This document shows, piece by piece, positions 1-64,000 of a stretch of DNA of 64,000 nucleotides; position 1 is the stretch's first letter; each line of letters starts with the position of its first letter. Origin of the DNA: Candidatus Shapirobacteria bacterium. Lineage in GTDB: Bacteria > Patescibacteriota > Microgenomatia > UBA12405. The notes below the pieces were generated by a model. The model did not search any database. It was not told the origin of the DNA and was given only the letters and a program-made list of their open reading frames with translations. The DNA lies in assembly GCA_022837635.1 (NCBI GenBank), contig JALHFY010000002.1, forward strand, positions 5,055 to 69,054, written 5' to 3'. Position numbers and translations under genes: made by a program.

Positions 1-194
1 AATATTTTGAAATTTCTGAATTTATGGGAACTTACAACTGTAATTGGATAGCTTTTATGATTCAATTAGCCTTAAACAAAAGAAAGATGGCAACAAAAAA
101 TTTATTTTTGCATTTACCAAAAAGAGGGAGAGATAGAGTTCTGGCCAAAATGATTGCCAATTTAATAATAAATAACGGGATGATAAAATGAGTT

Positions 195-839
195 ATGACA
201 ACAAGAGAAAATGACTTGGATGTAGTAGCTCCTGATGAAGTGGGAACTGAGGAGCAAATTCCTCAAAAAGTGTATGATATCACTGGTCATACCAAACACC
301 CTTTGTCGTCATTATTGATTAATCCTAATGTCTTTACTTTTGAAGAAAAGGCCCAACAAGAAAAAGTTTTGGTAGTGGCTAGATCACATTGGTTTACCAA
401 TGTGGGCTGGATGTTAACGGCGGGATTAATGTTTTTGGCTCCTAATTTTTTAAGATTGATACCTTTTTCTTCTGATATCTCAATTCGTTATAAAATATTA
501 GGTGGGTTGTTGTGGTTTTTAGTGACCTTTGCCTTTATTTTTGAAAAATTTTTGTCGTGGTATTTTGATGTGATTGTGATTACCGATAAGAGAGTGATTG
601 ACATTGATTTTGATAATTTGTTAAGTAAAAAATTTGCTCAAGCAGATATTTTAATGATTCAAGACTTAACTTTTAAGGTAACTGGTTTTGCGCAAACTAT
701 GTTTAATTTTGGTGATGTCTTTGTACAGACAGCAGCAGAGGTACCTCAATTGACTTTAGAGAGAGTACCTCAGCCACAAAAAATAATTAGGGTGTTACAG
801 ATGTTAAAAGAGGAATTGGGAGGCAAAAATGCTAAATAA
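195..839 (+). CDS. membrane protein with bacterial PH (bPH_2/YdbS-like) domain
   Basis: Two predicted TM helices followed by ...ITDKRVIDIDFD...ILMIQDLTFKVTGF..., typical of the bPH_2 fold; overlaps the next ORF by 11 nt. Confidence 0.45.
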   Translation: MTTRENDLDVVAPDEVGTEEQIPQKVYDITGHTKHPLSSLLINPNVFTFEEKAQQEKVLVVARSHWFTNVGWMLTAGLMFLAPNFLRLIPFSSDISIRYKILGGLLWFLVTFAFIFEKFLSWYFDVIVITDKRVIDIDFDNLLSKKFAQADILMIQDLTFKVTGFAQTMFNFGDVFVQTAAEVPQLTLERVPQPQKIIRVLQMLKEELGGKNAK

Positions 840-1047
840 TGTCGATAGTTACCTGTTGATTATAGAAAAGATTATCGGGGTAATGGCAGCGGTGGTATAT
901 TCATTTTTTGCTTTGATTGTGGTCAAGCAAGTTCAGACCATGTCAAAAAATGTTAAGGATATATTTAATCCCTTGTTGATCGTTTTTGCTTATGCTCATT
1001 TGATGGCGGCTTTGGCACTAATCTTTTTGGTACTAGCAGTTTTGTAG
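829..1047 (+). CDS. small hydrophobic membrane protein, hypothetical
   Basis: 72-aa ORF with two hydrophobic helices, translationally coupled to the upstream gene. Confidence 0.3.
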   Translation: MLNNVDSYLLIIEKIIGVMAAVVYSFFALIVVKQVQTMSKNVKDIFNPLLIVFAYAHLMAALALIFLVLAVL

Positions 1048-1058
1048 TATCATTTTTC

Positions 1059-2459
1059 ATGGAGTATCGTATTAGGGAGCGGCCCTCTGGTCAGGAAAGT
1101 GAGGCTGCTGGTTGGCAGTTAAGAGCAGAAAAAAAACGGATTTTTTTAGAAAGAGGAATGGAGCGAATTGGCGTGGAATTAGGAAAAAGAAAGTTGAGAG
1201 CAGTGATTGAAGGAGAAGGTCAGGTGGCGATTGTGAGAGAGGGGAAAATAGCTTATTTATCAAATCAAAGTCAGGGAGAAATCAGAACTGGTGATGAAGT
1301 TTGGATAGTAACAGAAGTGAGGGTAAAAATAGATTTTGTCAAAAAAGAGAAAATTAAAAAAGAAATTTTTGTCTCCGAAAGGAGATGGTTTGATCAAAGA
1401 GTCAGCAAGGAATTGAATGTAATTTTGGGGGTGGGAGTATTGGCGATATTGCTAGGAATTATCGTCTTGGGTTATCAAAAAAGAAGTAGTGCCATGGAGC
1501 AAAATAAATTTGAGAGTGTCAAGAAAGAATTTAATGAAGAATTAAAAAGAGCTCAAGAAATTAGAGAAAAAGAACCTGATAAAAGTTTAGAAATAGTGGA
1601 AAAAGCGGTAGAAAAATTAAGAGAGCGTAAATTCAAAAAGAGTGATTTGACTAATGAAATAAATAGATTAACAGAAGAAGGAATTAGTTATCAAAATAAG
1701 TTGGGACGGGAGAACAAAAATTATGAGGTGGCTTACAACACTAAATTAATTTATGAAGGCGAGAGACAATTTGACGGTTTGGCGAGTAAGGAATCGGTAA
1801 TTTATTTATGGAGTAAGGAGAGGGCTGAAGTAATAGCAGTGAATTTGGAGATGCAATCTAAGGATAAGATAGTGGCAGATGAAAAGATTGGAAAAACTGA
1901 AGGAGTGTTTAATAACGGAGAAAGATGGTATGGATACGGAGAGAATAAAGTGTGGGAGATAAAAAGAAATGCGGTAGAAGAAAGCCCAATAGAATCTTTG
2001 GAAATAGATCAAGTCAGTGCTTGGAAAGGATTGATCTATGCTCTAAATAATGAGCAAAGACAGATAGTTAAATTGAGTGGAAGTAGTTGGACAAAATGGA
2101 ACAACACTCCCCTGCCGGCGACCATGACCGGAATGGCCATTGACGGCGATATTTGGACGTTGTCGGAGGGGGCGCAGATTTATAAATTCACCCGAGGAGA
2201 AAAGGTGAACTTTGAAATGAGTTTTAAGCCACCGGCAGTTAATCCGGGGAAAATTATCACCAGCGACAAGGTAAACATAGTCGCCTTTATTAATGATGAT
2301 AAAGTGTGGATTTATGGAAAAAATGGTAAAATTTTGGCCAGACTTAATTTTGGTAAAAATGAAATCGTGGACATCGCGATAGAAAATCCGAAGGAGGCCG
2401 TTTTAGTCCTGGCCGCAGACGGAAATATTTACCGAGTCAAAAACAATGAGATATTTTAA
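1059..2459 (+). CDS. hypothetical single-pass membrane protein with coiled-coil and extracytoplasmic domain
   Basis: 466-aa ORF with a TM segment (ILGVGVLAILLGIIVLG) and a charged coiled-coil stretch; no recognisable catalytic motif. Confidence 0.4.
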   Translation: MEYRIRERPSGQESEAAGWQLRAEKKRIFLERGMERIGVELGKRKLRAVIEGEGQVAIVREGKIAYLSNQSQGEIRTGDEVWIVTEVRVKIDFVKKEKIKKEIFVSERRWFDQRVSKELNVILGVGVLAILLGIIVLGYQKRSSAMEQNKFESVKKEFNEELKRAQEIREKEPDKSLEIVEKAVEKLRERKFKKSDLTNEINRLTEEGISYQNKLGRENKNYEVAYNTKLIYEGERQFDGLASKESVIYLWSKERAEVIAVNLEMQSKDKIVADEKIGKTEGVFNNGERWYGYGENKVWEIKRNAVEESPIESLEIDQVSAWKGLIYALNNEQRQIVKLSGSSWTKWNNTPLPATMTGMAIDGDIWTLSEGAQIYKFTRGEKVNFEMSFKPPAVNPGKIITSDKVNIVAFINDDKVWIYGKNGKILARLNFGKNEIVDIAIENPKEAVLVLAADGNIYRVKNNEIF

Positions 2460-2856
2460 TCGTGAGAGTCACGACTATAAATTTATTGACAAAATGGTGG
2501 CCGGAATGGTGTTAAACGGCGCCGATGCCAAGTCCCTAAGAGTGGCCGGGGTCCAATTCAAGGGAGCTAAAGTGGAAGTGATCAATGGCATTCCCAAGGT
2601 GTTTAATTTACAAATCAGTCCTTATAAATATAGTCGGAATCAAGAAATTGATAAAAGTGGTGAGAGAAAATTACTCTTAAATTCCCGAGAAATTGCTAAA
2701 CTACAAAGTTATCGGAGACAAAAATATATGCTGATTCCGATAGCGATTTTTTTACAGGGAAAGTGGTTTAAGATGGAAATTGGAATTGGCAGAAAGATGA
2801 GGAAGTTTGAAAAAAGGGAGAAGATTAGGAAGGAGGAGTTTGAGAAAAATAATTAG
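2446..2856 (+). CDS. smpB: SsrA-binding protein SmpB
   Basis: N-terminal ...ESHDYKFIDKMVAGMVLNGADAKSLR... matches the SmpB core; basic C-terminal tail; a tmRNA gene lies immediately downstream. Confidence 0.85.
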   Translation: MRYFNRESHDYKFIDKMVAGMVLNGADAKSLRVAGVQFKGAKVEVINGIPKVFNLQISPYKYSRNQEIDKSGERKLLLNSREIAKLQSYRRQKYMLIPIAIFLQGKWFKMEIGIGRKMRKFEKREKIRKEEFEKNN

Positions 2857-2888
2857 ACAGTAGAAACACAATTTATATTTTTACGTTG

Positions 2889-3265
2889 CGGAGATGCCCG
2901 GGAATGAACCGGGGTCCGAAATTGAAATTAAAAAACGTCGACAAGCTTAAGTAAAAAACATCGATTGGTTGGGACATTACTCCCTCTTAGGTCTGACAAT
3001 AACCGAGAAATCATCAGACAGCAGTTTAAAATGGTTGACACTGTTTAAGCCCTTTTAGACAAGAGCAAAAACAATGGTTGATTGCTTAAGCTAGTGCGTA
3101 AGCAGGAGCCGCAGGAGCATTGATACCAGTAAAGGCATCGGCTACTTTGGTCAAATCAACGCCAAAAGTTTTTTTGGCATAATGTTTTGATTCTCTTTTA
3201 CGACGATGAATCAAAGTCGGCTTGCAGTTTTTTAAGGTGCAATCCCGTCAAGGCGTTACATCTCC
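2889..3265 (-). ncRNA. ssrA: tmRNA (ssrA)
   Basis: The minus-strand 5' end GGAGAUGUAACGCCUUGACGGGAUUGCACC resembles canonical GGGGCUG...UUCGACGGGAUUUGCG. The 3' end ...GGACCCCGGUUCAUUCCCGGGCAUCUCC has a T-arm with a UUCAUUC loop and a 7-bp acceptor pairing with the 5' end. An internal in-frame tag ORF reads ...ADAFTGINAPAAPAYALA then a TAA stop (stop at 3086-3088 on the minus strand). The gene is adjacent to smpB. Confidence 0.75.
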
Positions 3266-3408
3266 ATGAGGAGTTATATTTTATCATAAAAACAGACAGA
3301 AATCATGATAATTGAGTACTATTTTTTTAAGGAAAATTGCAAAATCTGAGCCAATAAAATAAGTCTATATTAGTTTTCAGATTTAGTTAAGTATTTTACA
3401 ATTAGAGG

Positions 3409-4053
3409 ATGAGTTGGTTAATAGATTGGTTATATCCAAAAAAATGTTTAGGCTGTGGTCGGGGTGATGATTATTTGTGCAATTTCTGTGAAAGAAAAAT
3501 AAAAATAGCCGGATTGAGGCAAAAATCCGGATTTGAAGGTCTAATTTCAATTTATAAATATGACGGAGTGATGAAAAAAATAATTGAGGAGATTAAGTAT
3601 CAACATTTGTCAGCGGCAATTGAGAGTTTGGGACAAAAAATGGGACAAAGCTTAAAAATTAATTATCCAGAGACTGTTAAACATTGGCAAAAAGAGCATT
3701 TTGTTCTGGTACCGATACCATTATATAAAGGCAGAGAAAATTGGCGGGGTTTTAATCAAGCCAGAGAAATAGCGGTGGTGGTGGCACAAAAATTAGGTTT
3801 GGAATATGCTGAAATTTTAGAGAGAAAGAAAAAGGGGGTAAATTTAGCCAAAATTCATAATCACCAACAAAGAATGGCGGAGATTAAGGGGGTGTTTAGA
3901 GTAAAAAATGAAATTGAGAGAAGAGAGAAAATAATCTTAGTGGATGATGTAATTACCAGCGGGGCGACTATGACTGAGGCGTTGAAGACCTGGAAAAAGG
4001 TGTCTCCTCAGGGGCGGGGTTGGGGTTTGAGTCTGGCCGGAGTCCGGAGATGA
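3409..4053 (+). CDS. comF: ComF family phosphoribosyltransferase-domain protein
   Basis: N-terminal Cys pairs (CLGCG...CNFCE) and a C-terminal PRTase motif ILVDDVITSGATM; the true stop is probably earlier than the ORF end. Confidence 0.7.
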   Translation: MSWLIDWLYPKKCLGCGRGDDYLCNFCERKIKIAGLRQKSGFEGLISIYKYDGVMKKIIEEIKYQHLSAAIESLGQKMGQSLKINYPETVKHWQKEHFVLVPIPLYKGRENWRGFNQAREIAVVVAQKLGLEYAEILERKKKGVNLAKIHNHQQRMAEIKGVFRVKNEIERREKIILVDDVITSGATMTEALKTWKKVSPQGRGWGLSLAGVRR

Positions 4054-4702
4054 GACGTTCATTTTTAATCATGTCGGCGTCTTTGAGGATGTCTTTGACT
4101 TCGCTGGAACCCAGAGCATTTTCCAAAGGAGTAAGAGAACTGAGATAAAAATTTTCGACAAAAAGACCATGTGAAGTGAGAGAATCGCGAAGCTCCTGTT
4201 TGACCTCGTCCTCAATCAGGCTGCGGTTGGTAGAGAGAGCTTTAGCTAGAGTATGATTGGTTAAAACCTTGCGGATACGACTACGGGTAACTGGGCGAAC
4301 GACTTTAGAAACAAAATTTTCGCCAATGTTTTGCCAAATTTCAGGTAGTCTTTCAGTGTCAAGTTTGATTAAAACAGTGGCTTCGATAGAGACAAATTGA
4401 TTGTCAGCGGTAACAGCATGAATAACTTCATCCCCCATAATTTCGTTGTTGTCTTTGAGAGAGATATCTTTGGAAATAGTGTATTCAATTAGTTGAGCAT
4501 TAAAAAGTTTGACTCGCTGAATCAAAGGAATCTTGAAATGCATGCCGGGGTACCAAACATTTTTGAGAACACCACGGAAAACATCATAAATACAGCCGAC
4601 GTGACCGGGAGGAATGGTGACAATAAAGCCGCCAACGATTTCGTCAACGAAGAGAGAAACTAGTAAATTATCGATAGATGCCATATGGATTGAATTATAC
4701 AC
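3968..4702 (-). CDS. SPFH/band-7 (prohibitin/HflK-C-like) domain protein
   Basis: N-terminal TM region followed by a band-7 core (...KIPLIQRVKLFNAQLIEYT...VSIEATVLIKLD...); the start may be the internal MASIDN. Confidence 0.65.
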   Translation of the reverse strand: MYNSIHMASIDNLLVSLFVDEIVGGFIVTIPPGHVGCIYDVFRGVLKNVWYPGMHFKIPLIQRVKLFNAQLIEYTISKDISLKDNNEIMGDEVIHAVTADNQFVSIEATVLIKLDTERLPEIWQNIGENFVSKVVRPVTRSRIRKVLTNHTLAKALSTNRSLIEDEVKQELRDSLTSHGLFVENFYLSSLTPLENALGSSEVKDILKDADMIKNERLISGLRPDSNPNPAPEETPFSRSSTPQS

Positions 4703-5387
4703 TAAAGGCAGTAGCTAAAGCCATTAGTTCTTTTTGAGGATCAGCAGCCTTGACTACAGAGGAGGCAACTAAAATCCCTTGAGCGCCTAATTTAAGGCCA
4801 GTGCTAACATCAGAGGCTTGGTGAATACCGGCACCGATAAGTAGTTTTTTATGACCTAAAATTTGGGCAAAGTGTTGGACTTGTTGGGGTTTGCCGGTGG
4901 ACACTGAAATTTGACTGTTGCCGATATATTCTTTGGGTTCATAGGCAAAAAAAGTGGGATTTAAGTTTTTGGCCCAGGAATTGAGTTGACCTAAAGTTTG
5001 GAGACATAAAACCGAATCAAAGTCTTTGGGCCAGTGCTTGAGCAATGATTTAATTGTTCCTGGTTTGAGACGGTGCTCGGAATGGTTTAGGAGAGAGCCT
5101 TTGATGCCCAAGGATTGGGCATGAAGAGGGGAAATAAAACCGCTGTGGGCACCTTCTAAAAAGGGATCAACATGTTGGAGATAGACTTCTATACCTAATT
5201 TTTGATGGATGTTAACGGCATCCAGAGCAGAGACTACGGGATAAATTTTGACGCCAGTTTGTTGAGACACTGATTTAGCCATGGCGGCAAAATCAAGGGC
5301 TTTATAGGCGAAAGTTTGGGGATAAAGTTTAAGGTTTAAGAGTATCACCGCTGAGTTTATATTTACTAATAACTTGAGAAATGCCAT
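4695..5387 (-). CDS. tpiA: triosephosphate isomerase, archaeal type
   Basis: NLKLY (archaeal NFKTY catalytic Lys region), LLNHSEHR, AYEP, LIGAGI...GILVASSVVKAADP. The protein is collinear with the ~225-aa archaeal TIMs rather than bacterial TpiA. Confidence 0.75.
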   Translation of the reverse strand: MAFLKLLVNINSAVILLNLKLYPQTFAYKALDFAAMAKSVSQQTGVKIYPVVSALDAVNIHQKLGIEVYLQHVDPFLEGAHSGFISPLHAQSLGIKGSLLNHSEHRLKPGTIKSLLKHWPKDFDSVLCLQTLGQLNSWAKNLNPTFFAYEPKEYIGNSQISVSTGKPQQVQHFAQILGHKKLLIGAGIHQASDVSTGLKLGAQGILVASSVVKAADPQKELMALATAFSV

Positions 5388-6828
5388 TTTGAAGAGTGGT
5401 CATGACTTCGGTTTCACTTAATTGATTGCGAGTAATAGCATTGATAGCGTCCTTAAAATAATTATTCAATTCAGTATTAAGACCATCATCGTGAGTAAAA
5501 CTGGAAAGATAGCCACTTTGAGCGGTAGGAGCAGAATCAATAAAGGCTTTGAGATAGGGCGCAGTGACCAATTTGGCGGCCAGGTCAGTGCGGGGATAAA
5601 TTTCTCCAAAACCTCGATCAACCGAAGCGGTTTGATAAAGTTTTTCCAGAACTGGAGGAGAGGCTAGATATTCTAGAAAAGTCCAAGCTTCAGCCTGATG
5701 AGGACTTTGAGAATTGACAGCCTCGACCCAATAAGTGGCCCAATTAATATTGGTGAGGTTAGCGTTGTCACCACTGCCACCACCGGTAAGGACTGGCATT
5801 TGAGGAACTGGGGCAGTGGCAAAAGATAAATTGGGGTTAAGAGCTTGAATATCAAAAATACGCCAGGATGGGGCAAAATAAAAGGCAAGTTTACCTTGAG
5901 CAAAAAGGGTGGTAGAAGAAGGTAAAGTCTCATCCCAGATTTTTTCTTTGGTTTTGAAGTTGGTGTAATAGGTGAGAACATCTTTTATTTTGCCATCATT
6001 TTCAGGGTTATTGATAAGAGTCAAAGAGGCACCGTTTTGACGCAATAATAAGCCTAGAATATCGCTCCAATGGTCAACATTATCAGCCAGACCAAGAGCG
6101 GCACCAGCAATTTCAATGTTGCCTGCAGGATCGCGAACAGTCAGGCGATTAAGACTACTTTGTAAATCCCACCAAGATTTAGGCAGGTCGACTCCAGCTT
6201 TTTGAATTAAATCTTTGTTATAAAAAAGAACCAAGCCGTCATACATCAAAGGGAGAGCATAATAATTGTCATTAATAACTAAATCACGTTGATAAACAGG
6301 TAAAAAGTCTTTTTTTAAGCCTAGTGAAGTCACTATGTTTGCCGGTACAGGGGCCAAATTATTTTTGAACATTGGCAACCAGGAACTATGGATTCTAAAA
6401 ATATCCGGGACTTCCCCACTACCGATATCCTTGGCGAGACGACCGGCTAAGCGAGTTCGGTAATCATCTTTGGAACTGTGAACGTATTTGATTTTAATAT
6501 GAGGATATTTGGCTTCAAAATCAGTAATAATTCCGTTGACGATTTCATTTTTTTCCCAAAGACCCCAGTAAGTAAGAGTAACTGTTTCTTTGTTTTTGTT
6601 TTTGAGACTAGGTAAGAGAAATTTAAGGACCAGAAAGGCGACCAACAAGAGTGCCAGACCACCAATGATAAAGGGTAAAAAACGGGGTAAAGATTTTTTT
6701 GGGGGAGGAGGAAGAGGTGAAGAAGAAATGGTATCAGCAGGGATATCAGTCCGAGGCGATTCTGGAATTGATGAAGGCTCAGCCACCGGTCGAGGCGGGA
6801 GAGGTGATTGAATATCAATGGTTTCCAC
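5329..6828 (-). CDS. ABC transporter substrate-binding protein (family 1, sugar-type), membrane anchored
   Basis: Pro-rich N-terminus, a TM anchor, then ...TLTYWGLWEKNE...PDIFRIHSSWLPMF...YALPLMYDGLVLFYNKDL..., typical of extracellular solute-binding proteins. Confidence 0.6.
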   Translation of the reverse strand: METIDIQSPLPPRPVAEPSSIPESPRTDIPADTISSSPLPPPPKKSLPRFLPFIIGGLALLLVAFLVLKFLLPSLKNKNKETVTLTYWGLWEKNEIVNGIITDFEAKYPHIKIKYVHSSKDDYRTRLAGRLAKDIGSGEVPDIFRIHSSWLPMFKNNLAPVPANIVTSLGLKKDFLPVYQRDLVINDNYYALPLMYDGLVLFYNKDLIQKAGVDLPKSWWDLQSSLNRLTVRDPAGNIEIAGAALGLADNVDHWSDILGLLLRQNGASLTLINNPENDGKIKDVLTYYTNFKTKEKIWDETLPSSTTLFAQGKLAFYFAPSWRIFDIQALNPNLSFATAPVPQMPVLTGGGSGDNANLTNINWATYWVEAVNSQSPHQAEAWTFLEYLASPPVLEKLYQTASVDRGFGEIYPRTDLAAKLVTAPYLKAFIDSAPTAQSGYLSSFTHDDGLNTELNNYFKDAINAITRNQLSETEVMTTLQNGISQVISKYKLSGDTLKP

Positions 6829-6845
6829 AGTCCCATTATAGTAGA

Positions 6846-7586
6846 ATGGTGCCTATGAATCCAATGTCAGTTGCCATCCTGAGTTCAATACTAATTAGTT
6901 TACTGTCAGTTTTAATAGCTTTATTGTTTCGCTGGCAAAAAAGAAATTCTAAAGTTCAGTTGTTGGTATTGGTGGGAGTGGCCACGGGGGCTTTACTGGG
7001 AGATGCTTTTCTTCATTTAATTCCGGAATCAAGTGAATTTTTTGAAGGCGGCGAAATAGGGTTGTTGGTAATTGGAGGGATGTTAGTTTTTTTTGGATTA
7101 GAAAAATTGCTGCAGTGGAGGCATTGTCATAATCCTGATTGTCATCAAGGTCACAAATTGGCGGAGGTGAGTATTGTGGCGGATACAGTTCACAATTTTA
7201 TAGATGGATTAATTATTGGGGGTAGTTTTTTGGCGGGAATAGAGCTGGGTATCGGGACGGCTATAGCCATTTTGATACATGAAATTCCTCAAGAAATCGG
7301 TGATTTTGCTATATTGCTTCATAGTGGGTATGATTTTAAGAAGGCTTTGAAAATGAATTTGCTGTCGGCAATGGCCAGTTTAGTGGGAGTGGTAATGATT
7401 ATGATTTTTAAGGAAAGTTTGAGTTTAAGAAATTATTTAATGCCGTTAACTGCTGGAGGCTTTATATATTTGGCAGCCTCGGATTTGATTCCAGAATTGC
7501 ATCGGCATGAAGCCAAGCCGAGAGAGAGTTTAAGACAATTGGTATCAGTATTGTTTGGTGTCGCGGTGATGTATTTTTTGCTATGA
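6846..7586 (+). CDS. zupT: ZIP family metal (zinc) transporter
   Basis: Multi-TM protein with a His-rich loop (HCHNPDCHQGH) and HEIPQEIGDFAILL, the ZIP signature. The ORF-track start at 6699 is rejected in favour of the ATG at 6846. Confidence 0.75.
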   Translation: MVPMNPMSVAILSSILISLLSVLIALLFRWQKRNSKVQLLVLVGVATGALLGDAFLHLIPESSEFFEGGEIGLLVIGGMLVFFGLEKLLQWRHCHNPDCHQGHKLAEVSIVADTVHNFIDGLIIGGSFLAGIELGIGTAIAILIHEIPQEIGDFAILLHSGYDFKKALKMNLLSAMASLVGVVMIMIFKESLSLRNYLMPLTAGGFIYLAASDLIPELHRHEAKPRESLRQLVSVLFGVAVMYFLL

Positions 7587-7592
7587 TTAGCT

Positions 7593-7994
7593 ATGAAAAT
7601 TAGGGTTTTTACTGATGGAGGGGCCAGGGGTAATCCAGGTATTGCTGGTTACGGAGTTTGGATAGTTAACGATAAGGGAGAAAAGCTATATGAGGAAAGT
7701 CGTTTTTTAGGCATAAAAACCAATAATGAAGCGGAATACATGGGACTAATTGGTGCCTTAACTTGGATTAAAGATAATGTTAAAGATGAAGAAGTAGAAA
7801 TTAATTCTGATTCTCAACTACTGATTAGACAAATGAAGGGGTTGTATAAAGTTAAATCGCCTCATCTGAAAGAATTGTGGAATAAGGCCCAAGAATTGAC
7901 GAATAATAAAAATATAACTTTTAGGGAAATCCCTCGAGAAGCCAATCAAAAGGCCGATGCTTTGGCTAATTTGGCCATGGATAGTAAACAATGA
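7593..7994 (+). CDS. rnhA: ribonuclease HI
   Basis: MKIRVFTDGGARGNPGIAGYG...NNEAEYMGLIGAL...SDSQLLIRQM matches the RNase H type-1 DEDD core. Confidence 0.75.
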   Translation: MKIRVFTDGGARGNPGIAGYGVWIVNDKGEKLYEESRFLGIKTNNEAEYMGLIGALTWIKDNVKDEEVEINSDSQLLIRQMKGLYKVKSPHLKELWNKAQELTNNKNITFREIPREANQKADALANLAMDSKQ

Positions 7995-9703
7995 AAAATC
8001 AAAAAACTTGGAAAATTGCGGTGGCCAGTTTGGGGATGATTTTGTTTTTAATGGCTCTGCCATTGATAGCCGCTTTTGGTAAAAGTGGTCGAGAGACTAA
8101 AGTTTTAGGGAGAGATTACTCAGTACTGGATAAAAAAGAAATTGAGGCGAAGCTGAAGCTGGATTTTCCTATGACAGGGAGTTTGAAATTAAGCGAAGAA
8201 GAGAGAATTTTTGAAGTTGATTTAGCCTCAATATCGGCAGAAATTAATACTGACAAAACGGCATCTAATATGTTGTTTAGACGTTTGAAACAAGGGATAG
8301 GACCTTATTTTAAGGCTTTTTTTGAAACTAGAGATTTTGAACTGATAGTGACAGTAGATGAAGAAAAATTGGAGCAGAAAATAGGTGAAATTGAGGCCGC
8401 AGTTAACAAACCTTATATCCCAACAGAAATTGTGTTGGGGACACAAATGAGTGTTAGAGAAGGACAAATGGGAAGAGAAGTGGAAAGAGAAGAATTGAAG
8501 AATTTAATTTTAGAAAAATTAGCCCGATATGATTTAGATAATGTATCAGCAATCCCGGCTGAAGATGTCGGTTTTTTACCCAGTGATAAGGAGAAAAAAG
8601 AGGCTTTAGAAAGAGCTAAAAAATGGCTGGGTAAGGAATTGAAATTGGAAGATAGAGAGACAGAATTGATAGTAGATAGCAAGACTTTAATCAGTTGGAT
8701 TAAATTTGGTGGTGGGGTGGAAGAAAAAAAAGTAAATGAGTATGTCGCTGCGGTAGCACCAAGCTTAAAAAGAGAAGCGCAAAATGCAATCTTCAAATTT
8801 GAAAACGGCCGAGTGATGGAATTTAAGCCAGATAGGCCAGGTTTTTATCTGGATGAAGAAAAACTTAAAAATATTATTTTTAGAAACTATCTTAATTGGG
8901 AACAATCTGGGGAAAAAATCTTAAAAGAGGAATTGCCTTTGGTTAAATCAGAAGCAGAGGTAAAAACCGGCGAGGTAAATAATCTGGGAATTAAGGAACT
9001 TTTAGGCAGAGGCAGCTCGACTTTTCATCACAGTAGTGAAGTCAGAAATGTGAATATAAGAATAGGAGCGGCGGCGGTTAATCAGGTATTGGTAGCACCA
9101 GGTGAGGAGTTTTCTTTTAATAAAAGTTTAGGAGAAGTTAGTCGAGAAAAGGGTTATACCATGGCTTACATTATTAGAGCGGGACGAACAGAATTAGATT
9201 TAGGAGGAGGTGTTTGTCAGGTATCGACAACCTTGTTTCGAGCAATGTTGGATGCCGGAGTTCAGATTACCCAAAGGAGACCACATGCTTACCGAGTCAG
9301 TTATTATGAAGAGGACAGTCCCCCGGGTTATGATGCCACCGTGTTTCTACCTAGTCCGGATTTACGTTTTAAGAATGATACCGGCAATTATCTGTTGATT
9401 CAAAGTTATTATGATGGGGTCAATAAAAAATTAACTTATGAAATTTATGGAACTAATGATGGGCGGGAAGTGGAAATCAGTAATTATAAGAAATGGGGGG
9501 CGGCAGCGGCACCGCCGGATGTCTATATAGATGATCCAAATTTGCCGGAGGGGAAAATAGTGAAAGTAGAATCTAGAGTCCCAGGCTTAAATACTTCATT
9601 TGACTGGGTAGTAAAACGAAACGGAGAGATACTTCATCAACGAACTTTTGTTAGTAAATATGTGCCTTGGGCGGCTGTTTATCGGAGAGGGACGGGTAAT
9701 TAA
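7991..9703 (+). CDS. VanW family protein with N-terminal membrane anchor
   Basis: C-terminal GGGVCQVSTTLFRAMLDAGVQITQRRPHAYRVSYY is the VanW domain signature; N-terminal TM helix. Confidence 0.7.
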   Translation: MKNQKTWKIAVASLGMILFLMALPLIAAFGKSGRETKVLGRDYSVLDKKEIEAKLKLDFPMTGSLKLSEEERIFEVDLASISAEINTDKTASNMLFRRLKQGIGPYFKAFFETRDFELIVTVDEEKLEQKIGEIEAAVNKPYIPTEIVLGTQMSVREGQMGREVEREELKNLILEKLARYDLDNVSAIPAEDVGFLPSDKEKKEALERAKKWLGKELKLEDRETELIVDSKTLISWIKFGGGVEEKKVNEYVAAVAPSLKREAQNAIFKFENGRVMEFKPDRPGFYLDEEKLKNIIFRNYLNWEQSGEKILKEELPLVKSEAEVKTGEVNNLGIKELLGRGSSTFHHSSEVRNVNIRIGAAAVNQVLVAPGEEFSFNKSLGEVSREKGYTMAYIIRAGRTELDLGGGVCQVSTTLFRAMLDAGVQITQRRPHAYRVSYYEEDSPPGYDATVFLPSPDLRFKNDTGNYLLIQSYYDGVNKKLTYEIYGTNDGREVEISNYKKWGAAAAPPDVYIDDPNLPEGKIVKVESRVPGLNTSFDWVVKRNGEILHQRTFVSKYVPWAAVYRRGTGN

Positions 9704-10248
9704 TATAAGTTATCTTTTTCCCAGTTTTTAGGATTGTTTTTAATATACTTTTGAACAATAAAGAGTCGTTTGGGTGAATTGATAATTTCGTCGTAATAGC
9801 CAGATTGCCAAGCAAAAAGCAGATTATTTTGGCGGCAGCGACGAGTAACTGAGGACTTAAATTGGTTAATGATTAGAGGGATAATTTGTTTGGATTTTTG
9901 ATTTAATTTATTAAAAAAGTCGGGGTGGTTTTTGTGGGTATGAGTGATAATTTGAGATACGGGATTACCTTGTAGAGACGCCCCGCGGGGCGTCTCTACA
10001 GGAATGGAGATAAGCCAGTGAAGATGATTGGGCATAATCACCCACCCTAAAGAAAGAATTTCGGGATGAAAATGAATTGTTTTTGAGATTTCTTCAAAGG
10101 CAATTTGTCCGACGGAACTTAAAATAACCTGGCCATTGATGATTTTAGCCAAAAAACGATTATGTTTGTAAGTACAAATGGTAATAAAATAATGACCTGG
10201 ACGGGAATAATCCCAGTTTTTCAAACGACTGGATAAAGCACGGGGCAT
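9700..10248 (-). mobile_element. IS200/IS605-family Y1 (HUH) transposase, REP-associated tyrosine transposase-like
   Basis: HUH motif NHLHWLI and catalytic Tyr motif WQSGYYDEI; about 180 aa, stand-alone, with no flanking IS ends recognised. Confidence 0.65.
9972..9999. repeat. perfect 28-bp GC-rich palindrome inside the Y1 transposase ORF
   Basis: GTAGAGACGCCCCGCGGGGCGTCTCTAC is exactly self-complementary, GC-rich in an AT-rich context, and in frame (encodes ...ETPRGASLQGN...). Confidence 0.8.
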
Positions 10249-10266
10249 GAAAAAGTGTAACCTATT

Positions 10267-11013
10267 TTACATAAGTTCTGATAGATTTTGGAAGAGTGAG
10301 GCGATAGTCATGGGGCCGATACCGCCGAAGGTAGGGGTAATGTAAGCAGCTTTTTGAGAACAGGAAGCAAAATCAATATCGCCATTAGCCACATCGACAA
10401 TCACACTCCCCTCTTGGACCATATCACCGGTAATCAAGTGTTTAACCCCGGTGGCGGAAATTAAAATATCGGCAGTTTTGGTAAATTGAGAAATATCGGG
10501 GGTTTGATTGTTGAGGAGAGTAATGATGTTGGTAAATTGAGAAAAATATTTTTTGAGAGGTTGACCAACTAAATCAGAGTCGTTGACGACAACGATATTT
10601 TGATTTTTGAAAGAAATTTGATAGTGAGATAAAAGAGTAATGATACCTTTGACGACCGCTGGTAAAACACCTGAATCAGGGTTAAGACCGTCGACATCTT
10701 TGGTGGGAGAAATCAGACCCAGAAGTTCTTTTTGAGGGTAATTTTTAGGTAAAGGTAATTGAATAAAAAACCCAGAGACATCAGTTTTATTATTTAATTG
10801 AGTAATTAATTGTTTCAAAACCTGGGGCTCGGTTTCAGTCGGTAAATGATAGAGTCTAAAGTTGACACCAAGACGAAGACTGGCCTGTTTTTTGAGGTCG
10901 ATATATTTGAGACTGGAGGGATCATTGCCAACCAAAATAACATCCAAATTGGCATTCAGTTGAAGACTGTTAAGAATTTGTTCAGAGAGGTTTTTGCCGT
11001 CAAGGAGAATCAT
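10267..11013 (-). CDS. folD: bifunctional methylenetetrahydrofolate dehydrogenase/cyclohydrolase
   Basis: ...VILVGNDPSS..YI..K...DVDGL...GSVIVDVA...TPTFGGIGPMTIA matches FolD. Confidence 0.8.
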   Translation of the reverse strand: MILLDGKNLSEQILNSLQLNANLDVILVGNDPSSLKYIDLKKQASLRLGVNFRLYHLPTETEPQVLKQLITQLNNKTDVSGFFIQLPLPKNYPQKELLGLISPTKDVDGLNPDSGVLPAVVKGIITLLSHYQISFKNQNIVVVNDSDLVGQPLKKYFSQFTNIITLLNNQTPDISQFTKTADILISATGVKHLITGDMVQEGSVIVDVANGDIDFASCSQKAAYITPTFGGIGPMTIASLFQNLSELM

Positions 11014-11786
11014 ATTTTGGTCAAAATTTCATGACCCCGGGGGGTGACTAAAACAGTATGTTCAAATTGAGCAGAGAGAGAATTATCTTGAGTAAAGACA
11101 GTCCAGCCATCTTGTTGGTCAATAAAGACCTGCCAATTGGGAGAGGCATTAACCATGGGTTCAATAGTAAAGACCATACCAGGACGTAGGAGAAGATGAT
11201 TTTGAGGAGTGTCAAAATGGAAGACAAAAGGAGCCTCGTGAAACTTAAGACCAACACCATGACCACCCAAATCCCGAACTGGAGAAAAATTAAAAGAACT
11301 GACATAATCCTCGATGGTTTTACCCACAACTTCGTTTAGGTAGCGACCTGGTTTAATTTTTTTGATAGCCATATCAAGAGATTTCTTGGTAACTTCAATT
11401 AATTTTTGAGCTTGGGGAGAAATTTGGCCAATGCCAAAAGTGGCGGAAGTGTCACCATAGAAACCATCTAAAATAGTGGTCACATCCAGATTGATAATAT
11501 CCCCTTCTTTTAATAGATGCTTAGAACTAGGAATGCCGTGACAAACCACATGATTAACCGAAGTACAAATACTTTTAGGAAAGCCGTTGTAATTGAGAGG
11601 GGCGGGAATAGCGCCATGATCCAGAATGTATTGATGGGCTTTTTGATTTAAGAATTCAGTGGAAATTCCGGGTTTTAAAAAAGAAGCGGTATATTGGAGA
11701 GTCTGGGCGGCCAGACGACAAGATTTTTTGATACCGGCAATCTGTGACGGAGTTTTAATGGTAACCATCGCTTGATTATAACTCAT
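11010..11786 (-). CDS. map: methionine aminopeptidase type I
   Basis: HGIP, DIINLDVTTILDGFYGDTS, GHGVGLKFHEAP, FTIEPMVN metal-ligand motifs. Confidence 0.85.
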   Translation of the reverse strand: MSYNQAMVTIKTPSQIAGIKKSCRLAAQTLQYTASFLKPGISTEFLNQKAHQYILDHGAIPAPLNYNGFPKSICTSVNHVVCHGIPSSKHLLKEGDIINLDVTTILDGFYGDTSATFGIGQISPQAQKLIEVTKKSLDMAIKKIKPGRYLNEVVGKTIEDYVSSFNFSPVRDLGGHGVGLKFHEAPFVFHFDTPQNHLLLRPGMVFTIEPMVNASPNWQVFIDQQDGWTVFTQDNSLSAQFEHTVLVTPRGHEILTKI

Positions 11787-11825
11787 TTGACAAGGAGACT
11801 AAACTCGTACTAAAATAGTAGTAGT

Positions 11826-12386
11826 ATGAACAAAATAAATGTAATTCCTCTACCCTACGCTTATGAGGCCTTAGAGCCGGTAATTTCCAAGCAGATTATG
11901 GAGCTACACCATGACAAACACTATGTGGCTTATGTCAATGGAGCCAATGCGGCTTTGGAAAGACCTGAAAAAAATCGTGAAAGTATCCGTGATTTTAGTT
12001 TTAACTACAACGGAGCGAAAATGCATGAAGTCTTTTTTGCCAACATGCGACCAGCTAGAGAAAACAACCGACCTGAAGGTAAAGTATTAGAAGCCATTAA
12101 TAAAAATTTCTCTTCTTTTGAAAATTTTCAAAAAGAATTCAGTCAGGCGGCGGTAACAGTGGAAGGCAGTGGTTGGGCAGTACTTTGGCAAAATGAAGAA
12201 GGTGAACTTTTCGTGGGACAACTGGAAAAACATAATTTATTGGCTTTGAATGGAGCCAAGCCGATTTTGGTCTTAGATGTTTGGGAACATGCCTATTATC
12301 TGGATTATCTGAATGATCGTAAAAAATATGTCGAAGAATGGTGGCAAATAGTTAATTGGGATGATGTGGGAAAAAGATTAAATTAA
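11826..12386 (+). CDS. sodA: Fe/Mn superoxide dismutase
   Basis: LPYAYEALEPVIS...HHDKHY...DVWEHAYYLDY... Confidence 0.85.
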   Translation: MNKINVIPLPYAYEALEPVISKQIMELHHDKHYVAYVNGANAALERPEKNRESIRDFSFNYNGAKMHEVFFANMRPARENNRPEGKVLEAINKNFSSFENFQKEFSQAAVTVEGSGWAVLWQNEEGELFVGQLEKHNLLALNGAKPILVLDVWEHAYYLDYLNDRKKYVEEWWQIVNWDDVGKRLN

Positions 12387-12413
12387 TGCGGGGCTATGGC
12401 GTGCTAAACTGGA

Positions 12414-13175
12414 GTGATGTCGACAAGAGACCGTTACAAAACAGCCTGGAAAGGCGAGGTCGGTAAGTGGTACAAAAATTTAGTTGGAAAAACCGGTAGT
12501 TTTTATCATCGGGAAGTGATTTTACCGGGAGTATTAAGACTTTTGAATCTCAAAAAAGAGGAAAAGTTGTTGGAGTTTGCTTGTGGTCAAGGAATTTTGG
12601 GTAGGCAAGTGAAAAATGAATACTTGGGGATGGATTTGTCACCAGAACTGATAGCAGAGGCCAAGAGATTGGATAAGGATCCGAAACATTATTATTGGGT
12701 GGGTGATGTCAGTAGAGAGATAAAACTTAATAAAATTTATGACAAGGGAGTGATGATTTTGGCATTGCAAAATATCAAAAAACCTTTTGGAGTCATCAGA
12801 AATTTTTCTAAATATTTGAAGAGTGGTAGTAGTTTAGTTTTAGTAATCAATCACCCGGCTTTTAGAATTCCCAAACACAGTGATTGGGTGGTCAAAGATG
12901 GGAAACAATGGCGGATGGAATCGATATATATGAGCCATAAAGAAATTGAAATTGAGAGCAGTCCTTTTGATAAAAAAAATAATCAAAAATCCTTCAGTTA
13001 TCATTGGTCGATATCGGCGATATCAGAAATGCTTTTGGATAATGCTTTTGTCATCAAAAAAATTGAGGAATGGATTTCTCCCAAGAAATCGGAGGGAAAA
13101 ATGGCTAAAATAGAAGATGAAGGGAGAAAGGAGTTTCCCTTCTTCATGGCTATTGAAGCAATCAAATATGAATAA
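12414..13175 (+). CDS. class I SAM-dependent methyltransferase
   Basis: LEFACGQGILG (motif I) and GMDLSPELIAEA. Confidence 0.55.
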   Translation: MMSTRDRYKTAWKGEVGKWYKNLVGKTGSFYHREVILPGVLRLLNLKKEEKLLEFACGQGILGRQVKNEYLGMDLSPELIAEAKRLDKDPKHYYWVGDVSREIKLNKIYDKGVMILALQNIKKPFGVIRNFSKYLKSGSSLVLVINHPAFRIPKHSDWVVKDGKQWRMESIYMSHKEIEIESSPFDKKNNQKSFSYHWSISAISEMLLDNAFVIKKIEEWISPKKSEGKMAKIEDEGRKEFPFFMAIEAIKYE

Positions 13176-13449
13176 AAAATTTTTTATCAGTTCGGCAATT
13201 ATGGTGAGTCTGATAGTATTGGTGGCTTTTTTGGTGATAAACAGTCAAATAGAACTGAGGAAAAATAAAAAATGCCAACAAGAACGGATAATACCCATAT
13301 CGGAAAAATATTTTACTTGGGAAGGGATAAATGAATTGATTGGTAAGGGTGAATATCAACCGAAGTGTTTGTAGATCTTAAGAGTAATAATTTAGCATAG
13401 TTTGTGATATTATTAGACACATTTTAATTTATTTTAATATATTAAAAAA

Positions 13450-14295
13450 ATGAGAAATAAGGAATTACTTGGTGCTGTTAATCCTGAATCAACACTAGCT
13501 TTAAGCCCAGAACAAAGGCAAATTGAAGACGTACTCTTATCAAGCTTAGATGAAAATCAGCTGTTCTTATACTTATTGAAGGATAAATATCCTTTACTAT
13601 CAGATGATTTGAAGCCAGTTTTTATGGAAACCATTAATTTTGAAATGAAAAAAGAACTGAAAGTTTTAAATGATTGGATGGGAAGAGAATATAAACAGTT
13701 ATTCTTTTTATATGATGGCAATAAAGATGAACTTGATGAATATGAATTACGGTACGGGAGAGTAACAGACAATGAATTGTCAGAGTTGGTAAATGTTTGT
13801 ACGAGACAAAAAAGTAAATCAAAATATGTGATTAATGGTGGTAACCCAAATTTGCCCATCTTAACAGAGAATGAACAAAGGTTCGCAAAGGAAATTTCGG
13901 AGAAAGTGTTTAACGGAACAAGTAATACTTCAAGAAATTTAATAGAAGTTTGGTTGAAGAAATTAAAATTTATTAAAAAACTGAATGAACCGGATAATTT
14001 TTATCATTATTATGATATGTCAAAAGTTAATTTGGTAACACCGGAACAAATAGTAGATGATTTTTTAAATTCAATTCCAATAAAATGTAAAAACGGAAGT
14101 GGTTTTAATCCCTACAGTGTTTCATATTTAGTAGGAGGACAATTAATCAACCCAACTACTACCCCTTCAGGAATTGCTGATTATCGAACAATTTATGAAG
14201 AAGAATTTGGGATTTTACGGCAATTCTCCGAAATACTTGGACAAAATAACTTAAATGAAAGGGTAGATGATTTTTACAAAAAATATAAAGTCTAG
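13450..14295 (+). CDS. hypothetical protein (AT-rich gene)
   Basis: 281-aa ORF with no recognised motifs; gene and upstream region are markedly AT-richer than their neighbours. Confidence 0.35.
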   Translation: MRNKELLGAVNPESTLALSPEQRQIEDVLLSSLDENQLFLYLLKDKYPLLSDDLKPVFMETINFEMKKELKVLNDWMGREYKQLFFLYDGNKDELDEYELRYGRVTDNELSELVNVCTRQKSKSKYVINGGNPNLPILTENEQRFAKEISEKVFNGTSNTSRNLIEVWLKKLKFIKKLNEPDNFYHYYDMSKVNLVTPEQIVDDFLNSIPIKCKNGSGFNPYSVSYLVGGQLINPTTTPSGIADYRTIYEEEFGILRQFSEILGQNNLNERVDDFYKKYKV

Positions 14296-14299
14296 TTGT

Positions 14300-15295
14300 T
14301 TATTTAATTAAATTCGGTTGGGAGTTGAAGTTGATTTCGATGGGAAACAATTCAAAGGATTCTAATTTATTTTTGGAAAGTTGGAGTCGGGCGATTTGAG
14401 AGTGAGAAGTTTCGTAGGACCAGGATTGATCAAAAACGAAATTACCAAAAGAGTAAAAAATGGGTTTATTCCGATAAATTTCATAATCCTGCCAGACGTG
14501 AGGGTGATGACCATGAATAATATCAGCACCAGCATCAACTAATTGTTTGGCTAAATTAACACGCCAGGTTTCAGCAGTTGGCAAATACTCATTACCCCAG
14601 TGAATCGAAACAATGAGCCAGTCAACCTGGGAATCATATTTTTGAACATCATCTAAAAGAATTTGAGGATCCAATTTGGGATTGGAAATAAAATCATAAC
14701 CTAAAAAGCCAAAACGAATGCCGTTGACTTCTTTGGTGGCAAAGTCGGGAAAGTAAGTCAGATTAAAATCGGTTAAAAAATTTTTGGTTTGCAGATAACC
14801 CTCCTGTCCATAATTAAAAATATGATTATTAGCTAAATTAAAAACAAATTTATTTTCCTGAAGATAGGGTAAAAATCTTTCGTCACCACAAAAGGTGAAG
14901 GTACCGGTTTTACCTTCGGGACAATTGGTAATAATGGGACTTTCCAGATTGGCGATATTAAAATCGTGGAACTGAAGCCAAGAAGAAATTTTTTCAAAAG
15001 ACCAGTTAAAATTATTTTTACGGCGGGCAGTGGAGGTGATATGGCGACCAAGACCCAAATCGCCAACTAAACCAATAGAAACTACGGGAATGGGGGTGGG
15101 GGTGGCTGTGGGAGTGGAAGTGGGTTGGACAGTCGAATTAGATGAAGGAGTTATTTTTTTGGAGAACAGGATAGAATATAACAGACCAGATATGAATAAA
15201 AAGAGAATAGTGATTAAAATAGCGGTACTCCTCTGCGGAGCTTTGTTTTTAGGTGCTTGTAATGAGGGTAAAGCGGGTTTAGAAATATCGACCAT
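14300..15295 (-). CDS. CapA/PGA-biosynthesis family metallophosphoesterase, membrane anchored
   Basis: IANLESPI...NLANNHIFNYG...SIHWGNEY...DAGADIIHGHHPHV...SFGNFVFDQ are CapA/YwtB family motifs; N-terminal TM and a Thr/Pro linker. Confidence 0.7.
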   Translation of the reverse strand: MVDISKPALPSLQAPKNKAPQRSTAILITILFLFISGLLYSILFSKKITPSSNSTVQPTSTPTATPTPIPVVSIGLVGDLGLGRHITSTARRKNNFNWSFEKISSWLQFHDFNIANLESPIITNCPEGKTGTFTFCGDERFLPYLQENKFVFNLANNHIFNYGQEGYLQTKNFLTDFNLTYFPDFATKEVNGIRFGFLGYDFISNPKLDPQILLDDVQKYDSQVDWLIVSIHWGNEYLPTAETWRVNLAKQLVDAGADIIHGHHPHVWQDYEIYRNKPIFYSFGNFVFDQSWSYETSHSQIARLQLSKNKLESFELFPIEINFNSQPNLIK

Positions 15296-15974
15296 ACCGG
15301 CAGCTCAAGTATACATTAATGGCCGGCAAGCAGGCGAAAGTAAGTATAAAAATTTGAATTTAACGCCCGGAGAAATTGATTTGAAACTAGTGGCTTCTCC
15401 TGATCAAATTTGGGAGCGAAAAATCCGTCTAGAAAATAATGTGACTTCGGTAATTGGATGGAATTTTGACGAAGACAGTGGCTATATTTTATCCATGGAA
15501 AAGAGCGGTCGGCCCGGCAGTATTCTGGTTAATTCCAGTCCAGGAGGAGCGATTATTTCAGTAGACAATGAGATTAAAAATACGACTCCAGCCAAAATTG
15601 AAAAGATAGAGACAGGCGATAGAAAGTTGGCCATTAGTTTTCCAGGCTACAAGCAATTGAATCTGATGGTGAGAACAGTGGAGGGCTACCAAATGTTAAT
15701 TGACGCTAAACTGGGGGTGGATAAAAAACAAGTAGAAATATTGCCAACTGTAGCACCCATAGAAATTAAAAAAGAAATGGTAAAAATACTCTCAACCGGG
15801 ACGGGCTGGTTAAGAGTTAGAGAAACTCCTAGTGAAGCTGGACGAGAATTAGGTAAGGTAAATACCGGAGAAAAAATGGAACTTCTGGGAGAAGAAGGAA
15901 CTTGGTATCATGTAGTCTTTGGAGAACATCAGGGTTTTATTGCGAAACGTTATGCCGAAAAAATCGCAGAGTGA
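15192..15974 (+). CDS. lipoprotein with PEGA domains and C-terminal SH3-like domain
   Basis: Lipobox LLCGALFLGAC; repeated PEGA-like segments (YINGRQAGES..., ISVDNEIKNTTPAKI...); C-terminal WYHVVFGEHQGFIAKRY. The ORF-track start at 15030 is rejected. Confidence 0.5.
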   Translation: MNKKRIVIKIAVLLCGALFLGACNEGKAGLEISTIPAAQVYINGRQAGESKYKNLNLTPGEIDLKLVASPDQIWERKIRLENNVTSVIGWNFDEDSGYILSMEKSGRPGSILVNSSPGGAIISVDNEIKNTTPAKIEKIETGDRKLAISFPGYKQLNLMVRTVEGYQMLIDAKLGVDKKQVEILPTVAPIEIKKEMVKILSTGTGWLRVRETPSEAGRELGKVNTGEKMELLGEEGTWYHVVFGEHQGFIAKRYAEKIAE

Positions 15975-17007
15975 GACTAAAAAAGAGAATGGCAATACCT
16001 AAAAAGGCGTAAAATTTTTGCTGGCTATTAAGAAAGAGAGAGAGGATACCTAGAGAAAAACTAAGAAACCAATAAAAGAGAGAAATGCGACGACGGCCCC
16101 AACCTCGTTTGAGTAAGTGATGATGAAGATGATTGCCGTCGGACATTAAAGGCGGTCGTTTGTGCCAGAGTCGATAAGCAATCACAAAGATAGCATCAAG
16201 CATGGGTACAGCTAGTAAAAAAATCAAGGTGGCTAATTTAGCCCCGGAGAGAATAGACAGGACGGCCAACATAAAACCAGCCAGACTTTTACCACTATAA
16301 CCTGGCATAATTTTTTGAGGATAAAAGTTCCAAGGCAGGAAGCCTAAATAAGCACCAGAAACAATAAAGGCTAAAATAATCACCGGCCATTGAGTGGCAT
16401 CAGTGGAATAACGGAGAGCTAAAATGCCGATAAAGAAAGCAGAAATAGCCACAAAACCAGGCAGTTGACCTTCAACTCCGGCTGACCAACCAACAAAATT
16501 CATACACCACATAATCCAAAAAACGGCCACAATATCAGCTAAAAGCCAAATACTGTGAGGACCGAAAAAATTAAAATGGATTTGGGGTTGAGATAAATCG
16601 ATAATACCTCCAAAAGGATTGGAAACATAGGCAATACCAATACCTGAGGCCACGACAATTAAGGCTGAAAGAAGATTGGTAAACAAACGAAATTTGGGAC
16701 TAATGTCTTTGACGTCATCAACTAAACCAACAATGAGAGCTAAAGCCGCCGCCAAGAGAATACCTAAAAGATGTTTATCAAGAGGCAAAAAGATGAGTGA
16801 GGTAATTAGAATACTCAGAAAAATCGGTAAACCCCCTCCCCGAGGAACAATGGTAGTAGCGGTAGCATTACCACTTTTCTGTTGTTTGAGACGAGGATTT
16901 TCCAGCCATTTATGAGAAGTAAAAAATTTAATGACGGGAGGATATAAAGAATAACTAATAGTGGCAGAAATAAGGATGACTAAAAAGAGGTGGAGAGAAT
17001 CAATCAT
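15937..17007 (-). CDS. glycosyltransferase family 4 polyprenyl-phosphate sugar-1-phosphate transferase (MraY/WecA family)
   Basis: About 10 TM helices, VGLVDDVKDIS (DDxxD-type), MPGYSGKSLAGF..., DGNHLHHHLLKRGW. Confidence 0.7.
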   Translation of the reverse strand: MIDSLHLFLVILISATISYSLYPPVIKFFTSHKWLENPRLKQQKSGNATATTIVPRGGGLPIFLSILITSLIFLPLDKHLLGILLAAALALIVGLVDDVKDISPKFRLFTNLLSALIVVASGIGIAYVSNPFGGIIDLSQPQIHFNFFGPHSIWLLADIVAVFWIMWCMNFVGWSAGVEGQLPGFVAISAFFIGILALRYSTDATQWPVIILAFIVSGAYLGFLPWNFYPQKIMPGYSGKSLAGFMLAVLSILSGAKLATLIFLLAVPMLDAIFVIAYRLWHKRPPLMSDGNHLHHHLLKRGWGRRRISLFYWFLSFSLGILSLFLNSQQKFYAFLGIAILFFSLTLRFFRHNVSQ

Positions 17008-17378
17008 AGTGATAAGGAAATGATTTGAGTCACGGCAATAACTGAAAAAAGAGCGATAATAGGGGTAAAAATAACTAAAATTTTAGCGACGAAGTCTTTT
17101 TTGGGACGATAATAAAAGGCTAAGGAGTAATTGAAAATAATGGTTAGAAAGGTGAAGATGGGTAAGATAAAAATTGAAGAGGTTGAAGCCAACCATGAAG
17201 CACCCCAAGGACGAGAAAAATAGAGAGGAATTTGGGGCGGTAAATTTTTATAAAACCAGAGAATTAAAACAATTTGAAAAACAAATAAAATAAAAGAGAG
17301 CCTTAAAACAGGATAATTAAAAGGTTCCTGCCAAAATTTGCCAAGGCGGTCAAAAAAAAGGGAAATATTTTTGAGCAT
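17004..17378 (-). CDS. small polytopic membrane protein, hypothetical
   Basis: 124 aa, about four hydrophobic helices, translationally coupled to flanking membrane-protein genes. Confidence 0.3.
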   Translation of the reverse strand: MLKNISLFFDRLGKFWQEPFNYPVLRLSFILFVFQIVLILWFYKNLPPQIPLYFSRPWGASWLASTSSIFILPIFTFLTIIFNYSLAFYYRPKKDFVAKILVIFTPIIALFSVIAVTQIISLSL

Positions 17379-17383
17379 TGGGG

Positions 17384-18793
17384 CTACTGATTATAACGGT
17401 AAATAGAAGTATCACCAATTTGATCAACTAGATGATAATAGTGACTAATAAAACTGTCTAATTGAGGAAAAGGTCGAGAAGATTGGGGATGATAGATGAT
17501 TATAGTTGGAGTTTGAGATTTAAGTTGAGAAATAATTAAATCGTGACCATGAAAATCGACAATATGATAAGCCACTAAATATTTAGTGGCAGGCAAGCGT
17601 TGACTCAGAGGATAAAGATAAGCGTCATCACCCCAAACAAAAAGAGTATCTTGAGGAGAAGATAATGACTGAACACGATTGGCTATTTGATAAAAATCTG
17701 GCACTCGATAACCAAAAAAACGGTAATAATCATCACGAGACTTAAGATGAAGAGCATAGCTGTAAAAATTTTGATAATAGGAAAAAACGGGATAAAAATA
17801 AAACTTAAAATGAAAGAGAGAATAAAGGAGAATAAAAAAAGCTAAAAGTGAAGGTAAGAAATATTTAGAAAAATAAAAAATTAAGATACAAAGAGGAGGT
17901 AAAATCTGAATTAGATAATGAGGATAAGGACGCCCCGGTAAAAGAACACCCATTAAAGCGGCAAAAAACCAAGCAAAGATAAATAGGAATTGTCGGGAAA
18001 TTTTTTGATGGCGATATAAAATGTAACCAAAAATCCACAAAAGAAGCATAATAACCCCCCGTCCAAATAAGCCACTGGAAAAGAGATTGCTTTGGTGAGA
18101 GCCCGTACTCCAAGAGGAAAGATAACCAAAGTTTTGAAGTAAGGAAGAAACAAGAAAAGGCTGGAGAGCGCCTTGTTTCCAAAAATAAATCAAATACAAA
18201 AGTATCGGTAAGAAAAAAGCCAGGGTAAAAAGAAATAGATTTTTAAGTTTAATTAAAAGTTTGTCTTTGAAAAAAATCAAAATCCAAAGAAAAAAGAAGG
18301 CAAATTCGATAGCTACAGGAACTTTAATAGTAAAGGCAAAACCGAGTAAGAGACCAGAAACTAGATATAAGAGGCTAGAAACTGGAGGTTTAGAGAGAAG
18401 AAGATAGACAGCGGTGATAGTAGGTAGAAGCATGAAAATCTCAGCATTGGCAATATTACCTTCAAAAAAAGGAATAGAGGTAATAACTAAAAATAATAAG
18501 GTGGCTAACTTGGCTTGACTTTCTCCTAGGAATTTAAGAGCCAGACGGTAAAAGAGGTAGATAGTGGGCAGCATCCAAAGTAGAAGTAAGAGACGAAAGC
18601 CAAAAACAGTCCGTGATAAAGCGGCCAGATAATAGAGTGTGGGGGGTTTGTTGTCATGAATTTGGGAATAAAGTGTCAAACCACCACGAATCCCCTGGCC
18701 TAGAGCCAAATAAATACCTTCATCGCCATACCAGTAAGGTTCAAAAAGAGAAGGGAGACGTAAGAAGAAAAATAGAAGTAGAGACCACAGCAT
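17384..18793 (-). CDS. polytopic membrane protein, putative GT39/GT83-like (ArnT/PMT-type) glycosyltransferase
   Basis: 469 aa, more than 10 TM helices, N-terminal YWYGDEGIY-type loop; family assignment by architecture only. Confidence 0.45.
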   Translation of the reverse strand: MLWSLLLFFFLRLPSLFEPYWYGDEGIYLALGQGIRGGLTLYSQIHDNKPPTLYYLAALSRTVFGFRLLLLLWMLPTIYLFYRLALKFLGESQAKLATLLFLVITSIPFFEGNIANAEIFMLLPTITAVYLLLSKPPVSSLLYLVSGLLLGFAFTIKVPVAIEFAFFFLWILIFFKDKLLIKLKNLFLFTLAFFLPILLYLIYFWKQGALQPFLVSSLLQNFGYLSSWSTGSHQSNLFSSGLFGRGVIMLLLWIFGYILYRHQKISRQFLFIFAWFFAALMGVLLPGRPYPHYLIQILPPLCILIFYFSKYFLPSLLAFFILLYSLFHFKFYFYPVFSYYQNFYSYALHLKSRDDYYRFFGYRVPDFYQIANRVQSLSSPQDTLFVWGDDAYLYPLSQRLPATKYLVAYHIVDFHGHDLIISQLKSQTPTIIIYHPQSSRPFPQLDSFISHYYHLVDQIGDTSIYRYNQ

Positions 18794-18797
18794 TAGT

Positions 18798-20348
18798 TTA
18801 TTTTACACTGTTTGGAGTGGAAGCGCCTTTAGCAGTGGTTTTATACTCTAGACGCTTACCTAAAAGAAGACGAGTATGAGAATGAAGTCCAGGTAAGACC
18901 GAAAGAGCTAAGGTAGCTACCGGCATAAGAGGCCATTGAAGCATGTTTTTGAGAAAATTCCAAACACCTTTTTGCTGATATTTAGGTCTAAGTTTCCAAT
19001 CAAGGACAATTAAAACAAATAAAGGAATCAGGCAGAGAGTAAGGATAAGGTTGGAAATTCTGGGTAAATTATAGCCTAGAGCAGTATTGAAAAATTTAGG
19101 ATTTAAGATAACTGGGAGAGAAGTTCCTAGAGTGAGAATGAACCAATTACTGGACCAGATAAAGTGAGTTTCAATCAACTTGTAAACGCGAAGAAGACGA
19201 CTTAATAAAGGAATTTCGGGATGAAGACGGGATTGTTCGATGGCATAGGGAATGTCAGTGGCGCCCCAAGCATGACGAAGGCACTGATCATAGCGATTTT
19301 TAAGAGCGGCGAAATAATTTTTACCATCGGGAGCATCAACTATGGTCGGCAAAAAAATCGGTGAAACTGAGGTGCGACCACCACTACTGAAAAAGGTTTG
19401 TAAAAAAATATGCCAATCTTCAGGGATCATGTCGGGGTCCCAATAACCAGCTGATTTGATTAATTTGTAAGAGGAGGAATAGCAAGAATAATTAAAAAAG
19501 AGGCCATCGGGTTCCTGAATATTGGCAATATGGATGGCATTACCCATAGTACCAATAATGCGGATAGGAGCGGGAACACTATTGATATTGTGATGCCAAA
19601 AAATAGGTGATTGCCAAAATTTAAGATAACGATCGGGACTAGAGGCAAAGTAATAAGTTAGAGCTGAGAAATACTTGGGATTGAAAATAGTATCGACATC
19701 GCAGGAAGTCAAAGTACAGTGTTCAATTCTTAAACGACGGGCAGCAGGAACTTTGGGGCCAAAAAAGTGTTTTTCAAAATAACGGGCAGCCCAAGCCTCG
19801 TTGGTGTGCTTACCAGCAATTTCTCCAGGGATGTTGGCGGGATGTTCAGTAAAGGTGAGAGAGCCAAAAGTATGGGCATATTTTTTTTCAAAATAGTCAA
19901 TGGTAGCTTGATTACTATCCCGACCAGCTCTTTCTTCTTGGGCTAAGACAACATGGATTTTTTTAAGATCAATGTCAACCTGAGCCGCTAACGAAGAAAA
20001 GGCCATTTCAATCACTTGAGGCGGTTCTTTGTAAGAAGAAATAATAATCACATGATTAATGTCCCGATATTTGAGCCAATCGGCACGAAAATCATCATTG
20101 AAACGAGATAACCAGTTGGTAGCGGTGGCAGATTTAATTTTGCGATAACCCATTAGAGCTAAGATAGCTGCCTTGAAAGATTGGAAGAGCCAAAAGACTA
20201 AAAAAGCAAAAACGAAATAAGCTACGGCCCGAGGAAAAATGAAGGAGCCCCAAATTGGAAAAAGAATTACAAACCAAGCAAAAAGCCCAGGAATCATTTC
20301 ATAAAAACGATAACGTTTACTGTTTTTGTTCATGAAGGTTGAAGTCAT
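18798..20348 (-). CDS. membrane-embedded family-2 glycosyltransferase (cellulose/chitin-synthase-like architecture)
   Basis: TM helices at both ends flank a large cytoplasmic domain with D-rich motifs (HVIIISSYKE..., CDVDTIFNP...). Confidence 0.5.
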   Translation of the reverse strand: MTSTFMNKNSKRYRFYEMIPGLFAWFVILFPIWGSFIFPRAVAYFVFAFLVFWLFQSFKAAILALMGYRKIKSATATNWLSRFNDDFRADWLKYRDINHVIIISSYKEPPQVIEMAFSSLAAQVDIDLKKIHVVLAQEERAGRDSNQATIDYFEKKYAHTFGSLTFTEHPANIPGEIAGKHTNEAWAARYFEKHFFGPKVPAARRLRIEHCTLTSCDVDTIFNPKYFSALTYYFASSPDRYLKFWQSPIFWHHNINSVPAPIRIIGTMGNAIHIANIQEPDGLFFNYSCYSSSYKLIKSAGYWDPDMIPEDWHIFLQTFFSSGGRTSVSPIFLPTIVDAPDGKNYFAALKNRYDQCLRHAWGATDIPYAIEQSRLHPEIPLLSRLLRVYKLIETHFIWSSNWFILTLGTSLPVILNPKFFNTALGYNLPRISNLILTLCLIPLFVLIVLDWKLRPKYQQKGVWNFLKNMLQWPLMPVATLALSVLPGLHSHTRLLLGKRLEYKTTAKGASTPNSVK

Positions 20349-20372
20349 TATATCAAGAAGGAGTTAAAATAG

Positions 20373-21152
20373 ATGAAAATGGGAGTGAAGGAGGCAATTA
20401 AGGAAACTAAAAAATACGCCCTTAGATACGGGCAGAAACTTAATAAACAACAAGTGTTTGAGAGATTGATTTCAACACAGATTTTTTCTAAAAAAGAGCT
20501 TTTGTCTCAACTTCAGGAAAAATCGGTAGAAAAGGAACTTGAAAGTAATTATTGGCAAGAAAAAGTTAAAAAAGCTCAAACTTTAACGCAAAAACACTTA
20601 TTAAAAATGAGGGGGATATTGATGGTGGGAGTTACGGGCAGTGTAGCGGCGGAATGGGTTAAAAAAAACAGTGATATTGATTTATTGATAGTGACTAAAA
20701 GCGACCAATTGTGGTGGTGGCGATTGTATTTACGGGTTTATATTTGGTGGCATCGAATCCCCCATCGTAGATTTGGTAAAAAAGAAAAGGCAAATGAATT
20801 CTGCTTTAATTTGTGGTTATCAGAAAATAATTTGAGGATACCAACTCATAAAGAAAACTTAAAAAATGCTAATGACTTGATTATGATGAAAGTGGTTCTA
20901 AATAAAGAAGATATTTATGAAAGATTTTTAAGAAAAAACGATTGGGTAAAGGGCTTTTTAGCTACCGGTTATAATTTTAAGATCAGAAATAATCCAATAA
21001 AATCACAGTTAGAGGAAAAAAGAAGTGCTTTTTGGGTTAAAATGATTAATCTGGTTTTATTTGTAGGCCAGTATATTTATATGTGTCTCAGGTCACGAAA
21101 ATTAGTTAAAAATGTAGACCTGACACAAGCATTTTTTCATGATGAAAATTAA
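20373..21152 (+). CDS. nucleotidyltransferase-fold protein, hypothetical
   Basis: GVTGSVAAEWVKKNSDIDLLIVT resembles the pol-beta NTase GS...DxD signature. Confidence 0.4.
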   Translation: MKMGVKEAIKETKKYALRYGQKLNKQQVFERLISTQIFSKKELLSQLQEKSVEKELESNYWQEKVKKAQTLTQKHLLKMRGILMVGVTGSVAAEWVKKNSDIDLLIVTKSDQLWWWRLYLRVYIWWHRIPHRRFGKKEKANEFCFNLWLSENNLRIPTHKENLKNANDLIMMKVVLNKEDIYERFLRKNDWVKGFLATGYNFKIRNNPIKSQLEEKRSAFWVKMINLVLFVGQYIYMCLRSRKLVKNVDLTQAFFHDEN

Positions 21153-21651
21153 ATTGACCGGAAGTCTAGTTGTGGCTTTAGGATTAATTTTGGGGGTAGG
21201 AGTACTATTGGCGTCACTAACTAGAGCAACTATGGAGAAAGTCATTAATGATGAAAATTTAGGACAATTAAGGGTAGTGCCTGTAGTGGTTTATGGGCGA
21301 GAAATATATAAATTACCTCACGGAGGAAAATTACCTGGGGAGAGTTTTTATTTTTTGAAAAAAATTAGAAACTGGAGTTGGGAAAGATTTGCGAAAAGAG
21401 AAAAAACCAAAATTGAGTTAAATTTAATTCTGGCAGACAAAAAAATGTCAGAGGCTTGGGCGTTGTTCAAAAATGAACAAAGGCAAGAGGCAGTTACAGC
21501 TGGTGATGAAGCAGTTAATAAACTAAAATACGCTTACCAGTTGTTAATGGAATCAAAGGTAGATCAGGAAAGCCAAGAAATGCTTCAGGAAAAAATTGCA
21601 GAAAAAGAAAAAGTATATAAAGAAATTTTGGAAAGCTGGGAAAATCAATGA
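21139..21651 (+). CDS. hypothetical secreted/membrane-anchored protein
   Basis: N-terminal TM/signal helix then a charged helical domain; coupled to the downstream PBP. Confidence 0.3.
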   Translation: MMKIKLTGSLVVALGLILGVGVLLASLTRATMEKVINDENLGQLRVVPVVVYGREIYKLPHGGKLPGESFYFLKKIRNWSWERFAKREKTKIELNLILADKKMSEAWALFKNEQRQEAVTAGDEAVNKLKYAYQLLMESKVDQESQEMLQEKIAEKEKVYKEILESWENQ

Positions 21652-23789
21652 AATTAAAGAACAAAAATAAAAAAAAGAAGAAGACGGGTATACCCTGGAA
21701 GATTATTTTAGGGATATTGGCGGTTGTGGCGATATTGGGGATAACAATTATTTTTCGAGATATGCCCAACCCTAAAAAATTAAGTTCTGGTGATTATCCG
21801 GAATCAAGTAAGATTTTGGATAGAAGCGGGGAATTGTTATATGAAATGTATGCGGAAAAAAATCGAACTACAGTGGCTCTGGCTGATATACCGGAAAAAT
21901 TAGTTCAGGCCACTTTAGCGATTGAAGATGCAAATTTTTACAAACATGTTGGCTTTGATGTCAAAGGAATTATTAGGGGATTATATCGGACAGTGTTTCA
22001 AAAAAGATTACAAGGTGGATCAACTTTAACTCAACAATTGGTAAAAAATGCTTTATTGACTCCGGAAAGAACTTTTAAGAGAAAAATAAAAGAAGCGATT
22101 TTAACAATAGCAACAGAAATTTTGTATAGTAAAAATCAAATCTTGGAAATGTATTTCAACCAAACTCCTTATGGTGGTACCATGTGGGGAGTAGAGGCAG
22201 CAGCTCAGGGTATTTTTGGAAAAGAAGTGAAAGACCTGGGTCTGGCTGAGGCAGCCTTGATTGCCGGATTACCAGCATCACCCACTAGATATTCCCCTTT
22301 TGCTCATCCTGATGCCGCTAAAGCCAGGCAGGAATTGGTGCTGAGTCGAATGTTAGAACTAAAATATATTTCTCAAGAAGAATACGATGGGGCAAAAGGA
22401 GAAGCTCTTAATTATATTTTGAATAAAAATGTGATTAAAGCACCTCATTTTGTCTTTTATGTTAAAGAACAATTGTTGGAAAAATACGGGATACAGGAAG
22501 TGCATGAAGGAGGACTAAAGGTCTGGACCAGCCTAGATTTAGATATCCAAAATTATGCTCAAGAGGAGGTAAAAGCAGAAATTGAGAGTTTGAAAAAAGC
22601 TAAAGTGAGCAATGGAGCGGCATTAGTAACTAATACTAAAACCGGAGAAATTTTGGCAATGGTGGGTTCAAGAGATTATTTTGATACGGAGATTGACGGG
22701 AAATATAATGTCACCACCGCTTTAAGACAACCAGGATCTTCAATTAAACCCTTAAATTATGCTGTGGGTCTGGATACCGGCAAGGTGACTGCAGCTTCAA
22801 TTTTTAATGATTCACCTAGTTGTTTTAAGGTTCCAGGGCAAAGGCCTTATTGTCCGACCAATTATGGTTATTCTTATTATGGTATTCAGAGTTTGAGAAA
22901 CTCTTTGGCTAATTCTTTAAACATTGCCGCAGTCAAGATGTTAAATCTTAATGGAGTGGAAAATTTTGTGGCTTCAGCTTCGGCTATGGGTATATCTACT
23001 TTCAAAAATGCTAGTGATTACGGTTTGTCATTGACCTTGGGAGGAGGAGAAGTTTACATGACAGATATGGCTACAGCTTTTGGGGTCTTTGCTAACATGG
23101 GAGTGAGACAAGATTTGGTCTCGATTCTAAAGGTTGAGGATAAAAACGGCAAGGTTTTAGAAGAATATAAATATGAGCCGGGCAAGAGAGTAATGCAACC
23201 GGAAACAGCTTATATCATTAACAGTATTTTGTCAGATAATGGGGCTAGATCGATGGTTTTTGGCAGTAATTCAAAATTAAGAATTAAGGATCATCCGGAA
23301 GTGGCAGTTAAAACTGGGACAACTAATGAAATGAGGGACAACTGGACTATAGGTTATACTCCAGATAAGTTGGTGGCAGTCTGGGTGGGTAATAATGACA
23401 ATAGTAAAATGGGCTCGGTGGTATCGGGAATTACTGGAGCGGCACCAATTTGGAATCGAATTATGACCAAAGTTTTAGAAAATGAAAAGGTTAAAAACTA
23501 TGCCAAGCCAGAGAATTTAATCAGTATGTCAGTTTGTAATTTAAGCGGTTTATTGCCGCCGGAAGAGGGTTGTGAAGCTCACAATGAATTTTTTAACAAA
23601 AACTTTTTACCTCAAAGAGGTGGACCAAGACAAAATGATTTAATGATAGATAAAAACACCGGTAAAATTATTAAAGAAGGTGAAGATAATCCTGATGGTG
23701 AATGGCAAAGTCATGTCAGTATTCAGGATGTTACCGGTGAGTGGGTTTGTTTAGATTGTCCAAAAAATGATGAAGAGGTGGTTAATTAA
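21648..23789 (+). CDS. class A penicillin-binding protein (transglycosylase + transpeptidase)
   Basis: GT51 motifs ...AIEDANFYKHVGFD..., GGSTLTQQLVKN; TPase SIKP, KTGTT. Confidence 0.85.
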   Translation: MKLKNKNKKKKKTGIPWKIILGILAVVAILGITIIFRDMPNPKKLSSGDYPESSKILDRSGELLYEMYAEKNRTTVALADIPEKLVQATLAIEDANFYKHVGFDVKGIIRGLYRTVFQKRLQGGSTLTQQLVKNALLTPERTFKRKIKEAILTIATEILYSKNQILEMYFNQTPYGGTMWGVEAAAQGIFGKEVKDLGLAEAALIAGLPASPTRYSPFAHPDAAKARQELVLSRMLELKYISQEEYDGAKGEALNYILNKNVIKAPHFVFYVKEQLLEKYGIQEVHEGGLKVWTSLDLDIQNYAQEEVKAEIESLKKAKVSNGAALVTNTKTGEILAMVGSRDYFDTEIDGKYNVTTALRQPGSSIKPLNYAVGLDTGKVTAASIFNDSPSCFKVPGQRPYCPTNYGYSYYGIQSLRNSLANSLNIAAVKMLNLNGVENFVASASAMGISTFKNASDYGLSLTLGGGEVYMTDMATAFGVFANMGVRQDLVSILKVEDKNGKVLEEYKYEPGKRVMQPETAYIINSILSDNGARSMVFGSNSKLRIKDHPEVAVKTGTTNEMRDNWTIGYTPDKLVAVWVGNNDNSKMGSVVSGITGAAPIWNRIMTKVLENEKVKNYAKPENLISMSVCNLSGLLPPEEGCEAHNEFFNKNFLPQRGGPRQNDLMIDKNTGKIIKEGEDNPDGEWQSHVSIQDVTGEWVCLDCPKNDEEVVN

Positions 23790-25797
23790 TTTTCTAATTA
23801 GTGTAGGCCGCCCCCCAGTTATCCTATTTAAGAAAATAAGCAAAATTAGAATCAGGTGGAAGTATCCAGCCTTAGTGATAATTATATTAACGGTGACGGT
23901 AGTTTTATGGTGCTTTTATGATCAGATAATTAAAGATTTGCCTAATATTAACGAGATTTATAATCCGCCAAAATTATCGACTCGGATTTACGATCGTCAA
24001 GGTGAATTGCTTTATAAGTTTCATGATGATGAAAATCGAATCTGGATACCATTTGAGCAAATACCTAAAAATTTAGTGGCAGCGACAATCGCGGTAGAAG
24101 ATAAAGAGTTTTATCAACATCATGGTTTTAGTCTTAGAGGAATTATTAAGGCAGCTATATATAATCTTAAAAACAATGGCGAGAAAAAATTGAGAGGTGG
24201 CTCAACTATTACCCAACAACTGGTAAAAAATGTGTTTTTAAGCAATGAAAAAAGTGTCAGTAGAAAGATAAAAGAAGGGCTGCTGTCAGTAATGCTGGAG
24301 ATAAAATTAAGTAAAGAAGAAATACTGGAGAGATATTTTAATCAAGTGCCTTATGGAGGCAATGTTTACGGAGTAGCGGAAGCGTCGTGGCGTTATTTTG
24401 GAAAAAGAGTAGAGGAAATTAATTTAGCTGAAGCAGCTTTTTTGGCAGGATTGCCGGCAGCACCGGGATCATACTCCCCTTTTACTGAAGAAGGATTGAG
24501 GTTGGCTAAAATTCGTCAAGAACATGTCTTGGATGAAATGGTTAATAATGCTTCCATTAGTCAAAAAGAGGCCGAGATTAGTAAAAAAGAAGTAATTAAA
24601 ATAAGCGAAGAAAAAAGAGATATAAAAGCGCCACACTTTGTCTTTTACGTCAAAAATTATTTGGAAAAATTAGGTTTTTCAGATGTTAATCGCAAGGGTC
24701 TAGAAGTTAAAACCAGTTTGGATTTGAAGACTCAACAAGAGTTGGAAAAAATAGTTAAAGAAGAGGTGGATAAAACTAAGAGACTGAGAATTAGTAATGG
24801 TGCTGGAGTGATTATTGACGTTAACAATGGAGATATTTTGGCACTAGTGGGCTCAAAAGATTATTTTGCCAAAGATATTGATGGGAAATTTGATTTAGTA
24901 ACTCAGGGATTAAGGCAGCCTGGATCGGCCATCAAACCTATAAATTATTTACTGGCATTGCAGCGAGGCAGAAATTTATGGGAGTTAATTGATGATAGTC
25001 CAGTCACCTATTACGTCCCCGGTCAAAAACCCTACAGTCCGCAAAATTACACCGGAAAATATTTGGGGAGAGTGACCTTAAGGACAGCTTTGGCCTCGTC
25101 TTTGAACGTCCCGTCGGTAAAATTATTGGATGAGAATGGAGTGGACAACATGATAAATTTAGCCAAAAGAATGGGTATAACTACCTGGGAGGAAAGATCG
25201 CGTTTTGGACTGTCTTTAGCTTTGGGAGCAGGGGAAGTTAAAATGATTGAATTGGCGCAAGCTTATAGCACTTTTGCCACTGTGGGGGAAAAAGTAAGGC
25301 TTAACCCAATATTGGAAGTGAAAAATTATTTAGGGGAAGTGGTTTATCAAAAAAAGATTGAGAAAGAAAGAGTTTTTAGAGAAAGAGAGGCTTTTTTGAT
25401 AAATGAGGCCTTGAGTGACAATCAAGCCAGGAGTCCTATTTTTGGAAATAATTCTCTTTTGAATATTAAAGATAAAAAAGTAGCGGTTAAAACTGGGACA
25501 ACTAATAATTTGAAAGATAATTGGTGTATTGGCTGGACACCGGAGGTATTAGTGGCAGCTTGGGTGGGCAATAATGACAGTAGTCCGATGAGTTGGGTAG
25601 CATCGGGAATCAGTGGGGCGACTCCGATTTGGAATCGAGCCATGAGAATGATGATTGATGAAAGAGAAAATAAGGTTTGGGAAGTACCAGAGGGTTTAGT
25701 TTTAAGGGAGGCTTGCGGAAAAAAGGAATGGCTGGATGAGGATAAAGAAACTCGGATCCATTGCCCAGGACCTCTCAGTCCGACTCCATCTGTTTAA
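23767..25797 (+). CDS. class A penicillin-binding protein, second tandem paralog
   Basis: ...AVEDKEFYQHHGFS..., RGGSTITQQLVKN, SAIKP, KTGTT. Confidence 0.85.
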   Translation: MMKRWLINFLISVGRPPVILFKKISKIRIRWKYPALVIIILTVTVVLWCFYDQIIKDLPNINEIYNPPKLSTRIYDRQGELLYKFHDDENRIWIPFEQIPKNLVAATIAVEDKEFYQHHGFSLRGIIKAAIYNLKNNGEKKLRGGSTITQQLVKNVFLSNEKSVSRKIKEGLLSVMLEIKLSKEEILERYFNQVPYGGNVYGVAEASWRYFGKRVEEINLAEAAFLAGLPAAPGSYSPFTEEGLRLAKIRQEHVLDEMVNNASISQKEAEISKKEVIKISEEKRDIKAPHFVFYVKNYLEKLGFSDVNRKGLEVKTSLDLKTQQELEKIVKEEVDKTKRLRISNGAGVIIDVNNGDILALVGSKDYFAKDIDGKFDLVTQGLRQPGSAIKPINYLLALQRGRNLWELIDDSPVTYYVPGQKPYSPQNYTGKYLGRVTLRTALASSLNVPSVKLLDENGVDNMINLAKRMGITTWEERSRFGLSLALGAGEVKMIELAQAYSTFATVGEKVRLNPILEVKNYLGEVVYQKKIEKERVFREREAFLINEALSDNQARSPIFGNNSLLNIKDKKVAVKTGTTNNLKDNWCIGWTPEVLVAAWVGNNDSSPMSWVASGISGATPIWNRAMRMMIDERENKVWEVPEGLVLREACGKKEWLDEDKETRIHCPGPLSPTPSV

Positions 25798-26533
25798 TTA
25801 AATACCAATAAAGATCTTTGGCTAAACGTGAGTAATTTTGAATAGCTTCAGATTGTTGGTTAATATCGCCGGGAATTTGAGCGTAGAGACGAAAACTAAT
25901 CTTAGGAGTGGAAATATCGGAAAGAATTTGAGTGGAATCATCCTTAAAAATTTGTTTTTCAATCACCTTGACGCCTTGGGGTAGATCTTGTTTGGCTATA
26001 GCTTCGGTAACTGGGGTTTTGAATTGGGAAAAATCGGGACTTAGGGCCGGTGGAGAGGCAAAGGAATAAAGGGTGGAACCAACAGTGGAAACATGAATGG
26101 ACCAAGAGAGAGGAAAGTCGGGTGAAAAACTAGACGGAGCTTTGGAGAAATTAAGACTAAAAGAGGGTAGTTTTGGTAATTGAAAGTTAAAGTTTTTGGC
26201 TTGTCTATAAATTAGAAAAATTAGACTAATGCCGACAGTTAAAAAAAGAAAAAGAAGAGTGGCTTGACGTTTTTGTCGGCTTTTATCAGCTTCAGAAATA
26301 GTTTCGACTAAGTCAAGTTGTTCAGTTTTTTTGTCGGGTTTGGGCAGCATATTATAGTTGAGAGCGGGTGAGGATGCCGGTTTTGGCACCCAGAGCCGAG
26401 ACAACAGAGGCAGAATTTTTAATGGCCCATGAGAGAGCCTCGGAGAGGGATTTTTGATAAAGAAGGGCAGCAAAGAAAGCCGAGCCAAAGGCGTCACCGG
26501 CACCGGTTTCATCAATCGCTGCAACATTGGCAA
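25775..26533 (-). CDS. hypothetical membrane-anchored protein
   Basis: ORF with an internal TM helix; the true start is probably the internal MLPKPDKK... (around 26348), which would remove the overlap with the upstream kinase gene. Confidence 0.3.
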   Translation of the reverse strand: MPMLQRLMKPVPVTPLARLSLLPFFIKNPSPRLSHGPLKILPLLSRLWVPKPASSPALNYNMLPKPDKKTEQLDLVETISEADKSRQKRQATLLFLFLTVGISLIFLIYRQAKNFNFQLPKLPSFSLNFSKAPSSFSPDFPLSWSIHVSTVGSTLYSFASPPALSPDFSQFKTPVTEAIAKQDLPQGVKVIEKQIFKDDSTQILSDISTPKISFRLYAQIPGDINQQSEAIQNYSRLAKDLYWYLIKQMESD

Positions 26534-27260
26534 TGGGTGAAAAAAGAGAATCCTCGGTGGTTAAAATTCGAGCACCTAAACGACCATTGGTAACTGCCAC
26601 TAAAGGAGAATATTGTCTAAGTTTGGGTAAAAAATTACTGTCACGGTGAGGTAAATTAGTCAGTATTTGAGCTTCGTGACGATTTAAGAGTAAAAAATCA
26701 AGATATTTTAGTAGAGGAATAAGCTGACGACGTTGTTTTAATTCCCGAGAGCCAGGATTAAAAGCAATTAACATATTGTTTTCTTTGGCAAAACCGATTA
26801 ACTCTTCAAGAAGAGAGAGATTGCCTTCCAAAGAGGTAATGTAGAGAGAACGACTTTTAAGTTTTGTCCAAGGAAGGTCACGACTTTCTAAATGACTGTC
26901 ACCTCTTTGAGTCATAATGGAACGGGAAGCGTCAGAGGCAACAAAAACGACTGAAAAATCAGTGTGTTCGTCAGAATTTTTTTTAACAAAATCAGCGTTA
27001 ATTTTTTCTTTTTTTAGATCGGTAAAAACATAATCAGCCAGAGGATCACGACCAACTTGAGCCACTACCGCAGTTTTGAGACCAAGCCGGGAAAAGGTAG
27101 TGGCCGCATTGGTAGCTCCCCCGCCGGAACAAATAAGACTGCGATTAATTTCATTTTTGCTGGATCTTTTTAAGGATAATAAACGCCGACTTTCTTGGAA
27201 AGAATCAGAACTGATAAAAATATCGGCGGTGGCAGCACCAATGGTAATGACATCAAACAT
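26352..27260 (-). CDS. PfkB-family carbohydrate kinase (ribokinase-like)
   Basis: MFDVITIGAATADIFI..., GGGATNAATTF, DETGAGDAFGSAFFAALL (anion-hole/catalytic Asp motif). Confidence 0.75.
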   Translation of the reverse strand: MFDVITIGAATADIFISSDSFQESRRLLSLKRSSKNEINRSLICSGGGATNAATTFSRLGLKTAVVAQVGRDPLADYVFTDLKKEKINADFVKKNSDEHTDFSVVFVASDASRSIMTQRGDSHLESRDLPWTKLKSRSLYITSLEGNLSLLEELIGFAKENNMLIAFNPGSRELKQRRQLIPLLKYLDFLLLNRHEAQILTNLPHRDSNFLPKLRQYSPLVAVTNGRLGARILTTEDSLFSPIANVAAIDETGAGDAFGSAFFAALLYQKSLSEALSWAIKNSASVVSALGAKTGILTRSQL

Positions 27261-28092
27261 TTTGAGTAAAGGAAATTAATTTATCTTTAATAACTTGAGC
27301 CACTTCGGCCACGGCCGGAGTCAAATATTGATAAATTTTTTCAGTATTTTGAATGGTTAATTGATGACGCAAACTTTCAATAAATTTAAGTCGTAAATCG
27401 GTATTGATGTTAACCTTAACCACTCCCAAGGCTAGTGATTCTTGGATTTGAGTCAAGGGCACACCGGAACCGCCATGGAGGGTAAAAAAAGTCTTGTCTC
27501 CCACGGCACTATTGATTTCCGAGAGGAGACTGATATTTAGTCTCTCCGGGGCGAGAGTGTTGACACCGTGAAGATTGCCAATGGAAACGGCCAATAAGTC
27601 GGCGCCGGTTTTATTGACAAAGTCCAAAGCTTGGGCGGGTTTGGTAAAAGAATCGGGAGCGGGAGCATCGTCGACCAGATTAATGTGATTAAACTCTAAT
27701 TCAATCAGAGCTTGGGGATATTTTGATTTCATTTCTTTGACAAAAAAGGCTGAGGTGGATAAATTGGTGTCGTAATCCATTTTGGAACCGTCAAAGTGAA
27801 CCATATCAAAACCAAGACGGAGACATTCCTCTAGTCGACGAACATCAGCACCATGGTCCATATTGAGATAAATGGGCAAGCCTTCGAGATTGGCTTTTTT
27901 AACCAACATTAACAGTCTGTTGGCATCGACAAACTTATCTTCTCCAGGAGAGAGTTGGACTAAACAAGGCAGGTTGGTTTCGGCGACAGCCATTTCCACC
28001 GCCTGGTAGATTTCGAAAGAATCAATATTAAAAGCGGGTAGAGCCCAATGATGGGAGCGGTAGTTTTGGAATTGTTCTTTAAGATTGAGCAT
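27253..28092 (-). CDS. fba: class II fructose/tagatose-bisphosphate aldolase
   Basis: LPAFNIDSFE..., DHGADV..., HFDGS..., LHGGSGVP. Confidence 0.8.
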   Translation of the reverse strand: MLNLKEQFQNYRSHHWALPAFNIDSFEIYQAVEMAVAETNLPCLVQLSPGEDKFVDANRLLMLVKKANLEGLPIYLNMDHGADVRRLEECLRLGFDMVHFDGSKMDYDTNLSTSAFFVKEMKSKYPQALIELEFNHINLVDDAPAPDSFTKPAQALDFVNKTGADLLAVSIGNLHGVNTLAPERLNISLLSEINSAVGDKTFFTLHGGSGVPLTQIQESLALGVVKVNINTDLRLKFIESLRHQLTIQNTEKIYQYLTPAVAEVAQVIKDKLISFTQNV

Positions 28093-29029
28093 GAGTAGAT
28101 AATAACTTTTTTAAGGACTCTCTGATAGCCAAGGGAGAGAGGGCGTAATGATGATAGAGATCAAAATAATTATGAGCTGATTGACCAAAGGCATTGTCAA
28201 CTCCCAGGTGAATAAATTTACATTTTTGACCGGAAATTAGGATTAATTTAGCGACAGCTTCACCCAGACCACCATTTTGTTGATGGTCTTCGATAACTAA
28301 ACAACGGCCAGTTTTTTTGATGGAGGTGAGAATAGTTTTGTCATCCAAAGGTTTAATGGAAGAACAATTGATGATATCCAGAGAAAATTTATCAAAATCA
28401 GGTAGTAGAAGTTGAGTCAAAATGGGACCATAACCTAGAACGGTGATTTTATCCCCTCTTTTAAGAAAACGCGATTTGCCAATGGTAAAAGAACGAGCTG
28501 AGTTGATCAAGGGGGTGTCCGGACGGACTAGGCGGAGATAAGCAGGAGTTTGACTGTAAGCAATCACCGGCAACATAATTTTGAGTTCAGAGGCATCTAG
28601 AGGGGCAAAAACTTCCATATTGGGAAGGGTGCGCATCAAGGCTACGTCTTCAAGCATCTGATGGCTGGCACCCAAATCGGCACTCATGAGACCGGCGTGA
28701 GAGCCGACAATTTTGACAGGGTGACGGTTGTAACAAATAGACTGACGAATGGTGGCCCAGTTGATGGTCGGGGAAAAACAAGCAAAGGAAGTGAGAAAAA
28801 CAGTTTTGCCAGTGGCACTGAGACCGGCGGCAATGGCAGCAGCATTGTTTTCAGCCACCCCGACTTGGATAAATCTACTTCTAAATCTGGCCTTAAAATC
28901 GGTTAAATATAATGAAGGATAGAGGTCAGCGTCAACCACATAGAGATTAGGATTTTTGAGGGCCAGGGCAAAAAGAGTTTCACCAAAGGCTCGTCTCATG
29001 GAAGCTAATTTAGTATTTTTGGAGCTCAT
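28079..29029 (-). CDS. tktC: transketolase, C-terminal (pyrimidine-binding) subunit
   Basis: GVAENNAAAIAAGLSATGK..., FLTSFACF. Confidence 0.8.
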   Translation of the reverse strand: MSSKNTKLASMRRAFGETLFALALKNPNLYVVDADLYPSLYLTDFKARFRSRFIQVGVAENNAAAIAAGLSATGKTVFLTSFACFSPTINWATIRQSICYNRHPVKIVGSHAGLMSADLGASHQMLEDVALMRTLPNMEVFAPLDASELKIMLPVIAYSQTPAYLRLVRPDTPLINSARSFTIGKSRFLKRGDKITVLGYGPILTQLLLPDFDKFSLDIINCSSIKPLDDKTILTSIKKTGRCLVIEDHQQNGGLGEAVAKLILISGQKCKFIHLGVDNAFGQSAHNYFDLYHHYALSPLAIRESLKKLLSTHAQS

Positions 29030-29810
29030 TTTTGGCAGTAATAAATAAATCAGGAGCTAATTTTTTAATATCGTGATATTGATAATTGTTTTCCATAAAA
29101 GAAACACCTTTACCTAAAACAGTTTTAGCGATAATACAGGCGGGGTAAATAGAGGAGTCTTTGGATTTTTTAAGAACTCTTTCTAATTCATAAAAGTTAT
29201 GACCATCAACAGTGGTAACTGTCCAACCAAAACGGAGGTATTTGCCGGCCAGTTCTTCTAATGGCATAATTTCTTGGGTGGTACCACCAATTTGGCAACC
29301 ATTGTAATCAACGATACTGATGAGATTACCTAAATGAAACTTGTTGGCGGCCATAATGGCTTCCCAGACCTGACCTTCATTGTGTTCGCCATCAGAACTG
29401 AGACAAACTACATGACGTTTGGGGTCACCTAGGGCTAGACCAATAGAATAAGACAGGCCTTGGCCCAAGGAACCGGCTGAATAATTGACACCAGGGGTGT
29501 CAATGGTGGCGTGGCCTTGAAGTCGAGAATTAAATTGAGCAAAGGTAAAAAGCTCTTGTTTGTCAAAATAACCGGCATCAGCCAAAACGGCATAAAGAGA
29601 AGCACAGAGATGACCGGCAGAGAGAATAAAGTGGTCTTTTTTGAAATTGAATAATTTGGAGTTATAGAGAGAAATCAATATATCTAATGAGGAAAAGGCA
29701 CTACCGATATGACCAAAACCGGCATGATTAATCATCTCTAAAATATCCAAACGTAGAGATCGGGCTTTGGAATGAAGCGGATGGGTTTTCAGGGCAGAAA
29801 ACGGAGCCAT
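29010..29810 (-). CDS. tktN: transketolase, N-terminal (TPP-binding) subunit
   Basis: GHIGSAFS..., LSSDGEHNEGQVWEAIMAANKFHLGNLISIVDYNG. Confidence 0.8.
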   Translation of the reverse strand: MAPFSALKTHPLHSKARSLRLDILEMINHAGFGHIGSAFSSLDILISLYNSKLFNFKKDHFILSAGHLCASLYAVLADAGYFDKQELFTFAQFNSRLQGHATIDTPGVNYSAGSLGQGLSYSIGLALGDPKRHVVCLSSDGEHNEGQVWEAIMAANKFHLGNLISIVDYNGCQIGGTTQEIMPLEELAGKYLRFGWTVTTVDGHNFYELERVLKKSKDSSIYPACIIAKTVLGKGVSFMENNYQYHDIKKLAPDLFITAKNELQKY

Positions 29811-29830
29811 AATTAAGTATAGGCTAAAAT

Positions 29831-30385
29831 GTGCTACATTACATTACTGTGGAAGATTTAGTTAAAAAATACCAAAAAAGTGTGGCCGGTTTTGTTCGGA
29901 AACGGATTGATGATGAAGGAGTGGTAGAGGAATTAACTCAGGATATTTTATGGGCGGCCGGTCGGGCTTGGCCAAGTTTTTCGGGAAAATCAAGTGAATT
30001 TTCTTTTATTTGTGGTATTGCCAAACATAAAATTGCCGATTATTACCGCAAAAAGAAGTTGAAAACAATCTTGTTTTCAGTGAATCCTAAATTTGAAGAG
30101 ATTGCCGATCAGGCTATAGGGCCGGAACGAGATGCTCTCAAAGAAGAATTGAAGGCGGAGATTAAAAAAACTTTGAGTGAGTTGAGAGCAGATTATGAAA
30201 AAATATTGCGACTTAAATATGTAGACGGCTGGAAGAGTAGTCAAATTGCCAAACTGATGAAATTAAGCTTGAAAGCAGTCGAATCCAGGCTGGTAAGGGC
30301 TAGAAAAAAATTCCAGAGTCTATGGGTATATGACAAGAAAACGAATAAAGAATTTGTTCAAAATCGGAGCTCTAATTGGGATTAG
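29831..30385 (+). CDS. sigma-70 family RNA polymerase sigma factor (ECF-like)
   Basis: Region 2 (...ELTQDILWAAGRAW...ICGIAKHKIADYYRKK) and region 4 HTH (ILRLKYVDGWKSSQIAKLMKLSLKAVESRLVRARKKF). Confidence 0.7.
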   Translation: MLHYITVEDLVKKYQKSVAGFVRKRIDDEGVVEELTQDILWAAGRAWPSFSGKSSEFSFICGIAKHKIADYYRKKKLKTILFSVNPKFEEIADQAIGPERDALKEELKAEIKKTLSELRADYEKILRLKYVDGWKSSQIAKLMKLSLKAVESRLVRARKKFQSLWVYDKKTNKEFVQNRSSNWD

Positions 30386-30671
30386 ACAGGGGTATTTTTT
30401 GGGACGGAATTTATACGAATTATTAAGAGAACCTTATCTGACCTTAAAAGAATTAAAAGAGTCTTGGGACAAGTCGCAGATATTTTTAATCAGCCTGACT
30501 GCCCTATCGCCGCTGATTTGGTATTTAATTTTGAGAATCATTTATGACTTAATCAAACATGGTCGTTTGATTTTGGTAACCGGGCCGGTGTTTGAACTGG
30601 TGGTGGCAATAGAAATTTTGATTTTTTTATACCTGATTTATTGGGTGTTAATGGTGTTGAGAGAAAAATAA
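30330..30671 (+). CDS. hypothetical membrane protein immediately downstream of the sigma factor (possible anti-sigma)
   Basis: Two or three TM helices; overlaps the sigma gene 3' end, so the start is uncertain. Confidence 0.25.
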   Translation: MTRKRIKNLFKIGALIGIRQGYFLGRNLYELLREPYLTLKELKESWDKSQIFLISLTALSPLIWYLILRIIYDLIKHGRLILVTGPVFELVVAIEILIFLYLIYWVLMVLREK

Positions 30672-30895
30672 TGGAAGTACCAAGATATTGGAGGCTGAAA
30701 AAGCAATACTATCAATTGATTGGGGAAAATTGTCCTCATTGTCAGGAAAAAATTTTTCCACCACGGGATATTTGTCCTCGTTGTCAACACAATACCTTTA
30801 TTTTCCCTGAAACGGAGGAGAATAGACAAAAATATTGGGAGGCGAGAGGAATATTAGTACCCCAAAGAGTGGATATAGATAAGACAGTGATTTAA
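30671..30895 (+). CDS. small zinc-ribbon protein
   Basis: CPHCQ...CPRCQ Cys4 motif in about 75 aa. Confidence 0.35.
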   Translation: MEVPRYWRLKKQYYQLIGENCPHCQEKIFPPRDICPRCQHNTFIFPETEENRQKYWEARGILVPQRVDIDKTVI

Positions 30896-30905
30896 TCCTG
30901 ATTAG

Positions 30906-30979
30906 TGGAGTCGCGGGCGGGAGTCGAACCCGCCTGAACGGTTTTGCAGACCGCTGTCTAACCGCTTGACTACCGCGAC
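30906..30979 (-). tRNA. tRNA-Cys (GCA)
   Basis: Minus-strand cloverleaf GTCGCGG...CCGCGAC with discriminator T and CCA; anticodon loop CTGCAAA; T-loop GGGTTCGACTCCC. Confidence 0.85.
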
Positions 30980-31046
30980 AGAGAATCGGTTATGCGTGAT
31001 TTTAACCTATTTTTAGACTACTTGCTACTTGGAAATAATTTATTAA

Positions 31047-31349
31047 TTAGGTGACGGAGGGACTAAGTTTAGGAAAGAAACCTGGTTGGATTTCATCTTT
31101 TTTAGCAACTAAATCTAAGATGATGCCACAATTTGAGAAATCATCAGTGGTAATTTTTCTGATTCTGGGCACAGTGAGATTGATTCGAGCATCTTTGCGA
31201 TGAGGTGAAATTACTCCAAAACACCAAGGTTCTAAATCACAGCGGCCACAAATACTAGCCATATCATCACCTTTTTCGTTGGGAGCAACGGAAAAACGAA
31301 GTTGGTCATGATAACGACGAGGTTCGTTAATAAGATGTGCTTCAGGCAT
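31047..31349 (-). CDS. hypothetical Cys-containing protein
   Basis: 100-aa ORF with a CGRCDLEPWC motif; no family recognised. Confidence 0.3.
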   Translation of the reverse strand: MPEAHLINEPRRYHDQLRFSVAPNEKGDDMASICGRCDLEPWCFGVISPHRKDARINLTVPRIRKITTDDFSNCGIILDLVAKKDEIQPGFFPKLSPSVT

Positions 31350-31402
31350 AATTTTATTGTAGCATACTTGACAAATATTAAATATTATGGGATAATATTG
31401 AT

Positions 31403-31750
31403 ATGGAAAAAAGAATTCCTCTAAAAATAAAGGCAGTTACTTGTGCAGCTTTAGCTCTAGGGGCTTTGACTGGATGTGATAAGTCTAATAAATATCCAGA
31501 AAAAGGTGATACTGGCACCGCCACAGCTAACTTGAAAGTGGTAATTGACTATAACCAGATTGCTTATGATAAGGATGAATGTGAAATAAATATTAATGAT
31601 AGGGTTAGTTTAGTGGATGAAAGCTATTTGAGAGGCTGGTATGAAACTTTAGGTCAAAAGATTATTTACCAGCTTAAATCTGATAAAGGTTGTACCGGTT
31701 GGGCAAGCTACAATGAAGTCAAAGAGGGTATTGATTGGGACGAAAAATAA
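31403..31750 (+). CDS. lipoprotein, hypothetical
   Basis: Signal peptide with lipobox ALTGC. Confidence 0.45.
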   Translation: MEKRIPLKIKAVTCAALALGALTGCDKSNKYPEKGDTGTATANLKVVIDYNQIAYDKDECEININDRVSLVDESYLRGWYETLGQKIIYQLKSDKGCTGWASYNEVKEGIDWDEK

Positions 31751-31753
31751 GAT

Positions 31754-34393
31754 CTAATTTTTTTCTTCAATGGCGGCTTGGGCGGCGGAGAGTCGAGCCA
31801 CGGGTACGCGGTAAGGACTGCAAGAAACATAATCCAGTCCGATTTTATGGCAAAACTTGATAGTAGCCGGATCGCCACCATGTTCACCACAAATACCGAT
31901 ATTAAGCTGAGGATTAACTCCCCTACCTAGCTTGACCGCCATTTCCATTAATTTACCGACACCGACAGTATCCAGAGTTTTGAAAGGATCTTCGGGCAGG
32001 ATTTTTTGGTTCAAATAATCTTTAAGGAATTTACCGGCATCATCACGGGAAAAACCAAAACTCATTTGGGTCAAATCGTTGGTGCCAAAAGAGAAGAAGT
32101 CAGCTTCAGTGGCAATTTGATCGGCAGTTAGAGCCGCTCGGGGAATCTCAATCATGGTACCGATTTGATAATCCATAGTAACAGCATATTTTTTGATAGT
32201 TTCGGTAATGACGGGGACTAATTGATCTTTGAGCCATTTCATTTCATTGACTTCGCCAATCAAGGGAATCATGATTTCAGGAACCACTTTTTCACCTTCT
32301 TTAATCAACTCACAAGCAGCCTCGATGATAGCTCTGACCTGCATTTTGGAAATTTCAGGATAACTAATACCCAGACGACAACCGCGGTGACCCATCATCG
32401 GATTGAGTTCATGAAGAGAGTCAACCTTGGCGGACAATTTTTCATAAGAAATACCCATTTCAGCGGCTAAAGCTTCAATCTCTTTTTTAGTGTGAGGTAA
32501 AAATTCATGCAAAGGTGGATCTAAGAGGCGGATTTTAACCGGGAGACCTTTCATAATTTTGAAAAGCTGTTTAAAGTCATTTTTTTGCATGGGGAAGATT
32601 TTGGCCAGAGCCGCTTCCCGTTGCTCAACAGTATCAGAGATGATCATTTGGCGAACGGCAAAGACTCGGTCGGCTTCGAAAAACATATGTTCAGTGCGAC
32701 ACAGACCGATACCTTCGGCACCAAAATCGCTAGCGGTTTGAGCATCATGAGGAGTATCGGCATTGGTACGGACACCTAATTTTTTGTATTTATCAGCCCA
32801 ACTCATAATGGTAGCAAAATAACCGGAAAGTTCGGGGTTAACTGTAGGCACTTCGCCCAAGAAAACCTCACCGGTACTACCATCGAGGGTGATTAAATCA
32901 CCTTCAGAAACAACGACGTCAGCAACTTTGAATTTCTTTTCCAGAGCAGAAACAGTGATACTTTCAGCCCCGGCAACACAACATTTACCCATACCTCTGG
33001 CGACCACGGCAGCATGAGAGGTCATGCCACCGCGAGCGGTTAAAATACCCTCGGCGGCATTCATGCCGGCAATGTCTTCGGGGGAGGTTTCGGCCCGGAC
33101 CAAAATGACTTTTTTACCGGCTTCTTTCCAATTAACGGCAGTATCGGCGTCAAAAACGGCGTGACCAACACCGGCGCCGGGTGAAGCGGGTAGACCGGTA
33201 GCGATAACCTTAAAATCAGCTTTAGCTTTGGGATCCAGAGTAGGATGTAATAATTGGTCGAGTTTCTCCGGCTCGATACGCAACAGAGCTTCTTTTTCGG
33301 AAATAAGTTTTTCTTTGACTAAATCAACCGCAATTTTAATGGAGGCGGGAGCGGTCCGTTTACCGTTTCTGGTTTGAAGAATAAAAAGAGTCCCGTTTTC
33401 GATAGTAAACTCGACATCCTGCATATCGCGATAGTGTTTTTCCAATTTATCAAAGATAGTTAATAATTCTTTATAGGCCACTTCATTGTCCTCTTTGAGA
33501 GCGTCCAAATGTTTGGGGGTACGGATACCGGCAACCACGTCTTCACCTTGAGCATTCATTAGATATTCACCATAGGGTAAATTTTCTCCGGTAGAGGGAT
33601 TTCTGGTAAAAGCGACACCGGTACCGGAATCAGCGCCCAGATTGCCAAAAACCATAGCTTGAATGTTGACAGCAGTACCAAAAACCTTGGATTCATCGAT
33701 ATGATTTAGTTGGCGATAGGTAATGGCTCGGGCATTGTTCCAAGAGCCAATGACGGCGCCAATAGCACCCCAAAGTTGAGTTTCGGCATCATCAGGGAAG
33801 GGACGATTTTTTTCAATTTCAAAGATTTTTTTATAACCAGCGACCACTGTTTGCCAATCGTCGGCGGTCATATCGGTATCTTCTTTGATGGCTTTTTGAG
33901 ATTTAACTTTATTGATGACATGCTCGAATTTTTCATGATCGATGTTTTCGACGACATTGCTGTACATCTGAACAAAGCGACGGTAGGAGTCCCAGGCAAA
34001 GCGAGGATTGCCCGTAGTTTCGGCAATACTTTTAACAACTTCTTCATTAAGACCGAGGTTTAAGATAGTGTCCATCATCCCCGGCATGGAGGCAGCAGCA
34101 CCGGAGCGGACGGAAACTAAAAGCGGGTTTTTGAGATCACCAAATTTTTTACCGGTGGCAGCTTCTAGTTTTTTTAAGTTAGCGTCAACTTCTTTTTTGA
34201 GAGTGGCGGGATATTTTTGATTATTTTGATAATAAGCACGGCAAACTTCGGTGGAAATAGTAAAACCGGGAGGAACAGGAATACCCAGCTTACTCATTTC
34301 GGCCAAGTTGGCCCCTTTGCCACCTAGTAAAAATTTTTGTGAGGCGTCGCCTTCACTTTGTTTGTTACCAAAGAAATAGACTAATTTTTTCAT
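31754..34393 (-). CDS. ppdK: pyruvate, phosphate dikinase
   Basis: 879 aa, N-terminal ...LLGGKGANLAEMSKLGIPVPPGFTIST..., phospho-His region GGMTSHAAVVARGMG, PEP-utilising C-terminal TIM barrel. Confidence 0.9.
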   Translation of the reverse strand: MKKLVYFFGNKQSEGDASQKFLLGGKGANLAEMSKLGIPVPPGFTISTEVCRAYYQNNQKYPATLKKEVDANLKKLEAATGKKFGDLKNPLLVSVRSGAAASMPGMMDTILNLGLNEEVVKSIAETTGNPRFAWDSYRRFVQMYSNVVENIDHEKFEHVINKVKSQKAIKEDTDMTADDWQTVVAGYKKIFEIEKNRPFPDDAETQLWGAIGAVIGSWNNARAITYRQLNHIDESKVFGTAVNIQAMVFGNLGADSGTGVAFTRNPSTGENLPYGEYLMNAQGEDVVAGIRTPKHLDALKEDNEVAYKELLTIFDKLEKHYRDMQDVEFTIENGTLFILQTRNGKRTAPASIKIAVDLVKEKLISEKEALLRIEPEKLDQLLHPTLDPKAKADFKVIATGLPASPGAGVGHAVFDADTAVNWKEAGKKVILVRAETSPEDIAGMNAAEGILTARGGMTSHAAVVARGMGKCCVAGAESITVSALEKKFKVADVVVSEGDLITLDGSTGEVFLGEVPTVNPELSGYFATIMSWADKYKKLGVRTNADTPHDAQTASDFGAEGIGLCRTEHMFFEADRVFAVRQMIISDTVEQREAALAKIFPMQKNDFKQLFKIMKGLPVKIRLLDPPLHEFLPHTKKEIEALAAEMGISYEKLSAKVDSLHELNPMMGHRGCRLGISYPEISKMQVRAIIEAACELIKEGEKVVPEIMIPLIGEVNEMKWLKDQLVPVITETIKKYAVTMDYQIGTMIEIPRAALTADQIATEADFFSFGTNDLTQMSFGFSRDDAGKFLKDYLNQKILPEDPFKTLDTVGVGKLMEMAVKLGRGVNPQLNIGICGEHGGDPATIKFCHKIGLDYVSCSPYRVPVARLSAAQAAIEEKN

Positions 34394-34440
34394 ACACTAC
34401 TAATGTAACAGACGACGCCTGATTCGACCAGAGTGAATTT

Positions 34441-36105
<1,665 letters not shown>

Positions 36106-36132
36106 TTAGATAAATAGATAATTAGTAAATAG

Positions 36133-36420
36133 TTATTTAATAAGAGCCATGATGTCTTCGAATTTAAGAATGAGGAGATTTTTGTCGCCCTCTTTATATT
36201 CTTTGCCACCCCACTCGCGATAAATAACAGTATCACCGACAGCACAGGGAGCTTTGATTTCGTGACCATCATCAAAGATAGGACCACCAACAGCTAAGAC
36301 TTTACCGGATTGAGGTTTTTCTTCGTGAGATTCAGGTAAAACGATACCGGAAGTAGTAGTGGTTTCGGCCTTGATAGGCTCAACTAAAATGTAACCGGAA
36401 ACGGGTTGAATATGGGACAT
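36133..36420 (-). CDS. groES: co-chaperonin GroES
   Basis: 95 aa, ...GYILVEPIKAETTTTSGIVLPE...GKVLAVG... Confidence 0.9.
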   Translation of the reverse strand: MSHIQPVSGYILVEPIKAETTTTSGIVLPESHEEKPQSGKVLAVGGPIFDDGHEIKAPCAVGDTVIYREWGGKEYKEGDKNLLILKFEDIMALIK

Positions 36421-36441
36421 AAAATTTTTTTGAACTTATAA

Positions 36442-36468
36442 TTATCAGTCGGACAGGTAGACTGCTAA
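36442..36468. promoter_or_regulatory. CIRCE-like inverted repeat (putative HrcA operator) upstream of groES
   Basis: On the minus strand TTAGCAGTC-N9-GACTGATAA versus consensus TTAGCACTC-N9-GAGTGCTAA; sits between the groES start and the divergent gene. Confidence 0.45.
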
Positions 36469-36517
36469 TATTATAGCCAAAAGAGAAAATAGGTCAAGGG
36501 GTTTGAGATAATAAGTT

Positions 36518-37357
36518 GTGAAATTAATTAAAACCAGACTGGGACAAAGCAAGTTTTATTATAGAAGTGATGATAGATTTATTGGTCAAAGGGTGGCGTT
36601 GGGAAAATATGAGCCTTATGAAACGAAGTTGATTTTAAGACAGTTGAAAGCAAATCAAGTGGTGATAGATGTGGGAGCCAATATCGGTTATTACACTATA
36701 TTAATAGCGGATAAGGTGAAAAGGGTTTACGCCCTGGAGCCGGACAAAACTAACTTCGAAATTTTGAAAAAAAATATTTTGGCGAATAATTTAAAAAATG
36801 TGGTGGCGATAAGAGCGGCGGCGGGAAGTAAAAAGAGTCGACTAAATCTGTATAAGTCAAAAGAGAATTTGGGTGACCATAAATTATATAAAATCCCTCT
36901 CGTCCCGCCGGAGCGGGACGTATCTCCCTTTGAAGAAAGGGAGAAGGTAAAGGTAATTAAGTTAGATGAATTAGTGAAAGAACAGGTGGATTTAATTAAA
37001 ATCGATACTCAAGGGTGGGAGCCGGAAGTGGTGGCGGGGGCGAAAAAAATAATTACCAAAGATAAACCAATAATTTTTATGGAATATTCCCCTGCCAGAT
37101 ATAAAATCGCGGGATTGGATGGAAAAAAGATGATGCGATTTTTGCGAAAAATTTACAAAAACATCTGGTGGATTGATGAGTGGTTGTATATTTATAAAAA
37201 TCTGGAACAAAGAAAAATTGATGCCATTTGTGCCACTAATAAAACAGGTTATGTAGACTTGTGGATGAAAAAAGAGGTGGGTTGGAATGATAGAATGGGA
37301 CAGATTAAAGATTTGAGAGTTAAGAAATTAATCAAAAAAATATTGAAATATGAATAA
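36518..37357 (+). CDS. FkbM-family methyltransferase
   Basis: VIDVGANIGYYTILIA... (MTase FkbM domain). Confidence 0.55.
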   Translation: MKLIKTRLGQSKFYYRSDDRFIGQRVALGKYEPYETKLILRQLKANQVVIDVGANIGYYTILIADKVKRVYALEPDKTNFEILKKNILANNLKNVVAIRAAAGSKKSRLNLYKSKENLGDHKLYKIPLVPPERDVSPFEEREKVKVIKLDELVKEQVDLIKIDTQGWEPEVVAGAKKIITKDKPIIFMEYSPARYKIAGLDGKKMMRFLRKIYKNIWWIDEWLYIYKNLEQRKIDAICATNKTGYVDLWMKKEVGWNDRMGQIKDLRVKKLIKKILKYE

Positions 37358-38075
37358 TCTTCAAGACAAAATTGCAGTGGTTACTGGGGCCGGAGATGGA
37401 TTGGGAAAACAAATATCTCTAGATTTGGCTAAGAATGGAGCTAAGGTTATTTTAGTTTCCAAGATAGAAGAAGAAATAATAAAAGGTAAAGAGGAAATTG
37501 AAAATATGGGCGAGGAAGCAGATTATTATATGTGTGATGTCTCAAAGGTTGAGGAAGTAAATGAAGTAGCAAAAAAGATTTTAGATAAATATCAAAAAAT
37601 AGACATTTTAGTGAATAATGCAGGAGTTTATTTTGCAGGTAGCTTTTTTGAAGTAAATAATGATCAAGCTAAAAAAATGATAGAAGTGAATACTTTGGGA
37701 ACGATTTACTGTACCAAGGCTTTTTTACCGAGCATGAAAGAGCGAAATGAAGGTCAAGTTTTGAATGTGGTTTCTGTAGCTGGGATTGAAGCTAATGGAG
37801 AATACACTTTGTATACTACCAGTAAATTTGCTGTCACTGGTTTTACTGAAGCACTGAGACAAGAGTTAATTAATACAAAAATAAAAGTTTCGGCAATTTA
37901 TCCTGAAGGAATTAGGACTAATATTTTTGCTAATTCTGGTGGTCGTGATTATACAAAAGAGGAACCAAACACACTAATGGATCCAAAGGATGTATCTGAA
38001 GTGGCTATGTTGATACTGAAACAACCAGCAGATATTAACCTAAGCAGAATTGATATTAGAAAGAAAATTTTTTAA
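37350..38075 (+). CDS. SDR-family oxidoreductase
   Basis: KIAVVTGAGDGLG (TGxxxGxG), NNAG, YTTSKFAV (YxxxK). Confidence 0.75.
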   Translation: MNNLQDKIAVVTGAGDGLGKQISLDLAKNGAKVILVSKIEEEIIKGKEEIENMGEEADYYMCDVSKVEEVNEVAKKILDKYQKIDILVNNAGVYFAGSFFEVNNDQAKKMIEVNTLGTIYCTKAFLPSMKERNEGQVLNVVSVAGIEANGEYTLYTTSKFAVTGFTEALRQELINTKIKVSAIYPEGIRTNIFANSGGRDYTKEEPNTLMDPKDVSEVAMLILKQPADINLSRIDIRKKIF

Positions 38076-38090
38076 CAGGTAAAATTAGTC

Positions 38091-39356
38091 ATGGGGAAAA
38101 TAAAACAGATTGAAGCCAGAGAGATTTTGGCGAGTGGCGGAGCGCCGACAGTGGAAGCCACAGCAATTTTAGAGTCGGGAGTGGTGGGAGAGGCATCGGT
38201 GTCATATGGCGCCAGTGCCGGCAGTAAAGAGGCAGTGGTGTTGTTGGATGCTGATTCCAGACGCTTTAACGGCAAGGGAATGTTGAAGGCTTTGTCCCAT
38301 ATTAAGGAAAAAATCGCACCGACCATAATCGGTATGGAAGGCTTGAAAAATATTGATCAAAAGATGTTGGAACTGGATGGTACCGATAATAAAGAAAATT
38401 TGGGAGGTAATGCGATTTTAGCGGTAAGTATGGCTTATGCCAGAGCTCAAGCGATAGAAAACAAACAAATGCTCTACGAGTATTTACAAAACGAATTTGA
38501 ATTACCGAAAAGTACCAAGTTACCAAAACCGATGGTGGTGATGATTGAGGGTGGTAAACATGCGGACAACAGCACCGATTTGCAGGAATATTTAATCTCA
38601 GCCTTGGGCAATAAAGGGGCGGCGGAAAATGTGCGAATGACAATGGAAATTTATGAGGCCTTAAAAAAGATTTTAGGGAGTGAAGGTAAATCAACTAATG
38701 TTGGTAATGAAGGCGCTTTTGCTCCCAACGGGATTGAAAATAATGAAAAAGCGATGGAATATTTGCTGAGGGCGATTGAGGATGCCGATTACCAACCCGG
38801 AGTAGAGGCGGGCATTTCTTTGGATGCAGCGGCATCGGAATTTTATAATCAGGAAACTCAAAAATACCACTTAAAATTGGAAAACAGGGATTTTAGTCCG
38901 GAAGAATTGATTGAATATTTTGCTCAATGGATAGGCAAATATCCTTTTGTCAGTTGGGAGGATATGTTGTCGGAATACGACTGGGAAAATTGGCCAAAGT
39001 TGGTAGAAAAAGTGGAGGGAAAAATAAAAATTGTGGCTGATGATTTAACAGTCACTAATACGAAGTTGTGGCAAGAAGCGATTGAAAAAAAAGCAGCGAC
39101 AGCAATTTTGATAAAACTGAATCAGGCGGGAACGGTGAGTGAAACAATTGAATGTTGTAAATTGGCAATAGAGAAGGAGTTGTGGACTATCCCCTCTCAT
39201 CGAGGCGGTGGAGAATCAAATGATACTTTTTTGGTAGATTTGGCGGTGGCAGTAGGAAGTGAATATATTAAAGTCGGACCGACTAGAGGAGAAAGAGTGG
39301 CAAAATACAACCGATTGATGAGAATTGAAGAATATTTAAACCCTCAGTCCCGATAA
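38091..39356 (+). CDS. eno: enolase
   Basis: MGKIKQIEAREIL..., SHRGGGESNDTFLVDLAVA..., KYNRLMRIEE. Confidence 0.9.
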   Translation: MGKIKQIEAREILASGGAPTVEATAILESGVVGEASVSYGASAGSKEAVVLLDADSRRFNGKGMLKALSHIKEKIAPTIIGMEGLKNIDQKMLELDGTDNKENLGGNAILAVSMAYARAQAIENKQMLYEYLQNEFELPKSTKLPKPMVVMIEGGKHADNSTDLQEYLISALGNKGAAENVRMTMEIYEALKKILGSEGKSTNVGNEGAFAPNGIENNEKAMEYLLRAIEDADYQPGVEAGISLDAAASEFYNQETQKYHLKLENRDFSPEELIEYFAQWIGKYPFVSWEDMLSEYDWENWPKLVEKVEGKIKIVADDLTVTNTKLWQEAIEKKAATAILIKLNQAGTVSETIECCKLAIEKELWTIPSHRGGGESNDTFLVDLAVAVGSEYIKVGPTRGERVAKYNRLMRIEEYLNPQSR

Positions 39357-39359
39357 ATC

Positions 39360-39430
39360 GGGACAGCTCCCTTGAAAAAGGAGCCTCCCTTCATCAAGGG
39401 AGGTGCTCCAATATCTATTGGAGCGGTGGG
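39360..39430. terminator. bidirectional hairpin pair between convergent eno and gpm
   Basis: GGAGCCTCCCTT-catc-AAGGGAGGTGCTCC and GCTCCAATA-tct-ATTGGAGC stem-loops. Confidence 0.4.
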
Positions 39431-39432
39431 TT

Positions 39433-39999
39433 TTAAATTTTGTATTCGAAATATTGATCGTAGGGGATGGTCCAGGAAACTGTGTCTTCGATGCTGGCAT
39501 TTTCCATGATTTTTCTAAAGAGGCGGATGGAATTGCCGTGAGCGGAAATGGCGATACCCAGATTTTGACCGGTATAATTTTTCTTTAGATCCTCAATAAA
39601 GGATTTAACTCTGATTTCGACATCAGCAAAAGATTCGCCATTGTTGGCTTTGTCGGCCCAACCACGGTGCCATTTGTCAAACTGTTCTTGACCATATTTT
39701 TCGATAGTTTCGGCGTGAGTGTGACCGGCCAAATCACCATAAGAACGTTCAATTATGCGGTCGTCGGTAATAATGTTTTGACATTCGGGATGAAATTTAA
39801 GAACTTCATTGAGAGTATCAACAGCTCGGGAAAGTCGACTGGTGTAAGCGACATCAATTTTTTTATCTTTAAGCATTTGCCCCAAAGCCTTGGCCTGTTC
39901 AACACCCAAGGGAGTTAATTTAGAATCAAGCCAGCCAGTAAAAGTTTTACTGAGATTAAATTCAGATTGTCCGTGACGGAAGAGATAAATGTTTGACAT
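39433..39999 (-). CDS. gpm: histidine-phosphatase superfamily protein (phosphoglycerate mutase-like)
   Basis: LFRHGQSEFN (RHG motif), ...SRLSRAVDT..., ...ISAHGNSIR. Confidence 0.7.
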   Translation of the reverse strand: MSNIYLFRHGQSEFNLSKTFTGWLDSKLTPLGVEQAKALGQMLKDKKIDVAYTSRLSRAVDTLNEVLKFHPECQNIITDDRIIERSYGDLAGHTHAETIEKYGQEQFDKWHRGWADKANNGESFADVEIRVKSFIEDLKKNYTGQNLGIAISAHGNSIRLFRKIMENASIEDTVSWTIPYDQYFEYKI

Positions 40000-40029
40000 A
40001 GAGTAATTATATGCTAGAATTTCTTAAAT

Positions 40030-40240
40030 TTGGAACGCGTTGATGGGGACATAATACACCCCCGGAGTATATCGACAAAATCGATAAGGGTTCTCCCTAA
40101 ACAGAGATAGAGTATCACTGCGAAAGCAAGTACTCGATAATAAGGTAGATAATTTTTTATCTACGAAACAAGGTGGTACCGTGAGAAGCCCTCACCCTTG
40201 TAAGACCTTTTTGGTCTTATAAGGGCGAGGGCTTTTTTTG
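40030..40240 (+). promoter_or_regulatory. T-box riboswitch leader with terminator
   Basis: Conserved T-box sequence AAGGUGGUACCGUG at 40169-40182 (consensus AGGGUGGNACCGCG). An immediately following ~20-bp terminator hairpin GCCCTCACCCTTGTAAGACC/GGTCTTATAAGGGCGAGGGC plus T7 at 40188-40239 has a 5' arm overlapping the T-box (antiterminator/terminator alternative). Upstream stem-I-like elements are an AGAGA box and AGUA...GAAA distal loop. Confidence 0.6.
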
Positions 40241-40293
40241 TACCGACGGTGACCGAACAGTTAGGTGACGCTCTGTAAAAGCGTTTTAAGCAA

Positions 40294-41388
40294 GTGCAAC
40301 TCTTGCCCGTCGGACTGATGAAAAATAATATAAACAAATCTCTATTGAAAAAATTGGTAGAGATAAAATCGCTAAGCCAGGAGACGGTCCAGTGTCTAAA
40401 AGCACTGAAACTGATTGAGCTGGAAATAAATAAAGCAAATATTCCGGTATTTATCGATGTAAATGAGGGTGTGCCTTTTTTGATAGCCGGAAATTTACAA
40501 CAGGCTGGGGTTCTATTTTTAAGTCATATTGATGTGGTACCAGCGACCAATGAAGGTTTTAAATTTAAAGAAGTCGGCAATAAATTTTTTGGCAGAGGGG
40601 TTTTAGATATGAAAGGACCGCTGGTGGCGACCTTGGATGCTTTTATAAAATTATGGAAAGCAGGTCATAAAAACATTATTTTTGCGGTTACTAGTGATGA
40701 AGAAGTGGGTGGTTTTAAGGGAGCGGCATTTTTAGCAAAAAATATATTGGGGAAGATTAAAATGGCCCTAATTCCTGATGGTAGTAGTGAAGATGTGGTT
40801 CTAATTCAAAAAGCACCCTTTCATATAAAAATTACCGCTAGAGGAAAATCAGCTCATGCTTCCAGACCTTGGGAAGGCATCAATGCTGCGGAAAATTTAG
40901 GAAAATGTTGTGGCGAAATACTGGCAAAAATTAATGGGAAAAAGCCGGAAGAAACGACAGCAACACTATGTCAATTTCATAGTGGTCAGACAACTAATAT
41001 GCTACCCAACAAAGCTGAAGCGGTGATGGATATCAGAATTAAACAAGAAACTGAAGTGAAAGCGATGGTGAAAAATTTAAATCAGGTAACAAAAAAAATT
41101 GGATGTAAATGGGAAAAGATTGATGAAGCCTTATTTTTTGAGATAAAAAAGGAGCAACCGTTGATTAAAAAATGGCAACAGGCCTTTAGAGCAGTCCATC
41201 AAAAAGAAGCGGGTTTTGTCATTGAAAACGGAGCCTCGGATGCCAGATTTTTATGGCAAGAATTAAAAATACCGATAATTGTCACTTCGGCTAAGGGAGC
41301 TGGAGCACACAGTCATCATGAGTGGGTGGAAATAAATTCTTTGAGTCAATTATCAGAAACAATTGTCAAATTTATTATTAGTTTATAA
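40294..41388 (+). CDS. M20-family metallopeptidase (ArgE/DapE/CPG2-like)
   Basis: SHIDVVPA, GRGVLDMKG, ...SDEEVGG... metal-binding motifs. The start may instead be the ATG at 40318. Confidence 0.7.
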   Translation: MQLLPVGLMKNNINKSLLKKLVEIKSLSQETVQCLKALKLIELEINKANIPVFIDVNEGVPFLIAGNLQQAGVLFLSHIDVVPATNEGFKFKEVGNKFFGRGVLDMKGPLVATLDAFIKLWKAGHKNIIFAVTSDEEVGGFKGAAFLAKNILGKIKMALIPDGSSEDVVLIQKAPFHIKITARGKSAHASRPWEGINAAENLGKCCGEILAKINGKKPEETTATLCQFHSGQTTNMLPNKAEAVMDIRIKQETEVKAMVKNLNQVTKKIGCKWEKIDEALFFEIKKEQPLIKKWQQAFRAVHQKEAGFVIENGASDARFLWQELKIPIIVTSAKGAGAHSHHEWVEINSLSQLSETIVKFIISL

Positions 41389-41396
41389 TTCAAATT

Positions 41397-42488
41397 ATGA
41401 CCATAAAAGAAAAAATGCACTTAATTACCCGTAACTGCGAAGAGGTGTTGACGGAAAAAGATTTAGAAAGTCTGTTGAAATCAGGAAAAAAGATTCAACA
41501 TTATATCGGTTTTGAAATTTCGGGACTGGTACATTTGGGAACGGGTTTGGTGTCGATGGGTAAGATTGCCGACTTTTTAAGAGCTGGGGTGAAATGTCGG
41601 GTATTTTTGGCTGATTTTCATACTTTTTTGAATAATAAATTGGGTGGAAAATGGGATGATATCCGCTGGGCTTCAGAGCATTATTTCAAGGAAGCTTTGA
41701 TCGCCTCCCTCAAATGTCATGGAGTTGATCAGGATGAAGTGGAGTTTATCAGTGGCAAGGAATTTTATGAGAAAAACCCGATGCAGTGGCAAAATTTTAT
41801 GGAGATTGGTAAACATATCACCCTGTCACGAAATAAAAGAAGTATCTCAATTATGGGAAAAGAACTGGGTGATGATGTGGATATGGCGACACTTTTCTAT
41901 CCCCCACTGCAAGTGGCTGACATAGCCACCTTGGACATCAATTTAATACATGCAGGTATGGATCAAAGAAAGGCTCATGTGATTGCCAGAGAGGTAATCA
42001 AAAAAATTCCGGGAAATTACCAGACACCGGTGGCGGTTCATCACAATTTAATTGCCGGACTAACCGGACCGGAACCCGGTCAAAACGACAATGAATCGTT
42101 AAAGATGAGTAAGTCGAAACCGGGAAGTGCCATTTTTGTTCATGACAGTCCTGAAGAGATAAAAGATAAAATTAAAAAGGCTTATGGACCACCGAAGGTG
42201 GTAGAGTTTAATCCATTGTTAAGTTGGGTAAAAACATTGGTGTTTTGGGGAGAAGATGAGGGTGAGTTTGTAATTGAAAGACCGGAAAAATTTGGAGGTA
42301 ACAAAACTTACACCAGATACTCTCAACTGGAAAAAGACTATGCTTCGGGAGAATTATTTCCACTTGATCTAAAAAATGCTCTGGCGGAGTGGTTGATTAA
42401 AAAATTGGAGCCCGCTCGGAAACATTTTGAAACCCCGGAAATGCAAAAAAATTTAGAAAAAATGAAAGAATTGTTGGGTAAAAAATGA
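41397..42488 (+). CDS. tyrS: tyrosyl-tRNA synthetase, archaeal/eukaryotic type
   Basis: Collinear with Methanocaldococcus-type TyrRS: IGFEISGLVHLGTGL (HIGH region), KMSKS, DSPEEIKDKIKKAYGP, IERPEKFGG...LEKDY...FPLDLKNALAEWLIKKLEP. Confidence 0.7.
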   Translation: MTIKEKMHLITRNCEEVLTEKDLESLLKSGKKIQHYIGFEISGLVHLGTGLVSMGKIADFLRAGVKCRVFLADFHTFLNNKLGGKWDDIRWASEHYFKEALIASLKCHGVDQDEVEFISGKEFYEKNPMQWQNFMEIGKHITLSRNKRSISIMGKELGDDVDMATLFYPPLQVADIATLDINLIHAGMDQRKAHVIAREVIKKIPGNYQTPVAVHHNLIAGLTGPEPGQNDNESLKMSKSKPGSAIFVHDSPEEIKDKIKKAYGPPKVVEFNPLLSWVKTLVFWGEDEGEFVIERPEKFGGNKTYTRYSQLEKDYASGELFPLDLKNALAEWLIKKLEPARKHFETPEMQKNLEKMKELLGKK

Positions 42489-43708
42489 AAAAAATTTATG
42501 TCATTTTAGTCGGACTGTTAGTGGTAATCTATCTGTTTCTACGACTGGATAAGTTTGAATTAAAAACTACTTATCATTTGGATCAAGGTCTGCATTTATT
42601 GGAAAGTTTTGAAATGGTTAAAAGTAAAAAAATTAGATTAGTTGGACCTATGGTTAGCTCAAAAACTTTTATGGATAGAGGTTTTTTTATCGGACCACAA
42701 TATTATTATGTGTTAGCCAGTCTGGGAATGTTAACTGGATGGAATCCTATCAGGATTAGTATAGTTTTACTGTTGGTGGAATTGGCATTTGCGCTGTATT
42801 TTGTTTATTGGTTGTACAAGAAATATGGACCGGTTGAGTCTCTGATGGTTTTGGCATTAATAACTTTTTCCAAATATTTAATCATTCATAGTCGTTTTTT
42901 TTGGAATCCTCATTTTTTAATACCATTATCAATATTGGCAGTAATCAGTCTAGATAAATATTTACAAACTAAAAAAACATATTATTTAGCGGTGGTGGGC
43001 TTTTTATGGGGGTTAAGTTTTAGCTTTCATTATTCAGCTGTATTATGGGTAATTCCATTATTTTTAGTACTCTTAAAAAATAGTCAATTATGGAAATGGA
43101 AAAATTTGGTGATAGTTTTGTTTTTTCTAATAGGTGATTTGCCTTGGTTTTTGTTTGAGTTCAGACATAATTTTTATAATATAAGAACATTGATTTGGGT
43201 AGGATTGAATTCGTCAGCTAGCGGTAAGATGGCAAGCTATTACTTTGTTTTTTCTGTGACTGTTTTCTTGCTGGTTGGATTAACAATTCTGTTTTCTAAA
43301 ATCAAAAAAAATAAAATCATTTTGGCTGTGGGAGTGGTATTAAGTGTCAGCTGGTTACAAACATTATTAATTCACGACTACATTCCCTTGGGTCATCCAA
43401 TCGGATGGACACAAAAGAAGGTTGTGGCTAAAATATTAGAAAATGGTTGCCCAGAAAATTATAATGTTGCCAGTACGGTGAGTGGAGATACAAGATCTTA
43501 TGATATTAGATTTTTACTGATAGCTCATGATTGTCCGCCTTTAGGGGTAGAAGATTATCCAATGACAAAGAAATTATTTTTGGTGGCGCCGGCTAGTCGA
43601 CCAGTTCAAGAGGAAACTGTGTGGGAAGTGTCTTCTTTAGGAAAATTTAAAAATATTAAAAAAGAAGAATTAACAAAAGATATTTTTTTATACGAGATAG
43701 ATAAATGA
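42485..43708 (+). CDS. polytopic membrane protein, hypothetical (possible glycosyltransferase-like)
   Basis: 407 aa, more than 8 TM helices, no catalytic motif recognised. Confidence 0.35.
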   Translation: MKKIYVILVGLLVVIYLFLRLDKFELKTTYHLDQGLHLLESFEMVKSKKIRLVGPMVSSKTFMDRGFFIGPQYYYVLASLGMLTGWNPIRISIVLLLVELAFALYFVYWLYKKYGPVESLMVLALITFSKYLIIHSRFFWNPHFLIPLSILAVISLDKYLQTKKTYYLAVVGFLWGLSFSFHYSAVLWVIPLFLVLLKNSQLWKWKNLVIVLFFLIGDLPWFLFEFRHNFYNIRTLIWVGLNSSASGKMASYYFVFSVTVFLLVGLTILFSKIKKNKIILAVGVVLSVSWLQTLLIHDYIPLGHPIGWTQKKVVAKILENGCPENYNVASTVSGDTRSYDIRFLLIAHDCPPLGVEDYPMTKKLFLVAPASRPVQEETVWEVSSLGKFKNIKKEELTKDIFLYEIDK

Positions 43709-44253
43709 AAAATATTGTCATCGCCGGGACGTCGGGAGTAGGTAAAAGTTTTTTGGAAGAGGAGCTGCAAAAAAGAGGTTTAAGCTTCCAGATCCCAAAA
43801 TATACCGACCGAGAATTGAGGCCCGGGGAAAATCCAGAAAAATTAATTGCCCTGAGTGCGACTGAGTTTGAGAAGCAGAAAAATGATTTCTTTTTTACCC
43901 TAAAGTACGGTGGATTTAACTATGGCTGGCATAAAAAAGATTTAGCCAAAGCGCCAATAAGTTTGGCGATTACCCAAGAAAGTTTGGAGGAATTTTTGCA
44001 AAAAAATCCGGAGTTTTTGCCGGTACTTTTAGTGGTGACGGCAGAGAATTTTGAGATGTTAAAAAATAGGATGAGAACCAGAGGCGACAGTGAGGCAAAA
44101 ATTGCTCAAAGATTGAAATTGGCGGCAGAGGAAAATAAAAATCGGGAAAAATATGAAAAGATTGTTAAAAAATACCAAGGGTTGGTGTTTGAGATTAAAG
44201 ACGACTCGACTATTTTTGAGGCAGTGATACCGGAGTTGGCCAAGAGGAAGTGA
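43705..44253 (+). CDS. gmk: guanylate kinase-like protein
   Basis: P-loop IAGTSGVGKS, ...YTDRELRPGE (versus TTRQPRPGE), ...RMRTRGDSEAKIAQRL (versus RLRGRGQDSEEVIAKRM). Confidence 0.6.
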   Translation: MKNIVIAGTSGVGKSFLEEELQKRGLSFQIPKYTDRELRPGENPEKLIALSATEFEKQKNDFFFTLKYGGFNYGWHKKDLAKAPISLAITQESLEEFLQKNPEFLPVLLVVTAENFEMLKNRMRTRGDSEAKIAQRLKLAAEENKNREKYEKIVKKYQGLVFEIKDDSTIFEAVIPELAKRK

Positions 44254-46525
44254 TAAGTTGATCTTCGTCGAGTTGGATATTTTCCCTAAGGATTTGGTAA
44301 ATTGATTCAGTAACAAAGGGAATAAAAGGATGTAAAAGCTTCAGGGAGTTGATTAAAACAGTCAACAAAACCGGGACGACTTCGGGACCGCGATTTTTGG
44401 CATCTTCAATGTAAAGATCACAAAAATCATGCCAGAAAAATTGGTAGAGGTTTTCGCTGGCTTGACCAAAATGATAACGACCAAGGTCACGATTGGTGGA
44501 GTCAATGATATTGTTTAAGGAGGTGAGAATGGAGAGATCGGAGGGAGAGAAACCCTTCCCCGACCCTTCCCTTGACAGGGCAGGGAGAGAGAAATTTAAA
44601 TTTGGATCTTGTTGTTTGAATTTGTCGATGAGCATCAGCACAAAACGGGAAGCGTTCCAGATTTTGTTGACGAAATTGCGTTGGGCACGGATTTTATCTT
44701 CGGACACGATAAAATCGCTAGCCGGGGCAATACCATAAACCAAAGACATGCGGAGAGCATCGGCGCCATATTTTTCCGACATGACCAGAGGATCGATAAC
44801 ATTACCTTTACTTTTAGACATTTTTTGACCTTTGGCGTCGACAACACGGGAATGGAGGTGGACCAATTTAAAAGGCACTTCTTTGGTTAAATAGAGACCG
44901 AACATAATCATTCGAGCCACCCAGAAAAAGAGAATATCCCACATGGTATCCATGATGGAGGTGGGATAAAAATAGTGGAAGTCTTCACTGGAATTTTTGG
45001 GATCGGCAACATTAAAACCCAGAGTCGAGAGAGGCCATTGACCACTCAGAAACCAAGTGTCAAAGGTATCGGTTTCCTGAAGTAGATGATGACCGTGACA
45101 ATGAGGACAGGTCTCACCGGTGGAGATATCGACAAGATATTTAGTATCTATAGGAGCCAATAGAGATTGAAGACCGGATTTGATGTCTTCAAAAGAGTAT
45201 TTATCCTTGAGATCGGCATAAACACCACTGATTAAGTTTTTGTTTTTATCCAAGAAATTAAGTTTGATTTGAGGATTGCAGTCGAGACAATACCAAGCAG
45301 GAATTTGCGGACCCCAAACGATTTGTCGGGAAATGTTCCAGTCACGAATATTTTCCATCCAATCGAGATAGGCTTTTTTGAAACGAAGAGGGAAAAATTT
45401 AACTTTACCCTCTTTAGCGGCCTGAATGGCGGGCTGAGCCAATTTATCAATTTTGAGATACCACTGAGGAGCAGTGATGGGTTCGATGGGGCGACCGCAA
45501 CGATAACAATGACCGACCTCGTGAGTATAATCTTCAGTTTTTTCCAAAAATCCAGCTGTGTCTAAATCGGCAACAACTTGATCACGAAGTTGTTTGGGAT
45601 AGAGGCCTTGATATTTTTTGGGAACATTTTGATTGGATTTACCGTCATAATCAAAGATACGGATAAATTCAAGTTGGTGAGTTTTGGCCATATCGTAATC
45701 CTCGGGTGAATGGGCGGGAGTGACTTTGACGGCGCCGGTGCCAAATTCCAGACTGATAGATTTATCCCCTATGACCGGAATTTCTCGATTGACTAGAGGC
45801 AAAGTGACAGTGGTGCCGATTAAATGTTGATAGCGTTTGTCGGCGGGATTAACAGCAACGGCAGTGTCACCAAGCATGGTTTCGGGGCGAGTGGTAGCGA
45901 CAGTCAAGGGGCCATATTTGATGTACCACAAGTGAGAGGCAACAGTTTTATGTTCAACTTCGAGATTGGAAAAGGCGGTGCCACAGTGGGTACAATAATT
46001 GACAATTTTTTCGTCACGATAAATCAGTCCATCGTCATATAATTTTTTGAAAGTGGCGCGGACGTTGTCCAAAATTTGAGGTTCGAGGGAATAATGATAG
46101 CGACTCCAGTCGAGAGAATAACCCAATTTTTTCATTTGAAATTGATTCAAAGTGCGGTTTTTTTCGACAAAATCCCAAATCTGTTGATACAGGGTTTGAC
46201 GATCAAAATCAAAACGACTGTGACCTTGTTTTTGTAATTCTTTTTCGTAAACAAATTGAGTTTCGATACCGGCATGGTCCCCGCCAGGAAGCCACAAAGT
46301 GGGATCACCTAACATACGATGATAGCGGATGAGAATGTCTTGGACAGTGAAAAGAGCGTGGCCCATGTGCATGGGATTGTTGGCATTGGGTAGAGGCAAA
46401 ATAATGGAAAAAGGTTTTTTATTTTTGTCGATTTTGGGAGTGAAGGCGCCGGATTTTTCCCAAAGGGAATAAATTTGCTCTTCGTTGGCTGAAGAATAAC
46501 TCTTGTCCATGCGATATTTTAACAT
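44210..46525 (-). CDS. valS: valyl-tRNA synthetase (compact form)
   Basis: PLPNANNPMHMGHAL (HIGH), WLPGGDHAGIETQ, KMSKSKGNVIDP; 771 aa, lacking the C-terminal coiled coil. Confidence 0.85.
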   Translation of the reverse strand: MLKYRMDKSYSSANEEQIYSLWEKSGAFTPKIDKNKKPFSIILPLPNANNPMHMGHALFTVQDILIRYHRMLGDPTLWLPGGDHAGIETQFVYEKELQKQGHSRFDFDRQTLYQQIWDFVEKNRTLNQFQMKKLGYSLDWSRYHYSLEPQILDNVRATFKKLYDDGLIYRDEKIVNYCTHCGTAFSNLEVEHKTVASHLWYIKYGPLTVATTRPETMLGDTAVAVNPADKRYQHLIGTTVTLPLVNREIPVIGDKSISLEFGTGAVKVTPAHSPEDYDMAKTHQLEFIRIFDYDGKSNQNVPKKYQGLYPKQLRDQVVADLDTAGFLEKTEDYTHEVGHCYRCGRPIEPITAPQWYLKIDKLAQPAIQAAKEGKVKFFPLRFKKAYLDWMENIRDWNISRQIVWGPQIPAWYCLDCNPQIKLNFLDKNKNLISGVYADLKDKYSFEDIKSGLQSLLAPIDTKYLVDISTGETCPHCHGHHLLQETDTFDTWFLSGQWPLSTLGFNVADPKNSSEDFHYFYPTSIMDTMWDILFFWVARMIMFGLYLTKEVPFKLVHLHSRVVDAKGQKMSKSKGNVIDPLVMSEKYGADALRMSLVYGIAPASDFIVSEDKIRAQRNFVNKIWNASRFVLMLIDKFKQQDPNLNFSLPALSREGSGKGFSPSDLSILTSLNNIIDSTNRDLGRYHFGQASENLYQFFWHDFCDLYIEDAKNRGPEVVPVLLTVLINSLKLLHPFIPFVTESIYQILRENIQLDEDQLITSSWPTPVSLPQK

Positions 46526-46705
46526 GAAGAGATAGGGAAAATCAGATGGTTTTGTACATCAGAACTTCGTCAATGAATTGGTCTTTATAGAATAGACCTT
46601 GAGGTAGACGACCGTATTCGACAAAACTAAGTGACTGGTAGAGATGTTGAGTTACTTTATTGGAGAAAATTTAAAGAAAGATTACGGAAAGAAGGTAATG
46701 AAAGT

Positions 46706-46720
46706 GTGACAAATTGTCAC
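46706..46720. promoter_or_regulatory. perfect 15-bp palindrome in the valS upstream region
   Basis: GTGACAAATTGTCAC about 180 nt upstream of the valS start; candidate operator. Confidence 0.3.
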
Positions 46721-46757
46721 GTTTTCAAATTATTGGCAGTAGACACGGAGACACTAT

Positions 46758-48509
46758 TTATCTATCAGTTAAACTTTCATTTTCAATCAGTTTGCCTTTG
46801 GATTGGAGGGTCCAGAGAGTTTTGTAGAGACCGCCTTTTTGAAGCAGTTCTCGGTGTTTACCGATTTCGGAAATAGAACCATTGCTGAGGACGACAATTT
46901 TATCAGCGTTGCGGATGGTAGAAAAACGATGAGCAATAATAATGACAGTGCGATTTTTGGAAGCGTTTTTAAGAGCTTGTTGAATTTTACGCTCGGAAGC
47001 GGAATCAAGATTACTGGTGGCTTCATCAAAAATTAGAACTTTTGGCTGGACTAAAAGAGCCCGAGCGATGGCTAAACGTTGTTTTTGACCACCACTAAGT
47101 TTAATTCCCCTTTCACCAACTTCAGTCTGCCATTTTTTAGGCAATTTTTCGATAAAGTCTAAAATATTGGCATCGGCAGCGGCGGTACGGATATCAGCCA
47201 TGGAAGCATTTTCACGGCCATAAGCAAGATTAAATTTAATTGTATTGTTAAACATGATCGGCTCTTGAGGTACTACCGCCATCAGAGAACGAAGGTGGCT
47301 TTTGCTTAATTGGCGAATATCGACACCATCAAAGGTGATAGAGCCACGAATGGGATCGTAGAAACGTAAGAGGAGTTTGACAAGAGTGGTTTTACCAGCA
47401 CCGGAACGACCAACAAAGGCGACTTGTTCGCCTTGGTGAATATCTAGATTAATATCGTGAATAACTTTGCTTTTGTCCTTGGGATAGGTAAAAGAGAGGT
47501 TCTTAAAAGACAAATAGCCCTGGGGATTGGTGATAGTTTGGGGAGAAAGAGGATCTTTGACTTGGGTATCTTGATCTAAAATATCAAAATATTTTTCCAA
47601 ATCAGTGATGCTTTTGGCAATATCTCGGACTCTAAAAAAGAGTCTGAAAAATTCATAGTAAAAACCGGTAATAAAACCAGTAACCATGACTAAATCACCG
47701 AGAGTGAAGCCGTGGTTTAATTTTTGAATCGCCAACCAAAGCATAAAGAGCATGGCGATACCGGAGGTGGTACCAATAGCAATATCCATAAGACGAAAGG
47801 AATTAGAAAAGCGCCATAATTTTTGGGTCCAGTCGTCAAATTGGGCAGACAAACGGCGACGTTCTTTATTTTCACCAGCAAAAAATTTAACTGTTTCGTA
47901 ATTAATCATGGAATCGGCAATAATACCGGACACATGATCCTCAGCGTGATTGAGGTCAGTTCGGGTTTGGAGATTGTGTTTGACTAACCACCAAATTAAA
48001 AAGCCGTTAACAATAGCTAAAATTAACAGAGATAAACCAATATCAAGTGAAGTCTTAAAAAGAAAAAATAAAGTAACTAAAAGAGAAACGAAGACGGAAA
48101 AAAGATCAAAATGAATATTATGAAAGAGAGAGAAGACGGCGCCATCACCGCGACGAAAGGCACTGATTAGAGAACCGGTGCTTTTATTGACATGATAAGC
48201 AAAATCAAGTTCCATGACTTTTTGAAAAACAGTTTCTCTGATGTGTCTAGCTAAAGGAATAAGAACCCGGTCAGCGAAATAAAAAGCTAGAGTGGAAATA
48301 AAATTGGTACCAACAGTAGAGAGGCCAAAAAGTAAAAAATAGATAAAAATTTGATGGCTTTGAGAATTTTGAATTGCATCTAAAATACCTTTGAGCCAAT
48401 AAGGTCGGATAGTTTCCAAAATTATGGAAATAAAATAAACGAAAAGGAAGAGAAGCATCCTCCATTTATATTTCCCTAAAAATCGGTAAAAAGTTATCAA
48501 CGATTTCAT
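46758..48509 (-). CDS. ABC exporter, fused permease/ATPase (MsbA/ABCB-like)
   Basis: Six-TM N-terminal domain; Walker A GRSGAGKTT, signature LSGGQKQRLAIARAL, Walker B ILIFDEATS. Confidence 0.85.
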   Translation of the reverse strand: MKSLITFYRFLGKYKWRMLLFLFVYFISIILETIRPYWLKGILDAIQNSQSHQIFIYFLLFGLSTVGTNFISTLAFYFADRVLIPLARHIRETVFQKVMELDFAYHVNKSTGSLISAFRRGDGAVFSLFHNIHFDLFSVFVSLLVTLFFLFKTSLDIGLSLLILAIVNGFLIWWLVKHNLQTRTDLNHAEDHVSGIIADSMINYETVKFFAGENKERRRLSAQFDDWTQKLWRFSNSFRLMDIAIGTTSGIAMLFMLWLAIQKLNHGFTLGDLVMVTGFITGFYYEFFRLFFRVRDIAKSITDLEKYFDILDQDTQVKDPLSPQTITNPQGYLSFKNLSFTYPKDKSKVIHDINLDIHQGEQVAFVGRSGAGKTTLVKLLLRFYDPIRGSITFDGVDIRQLSKSHLRSLMAVVPQEPIMFNNTIKFNLAYGRENASMADIRTAAADANILDFIEKLPKKWQTEVGERGIKLSGGQKQRLAIARALLVQPKVLIFDEATSNLDSASERKIQQALKNASKNRTVIIIAHRFSTIRNADKIVVLSNGSISEIGKHRELLQKGGLYKTLWTLQSKGKLIENESLTDR

Positions 48510-48601
48510 GTAGATACAATTTTAGAATTGAAGACCAAAAAAGTCTAGAGGTAAATTATGGAAAAACAGGGCAAAGATTGATTAAGTGAAGCTAAGACCA
48601 A

Positions 48602-48982
48602 TTATTTAGCTTTAGGCAGGCTTTCGCAAGCAATGCCATCATTGTCGCCATCAAGACGATTGACATCTCGACTGGGACCACCGGCATTCTTGAAAAATTT
48701 TTGAGCCTGCTCTTGAGTCTCGAAATCAGAACAGTTGTATTCATCGGTGTATTTACCGCCTGATTCGACGACGTTACCATCAATATCACGCATAACCTTG
48801 GCTTCTTCCAAAGTGGAACCGGACATAAGTTTGCCCAGATCCCAGTCATTGTTGGAAGCTTCCAAACCAAAGGCGGCCAATAAAATAGCAATCACCCCCA
48901 TTAACACCGGTTTAGCGATTTTTTTGGTGCTATCAGGAGCATTTTGGAGAGTTTTAAGTTTAGGAATTTTTGGAGCAGCCAT
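48602..48982 (-). CDS. Excalibur calcium-binding domain protein, membrane anchored
   Basis: C-terminal [15 protein letters not shown] (the DxDxDGxxCE Excalibur motif); N-terminal TM helix. Confidence 0.6.
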
Positions 48983-49101
48983 AGAATTAAGACATGGAAT
49001 ATAACAAATAAGCGGCGATCAAGAGGAGAAAAATGATCAGAAAGAGGCGAAATTTTTTGTTATTTCGAAGTTCTTTGGTATTCATAATTAGTTATAAGAT
49101 A

Positions 49102-49806
49102 TCATAAACTCTCCAGTTGAGTAAAAAGATTGATTAATCCTTCTAATTTTTGGCGGTAAACTTGGCAATCTTTTCTACTTTCGGGAATAAAAAGTCGGGG
49201 AGAACGATTGATAAGCATGGAATATTGAGACAAGAGACTGTTTTTGATACGAGGAATTAAAAAGCTTCTAAATTGAGGCATATCGGGGATACTACCGCTT
49301 TTTTTGATATTAGGTTTAACGGCATTTTTTAACCAATCTTTAATATCGGCACGCCAATTTCCGAGAGTAAGATTAATAAAAGGGGCTTTAAGATTATCAA
49401 GCCAATGTCCCCCGTTGGAGTTAAGACTAGAAGAGTTTTTACCCAGCTTGATATCAAGACCCAACATAATTTTTTGCTGGGAATTGGTAATGAGGATATC
49501 AACTCCCCTCTGATCTTGACCATGTTCCAGGGATTGAGCAGCTAAATCGATACTATAATTATGTGAAGACAGGGGTTTTTCCAAAGCTAAAACGGTCACA
49601 AATTCTGATAAAAGTGCTTGGGTATATTCAAAATGTTTGTTTTTGCCTTCAGAGTGAGCTTTCAAAAGATCAGTACGAGAGGTACGAAAATCGGGGGTAC
49701 AGGTAGTATAGAGAGGGTCATGATTGAGAAGATAGTAAGTGTTGTGGGGAAGATAAGATCCGGAATATCGTCGAATAAAATTACTAGTTTCTAAAAGCGT
49801 CAACAA
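49102..49806 (-). CDS. hypothetical protein
   Basis: 234-aa ORF with no recognised motif, at the edge of the accessory region. Confidence 0.3.
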   Translation of the reverse strand: MLTLLETSNFIRRYSGSYLPHNTYYLLNHDPLYTTCTPDFRTSRTDLLKAHSEGKNKHFEYTQALLSEFVTVLALEKPLSSHNYSIDLAAQSLEHGQDQRGVDILITNSQQKIMLGLDIKLGKNSSSLNSNGGHWLDNLKAPFINLTLGNWRADIKDWLKNAVKPNIKKSGSIPDMPQFRSFLIPRIKNSLLSQYSMLINRSPRLFIPESRKDCQVYRQKLEGLINLFTQLESL

Positions 49807-49930
49807 ATAAATATTAACTTAATTTTTCAAAAAGAAAACTGGGTTGATTTTTGTCTTTGGACTTTATTTCAAAGCAAAAAATCGGTAAAATACTATGCCT
49901 AACCGAAAGGTTGGGAAAAAAGTGAAATTA

Positions 49931-49983
49931 GGAGGGGTCGGATAGTGTCCCAAAGGGACCCCGTTGGGGGTTCATTCCCCTCC
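49931..49983 (+). repeat. partial/pseudo tRNA-Ser copy (5' 17 nt + D-loop segment + acceptor 3' strand) flanking the GIY-YIG gene
   Basis: GGAGGGGTCGGATAGTG is identical to nt 1-17 of the tRNA-Ser at 50246, then a 22-nt insert, then GTTCATTCC and CCCCTCC shared with the tRNA. Confidence 0.5.
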
Positions 49984-49999
49984 TTGGTAATATAAAGGT

Positions 50000-50260
50000 A
50001 TGAATTATTACCTTTATATATTAAAAAGTTGTGATGGTAAACATTGGTATACAGGCTCGACAAGCAATATAATGTTGAGACTAAAACACCATAATAATGG
50101 TCATACATTTTCCACTAAACCGTATAGACCATGGAAATTAGTTTACTACGAAAAATTTAGTAGCCGGAAAGAAGCTTTTCGGAGAGAAATGTTTTTAAAG
50201 TCTCCGTCCGGTTATCAAGATTATTTGAAAATTAAAAAATCTATTGGAGGGGTCGGATAG
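50000..50260 (+). CDS. small GIY-YIG nuclease-family protein
   Basis: YYLYILKSCDGKHWYTGST...RLKHHN...; GIY-YIG core in 86 aa. The 3' end overlaps the first 15 nt of tRNA-Ser. Confidence 0.7.
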   Translation: MNYYLYILKSCDGKHWYTGSTSNIMLRLKHHNNGHTFSTKPYRPWKLVYYEKFSSRKEAFRREMFLKSPSGYQDYLKIKKSIGGVG

Positions 50261-50331
50261 TGGTTCATTCCACAGACCTGGAAAGTCTGCGGCCTTCATC
50301 GGCCTCGCGGGTTCGAATCCCGCCCCCTCCG
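50246..50331 (+). tRNA. tRNA-Ser (GGA), type II
   Basis: Acceptor GGAGGGG/CCCCTCC, discriminator G, D-arm GGA-TAGTGGTTCAT-TCC, anticodon loop CTGGAAA, long variable arm GGCCTTCATCGGCC, T-arm GCGGGTTCGAATCCCGC; CCA not encoded. Confidence 0.8.
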
Positions 50332-50376
50332 CTAAAAACTACACAAAACTATTATGAGGTATTAAAATCTAATAGA

Positions 50377-52143
50377 ATGGCACAAGTTTTTAAGACAACA
50401 GATTATACAATCGGTAAATTAATTGACGATATTGAAATCGGTGATATTGCTTTACCTGATATTCAACGTCCTTTTGTTTGGTACAAAAAAATATCAAAAG
50501 TTCGTGATTTGTTTGATTCTATTTATCGCGGTTATCCGATTGGTTATCTGCTTTTTTGGGAAAACGCAAACAGAAGTGATTACAGAAATATTGGGTTTGA
50601 AGAGAAAAAACGAAAAATACCAAGGTTTTTAATAATTGACGGACAACAAAGATTAACTGCTCTTTTCGCTGTAATGAAAAATCAGGAAGTTTTAACTCCT
50701 GACTATGAAAGTAAAAAAATTAAGATTGCATTTCGTCCAATAGACGCAAACTTTAAGGTTGGTGATGCAGCTACTGACCGAGACCCAGAATATATACCTG
50801 ATTTGTCAGCTTTATGGTCTGGAGAGGGTGACTATGCTGTGATTAGTAGTTTTATTTCTCAATTAAAAGAAAAACGGGAAATTACAAGAGAAGAAGAAAA
50901 GATAATTTCTACTAACATTCAATCTCTTATTAATGTTAATAAATATCCACTGACAGCTCTTGAAATAGCTCCAGACTTGGATGAAGAAATTGTATCGGAA
51001 ATTTTTGTCCGTATTAATAGTCAAGGCGTAAGTTTAACGCAAGCCGACTTTATTTTAACCCTACTTTCTGTTTATTGGGAAGAAGGGAGAACAGAAATTG
51101 AACAATTTTGTATTGATTCAAGGACGATTCCGGAAAAAGAAAGTCCCTTTTCTTCTTTTAATCATTTAATTAAACCTGATCCGGATGATATGCTTCGTGT
51201 TTTAGTGGGCTTGACATTTCGCCGCGCAAAAATGAAAGATGTTTATTCTGTTATTCGTGGACGTGATATGGAAACTGGAGAATTTTCTGAAGATTTAAGA
51301 ACACAACAGTTTGATAAATTAAAATTAAACTTACCAATAGTTCTGGATAATACTAACTGGCAAAGTTTTCTAAAAATTCTGATTGGAAGTGGATATAAAG
51401 ACGAGGAACTTATATCATCAAAAAATGCGGTCTTGTATAGTTATGTCCTTTTTCTGATTGGAAAAGAAAATTTTAACACCCAAAACCATGAGCTACAAAG
51501 AATTATCGGACGATGGTTTGTAATGTCTTCTTTGACAGGAAGGTATTCTTCTTCACCAGAAACCGCTTTTGAAAAGGATTTAAGTAGAATTAAAGAGTTT
51601 AGTCATGATGGATTTATTGACGGACTGGAAAAAATAATTGACGAGAATTTAACTAATGATTTTTGGGATATTACATTAGTCGGACAAATGGAAACGTCAT
51701 CAGCAAGAAGCCCAGAAGCCAACGCATTTTATGCAGCACTTAATAAACTTGGTTCACAGGTTTTGTTTTCTCGTAAACTGGTCGGTGATCTTTATGATCC
51801 ATCATTAAAAATTAGAAAGAAGCGTCTAGAAAGACATCATATTTTCCCAAGAAATTATCTTATTGCGAAATATGGATTTGATAAAAATAAAGACAAAGCA
51901 AAAATAAACCAAATTGCTAACCTGACATTTTTAGAATTTGAAGACAATATTGAAATTAGTGATAGTGCGCCAAGTGAATATTTTGCGATGCTTAAAAAGC
52001 GTTTTTCTGAAGAAGAGCTAAATCAAATGCTAGCTCAACATGCTATTCCACAAAAATTTTATGAACTAGAATATGATGAGTTTCTTAAAGAGAGAAGGAA
52101 GTTAATGGTGGGAGTTATTAGACAGGCATTTAACAAAACATAG
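50377..52143 (+). CDS. GmrSD-like type IV restriction protein (DUF262 ParB-like NTPase/nuclease + DUF1524 HNH-like)
   Basis: N-terminal ...DIQRPFVW...IIDGQQRLTALF (DUF262 DGQQR motif); C-terminal ...ERHHIFPRNYL...NQIANLTFLE (DUF1524 His-Me finger). The ORF-track N-terminal extension through the tRNA is rejected. Confidence 0.75.
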   Translation: MAQVFKTTDYTIGKLIDDIEIGDIALPDIQRPFVWYKKISKVRDLFDSIYRGYPIGYLLFWENANRSDYRNIGFEEKKRKIPRFLIIDGQQRLTALFAVMKNQEVLTPDYESKKIKIAFRPIDANFKVGDAATDRDPEYIPDLSALWSGEGDYAVISSFISQLKEKREITREEEKIISTNIQSLINVNKYPLTALEIAPDLDEEIVSEIFVRINSQGVSLTQADFILTLLSVYWEEGRTEIEQFCIDSRTIPEKESPFSSFNHLIKPDPDDMLRVLVGLTFRRAKMKDVYSVIRGRDMETGEFSEDLRTQQFDKLKLNLPIVLDNTNWQSFLKILIGSGYKDEELISSKNAVLYSYVLFLIGKENFNTQNHELQRIIGRWFVMSSLTGRYSSSPETAFEKDLSRIKEFSHDGFIDGLEKIIDENLTNDFWDITLVGQMETSSARSPEANAFYAALNKLGSQVLFSRKLVGDLYDPSLKIRKKRLERHHIFPRNYLIAKYGFDKNKDKAKINQIANLTFLEFEDNIEISDSAPSEYFAMLKKRFSEEELNQMLAQHAIPQKFYELEYDEFLKERRKLMVGVIRQAFNKT

Positions 52144-52216
52144 ATTAATACTGTATATAGTTAGCTTGTGTGAGTTATTTTGAAAAAGTTTGAAGGTGGA
52201 AGTGAAGCAGCAATAA

Positions 52217-52729
52217 TTATTTCTTAGCCTTGAGGAGAGCTACAAGACGGGCATGGGCTTTTTTGAGAAGATTACGTTCAAAATCATAGGCTAGTTTTTT
52301 GAGAGCTTCGTCATAGTGGTACCATTCACGACCAATAACAGTCTCGGAATCGTAATATTTTAGATTGCTGTCTTCACGATATTCCATCAGAAAAAAAGTG
52401 ACTTTTTTGATAATTTTTTTGTTGGTAACTTCGTCCCAGATAATATAATCTCTCGAACCGATTTTATCGATAATGGTGGCTTTGATGCGACCTTCTTCTT
52501 CCACTTCGCGAATGGCGGCTTGTTTTAGGACTTCACCGGGATTGAGATGACCTTTGGGAAACTTATAAATAGTATGGCGGGTTTTTTGACCGTGGCGCAA
52601 AGTACGTTTTTTGGAGAGAGTTTTGATGACAAACCAGAGAATTTCCCCATTGTTGACACGATAAACGATGCCTCCGGCGGAGCGTTCATCATAATTTAAA
52701 TTAGCCTGTTTTTGGGGAGTTTTGGTCAT
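52217..52729 (-). CDS. NUDIX hydrolase
   Basis: Nudix box [23 protein letters not shown]. Confidence 0.75.
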
Positions 52730-52751
52730 GAGATATTATACAATACGGGGG

Positions 52752-52825
52752 TATACCCGAGAGGATTTGAACCTCCAACCTTCAGCTTCGGAGGCCGACG
52801 CTCTATCCAATTGAGCTACGGGTAT
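52752..52825 (-). tRNA. tRNA-Arg (CCG)
   Basis: Minus-strand cloverleaf with acceptor ATACCCG/CGGGTAT, U8A9, D-arm GCTC-AATTGGATA-GAGC, anticodon loop CTCCGAA, T-arm GGAGGTTCAAATCCTCT, discriminator A. Confidence 0.7.
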
Positions 52826-52832
52826 GGGTCCC

Positions 52833-53183
52833 CTATTTTACCTCAATTTTAGCCAATTCGTCGTTAAGTTCGCCGGTAAACATCTCTGCCGGTCTAAAGC
52901 CGACAAAATCTTTGATAATTTTACCTTGATAAAAAAGTTTCAGGTTGGGAATGCTCATAATTTGATAATCAAAGGCTAGAGAACGGTTGTCAGATTGTTC
53001 GGTGTCTACTTTGGCGACTTTGAGTTTACCGTCAAATTGTTTGGCAATCTCTTCCAGAACTGGGGCCATCATTTGACAAGGTCCGCACCAAGGCGCCCAA
53101 AAATCGACTAAAACCGGTAATTTTTCGTCTAAAACTTCAGTTTTGAATTGGTCGACACCAAGAATGTTAAGAGGTGGTGACAT
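52833..53183 (-). CDS. trxA: thioredoxin
   Basis: [13 protein letters not shown] active site. Confidence 0.85.
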
Positions 53184-53406
53184 ATTTTTTTAAGTTAATT
53201 AATAATTTTTTATCGCTTTTTTTAAGTTTGGGAAAGCAAGAATCAAACTGCTCTTCGACAATAGTGGTAGTGAGACTGGAAAGAGCTGATTTAGCGGCTT
53301 TGAGTTGAGTCAAAATTTGCAGACAATCGGCCTGAGAATTCAGCATTTTTTTAATACCTTCCAGTTGCCCGATAATATTGTTGAGGCGTTGCTGTTTTGA
53401 TTTCAT
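53167..53406 (-). CDS. CsoR/RcnR/FrmR-family metal-sensing transcriptional repressor
   Basis: 79 aa, ...RLNNIIGQLEGIKKML...DCLQILTQLKAAKSAL... four-helix pattern with a conserved Cys (W-X-Y-Z position). Confidence 0.65.
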   Translation of the reverse strand: MKSKQQRLNNIIGQLEGIKKMLNSQADCLQILTQLKAAKSALSSLTTTIVEEQFDSCFPKLKKSDKKLLINLKKYVTTS

Positions 53407-53421
53407 AATTTACTTTAACAT

Positions 53422-53438
53422 ACACCCCCTGGGGGTGT
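53422..53438. promoter_or_regulatory. G/C-tract palindromic operator (CsoR-type) in the csoR / yibE-F divergent intergenic region
   Basis: ACACCCCC-T-GGGGGTGT, resembling CsoR/RcnR operators (TAC/G-tract palindromes). Confidence 0.45.
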
Positions 53439-53467
53439 CAAGAAATAAAGATGGAGTAAAATAATTT

Positions 53468-54517
53468 ATGAAAAAAATCTTAGTATGGTTAACCCTGTGG
53501 TGCTGGATAATTAATCCAAAAATAGTGGTAGCAAAGAATCCAAGTGTCGGTTTTCAGGGTGAGGTGGTGGAAATTTTAGAGGAAAAAGAGATTGAGGTGA
53601 TGGAGAAAAAACAATGGTATCAAAAGTTGGTGGTGGAAAGTTTGGATAAAAGTCAGCAGGTAGAAATAGAAAACGGCAATGATCCCCTGGCCAACGTGGT
53701 CAAATATCAAGTGGGTGACCAGGTGATAGTTAACACTGAAGGGGAAGCTTATATTGTCGATTTTGTGAGAAGCAAAGCGTTGGTGTGGTTAGCAATAATT
53801 TTTGTGGGATTGTTAATCGCGGTGGCCGGGAGTCGCGGGGCATGGTCGCTGTTGGCGATGGGAGTAACTTTCTTGGTCGTATTTTGGTTTATGTTGCCAC
53901 GGATTTTGGCGGGAGATAATCCGGTAGTGATCGCCATTTTGTCATCTTTGTTTATCATCCCGGTAACTTTTTATATGTCTCACGGTGTTAATCGTAAAAC
54001 GACGATTGCCATTATCGCCTCGGTAATTACTTTAATAATTGCGGCAATATTGGGATGGATTTTTATCAAGTTGGGTTATTTAACCGGATTGTCTTCGGAG
54101 GAAGCGGGAATGTTGGCTTTGGATAAAAGTAATTTACAAATGCGAGGGGTATTGTTGGCGGGAATGGTAATCGGGGCCTTGGGAGTGTTGGATGATATCA
54201 CTGTGTCACAGTCGGCCATTGTAGAGGAATTGGCGACCACAGCCGAGTTAAAAAAAGCCAAAGATTTGTACAATCGGTCGATGGTGGTGGGCAAGGATCA
54301 TATTACTTCAATGGTAAATACTTTAGTGTTGGCTTATGCCGGAGCGGCCATGCCCTTGATGTTAATCTTTGTGAATAATCCCCACCCTTTTGGAGAAATT
54401 ATTAACTATGAAATGATAGCTGAGGAAATTATCCGCACCTTGGTGGGTAGCATTGCTCTGATTTTAGCGGTGCCGATCAGTAGTTTTATCGCCGCGAATT
54501 GGAAGAGGGAGAGTTAA
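53468..54517 (+). CDS. YibE/F-family polytopic membrane protein
   Basis: Signal/TM, an about 100-aa extracytoplasmic domain, then 7-8 TM helices with Gly-rich segments; family assignment by architecture. Confidence 0.5.
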   Translation: MKKILVWLTLWCWIINPKIVVAKNPSVGFQGEVVEILEEKEIEVMEKKQWYQKLVVESLDKSQQVEIENGNDPLANVVKYQVGDQVIVNTEGEAYIVDFVRSKALVWLAIIFVGLLIAVAGSRGAWSLLAMGVTFLVVFWFMLPRILAGDNPVVIAILSSLFIIPVTFYMSHGVNRKTTIAIIASVITLIIAAILGWIFIKLGYLTGLSSEEAGMLALDKSNLQMRGVLLAGMVIGALGVLDDITVSQSAIVEELATTAELKKAKDLYNRSMVVGKDHITSMVNTLVLAYAGAAMPLMLIFVNNPHPFGEIINYEMIAEEIIRTLVGSIALILAVPISSFIAANWKRES

Positions 54518-55065
54518 GAACTTTTCACCTGTAAAAATCGGTTGGATTGGTAAAAAGATTCGACACTTCCGAGTTGCCACCAACCTGTCAATTCTGGTTG
54601 AATAATTAATTCCGGCTGATGAAAGGGAACACGTCCGGGAGATAAAGTTAAACTCAAAGGATGTGTGCCCCGACTATCTCTAATTTGAATTAGCTCTTGG
54701 CCTTCAAAAACAGTACCCAGCCTAAATAGTGATCTACGAATAGCAATATCTTGGAGATGAGTATGAACGGTTTCTTGAATGGTGTAATCAAGACCAGAAT
54801 GAACATTGCTGGGATGATCATCATACACATCAGAGGCACTGGAAACTAAATCCTTAAGAATCAATCGATTATTTTTTAAAAAAATAAAGTAGGCGTCCTC
54901 ATATATTTGACAGGCTTGGATAAAATCTAAATTACAGCGACCAAATTTCCAAATTAGATGCCAATTACCAGGCCCATAAGACTGATCCCAAAGACGATAT
55001 TTTTCATCTCTTTTAGAGCCTAAATAACCAACTTGTTGATTTAGTGTTTCGTATTCGCAATTCAT
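54514..55065 (-). CDS. hypothetical protein
   Basis: 183-aa ORF with no confidently recognised motif. Confidence 0.3.
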   Translation of the reverse strand: MNCEYETLNQQVGYLGSKRDEKYRLWDQSYGPGNWHLIWKFGRCNLDFIQACQIYEDAYFIFLKNNRLILKDLVSSASDVYDDHPSNVHSGLDYTIQETVHTHLQDIAIRRSLFRLGTVFEGQELIQIRDSRGTHPLSLTLSPGRVPFHQPELIIQPELTGWWQLGSVESFYQSNRFLQVKSS

Positions 55066-55097
55066 AGACGAACTTTAAACTGAAATCATTTGAAAGT

Positions 55098-55119
55098 CTA
55101 GTAAAGTCGACTTCACTAG
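55098..55119. promoter_or_regulatory. 22-bp near-perfect palindrome (core AAGTCGACTT) upstream of the wHTH-NUDIX gene, followed by -10 TATAAT
   Basis: CTAGTAAAGTCGACTTCACTAG; TATAAT at 55139-55144; a related copy sits upstream of the paralog at 63211-63224. Confidence 0.45.
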
Positions 55120-55150
55120 ATTTCAGAAAAGGGCGGGCTATAATCCCCTT

Positions 55151-55840
55151 ATGGAAGAACTACATGAATATCAATTTTCAATTTTAAGAACTTTATTATT
55201 TAAACCAGGAGCACGATTTTCCGAATTAAATAAAGTCGGTATAAGTAGTGATCATTTTAATTTTCATGTTAAACAATTGAGTAATTGGGGTTTGGTTAAA
55301 AAGGAAAATCAAAGATACTTTTTGACTAATAAAGGTAAGGAATTGGCGGGGAGGATGGATACTGATCAACTGACGATAGAGAAACAAGCCAAGTTGGGGG
55401 TGGCATTACATGCTGTTCGTAAGAATAAGGGAGTGACGGAATATTTAATTCATCATCGATTAAAAGAACCACTGTATGGTTGGTACGGTTCACATTCAGG
55501 CAAAATTCGTCGGGGAGAAAATCCGGAAGAAACCGCCAAACGAGAGTTTTTTGAGGAAACAGGTTTAACAGGTAAATTTAGTCTGAAAGCGATTAAGCAA
55601 CAACGAGAATTTGATGCTACCGGGAAATTGTTAGAGGATAAATATTTTTGGGTCTATCGAGTGGATGATGTCCAAGGTACGTTGAAAGAAAAGGTAGAGG
55701 AGGGGGAAAATTTGTGGATGACAAAAGAAGAAATTAAAAAACTAAAAAATGTGTTTGCCAGTTTTGAGGAAATGTATGAAGTTTTGGAGAGTCAAGAAGT
55801 GTTGATTTTAAGAGGTGACAGGACGCTGGAAAAATATTAA
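55151..55840 (+). CDS. winged-HTH + NUDIX hydrolase fusion protein (paralog A)
   Basis: N-terminal approx. 70-aa wHTH (ILRTLLFKPGARFSELNKV...HVKQLSNWGLV); C-terminal Nudix box GKIRRGENPEETAKREFFEETGL. Confidence 0.65.
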   Translation: MEELHEYQFSILRTLLFKPGARFSELNKVGISSDHFNFHVKQLSNWGLVKKENQRYFLTNKGKELAGRMDTDQLTIEKQAKLGVALHAVRKNKGVTEYLIHHRLKEPLYGWYGSHSGKIRRGENPEETAKREFFEETGLTGKFSLKAIKQQREFDATGKLLEDKYFWVYRVDDVQGTLKEKVEEGENLWMTKEEIKKLKNVFASFEEMYEVLESQEVLILRGDRTLEKY

Positions 55841-56455
55841 TTAATCTAACAAATGGGCTTGGTCGTTCCAGCATTTAAGTTGCCAGGGGCCGTGTTCGTT
55901 GGTCAAAATGGAAATACCAGTATTGCCTAATCTAAGGAATTTTCTTGAATCGATGACAATTTGAGGAGTGAGATTATCGCCAAAAAAGAGAAGAGAGGTG
56001 AGGAAACTGATGAAGTTACCATGAGAGACAACTAAAATATTGTCTTGATTAAATGACTCTAAAAATTTGATAGCCTGGTATCCCCTCTTTTGTAAATCAT
56101 AAAAATTTTCTTCATCGGAATAGTGCCAATGGGGGTCGGAGACAAATTTTTCTTTAATTTTTTTTAAAACAGAGGTTACCTGAGGATTTTCATAGGCGAG
56201 ACCGACAATTTCTGAAGGTTTTCTAGTTTCAATAAAAAGATCACTGGCGATAACTTTTTTAGAAATAAAATTGGCAGTTTGAAGGGCTCTGGTGTAGGAG
56301 GAAGAAACAACTAAATCTAATTTAAAATCTTCGAAACGATGGGCTAATTTTTTAGCTTGCTCCAGTCCCTTGTCATTGAGAGGCTCATCAGGAGTTTGAG
56401 TTTTGGCCTGTTGACGGGCATCAGTGGCCCCATGACGAACAAAATAAAGGTTCAT
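55841..56455 (-). CDS. histidine-phosphatase superfamily protein
   Basis: YFVRHGAT (RHG motif), ...SSYTRALQTA..., ...VVSHGNFI; overlaps the upstream NUDIX gene by 4 nt (operon). Confidence 0.7.
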   Translation of the reverse strand: MNLYFVRHGATDARQQAKTQTPDEPLNDKGLEQAKKLAHRFEDFKLDLVVSSSYTRALQTANFISKKVIASDLFIETRKPSEIVGLAYENPQVTSVLKKIKEKFVSDPHWHYSDEENFYDLQKRGYQAIKFLESFNQDNILVVSHGNFISFLTSLLFFGDNLTPQIVIDSRKFLRLGNTGISILTNEHGPWQLKCWNDQAHLLD

Positions 56456-56943
56456 ATTTTGTGTGCGTATTTTTCATCAAAGATTTTAATGACATGGTCA
56501 ATTTTGGAGGGGTCGATTTGGCGAGTTTGCATAATTTCTTCGATAAAAGGACGAAGTTCAACATAAGTAAGGTGAGTACTGGGAGTCAATTTTAATTTAG
56601 CCACCTCGTCAAGAGTAAACCAAGCGATACCTTGACCTTCACCGGGACCAAGTTTAAATTTGTCTTCATCTGCCTTGTCAACAAAAGCGACAAAAACATG
56701 GACATTTTCGCCACGACTGCCCCGACGGGTAAGAACATGTTGACAATGTGGCAATCTAACGGAAACTTCTTCCTCAACTTCACGAAGCACGGCCTCGCGG
56801 GGACTTTCCCCCGGCTCAATGCCACCACCGACTATTTGCCAACAATCAGGTGAAGGAATAGTGGGAATGTTGTCCCGATGAAAAAGAAGAACTTTGTCAG
56901 GGCTCATGATTAAAGCACTAGCACCATCTTTGACTCTTTCCAT
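56452..56943 (-). CDS. NUDIX hydrolase
   Basis: Nudix box GGGIEPGESPREAVLREVEEEVSV. Confidence 0.75.
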   Translation of the reverse strand: MERVKDGASALIMSPDKVLLFHRDNIPTIPSPDCWQIVGGGIEPGESPREAVLREVEEEVSVRLPHCQHVLTRRGSRGENVHVFVAFVDKADEDKFKLGPGEGQGIAWFTLDEVAKLKLTPSTHLTYVELRPFIEEIMQTRQIDPSKIDHVIKIFDEKYAHKI

Positions 56944-57004
56944 GAGAATATTGTATCGCTAATGGATATAGACTGATTGAAAAGAAGTTGGAGGAAAGAG
57001 GAAA

Positions 57005-57421
57005 TTATTTCAACAGGGATTTAAACTCGGGATAATTTTCGGCGATAATTTTTTTCCATTTGTCGGTTTCTCGAGGTTCACCAATTTCGTTTTTGGAATA
57101 CACCAACAGGATTCTGATAGTTTTTTTATGGGAATCAACGGCGGCAATAAGGCGATTGCCTGAACTTTTGGCGGAAATATTGCTACCGGCAATCTTAAAA
57201 TCAAGCTTAACAATCATCCAGGAATCAATGGGACAGATAATATCCAACTGTGCGGTGTTGGAAATATGCTTGGGAGCAATATTATCATAACGACGAAGAA
57301 ATTCTCTGATGGCAGTTAAAGTGACATTCCAGGCTTTACCTTTATATTTTTTGGAAAACTTGCGAATATAGTGATTTTCGGCAAATCTTTCAATAAAAAC
57401 TGAATAGTCATTAGTAGACAT
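57005..57421 (-). CDS. putative toxin of a Panacea-type toxin-antitoxin pair (family unknown)
   Basis: 138-aa basic protein whose start overlaps the 3' end of the HTH-Panacea gene by 11 nt; no known toxin motif recognised. Confidence 0.4.
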   Translation of the reverse strand: MSTNDYSVFIERFAENHYIRKFSKKYKGKAWNVTLTAIREFLRRYDNIAPKHISNTAQLDIICPIDSWMIVKLDFKIAGSNISAKSSGNRLIAAVDSHKKTIRILLVYSKNEIGEPRETDKWKKIIAENYPEFKSLLK

Positions 57422-58091
57422 AATCGGGGTCCTGTTGGGTGATTAATTCGTAAGGTATCACTTCCCCGGGGTTACAAATTTGATAAGGAAGTTGCTGATG
57501 AGTGAAATCAACGATTTCTGAAGTTCTTTTACCTTTCCATTTTTGGGCAATTTTCTGGATTAATTGTTGTTCTTGAGTATTTAAGATTTTGGATTGGAAT
57601 TGCTGGCCGGTATCGCTAAGACTAATCAATTGACTATTGTCTTTGAAGAGAATATTGATTTTTCCATCTAAAAAAAGTTCATCAATGGCCCGAAAATAGT
57701 GGTTGGGAACAGGACCTTGGTCCAAACGGCGATATTGAGCACCGGTCATTGGTTCTAGTTGTGAATAAAACCAGGCAAAATCAGCTAAGTAAATGAGTTT
57801 AGCAAGTTTGGTTTTGGTCATTTGACCGTCATCATCGGCACCATATTTGAGCATGTTTAACAAAACTTCAGTATATTTTTCTTCGTTTAAGATGTTTTCG
57901 GAAATGATATCAGTAGTACCAACACCGAGTCTGTTGGCCAAATTGCTAACTTGGTTCAAGGTTAAATTGGGACTACCGTTTTTTTCCAGGGCGATATAGG
58001 TGGCACGAGAAATACCTAGAGCGGCAGCCATTTGGGCTTGAGTCCAACCTTGATTTTTACGTAACTTGGCAATGTATTGTGCATCAATCAT
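57411..58091 (-). CDS. XRE-family HTH + Panacea (DUF4065) domain antitoxin-like protein
   Basis: N-terminal HTH (LRKNQGWTQAQMAAALGISRATYIALEKNG); C-terminal ...KTKLAKLIYLADFAWFYSQLEPMTGAQY..., typical of Panacea/SocA-like domains. Confidence 0.65.
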   Translation of the reverse strand: MIDAQYIAKLRKNQGWTQAQMAAALGISRATYIALEKNGSPNLTLNQVSNLANRLGVGTTDIISENILNEEKYTEVLLNMLKYGADDDGQMTKTKLAKLIYLADFAWFYSQLEPMTGAQYRRLDQGPVPNHYFRAIDELFLDGKINILFKDNSQLISLSDTGQQFQSKILNTQEQQLIQKIAQKWKGKRTSEIVDFTHQQLPYQICNPGEVIPYELITQQDPDYVY

Positions 58092-58115
58092 GCTTTAGTT
58101 TAGTTCTGAGTGGTA

Positions 58116-58140
58116 AAAATGTCAAATTTTTTGACATTTT
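58116..58140. promoter_or_regulatory. inverted repeat operator upstream of the HTH-Panacea gene
   Basis: AAAATGTCAAA-ttt-TTTGACATTTT about 25 nt upstream of the start, plus a third half-site AAAATGTCA at 58167-58175. Confidence 0.4.
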
Positions 58141-58221
58141 AATGTAAAAAATGGGGACAGGATTTGAAAATGTCACACTGGATAAAAAGTCAGGTGGAGG
58201 AATATTTACGACCACAAAATA

Positions 58222-58785
58222 TTATTTTTTAAGAGATATATTTGACTGTGAATTACGAAAAGTTGCGGTAATTTTGGTAAATATGTGACGTGGATGATCG
58301 TTGTTTTGATCAAAAGTCATCTTTTCATTTTTTGGTTCTATGAAAAGTTGAGCTTTATCTTTGCTTTTTCGACTGCCAGCCAACACCATTAATTGAGCTT
58401 CATTTTTTTTATTTTTAGAAATTTTAACTTCAACCCAATAATCATCATCAGATTTGTGTTCATTTTTAACTTTTATTAATTCTCCGTCTATATTAATAAT
58501 GTCTGCATTTTTAAACTTAAATGACTTGGAAATGCTTATAAAGTCTTCTGTTTTTTCCTCAATTGGCTTATCAAGAGTAATTTTAAAATCACAGTTTATA
58601 CACTCATACTTGTATTCCCCTATAGAATACTTTTCTTTAGATTTTTTTAGATTGCAATTACATTTAGGGTTTGGACATAATGGAGTTGTGTGGGTACTTA
58701 TAGAACCACTAAAAGGATTCTTGACATAAAACAAATGCCAATTAATTTTATGCCAATGATATATTATTAGTTTTTTGTGTTTCAT
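58222..58785 (-). CDS. hypothetical Cys-rich protein (very AT-rich gene)
   Basis: CPNPKCNC...CINC zinc-ribbon-like motifs; Lys-rich; compositionally aberrant. Confidence 0.3.
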   Translation of the reverse strand: MKHKKLIIYHWHKINWHLFYVKNPFSGSISTHTTPLCPNPKCNCNLKKSKEKYSIGEYKYECINCDFKITLDKPIEEKTEDFISISKSFKFKNADIINIDGELIKVKNEHKSDDDYWVEVKISKNKKNEAQLMVLAGSRKSKDKAQLFIEPKNEKMTFDQNNDHPRHIFTKITATFRNSQSNISLKK

Positions 58786-58925
58786 ACTTTTGTATAAATT
58801 TATGAAATGTACATTATATATACCGAAATAAACCCGAAGTCAAGAGGTGTGATTTAATCAATATTAAGAATGAATATTGAAAATTAACTACTTTACTTCG
58901 GGTATTGATCGGGTAATATGTAAGT

Positions 58926-59708
58926 ATGGAAGTGTATTTTAAACAACCGAATTTCTGTCTTTATAAAGGTGATTGTGTACAGGTGTTAAAAAAAATTAAA
59001 AACAATTCGGTTGATATGATATTTGCCGATCCTCCTTACTTTTTATCAAACGGTACCTTTACTTGTAAAAATGGGAAAATGGTTAGTGTCAAAAAAGGTG
59101 AATGGGATATGGGAAAAAGTTTAAAAGAAAATTTAAAATTTCATACCAAGTGGATAAAAGAATGTAAAAGAGTATTAAAACCTGAAGGTACCATATGGAT
59201 TAGCGGAACTTACCATTCAATATATCAATGTGGTTTTGCTTTACAAAAAAATGATTATAAAATTTTAAATGAAATAGTTTGGTATAAACCTAATGCTTCA
59301 CCGAATTTAAGTTGTCGATTTTTTACAGCCAGCCATGAGACTTTGATTTGGGCTCGGAAAGACAAAAAAGCTAAACATACTTTCAATTATGATGTGGTTA
59401 AAAATAATGATTGGCCCAAAGACTTTTTGAAAAAGAAAGGTTTTCAAATGAGATCAGTTTGGGCTATTTATACCCCAAGAAAAGAAGAAAAAGTTTTTGG
59501 AAAACATCCAACCCAAAAATCACTCGAACTGCTCAATAGAATCATCCTGTCGAGTACAAAAAAAGGAGATATTGTTTTGGATCCATTTACAGGAAGCTCA
59601 ACCACTGGTATTGCAGCCATAACAAATGATCGGCAATTTTTAGGGATAGACACTGAAAAGGAATATTTAGATTTGTCAATAAAAAGATACAAAGCTTTGA
59701 TAAAATAA
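58926..59708 (+). CDS. beta-class N6-adenine/N4-cytosine DNA methyltransferase (DpnA/MboIC-like)
   Basis: Motif IV FADPPYF near the N-terminus and motif I VLDPFTGSSTTG near the C-terminus (beta permutation). Confidence 0.8.
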   Translation: MEVYFKQPNFCLYKGDCVQVLKKIKNNSVDMIFADPPYFLSNGTFTCKNGKMVSVKKGEWDMGKSLKENLKFHTKWIKECKRVLKPEGTIWISGTYHSIYQCGFALQKNDYKILNEIVWYKPNASPNLSCRFFTASHETLIWARKDKKAKHTFNYDVVKNNDWPKDFLKKKGFQMRSVWAIYTPRKEEKVFGKHPTQKSLELLNRIILSSTKKGDIVLDPFTGSSTTGIAAITNDRQFLGIDTEKEYLDLSIKRYKALIK

Positions 59709-59712
59709 AGAC

Positions 59713-60252
59713 ATGATACAAGGTGGTGTTGGTGGAGCTAACACAAAAACAGGCTTATATTATGAAGGTAAGGTGGATCTGCTGACATTTATAGCTTCTA
59801 AAAAAGGTTATTCTATAAAGGATAATATTGTTTATTTTCACGGGAAAGAAGTTGCTCAAACATTTAAGAAACATGCTCTCTATACATACTTGGCTAAACG
59901 AGGAATAAATTATAAAGATTACATATCAAAAAAATTATTACCAGATGATTCGATTTTTGTAATAGTCAAAAATACTTTATTTATCATAGAAGTGAAGTTT
60001 CAAAGAGTAGCAGGTTCTACGGATGAAAAACTACAAACTTGTGATTTTAAAATCAAACAGTACAGAAAACTATTATCAAGATTAAATATAGAAGTAAAGT
60101 TTATTTATATTCTCAACAGAGAATGGTTTGATAAACCGGTGTATAAAGATGTACTTGATTACATTGTTTCGATAGATGGTTGTCGGTATTATTTTGACTA
60201 TCTGCCATTACATGAACTTGGTTTACCAGTACCTGATGGTGAAAATGACTAA
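59713..60252 (+). CDS. putative PD-(D/E)xK restriction endonuclease (small)
   Basis: LPDD...IIEVKFQ resembles the PD-(D/E)xK motif; positioned between two MTase genes; start 5 nt after the MTase stop. Confidence 0.4.
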   Translation: MIQGGVGGANTKTGLYYEGKVDLLTFIASKKGYSIKDNIVYFHGKEVAQTFKKHALYTYLAKRGINYKDYISKKLLPDDSIFVIVKNTLFIIEVKFQRVAGSTDEKLQTCDFKIKQYRKLLSRLNIEVKFIYILNREWFDKPVYKDVLDYIVSIDGCRYYFDYLPLHELGLPVPDGEND

Positions 60253-61100
60253 TAGCTGGTAATAATTAGTTCTTTGATTTTTCCTCTTTTCTCTCCTTTG
60301 CTATTAATTGAACGAGCTGAGTATACTTCATGAATATTAAACGGCTGATACAGCTTTCTAATGAAATCTGTATTGGAATTACTTAACATAACAAAACATC
60401 CTTTTTGGTGTAGTTGTTTAAAAGTTTCTGATAATTTTATTTGTTCCTTGAAAGTAAAATTATTTTTTGAGTAATTGGTAAAGTTGGCGGTGGTGTTTAA
60501 TGGATAATAAGGAGGATCGAAATAAATAAAATCACTTTTTTTACAAGTTTTTATTGATTCCTCAAAAGAAGTACTAGTAATATGAGTATCGTGTAAGGTG
60601 TGGGATACGGCTTGAATATTACCTACGTCGCAAATGGTTGGGTTGGGTTGATCGCCAAAGGGAATATTATATTCACCTTTGGAATTTTCACGATACATTC
60701 CGTTAAAACAAGTTTTGTTAAGGAAAATAAGATAGGCGCAGTAAGTTAAATTGTCTAATGAATTTTGATTATATTCTTGGCGAATTTGATAAAAATATTT
60801 TTTTTGATTATCTAAATTAAGTTTTTTGTATTCCTTTTCTATATTTTTTAGAAGTTTGATCAAGGAATCAGGATCCTGCTTGATAATTTCATAACAGTTC
60901 ATCAGTTTTTTATTAATATCATTGATATAAGAATGATTTGTGATGAGTTTTTTATTAGACAATTCAAAGAATAAGGCTCCCCCTCCCATAAATGGTTCGT
61001 AATAATTATTGATTTTGTTAGGGATCAGTTTCGAAATCTCCGGGATGAGTTTACTTTTTCCTCCAACCCATTTAACGAATGGTTTTGCTGGTTTTGTCAT
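60249..61100 (-). CDS. Dam-family (alpha-class, D12) N6-adenine DNA methyltransferase, probably GATC-specific
   Basis: VKWVGGKSKLIPEI, YYEPFMGGGALFF (motif I), DPPYYPL (motif IV); collinear with E. coli Dam/DpnM. Confidence 0.85.
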   Translation of the reverse strand: MTKPAKPFVKWVGGKSKLIPEISKLIPNKINNYYEPFMGGGALFFELSNKKLITNHSYINDINKKLMNCYEIIKQDPDSLIKLLKNIEKEYKKLNLDNQKKYFYQIRQEYNQNSLDNLTYCAYLIFLNKTCFNGMYRENSKGEYNIPFGDQPNPTICDVGNIQAVSHTLHDTHITSTSFEESIKTCKKSDFIYFDPPYYPLNTTANFTNYSKNNFTFKEQIKLSETFKQLHQKGCFVMLSNSNTDFIRKLYQPFNIHEVYSARSINSKGEKRGKIKELIITSY

Positions 61101-61154
61101 GAATTAGTTATTATAACTTTTTACTAAAGGAAGTTATACTTAGTCATTAATAAA

Positions 61155-61817
61155 ATGAAGCAAAAAGAGTTGGAGAAAATACAGGCGGAATATAAGAGGA
61201 TTTTTGGAAATGTATGGGAGAAAGGTGGGGGTTGGGGGTATAGATACAAACATGGCGTCAGGGTGATGCGATATTGTCAAAAAATTGTCAAATATAATCG
61301 TTTTAAGAAAGAAAAATTGGATATAGAGGCGCTGTTGGTGGCGGCCTTGTTTCATGATATCGGCAAAATCAGGGCGGTGAACAAAAACAGAGAATTGGTA
61401 TATGGTAATTATGGCGGAGAAACACATGAGGCTTTAGGAGCAAAATTGGCGCCAAAATATTTGAGGAAATTTGTTAAAGATAAAAATAAATTGGAGTTGA
61501 TTTCACTGTTTATTGCCGAACAAGAACCAGAAAAAAGTGAAATCAGGACCGAATCAAAAATTATTAAAGACGCCGATAGATTGGATCATTTCGGAGTTAT
61601 TCATTTGTTGGTATCGGCGGTATATGCCAATTACAACCGTAAAAATATTGAGGGATTACGGGAATTTTGGGAGGGAGAGGAAGGTAAGAAAAAATATTTG
61701 AGAAATTTTGAAAAATTTAATTTTCCGGAGGTAAAAAAGGTGGCGATGAAGAGATTTGCTAATTTAAGTCGGGCGACGGAGCTAATTTTTGAAGAGGATG
61801 AAGGGAGAGATCTTTAG
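61155..61817 (+). CDS. HD-domain phosphohydrolase
   Basis: ...ALLVAALFHDIGK... HD motif, ...DADRLDHFG... Confidence 0.7.
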   Translation: MKQKELEKIQAEYKRIFGNVWEKGGGWGYRYKHGVRVMRYCQKIVKYNRFKKEKLDIEALLVAALFHDIGKIRAVNKNRELVYGNYGGETHEALGAKLAPKYLRKFVKDKNKLELISLFIAEQEPEKSEIRTESKIIKDADRLDHFGVIHLLVSAVYANYNRKNIEGLREFWEGEEGKKKYLRNFEKFNFPEVKKVAMKRFANLSRATELIFEEDEGRDL

Positions 61818-62332
61818 GAATTGTTAGGGTGGAGTTGGTGGTATTTTTTTAGGGCCGTGGTAAAGAGCTGATCACCGGTTTTGCCCCAGCGCAGATATTT
61901 AGGTAAATCCGCGGGATCGATAAAGATTCTTTGATGAATCTGACCACTTTCCGGATCGATTTGTGGTTTGAGAATTTTTTTAATATCGGCGATGTAAAAC
62001 ATTTGAATGAACCACGGTTGTTGACTATTGGCTTTTTGGACTTTGAAACCACCAACCAGCTGAGGATTTTGAAGTAAAACATTGGCTTCTTCTTCAATTT
62101 CTCGATGTAAAGTTTCTAGAAATGTTTCTGTAGACTTGGGGCTACCACCAGGAAATCTAAGTTCTCCATTTTCTCTGATGATCATAACTTGGCCGGTGTG
62201 GTCAAAACAAATACCACTGACAAGTGTCTTTTTGGATTTTTGTAAATCCGGATCTGATTCGTTGAGCCATTGGTAATAATAATCTTCCCCTCTCCAGTTG
62301 ACAATGATGAAATTATTTTTGATAGTGGACAT
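61814..62332 (-). CDS. NUDIX hydrolase
   Basis: Nudix box GGSPKSTETFLETLHREIEEEANV; overlaps the HD gene end by 4 nt. Confidence 0.7.
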   Translation of the reverse strand: MSTIKNNFIIVNWRGEDYYYQWLNESDPDLQKSKKTLVSGICFDHTGQVMIIRENGELRFPGGSPKSTETFLETLHREIEEEANVLLQNPQLVGGFKVQKANSQQPWFIQMFYIADIKKILKPQIDPESGQIHQRIFIDPADLPKYLRWGKTGDQLFTTALKKYHQLHPNNS

Positions 62333-62444
62333 AATGATATTTTACTAGGAAGATTGTGGGTTTTGTGAAATCAGTCTATAATTCGGTAGAGATGATGAGG
62401 TGGTGGAAGTTGGGGAAAGAATTTTATACTGTAAAAGAAACGGG

Positions 62445-63152
62445 TTAGAACTCATCACCATAGCTGTGTAGTAATTCATAAAATGGCACATTGTTTATCG
62501 CCATATTCATTTCCAGTTCGAAACTTTTGTAAGTCTTTTCATTTTTCATGACGTAATCCATGGTTTGCCAGCTGTTTCTGCCACCCTCGTACTCTTCCAT
62601 TAATTTTCCTGATGATTTGTCACAAAACATCAAATGAAAAATCTTATCTTCAATTATCTCGTGAGTCTTTTCGTGTAAAACTCGTTCGTGAAAAACGCCA
62701 CGATGCTCAAAAATTCCTTTAAGCCCCGTCTCTTCTATCAGTTCGCGACTAGCGGCGGCAGGAATTGATTCGCCCCAACGAATTTTGCCAGTTGGCGCGC
62801 CACAAAATCCATAATATGGATGCTTAAGTCGTTGCTGAATTAAGTAGTGTTTTTTGCCGTTAATTTCTTTTTCGACCACCAACATAACGGAAACTTTCGG
62901 CTGTCTTTCAATCACGCCTGCGTCAGTGTCAAGTTTGTTGGCATATTCGCGACCTTTGATTGACAATTGGTATTTGCCGGATGTTGTTTTATCAACGTAG
63001 CCTGTTTGAACTAATCGTTTGATGTGAAATTTGGCGTGGTCGCTTTCTAGTCCGGTGATTTTTTGTAAATTAGTAAAACTGGTAGCGGGCAAGAATAATA
63101 ATTCTCGCAAAATTTTGGTTTGGGCTTGATGAATTTCACCTTCAAATGCCAT
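62445..63152 (-). CDS. winged-HTH + NUDIX hydrolase fusion protein (paralog B)
   Basis: N-terminal wHTH (ILRELLFLPATSFTNLQKI...HIKRLVQTGYV); Nudix box GKIRWGESIPAAASRELIEETGL. Alignable over its full length with the 55151 gene. Confidence 0.65.
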   Translation of the reverse strand: MAFEGEIHQAQTKILRELLFLPATSFTNLQKITGLESDHAKFHIKRLVQTGYVDKTTSGKYQLSIKGREYANKLDTDAGVIERQPKVSVMLVVEKEINGKKHYLIQQRLKHPYYGFCGAPTGKIRWGESIPAAASRELIEETGLKGIFEHRGVFHERVLHEKTHEIIEDKIFHLMFCDKSSGKLMEEYEGGRNSWQTMDYVMKNEKTYKSFELEMNMAINNVPFYELLHSYGDEF

Positions 63153-63210
63153 ATTTCCTCCTAATTAACTTTATAAAAAGCAGTATAATCCATATAAAAC
63201 GAAAGTCTAG

Positions 63211-63224
63211 GGAAGTCAACTTCC
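63211..63224. promoter_or_regulatory. palindromic operator copy (GGAAGTCAACTTCC) upstream of wHTH-NUDIX paralog B
   Basis: 22 of 25 nt identical to the element at 55091-55115 (GAAAGTCTAG[T/G][A/G]AAGTC[G/A]ACTTC); minus-strand -10 TATACT nearby. Confidence 0.4.
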
Positions 63225-63285
63225 GTAAATGGATAAATCCATTAAAACTGACTAAGTTTAGTAATCCAGTTCTCAGAGAGAAGAT

Positions 63286-63680
63286 GAAAAGGTTTTTTAA
63301 GGAGGAAGGTAAAACAAATTCCTGTTCATCCGGAAACTCCATTTAGTTTGGTGCAAATAGAAGGGGGATATGCGGATAATATTGTGCCCGATAGAGCCAG
63401 TGCGTTTTTTGATTTGAAACCATCACCAAATGGCAAAAATGATTATTCACAAATCTTTAATCAAGTTTTAAATCAAAAAAATGTCAAAGTTGAAGTGTTA
63501 ATGTCGGTGCCAGCGGTGAGTTTTTCAATCCCTAAGGAATTCGAGTTTTTAGGTGAAGGACAAGGAGTCAAATATTTTACAGAGCTGTCGTTTTGTAAAA
63601 ATGGACTAGTGTTGGGACCGGATGAAAAAATTAAAAAGACAGAATTGGAAAAAGCGGTCGATGTTGTTAAGTATTTTTAA
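63286..63680 (+). pseudogene. C-terminal remnant of an M20-family peptidase
   Basis: ...VQIEGGYADNIVPDRASAFFDLKP... matches the M20 dimerisation-domain motif (I/V)xxGGxxxNV(I/V)PD, but the frame opens only about 20 codons upstream (stop), so the catalytic domain is missing. Confidence 0.4.
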
Positions 63681-64000
63681 TTAACCATTGTCCAAGTTGA
63701 TCCCAAGCGTCTCCCCAAACTTCAACTTGTTCCGGAGTGCTTAGTTCAGCTAGTGTTTTTTTCTTACTAGGAACGTAGAAAATTAAATCATAATTCATGC
63801 CGTTAGTACCTCTTTTCTCTTGAATAATCTGTCCATAACCTCTTGAACTAAATATTTTTATATTGGTACCGTCAGTGTACCCAATGGTACGTTGAACATA
63901 AGCAATATTTTTATTATTAGCTATCCCTTTAACCAATCTCATTAATCCGTCCTCACCAATCGTTTTTATAGCGTATTTAGTATAAGGACCAGGAAAACCA
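63667..64000 (-). CDS. hypothetical protein, 5'-partial (continues beyond window end)
   Basis: The frame stays open from the window edge through ...GFPGPYTKYAIKTIGEDGLMRLVKGIANNKN...; no family recognised. Confidence 0.3.
   Translation of the reverse strand, partial: GFPGPYTKYAIKTIGEDGLMRLVKGIANNKNIAYVQRTIGYTDGTNIKIFSSRGYGQIIQEKRGTNGMNYDLIFYVPSKKKTLAELSTPEQVEVWGDAWDQLGQWLIKNT

Follow-up and report, generated by a model that had tools for sequence, protein, structure and literature searches.

Two winged-helix-Nudix fusion proteins as probable autoregulated regulators acting on promoter-overlapping palindromes

BirA is a bifunctional enzyme-repressor, or "trigger enzyme". Enterobacterial NadR is likewise a bifunctional enzyme-repressor, and NrtR proteins are Nudix-related transcriptional regulators (PMC2330246). 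In NrtR a Nudix-fold effector and a winged-helix DNA-binding domain are joined in one protein, the metabolite-sensing Nudix domain controls transcription, and the palindromic operators, about 21-22 bp long, are often found at the gene for the regulator itself. Hydrolases of the MTH1 (NUDT1)/MutT type, including the uncharacterized Bacillus halodurans "MutT" 3fk9, retain an intact catalytic box, and the known enzymes are single-domain proteins without a DNA-binding function. Mycobacterial MutT1 consists of an N-terminal Nudix domain and a C-terminal RHG histidine-phosphatase domain (PMC11784022).

Here, we analyzed a 64-kb stretch of DNA (the window) encoding two proteins, para1 and para2, in which a winged helix-turn-helix (wHTH) domain is joined to a Nudix domain (Table 1). 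Our data suggest, with a probability of roughly 0.65, that both are one-component, autoregulated Nudix "trigger-enzyme" regulators that would bind palindromes overlapping their own promoters in a ligand-responsive manner, para1 also controlling the divergent gene unk183. The fusions appear to work like NrtR without being members of NrtR, and they look like nucleotide sensors rather than anti-phage parts. The preliminary description of this locus called them a reversed analogue of NrtR, which is apt as a description of their working: both pair a Nudix domain with a winged helix and a palindromic operator, but in the fusions the wHTH is N-terminal and comes from another family (HTH_45/DUF7347/ArsR-MarR-like), and the operator sequence is unrelated. 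In addition, no NAD genes were found in the neighborhoods examined, and the Nudix box, degenerate in many NrtR proteins (PMC2330246), is strictly conserved in the fusion family. Like NadR and BirA, the fusions combine an N-terminal HTH with a catalytic domain that would act on the sensed metabolite, and they are proposed to sit as a dimer on a palindromic operator, although they share neither catalytic fold nor pathway with those two proteins.

Table 1. Positions in the window of the genes, promoters and operators discussed.
Feature	Coordinates	Strand	Basis and remarks
Nudix 170 (170 aa)	52217-52729	-	Pfam; adjoins tRNA-Arg
unk183 (183 aa), CPR-wide conserved family of unknown function	54514-55065	-	Probable para1 co-regulated target
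Mirror promoter of divergent gene unk183	55072-55100	-	-35 TAGACT 55100-55095, 17-nt spacer, -10 TAAAGT 55077-55072; read from sequence
para1 operator CTAGTAAAGTCGACTTCACTAG	55098-55119		22-bp palindrome, one mismatched pair; PWM 28.0 and 27.8 on the two strands
para1 promoter	55117-55144	+	-35 TAGATT 55117-55122, 16-nt spacer, -10 TATAAT 55139-55144; read from sequence
para1, wHTH-Nudix fusion (229 aa), Microgenomates-type	55151-55840	+	Pfam NUDIX and sub-threshold DUF7347/HTH_45
Histidine phosphatase, His_Phos_1 (204 aa)	55841-56455	-	Pfam E 2e-29; RHG motif intact
Nudix 163 (163 aa)	56452-56943	-	Pfam NUDIX E 6e-20; leads two-gene unit with histidine phosphatase
Strain-variable cassette (context only, outside the regulator system)	58167-61705		Pfam; replaced in L081 and L082
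HD-domain phosphohydrolase (220 aa)	61155-61817	+	Pfam HD; convergent with Nudix 172
Nudix 172 (172 aa)	61814-62332	-	Pfam; downstream of para2
para2, wHTH-Nudix fusion (235 aa), Saccharibacteria-type	62445-63152	-	Pfam NUDIX
para2 promoter	63182-63209	-	-35 TAGACT 63209-63204, 16-nt spacer, -10 TATACT 63187-63182; consensus scan
para2 operator TTACGGAAGTTGACTTCCCTAG	63207-63228	-	Core GGAAGT-N2-ACTTCC; PWM score 33.6

We found that para1 and para2 are full-length paralogues (41% identity over 207 aa, E 3e-48). The N-terminal domain gives weak wHTH matches in Pfam and the PDB, its profile matches AspA, MarR and ArsR-type wHTH proteins, and HTH_45 is above the Pfam threshold in family members. 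In the AlphaFold2 model of para2 (pLDDT 90), residues 9-63 form a wHTH with helix-helix-helix-wing topology and residues 86-231 a Nudix fold, so that both the paralogy and the wHTH fold put forward in the preliminary description hold. A search with the N-terminal domain returned 302 cluster representatives, the full-length ones about 222-241 aa long, and a C-terminal Nudix domain was present in 9/9 divergent representatives tested. More than 1085 homologues of para2 share 60-87% identity with it, and its orthologues occur in at least 352 species-representative genomes. para1 is 58-64% identical to proteins of Woesebacteria and Daviesbacteria, and against any copy from Saccharibacteria its identity is only 41-47%.

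The structures nearest to the para2 Nudix domain are MTH1, 3fk9 and 3exq, with the Nudix domain of NrtR (3gz8) in 7th place; the best sequence match is 3fk9 (E 1.2e-10), and MTH1 was matched by Foldseek (E about 1e-9). The Nudix boxes of para1 (GKIRRGENPEETAKREFFEETGL) and para2 (GKIRWGESIPAAASRELIEETGL) are both intact, and R136, E137, E140 and E141 of the catalytic box are invariant among 25 sequences from both clades. The domain most resembles MTH1/MutT-type nucleotide-sanitizing enzymes, with every catalytic-box residue kept, and among the neighbors of its relatives are genes for sanitation and repair (Ham1, UDG, AlkD-like gene, NDT-like ORF). Identity to the known enzymes is only 16-20%, however, and their substrate-specifying residues cannot be matched in the fusions.

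Each fusion gene is preceded by a palindrome. Their common element, AAGTYGACTTCNCTAGA, occurs in the window solely at 55097-55120 and 63206-63229 (4 matches, two sites on both strands, versus 0.82 expected; reached by 0/100 shuffles), and a motif scan of the 64 kb found the operator at no other promoter. Symmetry extends over 22 bp in the para1 site versus 14 bp plus flank in the para2 site. Near-identical palindromes next to a -10 box had been described previously; both sites are real, but the palindrome abuts the -35 hexamer, whose first bases are the TAG of its right flank, and the -10 box follows after another 16 nt. The para1 -10 box is 6 nt from the ATG, a geometry that suggests a leaderless transcript, and para2 has an AGGAGG Shine-Dalgarno sequence 5' of its ATG at 63152. 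The para1 operator is common to two divergent promoters, that of unk183 also leaving 6 nt between its -10 box and the ATG at 55065.

We found a GGAA-N6-TTCC or TAAA-N6-TTTA site at approximately 95% of orthologues across 80 Saccharibacteria genomes and Microgenomates. A position weight matrix (PWM) derived from 40 unique sites gives scores of 19-36 bits 5' of orthologues; in the 80 loci scanned (about 1.06 Mb, about 16 kb per genome), its other strong matches fell only at second wHTH-Nudix paralogues (L016, L014) or mis-called gene starts, and no regulon beyond the own gene and its immediate neighbor was found in these 16-kb regions. Within a metagenome collection, 11 of 14 exact palindrome matches lay about 45 nt 5' of a para2-type gene. 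The para1-type site recurs in the Microgenomates loci L097, L098, L122 and L124 and is degenerate in L092 and L096, and the para1-type locus L123 has no obvious operator. The core is symmetric in 47-51 of 51 sites, depending on the position, and the left flank is free, while the right flank CTAG is invariant in these sites, which could stem from RNA polymerase contacts alone. TAnnnT follows the flanking TAGnnn after 16-18 nt in 64 of 65 unique orthologous contexts, versus approximately 8% by chance.

The recognition helix reads DHFNFH in para1 and DHAKFH in para2. DHxKFH pairs with GGAAGT half-sites in about 65 loci and DHx(N/T)FH with T(A/G)AAGT half-sites in 13 loci, with zero exceptions. 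This correlation of Lys versus Asn/Thr with half-site type could stem from a single evolutionary switch, and it therefore fits direct readout but is not a statistically independent proof of it. Because the operator is conserved across the phylum, the promoter register is fixed and the recognition-helix residue co-varies with the site, the fusions very probably bind their own upstream palindromes, in line with the autoregulation proposed earlier.

We propose that the wHTH-Nudix protein binds its operator, probably as a dimer, at GGAA-N6-TTCC for Lys-type para2 and at T(A/G)AA-N6-TT(C/T)A for Asn/Thr-type para1. The operator would be centered around position -43 in the sigma-70-type promoter that drives the protein, over the first -35 bases, and since it overlaps the -35 the protein would control its own synthesis. 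Two promoters in mirror image flank the para1 operator, so para1 probably also controls unk183, a probable co-regulated target. unk183 accompanies a para1-type gene in the window as well as in the Microgenomates loci L097 and L124, with promoter-like geometry on either side of the operator; in L097 and L124, TAGnnn-17-TAnnnT is again present on the unk183 side. No solved fold matches the confident model of the unk183 family. The C-terminal Nudix domain would bind, and probably hydrolyze, a nucleoside di- or triphosphate-type ligand, whose occupancy or turnover may alter DNA binding and so make the protein a "trigger enzyme". Positions -42.5/-43.5 are the classic class II activator position, and activation would also fit an operator placed there; repression by -35 occlusion may, by analogy, be slightly favored. 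The basis for this reading is comparative (operator, promoter register, recognition-helix correlation, fixed domain architecture and intact Nudix box), and from it we infer DNA binding, dimerization, ligand dependence, ligand identity and regulatory sign.

An intact Nudix box suits a sensor and a plain enzyme equally, and we considered whether the fusions act simply as Nudix enzymes, with a wHTH used, for example, in nucleic-acid targeting or dimerization and the palindrome being a promoter element or another factor's site. The MTH1/MutT-like fold agrees with this, as does the invariant CTAG flank, which acts as part of the -35 hexamer, and structure and literature searches found no solved structure of, or paper on, the wHTH-Nudix family. 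We regard this as unlikely, since the palindrome occurs only 5' of genes of this family, second paralogues included, and its half-site type follows a recognition-helix residue of the family itself, whereas a generic promoter element would be expected at other genes and is absent there. A palindrome could also form an RNA hairpin that serves the upstream gene as an intrinsic terminator or acts as an attenuator in the 5' leader. In oral Saccharibacteria, where TTTTT comes after a perfect palindrome, folding is indeed stable (L006: -15.3 kcal/mol, z -3.0), and in unrelated marine contigs of 29% GC the same 22-mer is terminator-like 3' of an ORF. The upstream gene, however, is divergent in 54 of 75 loci and needs no terminator there, left-arm substitutions lack compensation, folding of L044 is not above background (z +0.34), and the predicted fold at para2 in the window skips the palindrome. 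Neither the para1 nor the para2 site was called a terminator or matched Rfam, and the -10 box at a fixed distance puts the palindrome upstream of the transcript, which together make a hairpin very improbable.

All five intact Nudix-box ORFs of the window (PF00293) lie at 52.2-63.2 kb, as earlier stated, and a sixth Nudix gene is located just past the window end, beside Ham1, UDG, ThyX and Tmk. A coordinated system processing nucleotide derivatives had been suggested; in a version independent of defense, the five Nudix genes would form one such pathway with the histidine phosphatase and the HD hydrolase, under both regulators. The density of Nudix genes favors this, as do three Nudix genes within 3.2 kb of a Woesebacteria locus and the same-strand, 4-nt overlap of Nudix 163 with the histidine phosphatase, correctly described before, which echoes the fused MutT1 architecture. 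Here the two domains are separate polypeptides, the MutT1 NCBIfam model matches only Nudix 170 and the two fusions, far below cut-off, and not Nudix 163, and the pairing is absent in L097, where a 47%-identical histidine-phosphatase homologue lies near the para1-type gene without a Nudix partner. The overlap of Nudix 172 with the HD gene (61814-61817) also exists, but the genes are convergent on opposite strands and it is no operon junction; Nudix 172 has its own -10-like TAAAAT 6 nt 5' of its ATG. Furthermore, the operator is at no other window promoter, the single-domain Nudix genes resemble one another only in the Nudix box, and only 4 extra Nudix-box ORFs occur in the 1.06 Mb around the 80 orthologues, 2 of them second regulator copies. 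Loci with 82-86% identical orthologues have no neighbor in common with the window. In the sister strain L082 (~95% DNA identity), homology resumes only at 61706, so that all but the last ~112 nt of the HD gene is replaced, and Nudix 172 is kept apart from para2. A single pathway is thus doubtful, though less so than the other alternatives.

The preliminary description also raised an undescribed defense or counter-defense module turning over a signaling nucleotide, and defense genes of the kinds it named do occur within the region or next to it: GmrSD, a Panacea toxin-antitoxin pair, two methyltransferases and a PD-(D/E)XK-like ORF. PADLOC adds weak matches to the candidate Nudix model PDC-S07 (best E 5e-12, Nudix 163) and a Csa3-type wHTH, but these reflect generic domain similarity. 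It is the defense genes that vary: L081 lacks GmrSD, and in L081 and L082 the RM cassette (a 187-aa ORF, an N6/N4 methyltransferase, the PD-(D/E)XK-like ORF, a Dam-like methyltransferase and the larger part of the HD gene) is swapped for DUF3800 and a type IIG RM gene, with the Nudix genes retained at ~95% DNA identity. Orthologues in 80 genomes adjoin housekeeping, repair and nucleotide genes (NDT-like ORF, AlkD-like gene, UDG, HD, PheT), and no wHTH-Nudix protein was found in viral contigs, which makes such a module quite improbable. The Nudix cluster is a lineage-specific juxtaposition, not one machine, of a native nucleotide-sanitation neighborhood, strain-variable RM, toxin-antitoxin and type IV insertions, and a block of unk183, para1 and the histidine phosphatase that was probably acquired from Microgenomates.

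The two fusion genes of the window, para1 (Microgenomates type) and para2 (Saccharibacteria type), encode proteins that share 41% identity over 207 residues. The preliminary description had proposed that each begins with a wHTH domain, and the AlphaFold2 model of para2, built from a 25-sequence alignment with a mean pLDDT of 90, bears this out. Residues 9-63 fold as helix-helix-helix-wing, i.e., a three-helix bundle (helices 9-19, 26-33, and 37-50) with a recognition helix and a two-strand beta-hairpin wing (53-63, strands 53-55 and 61-63), as in the ArsR/MarR/PadR-like wHTH clan. A linker helix follows the wing and leads into an alpha/beta/alpha Nudix fold (86-231). In Pfam and NCBIfam scans, similarities of the DNA-binding domain were limited to HTH_45, DUF7347, HVO_A0261_N, Sso10a, and MarR-like domains; HTH_45 exceeds the Pfam cut-off in family members P0453 and P0478 and stays below it in para1 and para2. 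An N-terminal 86-residue profile gave weak matches in the PDB to AspA, MarR, and ArsR-type wHTH proteins. When the para2 model was compared with the PDB by Foldseek, its Nudix half alone was matched (MTH1, B. halodurans 3fk9, and L. brevis 3exq); MTH1 and MutT structures could be superposed on the model. No full-length structural homologue of para2 was found in the PDB by Foldseek (query-normalised TM-score equal to or below 0.50), which indicates that no solved protein has the wHTH-Nudix architecture.

Searching 1.84 billion representatives with the N-terminal 91 residues gave 302 matches, the full-length ones being approximately 222-241 aa. All nine divergent N-domain matches tested proved to have a NUDIX domain at the C-terminus, and HTH_45 passes the threshold in two of them. 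The para2 family occurs in at least 352 species-representative genomes. We retrieved 80 para2-type loci; nearly all are from Saccharibacteria or Saccharimonadia, and one is a complete oral-taxon genome. para1 shares 58-64% identity with Woesebacteria/Daviesbacteria proteins and 41-47% with any Saccharibacteria copy. Across the 25 family members compared, from both clades, the Nudix-box residues R136, E137, E140, and E141 do not vary and, judged by sequence, the Nudix domain is catalytically competent. Two other Saccharibacteria loci encode a second wHTH-Nudix paralogue 2-3 kb from the first (L016, 10841-11619; L014, 10306-11139). These second copies have a TGAAGT-type operator and form a third lineage, with 44-47% identity to both window paralogues; the L016 copy has an Asn-type recognition helix.

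In NrtR a Nudix domain at the N-terminus precedes a winged-helix domain at the C-terminus (PMC2330246). The fusions were initially described as a reversed-architecture analogue of NrtR, and this comparison holds: in the para2 model and its Pfam coordinates the wHTH precedes the Nudix domain, and the NrtR Nudix domain (3gz8) ranks seventh among the Foldseek PDB matches. The characteristic NrtR C-terminal DNA-binding domain was not found in the fusions, which have HTH_45, DUF7347, and MarR-like similarities instead. Furthermore, NrtR controls genes of NAD synthesis or salvage and ADP-ribose acts as its anti-repressor, whereas no NAD-pathway genes occur among the conserved neighbours of the 80 orthologous loci or in the window. 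The NrtR operator is a palindrome of approximately 21 bp, often at its own gene, while that of the fusions is 22 bp, a likeness in mechanism and not in sequence. Overall, the fusion system works like NrtR, and fails NrtR membership on domain order, DNA-binding family, and NAD regulon. It also resembles enzyme-repressors such as NadR. We found no description in the literature of a regulator with an N-terminal wHTH and a Nudix domain, nor of Nudix proteins in Saccharibacteria. Our data support placing the fusions among Nudix-domain transcription regulators.

We found that the 130 nt upstream of orthologues (80 loci) have little in common beyond one element, with the consensus CTAGGGAAGTCGACTTCCCTAG(A/T)TTTT. 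This 22-bp palindrome lies upstream of approximately 95% of orthologues, which strengthens the original proposal that the paralogues share a palindromic operator. The para1-type element, (C)TA(G)TAAAGTCGACTTTACTAG, is found in a distant clade (L071-L079), at the second paralogues of L016 and L014, and in Microgenomates loci. Symmetry at the core positions (GGAA/TTCC or TAAA/TTTA) holds in 47-51 of the 51 unique sites; the left flank varies freely and the right flank, CTAG, is invariant, because the right flank belongs to the promoter. A TAGnnn hexamer begins within this right flank and is followed after 16-18 nt (mostly 17) by TAnnnT in 64 of 65 unique contexts (chance, approximately 8%), and a consensus promoter scan independently calls TAGACT-16-TATACT for para2. 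The fixed register places the operator centre at approximately -42.5 or -43.5, overlapping the -35 hexamer. Within the window the motif occurs at 55098-55119 and 63207-63228 and nowhere else, and a PWM scan of approximately 1.06 Mb of flanking DNA found strong sites solely upstream of wHTH-Nudix family genes. An exact-motif scan of metagenome contigs returned 14 loci, and in 11 of them a para2-type gene begins approximately 45 nt after the site. The remaining three (L099, L102, and L103) represent one unrelated marine locus of 29-31% GC, where the exact 22-mer CTAGGGAAGTTTACTTCCCTAG, then TTTT, follows a 63-aa ORF that itself lies downstream of a bacteriocin-type ABC transporter. This marine 22-mer looks like an intrinsic terminator, and perfect copies of the palindrome can thus arise for other reasons. 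The search for a regulon was positive upstream of orthologues and paralogues of the family, and no target beyond the family's own genes was found in the PWM scan (approximately 1.06 Mb and the window), the window pattern scans, or the metagenome exact-motif scan.

Could the palindrome be an intrinsic terminator or attenuator hairpin instead of a protein site? Such an element would be expected to have a conserved stem, kept by compensatory change, with a U-run after it and a transcribed gene upstream. The perfect palindrome of oral Saccharibacteria does fold stably (-15.3 kcal/mol, z -3.0). However, the Nanosynbacter-type site (L044) folds no better than background (z +0.34), the fold at the window para2 leaves the palindrome unused, and substitutions in the left arm are uncompensated. 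In 54 of 75 loci the gene upstream runs divergently, a -10 box follows the site at a fixed distance, and no terminator was called at the para1 or para2 site. Since we obtained no family match in Rfam, no conserved structure by folding, and no compensatory change in the left arm, we rejected an RNA element and retained the predicted protein-bound operator.

The recognition helix covaries with the half-site at the position of its Lys or Asn/Thr, which is K41 in para2. The motif DHxKFH is present in every protein with a GGAAGT half-site operator (approximately 65 loci), and DHx(N/T)FH in all 13 proteins with T(A/G)AAGT half-sites (para1, L092, L096, L097, L071-L077, L079, and L016b). Direct readout by the family's own wHTH would predict such a match; the correlation is supportive and not independent proof, since a single ancestral switch could underlie the pattern. 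It suggests that co-resident paralogues may not cross-talk.

The gene divergent from para1 encodes unk183, a 183-aa CPR-wide protein for whose predicted fold no solved structure gave a match. Within the 85 bp that separate unk183 from para1 lies a full 22-bp palindrome, with mirror-image promoters on either side. A para1-type gene and an unk183 homologue (62-64% identity) are also divergent in Microgenomates contigs L097/L098 and L124, with TAGnnn-17-TAnnnT on the unk183 side in those pairs as well. Several contigs are apparently common to the match lists of both proteins, which suggests that the linkage is recurrent, and unk183 homologues that do not adjoin a regulator (L113-L115) have no palindrome upstream. 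The unk183-para1 pair of the window is most similar to Microgenomates genes, and a protein with 47% identity to the nearby histidine phosphatase is encoded beside the L097 pair. Our data suggest that the unk183-para1-phosphatase block may have been acquired horizontally. unk183 is now tied to a specific proposed regulatory circuit, which gives a handle on its function.

A regular-expression scan of six-frame ORFs puts the number of Nudix boxes in the 64-kb window at exactly five, and one 11-kb stretch holds them all; the five genes fit the box GX5EX7REUXEEXGU and match PF00293 above threshold. They had been read, together with the histidine phosphatase and the HD gene, as a coordinated module with a possible defence or counter-defence role. 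We compared 19 window proteins by BLAST with the ORFs of the 80 orthologous loci, and the regulator itself was the sole match; whole-module synteny was rejected on this ground. The proteins around the window para2 have no counterpart around orthologues of 82-86% identity. Four further Nudix-box ORFs occur around the 80 orthologues, two of them second regulator copies, and the conserved neighbours in these loci are housekeeping or repair-type. In 48 of the 80 loci, all in Saccharibacteria, a 139-aa ORF absent from the window overlaps the 3' end of the regulator (e.g., L006:8686-9114 and L057:8686-9105), and beyond it lie either a weak HD protein or an AlkD-like protein of DNA-alkylation repair, followed by UDG and PheT. 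The 139-aa ORF has no match in Pfam, NCBIfam, or, as a single sequence, the PDB. Its motifs CGSYRRD ... DFxxLHxPxGYxGxSAAxEIGxA resemble nucleoside 2'-deoxyribosyltransferase (NDT)/DNPH1 enzymes and its sole PDB profile match, a weak one, is the nucleoside 2'-deoxyribosyltransferase 7O62 (E 1.5); we treat a putative NDT/DNPH1-like enzyme as a lead only. Contigs identical to the window that run past its end continue with Ham1, a sixth NUDIX, UDG, thymidylate kinase, and ThyX. The sequence of L087 (1-9802) beyond the right end of the window is a neighbourhood of nucleotide metabolism and sanitation: besides Ham1/RdgB and the sixth NUDIX, which is 148 aa long, it encodes a glyoxalase, a GT2 glycosyltransferase, UDG, thymidylate kinase, ThyX, an APH-type kinase, and NDK.

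A sister strain (contigs L081/L082, 95-97% DNA identity) is homologous to this region at 52428-58166 and 61706-62356 only. Window positions 58167-61705 are replaced there by DUF3800 and a 1029-aa type IIG (MmeI-like) enzyme, which removes the two methyltransferases, the nuclease, the 187-aa ORF, and a large part of HD; the replacement ends on the right within the HD gene, of which the last approximately 112 nt alone remain. The overlap between HD and the 172-aa Nudix (Nudix 172) is one of 3' ends of convergent genes. In addition, the sister strain lacks GmrSD, and its para2 does not adjoin Nudix 172. PADLOC-DB v2 returned generic matches only (PDC-S07 Nudix, best E 5e-12; Csa3/WH_III-A wHTH, E 1e-5 or weaker; Cas3/Cas10 HD), and no partner genes of known anti-phage systems lie beside the matched genes; a known anti-phage defence system was thus rejected. 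Viral contigs yielded generic Nudix matches alone and no wHTH-Nudix. Because of the strain swaps, the unconserved neighbours, and the generic PADLOC matches, we conclude that the defence genes were inserted as mobile segments into a neighbourhood of nucleotide housekeeping and that the Nudix cluster is a lineage-specific juxtaposition. This removes the tempting reading of the region as a new defence system as unsupported. Overall, the preliminary description is largely confirmed: its regulator and operator part is considerably strengthened, and its module and defence part is not borne out.

We propose that a dimeric wHTH-Nudix protein would bind the operator at approximately -43 and control its own promoter, and that at para1 the same protein would also control the divergent unk183 promoter. 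The Nudix domain would bind, and probably hydrolyse, a nucleoside di- or triphosphate-type compound, and coupling to ligand binding or hydrolysis would modulate DNA binding. By analogy with NrtR and MarR/ArsR-type proteins, we slightly favour repression through occlusion of the -35 hexamer; a class II-type activator would also suit the strictly fixed position beside often weak -35 hexamers (TAGTTT, TAGATT). As to the ligand, non-canonical (d)NTPs are suggested by the MTH1/MutT-like fold and by neighbours of the sanitation type, and ADP-ribose, as in NrtR, may serve instead. Saccharibacteria and other CPR bacteria have tiny genomes with few transcription factors or recognisable regulators and rely on salvaged nucleotides, and to our knowledge almost nothing is known of their transcriptional control. 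We give roughly one chance in four to a joint reading in which the fusions are catalytically active trigger enzymes that sense the quality or balance of the CPR nucleotide pool, with a small partner set and insulated paralogues. Transcription of the regulator and its partner would switch in response to a (d)NTP, either non-canonical or imbalanced, that the Nudix domain binds and hydrolyses. In most Saccharibacteria this partner would be the NDT/DNPH1-like enzyme, para1-type regulators would have unk183 as a CPR-wide enzyme, and the switch between Lys and Asn/Thr in the recognition helix would insulate co-resident paralogues. This phylum-wide regulator family offers testable predictions, namely a defined operator, a fixed promoter register, a candidate specificity residue, and an intact enzymatic sensor domain, which can be approached with purified protein and short DNA duplexes and in cultivated oral Nanosynbacter.

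Features of the region, with gene order from the ORF listing and Pfam/NCBIfam scans
Feature	Position	Strand	Remark
GIY-YIG ORF	50000-50260
tRNA-Ser	50246-50332		Overlapped by mechanical start of GmrSD ORF
GmrSD type IV restriction enzyme	~50377-52143	+	GIY-YIG ORF and tRNA-Ser ahead
NUDIX, 170 aa	52217-52729	-
tRNA-Arg	52750-52825	-
Thioredoxin	52833-53183	-
CsoR-like repressor	53167-53406	-
YibE/F membrane protein	53468-54517	+
unk183, 183-aa protein	54514-55065	-
unk183 promoter	TAGACT 55100-55095, 17 nt, TAAAGT 55077-55072	-	6 nt to ATG 55065
para1 promoter	TAGATT 55117-55122, 16 nt, TATAAT 55139-55144	+	6 nt to ATG 55151
wHTH-NUDIX para1	55151-55840	+
Histidine phosphatase	55841-56455	-	RHG motif present in translation
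NUDIX, 163 aa	56452-56943	-
Panacea-type toxin-antitoxin pair	57005-58091	-
187-aa ORF	58222-58785	-
N6/N4 methyltransferase	58926-59708	+
PD-(D/E)XK-like ORF	59713-60252	+
Dam-like methyltransferase	60249-61100	-
HD hydrolase	61155-61817	+
NUDIX, 172 aa	61814-62332	-
wHTH-NUDIX para2	62445-63152	-
Ham1/RdgB	63667-63942		Cut by window end

Mycobacterial MutT1 combines Nudix and RHG histidine-phosphatase domains in one polypeptide (PMC11784022). The 163-aa Nudix and the phosphatase of the window echo this fusion as two genes with a same-strand ATGA junction and a 4-nt overlap; a MutT1-type identity was rejected since they are separate polypeptides and neither matches the MutT1 equivalog model NF052459. 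Between the 163-aa NUDIX and the toxin gene, L081 has an insertion of approximately 387 bp (10285-10670) with a 144-aa ORF, without counterpart at window position 56968/56969. The GIY-YIG ORF and GmrSD sit between tRNA-Ser and tRNA-Arg in the window, and L081 has Peptidase_M15 and isochorismatase, and no GmrSD, upstream of the 170-aa NUDIX, which suggests a tRNA-flanked variable insertion. L081 also has, at 33-1714, adjoining genes for an Avd-like protein (bAvd/23S_rRNA_IVP), a reverse transcriptase (RVT_1), and an HTH protein, the layout of a diversity-generating retroelement. Between para2 and Ham1, a 110-aa ORF (63348-63680, +) with a weak sub-threshold match to the M20 peptidase dimerisation domain may be a gene remnant; in public contigs a 109-aa gene is called there on the opposite strand. 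Finally, para1 (55139-55151), unk183 (55065-55077), and Nudix 172 (62332-62346, with its own -10-like TAAAAT) each lack a Shine-Dalgarno and have a -10-like hexamer whose end lies exactly 6 nt ahead of the ATG, which suggests that their mRNAs may be leaderless, with predicted transcription starts at the A of the ATG for para1 (55151) and unk183 (55065); para2, with a predicted start at approximately 63175, differs in having an AGGAGG leader.

Follow-up and report, generated by a model that had tools for sequence, protein, structure and literature searches.

Two overlapping genes, here called panA and panT, lie on the minus strand of the DNA analyzed in this study, which is a 64,000-nucleotide stretch from a Candidatus Shapirobacteria bacterium, an ultra-small, uncultured member of the Patescibacteria (CPR) (hereafter, the stretch is called the window). 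These open reading frames (ORFs) encode proteins of 226 and 138 amino acids, respectively, and the stop codon end of panA overlaps the start of panT. An earlier note on this DNA had described both ORFs and their 11-nt overlap, and these were borne out at the same positions on the minus strand. A Shine-Dalgarno-like AGGA motif is located within panA, 9 nt ahead of the panT ATG. The PanT protein has a pI of 9.74, compared to 5.47 for PanA. The coordinates of the genes, of the elements upstream of panA, and of the closest methyltransferase genes are collected in Table 1.

Table 1. Features of the panA/panT cassette and its immediate surroundings, with positions counted from the first nucleotide of the window.
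Feature	Position	Strand	Description
panA	57411..58091	(-)	226-aa antitoxin candidate: XRE-type HTH (residues 7-61), Panacea/DUF4065 (residues 96-203), tail (residues 204-226)
panT	57005..57421	(-)	138-aa basic toxin candidate, diverged RelE/HigB-2-like; putative active-site residues K72, R90, Y108, K110
panA/panT overlap (stop versus start codon)	57411..57421	(-)	11 nt, ATGTCTACTAA
Shine-Dalgarno-like AGGA	57430..57433	(-)	within panA
Predicted sigma-70-type promoter	58097..58125	(-)	-35 TTGACA at 58125-58120, 17-nt spacer, -10 TAAACT at 58102-58097
Perfect palindrome, operator-like	58116..58140	(.)	AAAATGTCAAA-N3-TTTGACATTTT, 11-3-11, arms 100% complementary
Palindrome core	58120..58136		TGTCAA-N5-TTGACA, covers the -35 box
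TTTACA element	58143..58148	(-)	6 nt 5' of the palindrome; TT(T)ACA columns invariant or nearly so in clade promoters
Proposed third half-site	58167..58175	(+)	AAAATGTCA, a 9-mer found here in this strain only
Low-GC segment (26-33%)	58222..61100		left of the panA promoter
N6_N4_Mtase	58926..59708		type II DNA methyltransferase
D12/Dam class methyltransferase	60249..61100		type II DNA methyltransferase

Both domains that had been proposed for PanA in the earlier note, an XRE-type helix-turn-helix (HTH) and a Panacea domain, were recovered by Pfam profile searches with scores above the respective gathering scores. The HTH_3 profile (PF01381) matched with 43.6 bits, and the SocA_Panacea profile (PF13274) matched with 48 bits (E = 2.7e-12) against a gathering score of 25.7. 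The C-terminal tail past the Pfam domain is nearly invariant among homologs (F196, T197, H198, Q200, P202, C206, E210, I212, P213), and PanA as a whole is more strongly conserved than PanT across the loci described below. A single-sequence AlphaFold2 model of PanA had a pLDDT of 41, with moderate confidence in the HTH region only.

To assess the association between the two genes, we compared loci from 62 species genomes together with metagenomic contigs carrying four distant panT members, for a total of 71 loci. A homolog of the HTH-Panacea protein is encoded directly upstream of the panT homolog, and on the same strand, in all 71 of them (phmmer E values from 1e-38 to 1e-97), so that the search for the 138-aa family beside other Panacea genes, which the earlier note had put forward as a check, came out in favor of the pairing. 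Almost all of these loci belong to Patescibacteria. Of 60 distinct pairs, 59 have overlapping genes, with overlaps of 20 nt in 22 pairs, 11 nt in 19, and 17 to 41 nt in the rest; for the sole pair without an overlap (L045), the ORF call is truncated. The genes flanking the pair vary between loci, and no conserved third gene was found beside it in the loci compared. This is the conserved two-gene arrangement for which FlaGs-type analyses look.

The closest view of the boundaries of this arrangement comes from a sister strain, Candidatus Shapirobacteria UBA1420 (locus L010), whose toxin homolog is 97% identical to PanT. Homology between this locus and the window is confined to positions 56969-58166, which correspond to the cassette and its promoter. 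The panA gene of the sister strain appears split, which we considered as a possible frameshift or pseudogene and rejected because the interruption is an NN gap in the assembly.

The 138-aa protein had been described as basic and without a recognized family, and this proved correct for the profile databases: no significant match was obtained in Pfam, NCBIfam, PADLOC, or PHROGs. One weak sequence match, to FGF (E = 0.1, and 0.005 versus PDB sequences), was dismissed as chance because it covers 33 residues at the N terminus and contradicts the predicted fold of the protein. A word-indexed search returned 209 relatives, every one of which is labeled “hypothetical” and comes from Patescibacteria (Shapirobacteria, Saccharimonadales, and others). 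An exhaustive HMMER search of 1.84 billion representatives with a 35-sequence profile yielded 230 clusters at 50% identity, including 173 at E values of 1e-10 or lower. Using the distant family member P0076, which is of the Saccharibacteria/Parcubacteria type, as a query added 807 further clusters at 90% identity, mainly from Parcubacteria and Paceibacteria. Judging from these relatives and cluster counts, the panT family is compact yet widespread, and it is close to CPR-specific.

An AlphaFold2 model of PanT that was built on an alignment reached a pLDDT of 87.6 and a pTM of 0.83. Its predicted topology starts with a strand (beta1) that is followed by two long helices, an antiparallel sheet of four strands, and a pair of helices at the C terminus, and thus displays the antiparallel sheet packed against an N-terminal helical hairpin that characterizes the RelE fold. 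When this model was searched against the PDB with Foldseek, the best match was an archaeal RelE (1wmi; E = 1.2e-3, probability 1.0, target TM 0.75). Other matches include Vibrio cholerae HigB-2, Escherichia coli HigB, Thermus thermophilus RelE, and Mycobacterium tuberculosis RelE2, as well as YoeB and the RelE-like domain of Cami1. The top matches (RelE, HigB-2, HigB, and YoeB) have probabilities between 0.93 and 1.0, with E values that remain just above 1e-3, and all confident matches in this PDB search are RelE-family proteins, with no other fold among them.

Sequence comparisons point toward one branch of this family. The 35-sequence profile gave a weak match to HigB-2 among PDB sequences (E = 0.28). 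With a 103-sequence profile, five distinct HigB-2 sequences became the five best matches, at an E value (0.016) that is marginal on its own. Furthermore, hhalign aligned the panT profile with a HigB-2 profile at 82.8% probability (E of about 9.4e-6), where the HigB-2 profile is a thin one built from a 44-residue fragment and only five fragmentary sequences. The Pfam model for the HigB-2 type of RelE toxin (PF06296) does not match PanT, and it matches only one of the 103 relatives, at E = 0.014, which explains why annotation pipelines miss this family. Taken with the structural model, these comparisons indicate that PanT belongs to the RelE/ParE superfamily, within which it has diverged strongly, and that its closest counterparts are RelE and V. 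cholerae HigB-2.

All profile alignments agree in placing the PanT segments S-x-K-x-SGNR and ILLVYSKN opposite K-G-K-R-GGSR and LLTIYGKN of HigB-2, so that, in addition to their RelE fold, the two families share a motif, K-x-(S/G)G-x-R ... LL-x-(V/I)Y-x-KN. Both also have a long Ser/Lys-rich loop between strands beta2 and beta3 ahead of the Arg. In these alignments, of which the one with PDB sequences has a marginal E value (0.016), residues R90, Y108, and K110 of PanT correspond to Arg64, Tyr82, and Lys84 of HigB-2. None of these three PanT residues varies in the 35-sequence alignment, and each retains at least 90% conservation when 103 sequences are aligned. Alanine substitutions at Arg51, Arg64, Tyr82, and Lys84 have been shown to reduce HigB-2 activity by 170- to 3000-fold, with losses of 350- to 3000-fold for the last three (Hadzi et al. 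2017, PMC5416850). The counterpart of Arg51 (PanT position 76) is variable, being K in PanT and A or T in many relatives. Judging from the strand register, K72, which is invariant in the panT family, would lie on the same face and the same strand as this position and is a possible fourth catalytic residue.

Based on this combination of fold and conserved residues, we predict that PanT is most probably a ribosome-dependent mRNA endonuclease. Its differences from HigB-2 are considerable: PanT has 138 residues compared to about 110, it escapes the Pfam model, it does not conserve the Arg51 position, and it has additional invariant residues (E118, T119, and W122) that have no counterpart in RelE. 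The partner gene also differs, since panT is preceded by a gene for an HTH-Panacea protein, whereas the HigB-2 partner HigA-2 is encoded downstream of the toxin. Classical RelE-family toxins are 30 to 50 residues shorter than PanT. The extra length and the three additional invariant residues suggest that the activity of PanT could differ from that of RelE.

Because RelE and ParE have a common fold, and because pairs of PanA with ParE exist (PMC8832971), we also considered whether PanT might be a ParE-like poison of DNA gyrase, which would have the same superfamily fold with a target other than mRNA. The long C-terminal helices of PanT, which are unlike those of classical RelE, would fit this proposal. 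However, the superfamily members among the Foldseek matches listed are almost all mRNases (RelE, HigB, HigB-2, YoeB, and YafQ), and the sole ParE-type chain among them, PrpT, is found at rank 37 with a probability of 0.33. Likewise, HigB-2 proteins are the only PDB sequences matched by the panT family profile. ParE proteins do not require catalytic residues of the HigB-2 type, whereas the residues that align with the HigB-2 triad are conserved throughout the panT family. We therefore regard a gyrase poison as very unlikely.

A more radical proposal is that the pair is not a toxin-antitoxin module at all, and that the HTH-Panacea protein is a plain regulator, such as a prophage-type repressor or a controller of restriction-modification (R-M) genes, with a non-toxic co-factor of RelE fold as its partner. 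DUF4065 proteins were first annotated as phage-associated, PanA is matched by PHROG 1281, and its HTH domain resembles those of R-M controller proteins and capH in PADLOC. In addition, one viral contig carries the pair, between genes for a serine recombinase and a lysin. However, this is the only such locus in 2.9 million viral contigs, and the nuclease-type residues of the partner protein are strongly conserved. The strict overlap of the two genes and their inheritance together in variable contexts are the signature of a toxin-antitoxin module, and no conserved third gene that the HTH protein might regulate was found in the loci compared. A purely regulatory pair is thus likewise very unlikely in our estimation.

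The region upstream of panA supports autoregulation. A promoter scan identified a predicted sigma-70-type promoter that matches the consensus at 10 of 12 positions, and its -35 hexamer, TTGACA, is also the right half-site of the operator-like palindrome. When both arms span 11 nt or more and the spacer is no longer than 8 nt, the 64-kb window contains only three inverted repeats, compared to 0.2 expected from Markov-1 simulations. The -10 box ends 5 nt before the panA ATG, and the panA mRNA is therefore probably leaderless.

We then aligned 12 promoters from the Shapirobacteria-type clade, whose toxins are 57% to 97% identical, and found little or no variation in four elements, namely, the TTGACA hexamer, the left half-site TGTCAA, the -10 box, and a TTTACA sequence upstream of the palindrome. 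Among the 60 distinct loci, the relaxed motif TGT[CA]AA-N3-5-TT[GT]ACA is present no more than 130 nt upstream of panA in 27. The remainder of the same loci, 419 kb in total, contains four matches (0.0012 per 130 nt), which corresponds to an approximately 360-fold enrichment of the motif in front of panA in the family as a whole. The Saccharibacteria-type loci carry a TGTAAA/TTTACA variant of the operator that is located further upstream, and these genes have a normal Shine-Dalgarno sequence. Given that the motif is conserved, enriched upstream of panA, and placed over the -35 box, there is strong comparative evidence that the palindrome serves as the cognate operator of the HTH domain, where PanA binding would repress its own promoter by occlusion. 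An HTH_3 domain encoded behind a promoter that is covered by a palindrome is also the arrangement expected from sequence features for an XRE-HTH autorepressor. The proposal in the earlier note of an autoregulated PanAT-like pair is consequently strengthened, both by the conserved overlapping genes and by the conserved operator-like site.

The same note had described a triple half-site in this promoter. The palindrome and a third copy of AAAATGTCA do exist, but only the palindrome can be retained as part of the operator, since the third copy occurs neither in the sister strain nor in any other promoter of the clade. It begins just where the homology with the sister strain stops (position 58166), and it was left out of the operator because it is not conserved even there. 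This 9-mer is abundant in the window, with seven copies compared to 1.96 expected and none of 100 shuffles reaching seven, and the copy upstream of panA probably lies outside of the module. The element that is conserved instead is TTTACA, which may act as an additional half-site or else belong, as its right half, to a second, weak operator (TGTCCC-N5-TTTACA, positions 58159-58143).

PanAT systems were defined by Kurata et al. (2022, PNAS; PMC8832971), who reported that PanA proteins form complexes with their toxins, that 343 PanAs have HTH domains, and that the toxin partners include MqsR, Fic/Doc, toxSAS, PemK, and ParE. It has been argued that, in multidomain PanAs, the HTH is used for DNA binding and the Panacea domain may be a sensor (Ernits et al. 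2023, PMC10440598). Dataset S1 of the former study includes a predicted toxin cluster, pT15/T14, whose representative matches HigB-2 with an HHpred probability of 99.73% and whose entries are marked “notest” (PMC8832971). HTH-PanA pairs of this cluster in antitoxin-toxin order and with an overlap of -11 nt are listed for Candidatus Saccharimonas aalborgensis (WP_015641600.1) and TM7 HOT_356, and further pairs come from Cryosericum, Pedobacter, Flexibacter, and Methanobacteria (PMC8832971).

The T14 pairs and panAT thus have the same organization, with an antitoxin carrying an N-terminal HTH and a Panacea domain followed by an overlapping gene for a “hypothetical” toxin that remotely resembles HigB-2/RelE. 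Architecture, phylum, the -11 overlap, and HigB-2 similarity all agree in this comparison of dataset descriptions. The Candidatus Saccharimonas aalborgensis record was not found among the cluster members of 10 distant panT relatives or among the P0076 matches. The family described here, with its 230 clusters at 50% identity, is much larger than the two CPR entries of T14. We conclude that the cassette probably belongs to a PanAT cluster that is already catalogued in the literature. The suggestion that the 138-aa protein is a potentially novel toxin does not hold up against these results, because AlphaFold and Foldseek point to a RelE-type fold, profile searches rank HigB-2 first (with the 82.8% hhalign probability noted above), and Dataset S1 already includes pairs of an HTH-PanA and a HigB-2-like toxin. 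The panT family is better viewed as a further RelE-type addition to the partners of the promiscuous Panacea antitoxin than as a new toxin. Our literature search found no paper with experiments on this CPR panAT family.

Considering all of the evidence above, we favor the interpretation that the cassette encodes a type II toxin-antitoxin module of the PanAT group, which is autoregulated and composed of an HTH-Panacea antitoxin and a diverged RelE/HigB-2-like toxin, and we assign this interpretation a probability of roughly 75%. In such a module, panA and panT would probably share one promoter and give rise to a bicistronic mRNA, probably a leaderless one, in which the 11-nt overlap would couple translation of the two genes. 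PanA probably dimerizes through its XRE-HTH domain, and the dimer would bind the TGTCAA-N5-TTGACA site that contains the -35 hexamer and repress its own operon. By extension from published PanAT work, PanA would neutralize the toxin by direct binding through the Panacea domain, the conserved C-terminal tail, or both. By analogy with HigB-2, free PanT would gain access to the A site of the ribosome and cut mRNA through R90, Y108, K110, and possibly K72, and it would arrest translation once PanA is lost or triggered.

The proposed module resembles the classical RelBE, YefM-YoeB, and HigBA systems in having a bicistronic operon, an acidic DNA-binding antitoxin, and a basic toxin of the RelE fold. 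A palindromic operator over the promoter and autoregulation are likewise features of classical type II modules and, by prediction, of panAT. It differs in its neutralizing domain, which would be Panacea rather than RelB, Phd, or HigA, and in that the HTH of PanA makes up the N-terminal part of a larger protein with two domains. SocA of the Caulobacter SocAB type VI toxin-antitoxin system is the founding Panacea protein, and it carries this domain as PanA does, but lacks the HTH domain. We also evaluated whether PanA might be a SocA-like type VI antitoxin, and this was ruled out by its score for the NCBIfam SocA equivalog NF047745 (18.6 bits versus a cutoff of 190). The partner protein has the predicted RelE fold rather than resembling SocB, and a ClpXP-adaptor mechanism is not indicated.

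The genomic surroundings of the cassette are dominated by genes for R-M systems. In the window, the low-GC segment next to the panA promoter holds two type II DNA methyltransferase genes that flank a 179-aa ORF without assigned function, and another ORF without assigned function, of 187 aa, is also located there. At the equivalent position, the sister strain encodes a Type ISP R-M enzyme together with a DUF3800 protein. Different R-M systems lie beside the same cassette in the two strains. A Pfam scan that covered the 150 closest ORFs in approximately 44 diverse loci again identified R-M families as the most common neighbors (ResIII, 6; SWI2_SNF2, 5; HSDR_N, 4; Methylase_S, 4; Type_ISP_C, 3), together with T1R_D3, N6_Mtase, Eco57I, and Mrr_cat. 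In three loci (L007, L025, and L052), hsdR starts only 17 to 20 nt past the stop codon of the toxin gene and on the same strand, and the gene order at L007 is hsdMS-panAT-hsdR. These variable flanks and R-M-rich neighbors indicate that the cassette is a mobile resident of defense islands, a setting that would be compatible with a function in addiction or abortive infection.

This same setting gives rise to an alternative that overlaps with the toxin-antitoxin interpretation and differs from it in trigger and purpose. PanAT might act mainly as a phage-defense effector tied to the adjacent R-M system, in which Panacea would respond to a signal from a phage, for example an anti-restriction protein, and free the RelE-like toxin for abortive infection. 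The dominance of R-M components in the roughly 44 loci, the hsdR genes that closely follow the toxin gene, and the exchange of R-M systems beside one cassette are all consistent with this scenario, as is the proposal that Panacea is a sensor domain (Ernits et al. 2023, PMC10440598). However, co-location with defense islands is common for ordinary toxin-antitoxin modules and is no proof of functional coupling, many loci have no R-M neighbor, and no PADLOC model matches the toxin. We consider a dedicated defense function to be a credible but unlikely alternative to a general toxin-antitoxin module.

A more specific version of this idea is that PanAT serves throughout CPR bacteria, which to our knowledge mostly lack CRISPR, as a functional partner of R-M systems. 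In this arrangement, Panacea would sense failed or inhibited restriction and unleash the RelE-like toxin as a second line of defense in the style of PrrC. The repeated insertion of the cassette into or beside R-M operons, and the presence of different R-M systems at the same site in the sister strain, led us to this speculation, which we consider doubtful. Nevertheless, the recurrent placement next to R-M genes is the sole aspect of this cassette that could lead somewhere new.

The results for the toxin-antitoxin module that we favor provide a predicted fold, candidates for the active-site residues, and a conserved predicted operator for a widespread Patescibacteria family that has been labeled only as “hypothetical protein.” The panAT pair appears to be a common marker of defense islands in CPR bacteria, and it is small and tractable. 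Genes for RhuM, Fic, and PDDEXK proteins are also present among the neighbors of the pair. At one further locus (L004), a Bub-like operon of the ubiquitin type and a resolvase gene lie next to the pair.

In three diverse Saccharibacteria/Patescibacteria loci that carry a homologous panA-panT pair (L007, L025, and L052), a type I hsdR gene starts 17 to 20 nt past the toxin stop codon and on the same strand. Because L007 also has hsdM and hsdS upstream of the pair, the pair is embedded there within a type I restriction-modification (R-M) operon, a placement that resembles that of PrrC.

In the window, the cassette is directly preceded by a low-GC island (26–33% GC) that encodes two methyltransferases and a 179-aa protein that is possibly a restriction endonuclease. 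In place of this content, the sister strain (L010) encodes a Type ISP R-M enzyme together with a DUF3800 protein. Around the cassette, within ~8 kb, lie four separate genes for NUDIX hydrolases, one of which is fused to a winged-helix domain.

Features of the window and of six other loci that carry the pair (locus-own coordinates)
Feature	Position	Location
hsdR	4420-7473	L007
hsdR	4421-7480	L025
hsdR	4418-7549	L052
Low-GC island	58222-61100	window
187-aa Cys-rich ORF, unknown	58222-58785	low-GC island
Type II N4/N6 methyltransferase	58926-59708	low-GC island
179-aa ORF, no family	59713-60252	low-GC island
Dam-like D12 methyltransferase, convergent	60249-61100	low-GC island
NUDIX hydrolases	55151-55840; 56452-56943; 61814-62332; 62445-63152	around cassette
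Histidine phosphatase	55841-56455	near cassette
HD-domain gene	61155-61817	near cassette
Setting of the pair beside the Multi_ubiq/ThiF/BubE operon	1173-2989	L004
Second HTH-Panacea gene and overlapping 116-aa ORF	4524-5580	L065
Pair flanked by serine recombinase and lysin	1404-6493	L072
Inverted repeats	9971-10000; 49990-50019	window

Directly downstream of its first pair, the Peregrinibacteria locus L065 encodes another HTH-Panacea protein (240 aa; 67.7 bits to PF13274), whose gene overlaps a 116-aa ORF that belongs to no known family. The two PanAT modules stand in tandem and have different partners.

The sole match in the viral collection (L072; IMGVR_UViG_3300027891_000022) has a large serine recombinase on one side of the pair and an Amidase_2/PG_binding lysin on the other, an arrangement expected of a moron carried by a temperate phage with a CPR host. 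At L004, the neighbours of the pair are an operon for a ubiquitination-like system of bacteria (Multi_ubiq/ThiF/BubE), a nuclease of the PLD type, and a large serine recombinase; this looks like another mobile defence-island setting.

Several cassette-carrying contigs (L013-L015, L024, L031, L036, L038, L040, L041, L043, and L046) are labelled as Gammaproteobacteria, Oscillospiraceae, Coriobacteriales, Endomicrobium, and other taxa; many come from termite-gut bins. Their cassettes are of the typical Shapirobacteria or Saccharibacteria types, which points to mis-binned CPR contigs or horizontal transfer.

In the window (58091-58102, from the panA start codon to the predicted -10 box), the start codon lies only 5 nt past the end of that box and is not preceded by a Shine-Dalgarno sequence. 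The same arrangement is seen in 10 of the 12 aligned Shapirobacteria-type promoters. This spacing, together with the missing Shine-Dalgarno sequence, suggests that panA mRNAs of Shapirobacteria-type loci are leaderless. Saccharibacteria-type loci instead carry a GAAAGGA Shine-Dalgarno sequence. Besides the panA palindrome, the window contains two more perfect inverted repeats: one is a GC-rich 30-bp palindrome (TGTAGAGACGCCCCGCGGGGCGTCTCTACA) and the other an AT-rich hairpin (11+8+11).
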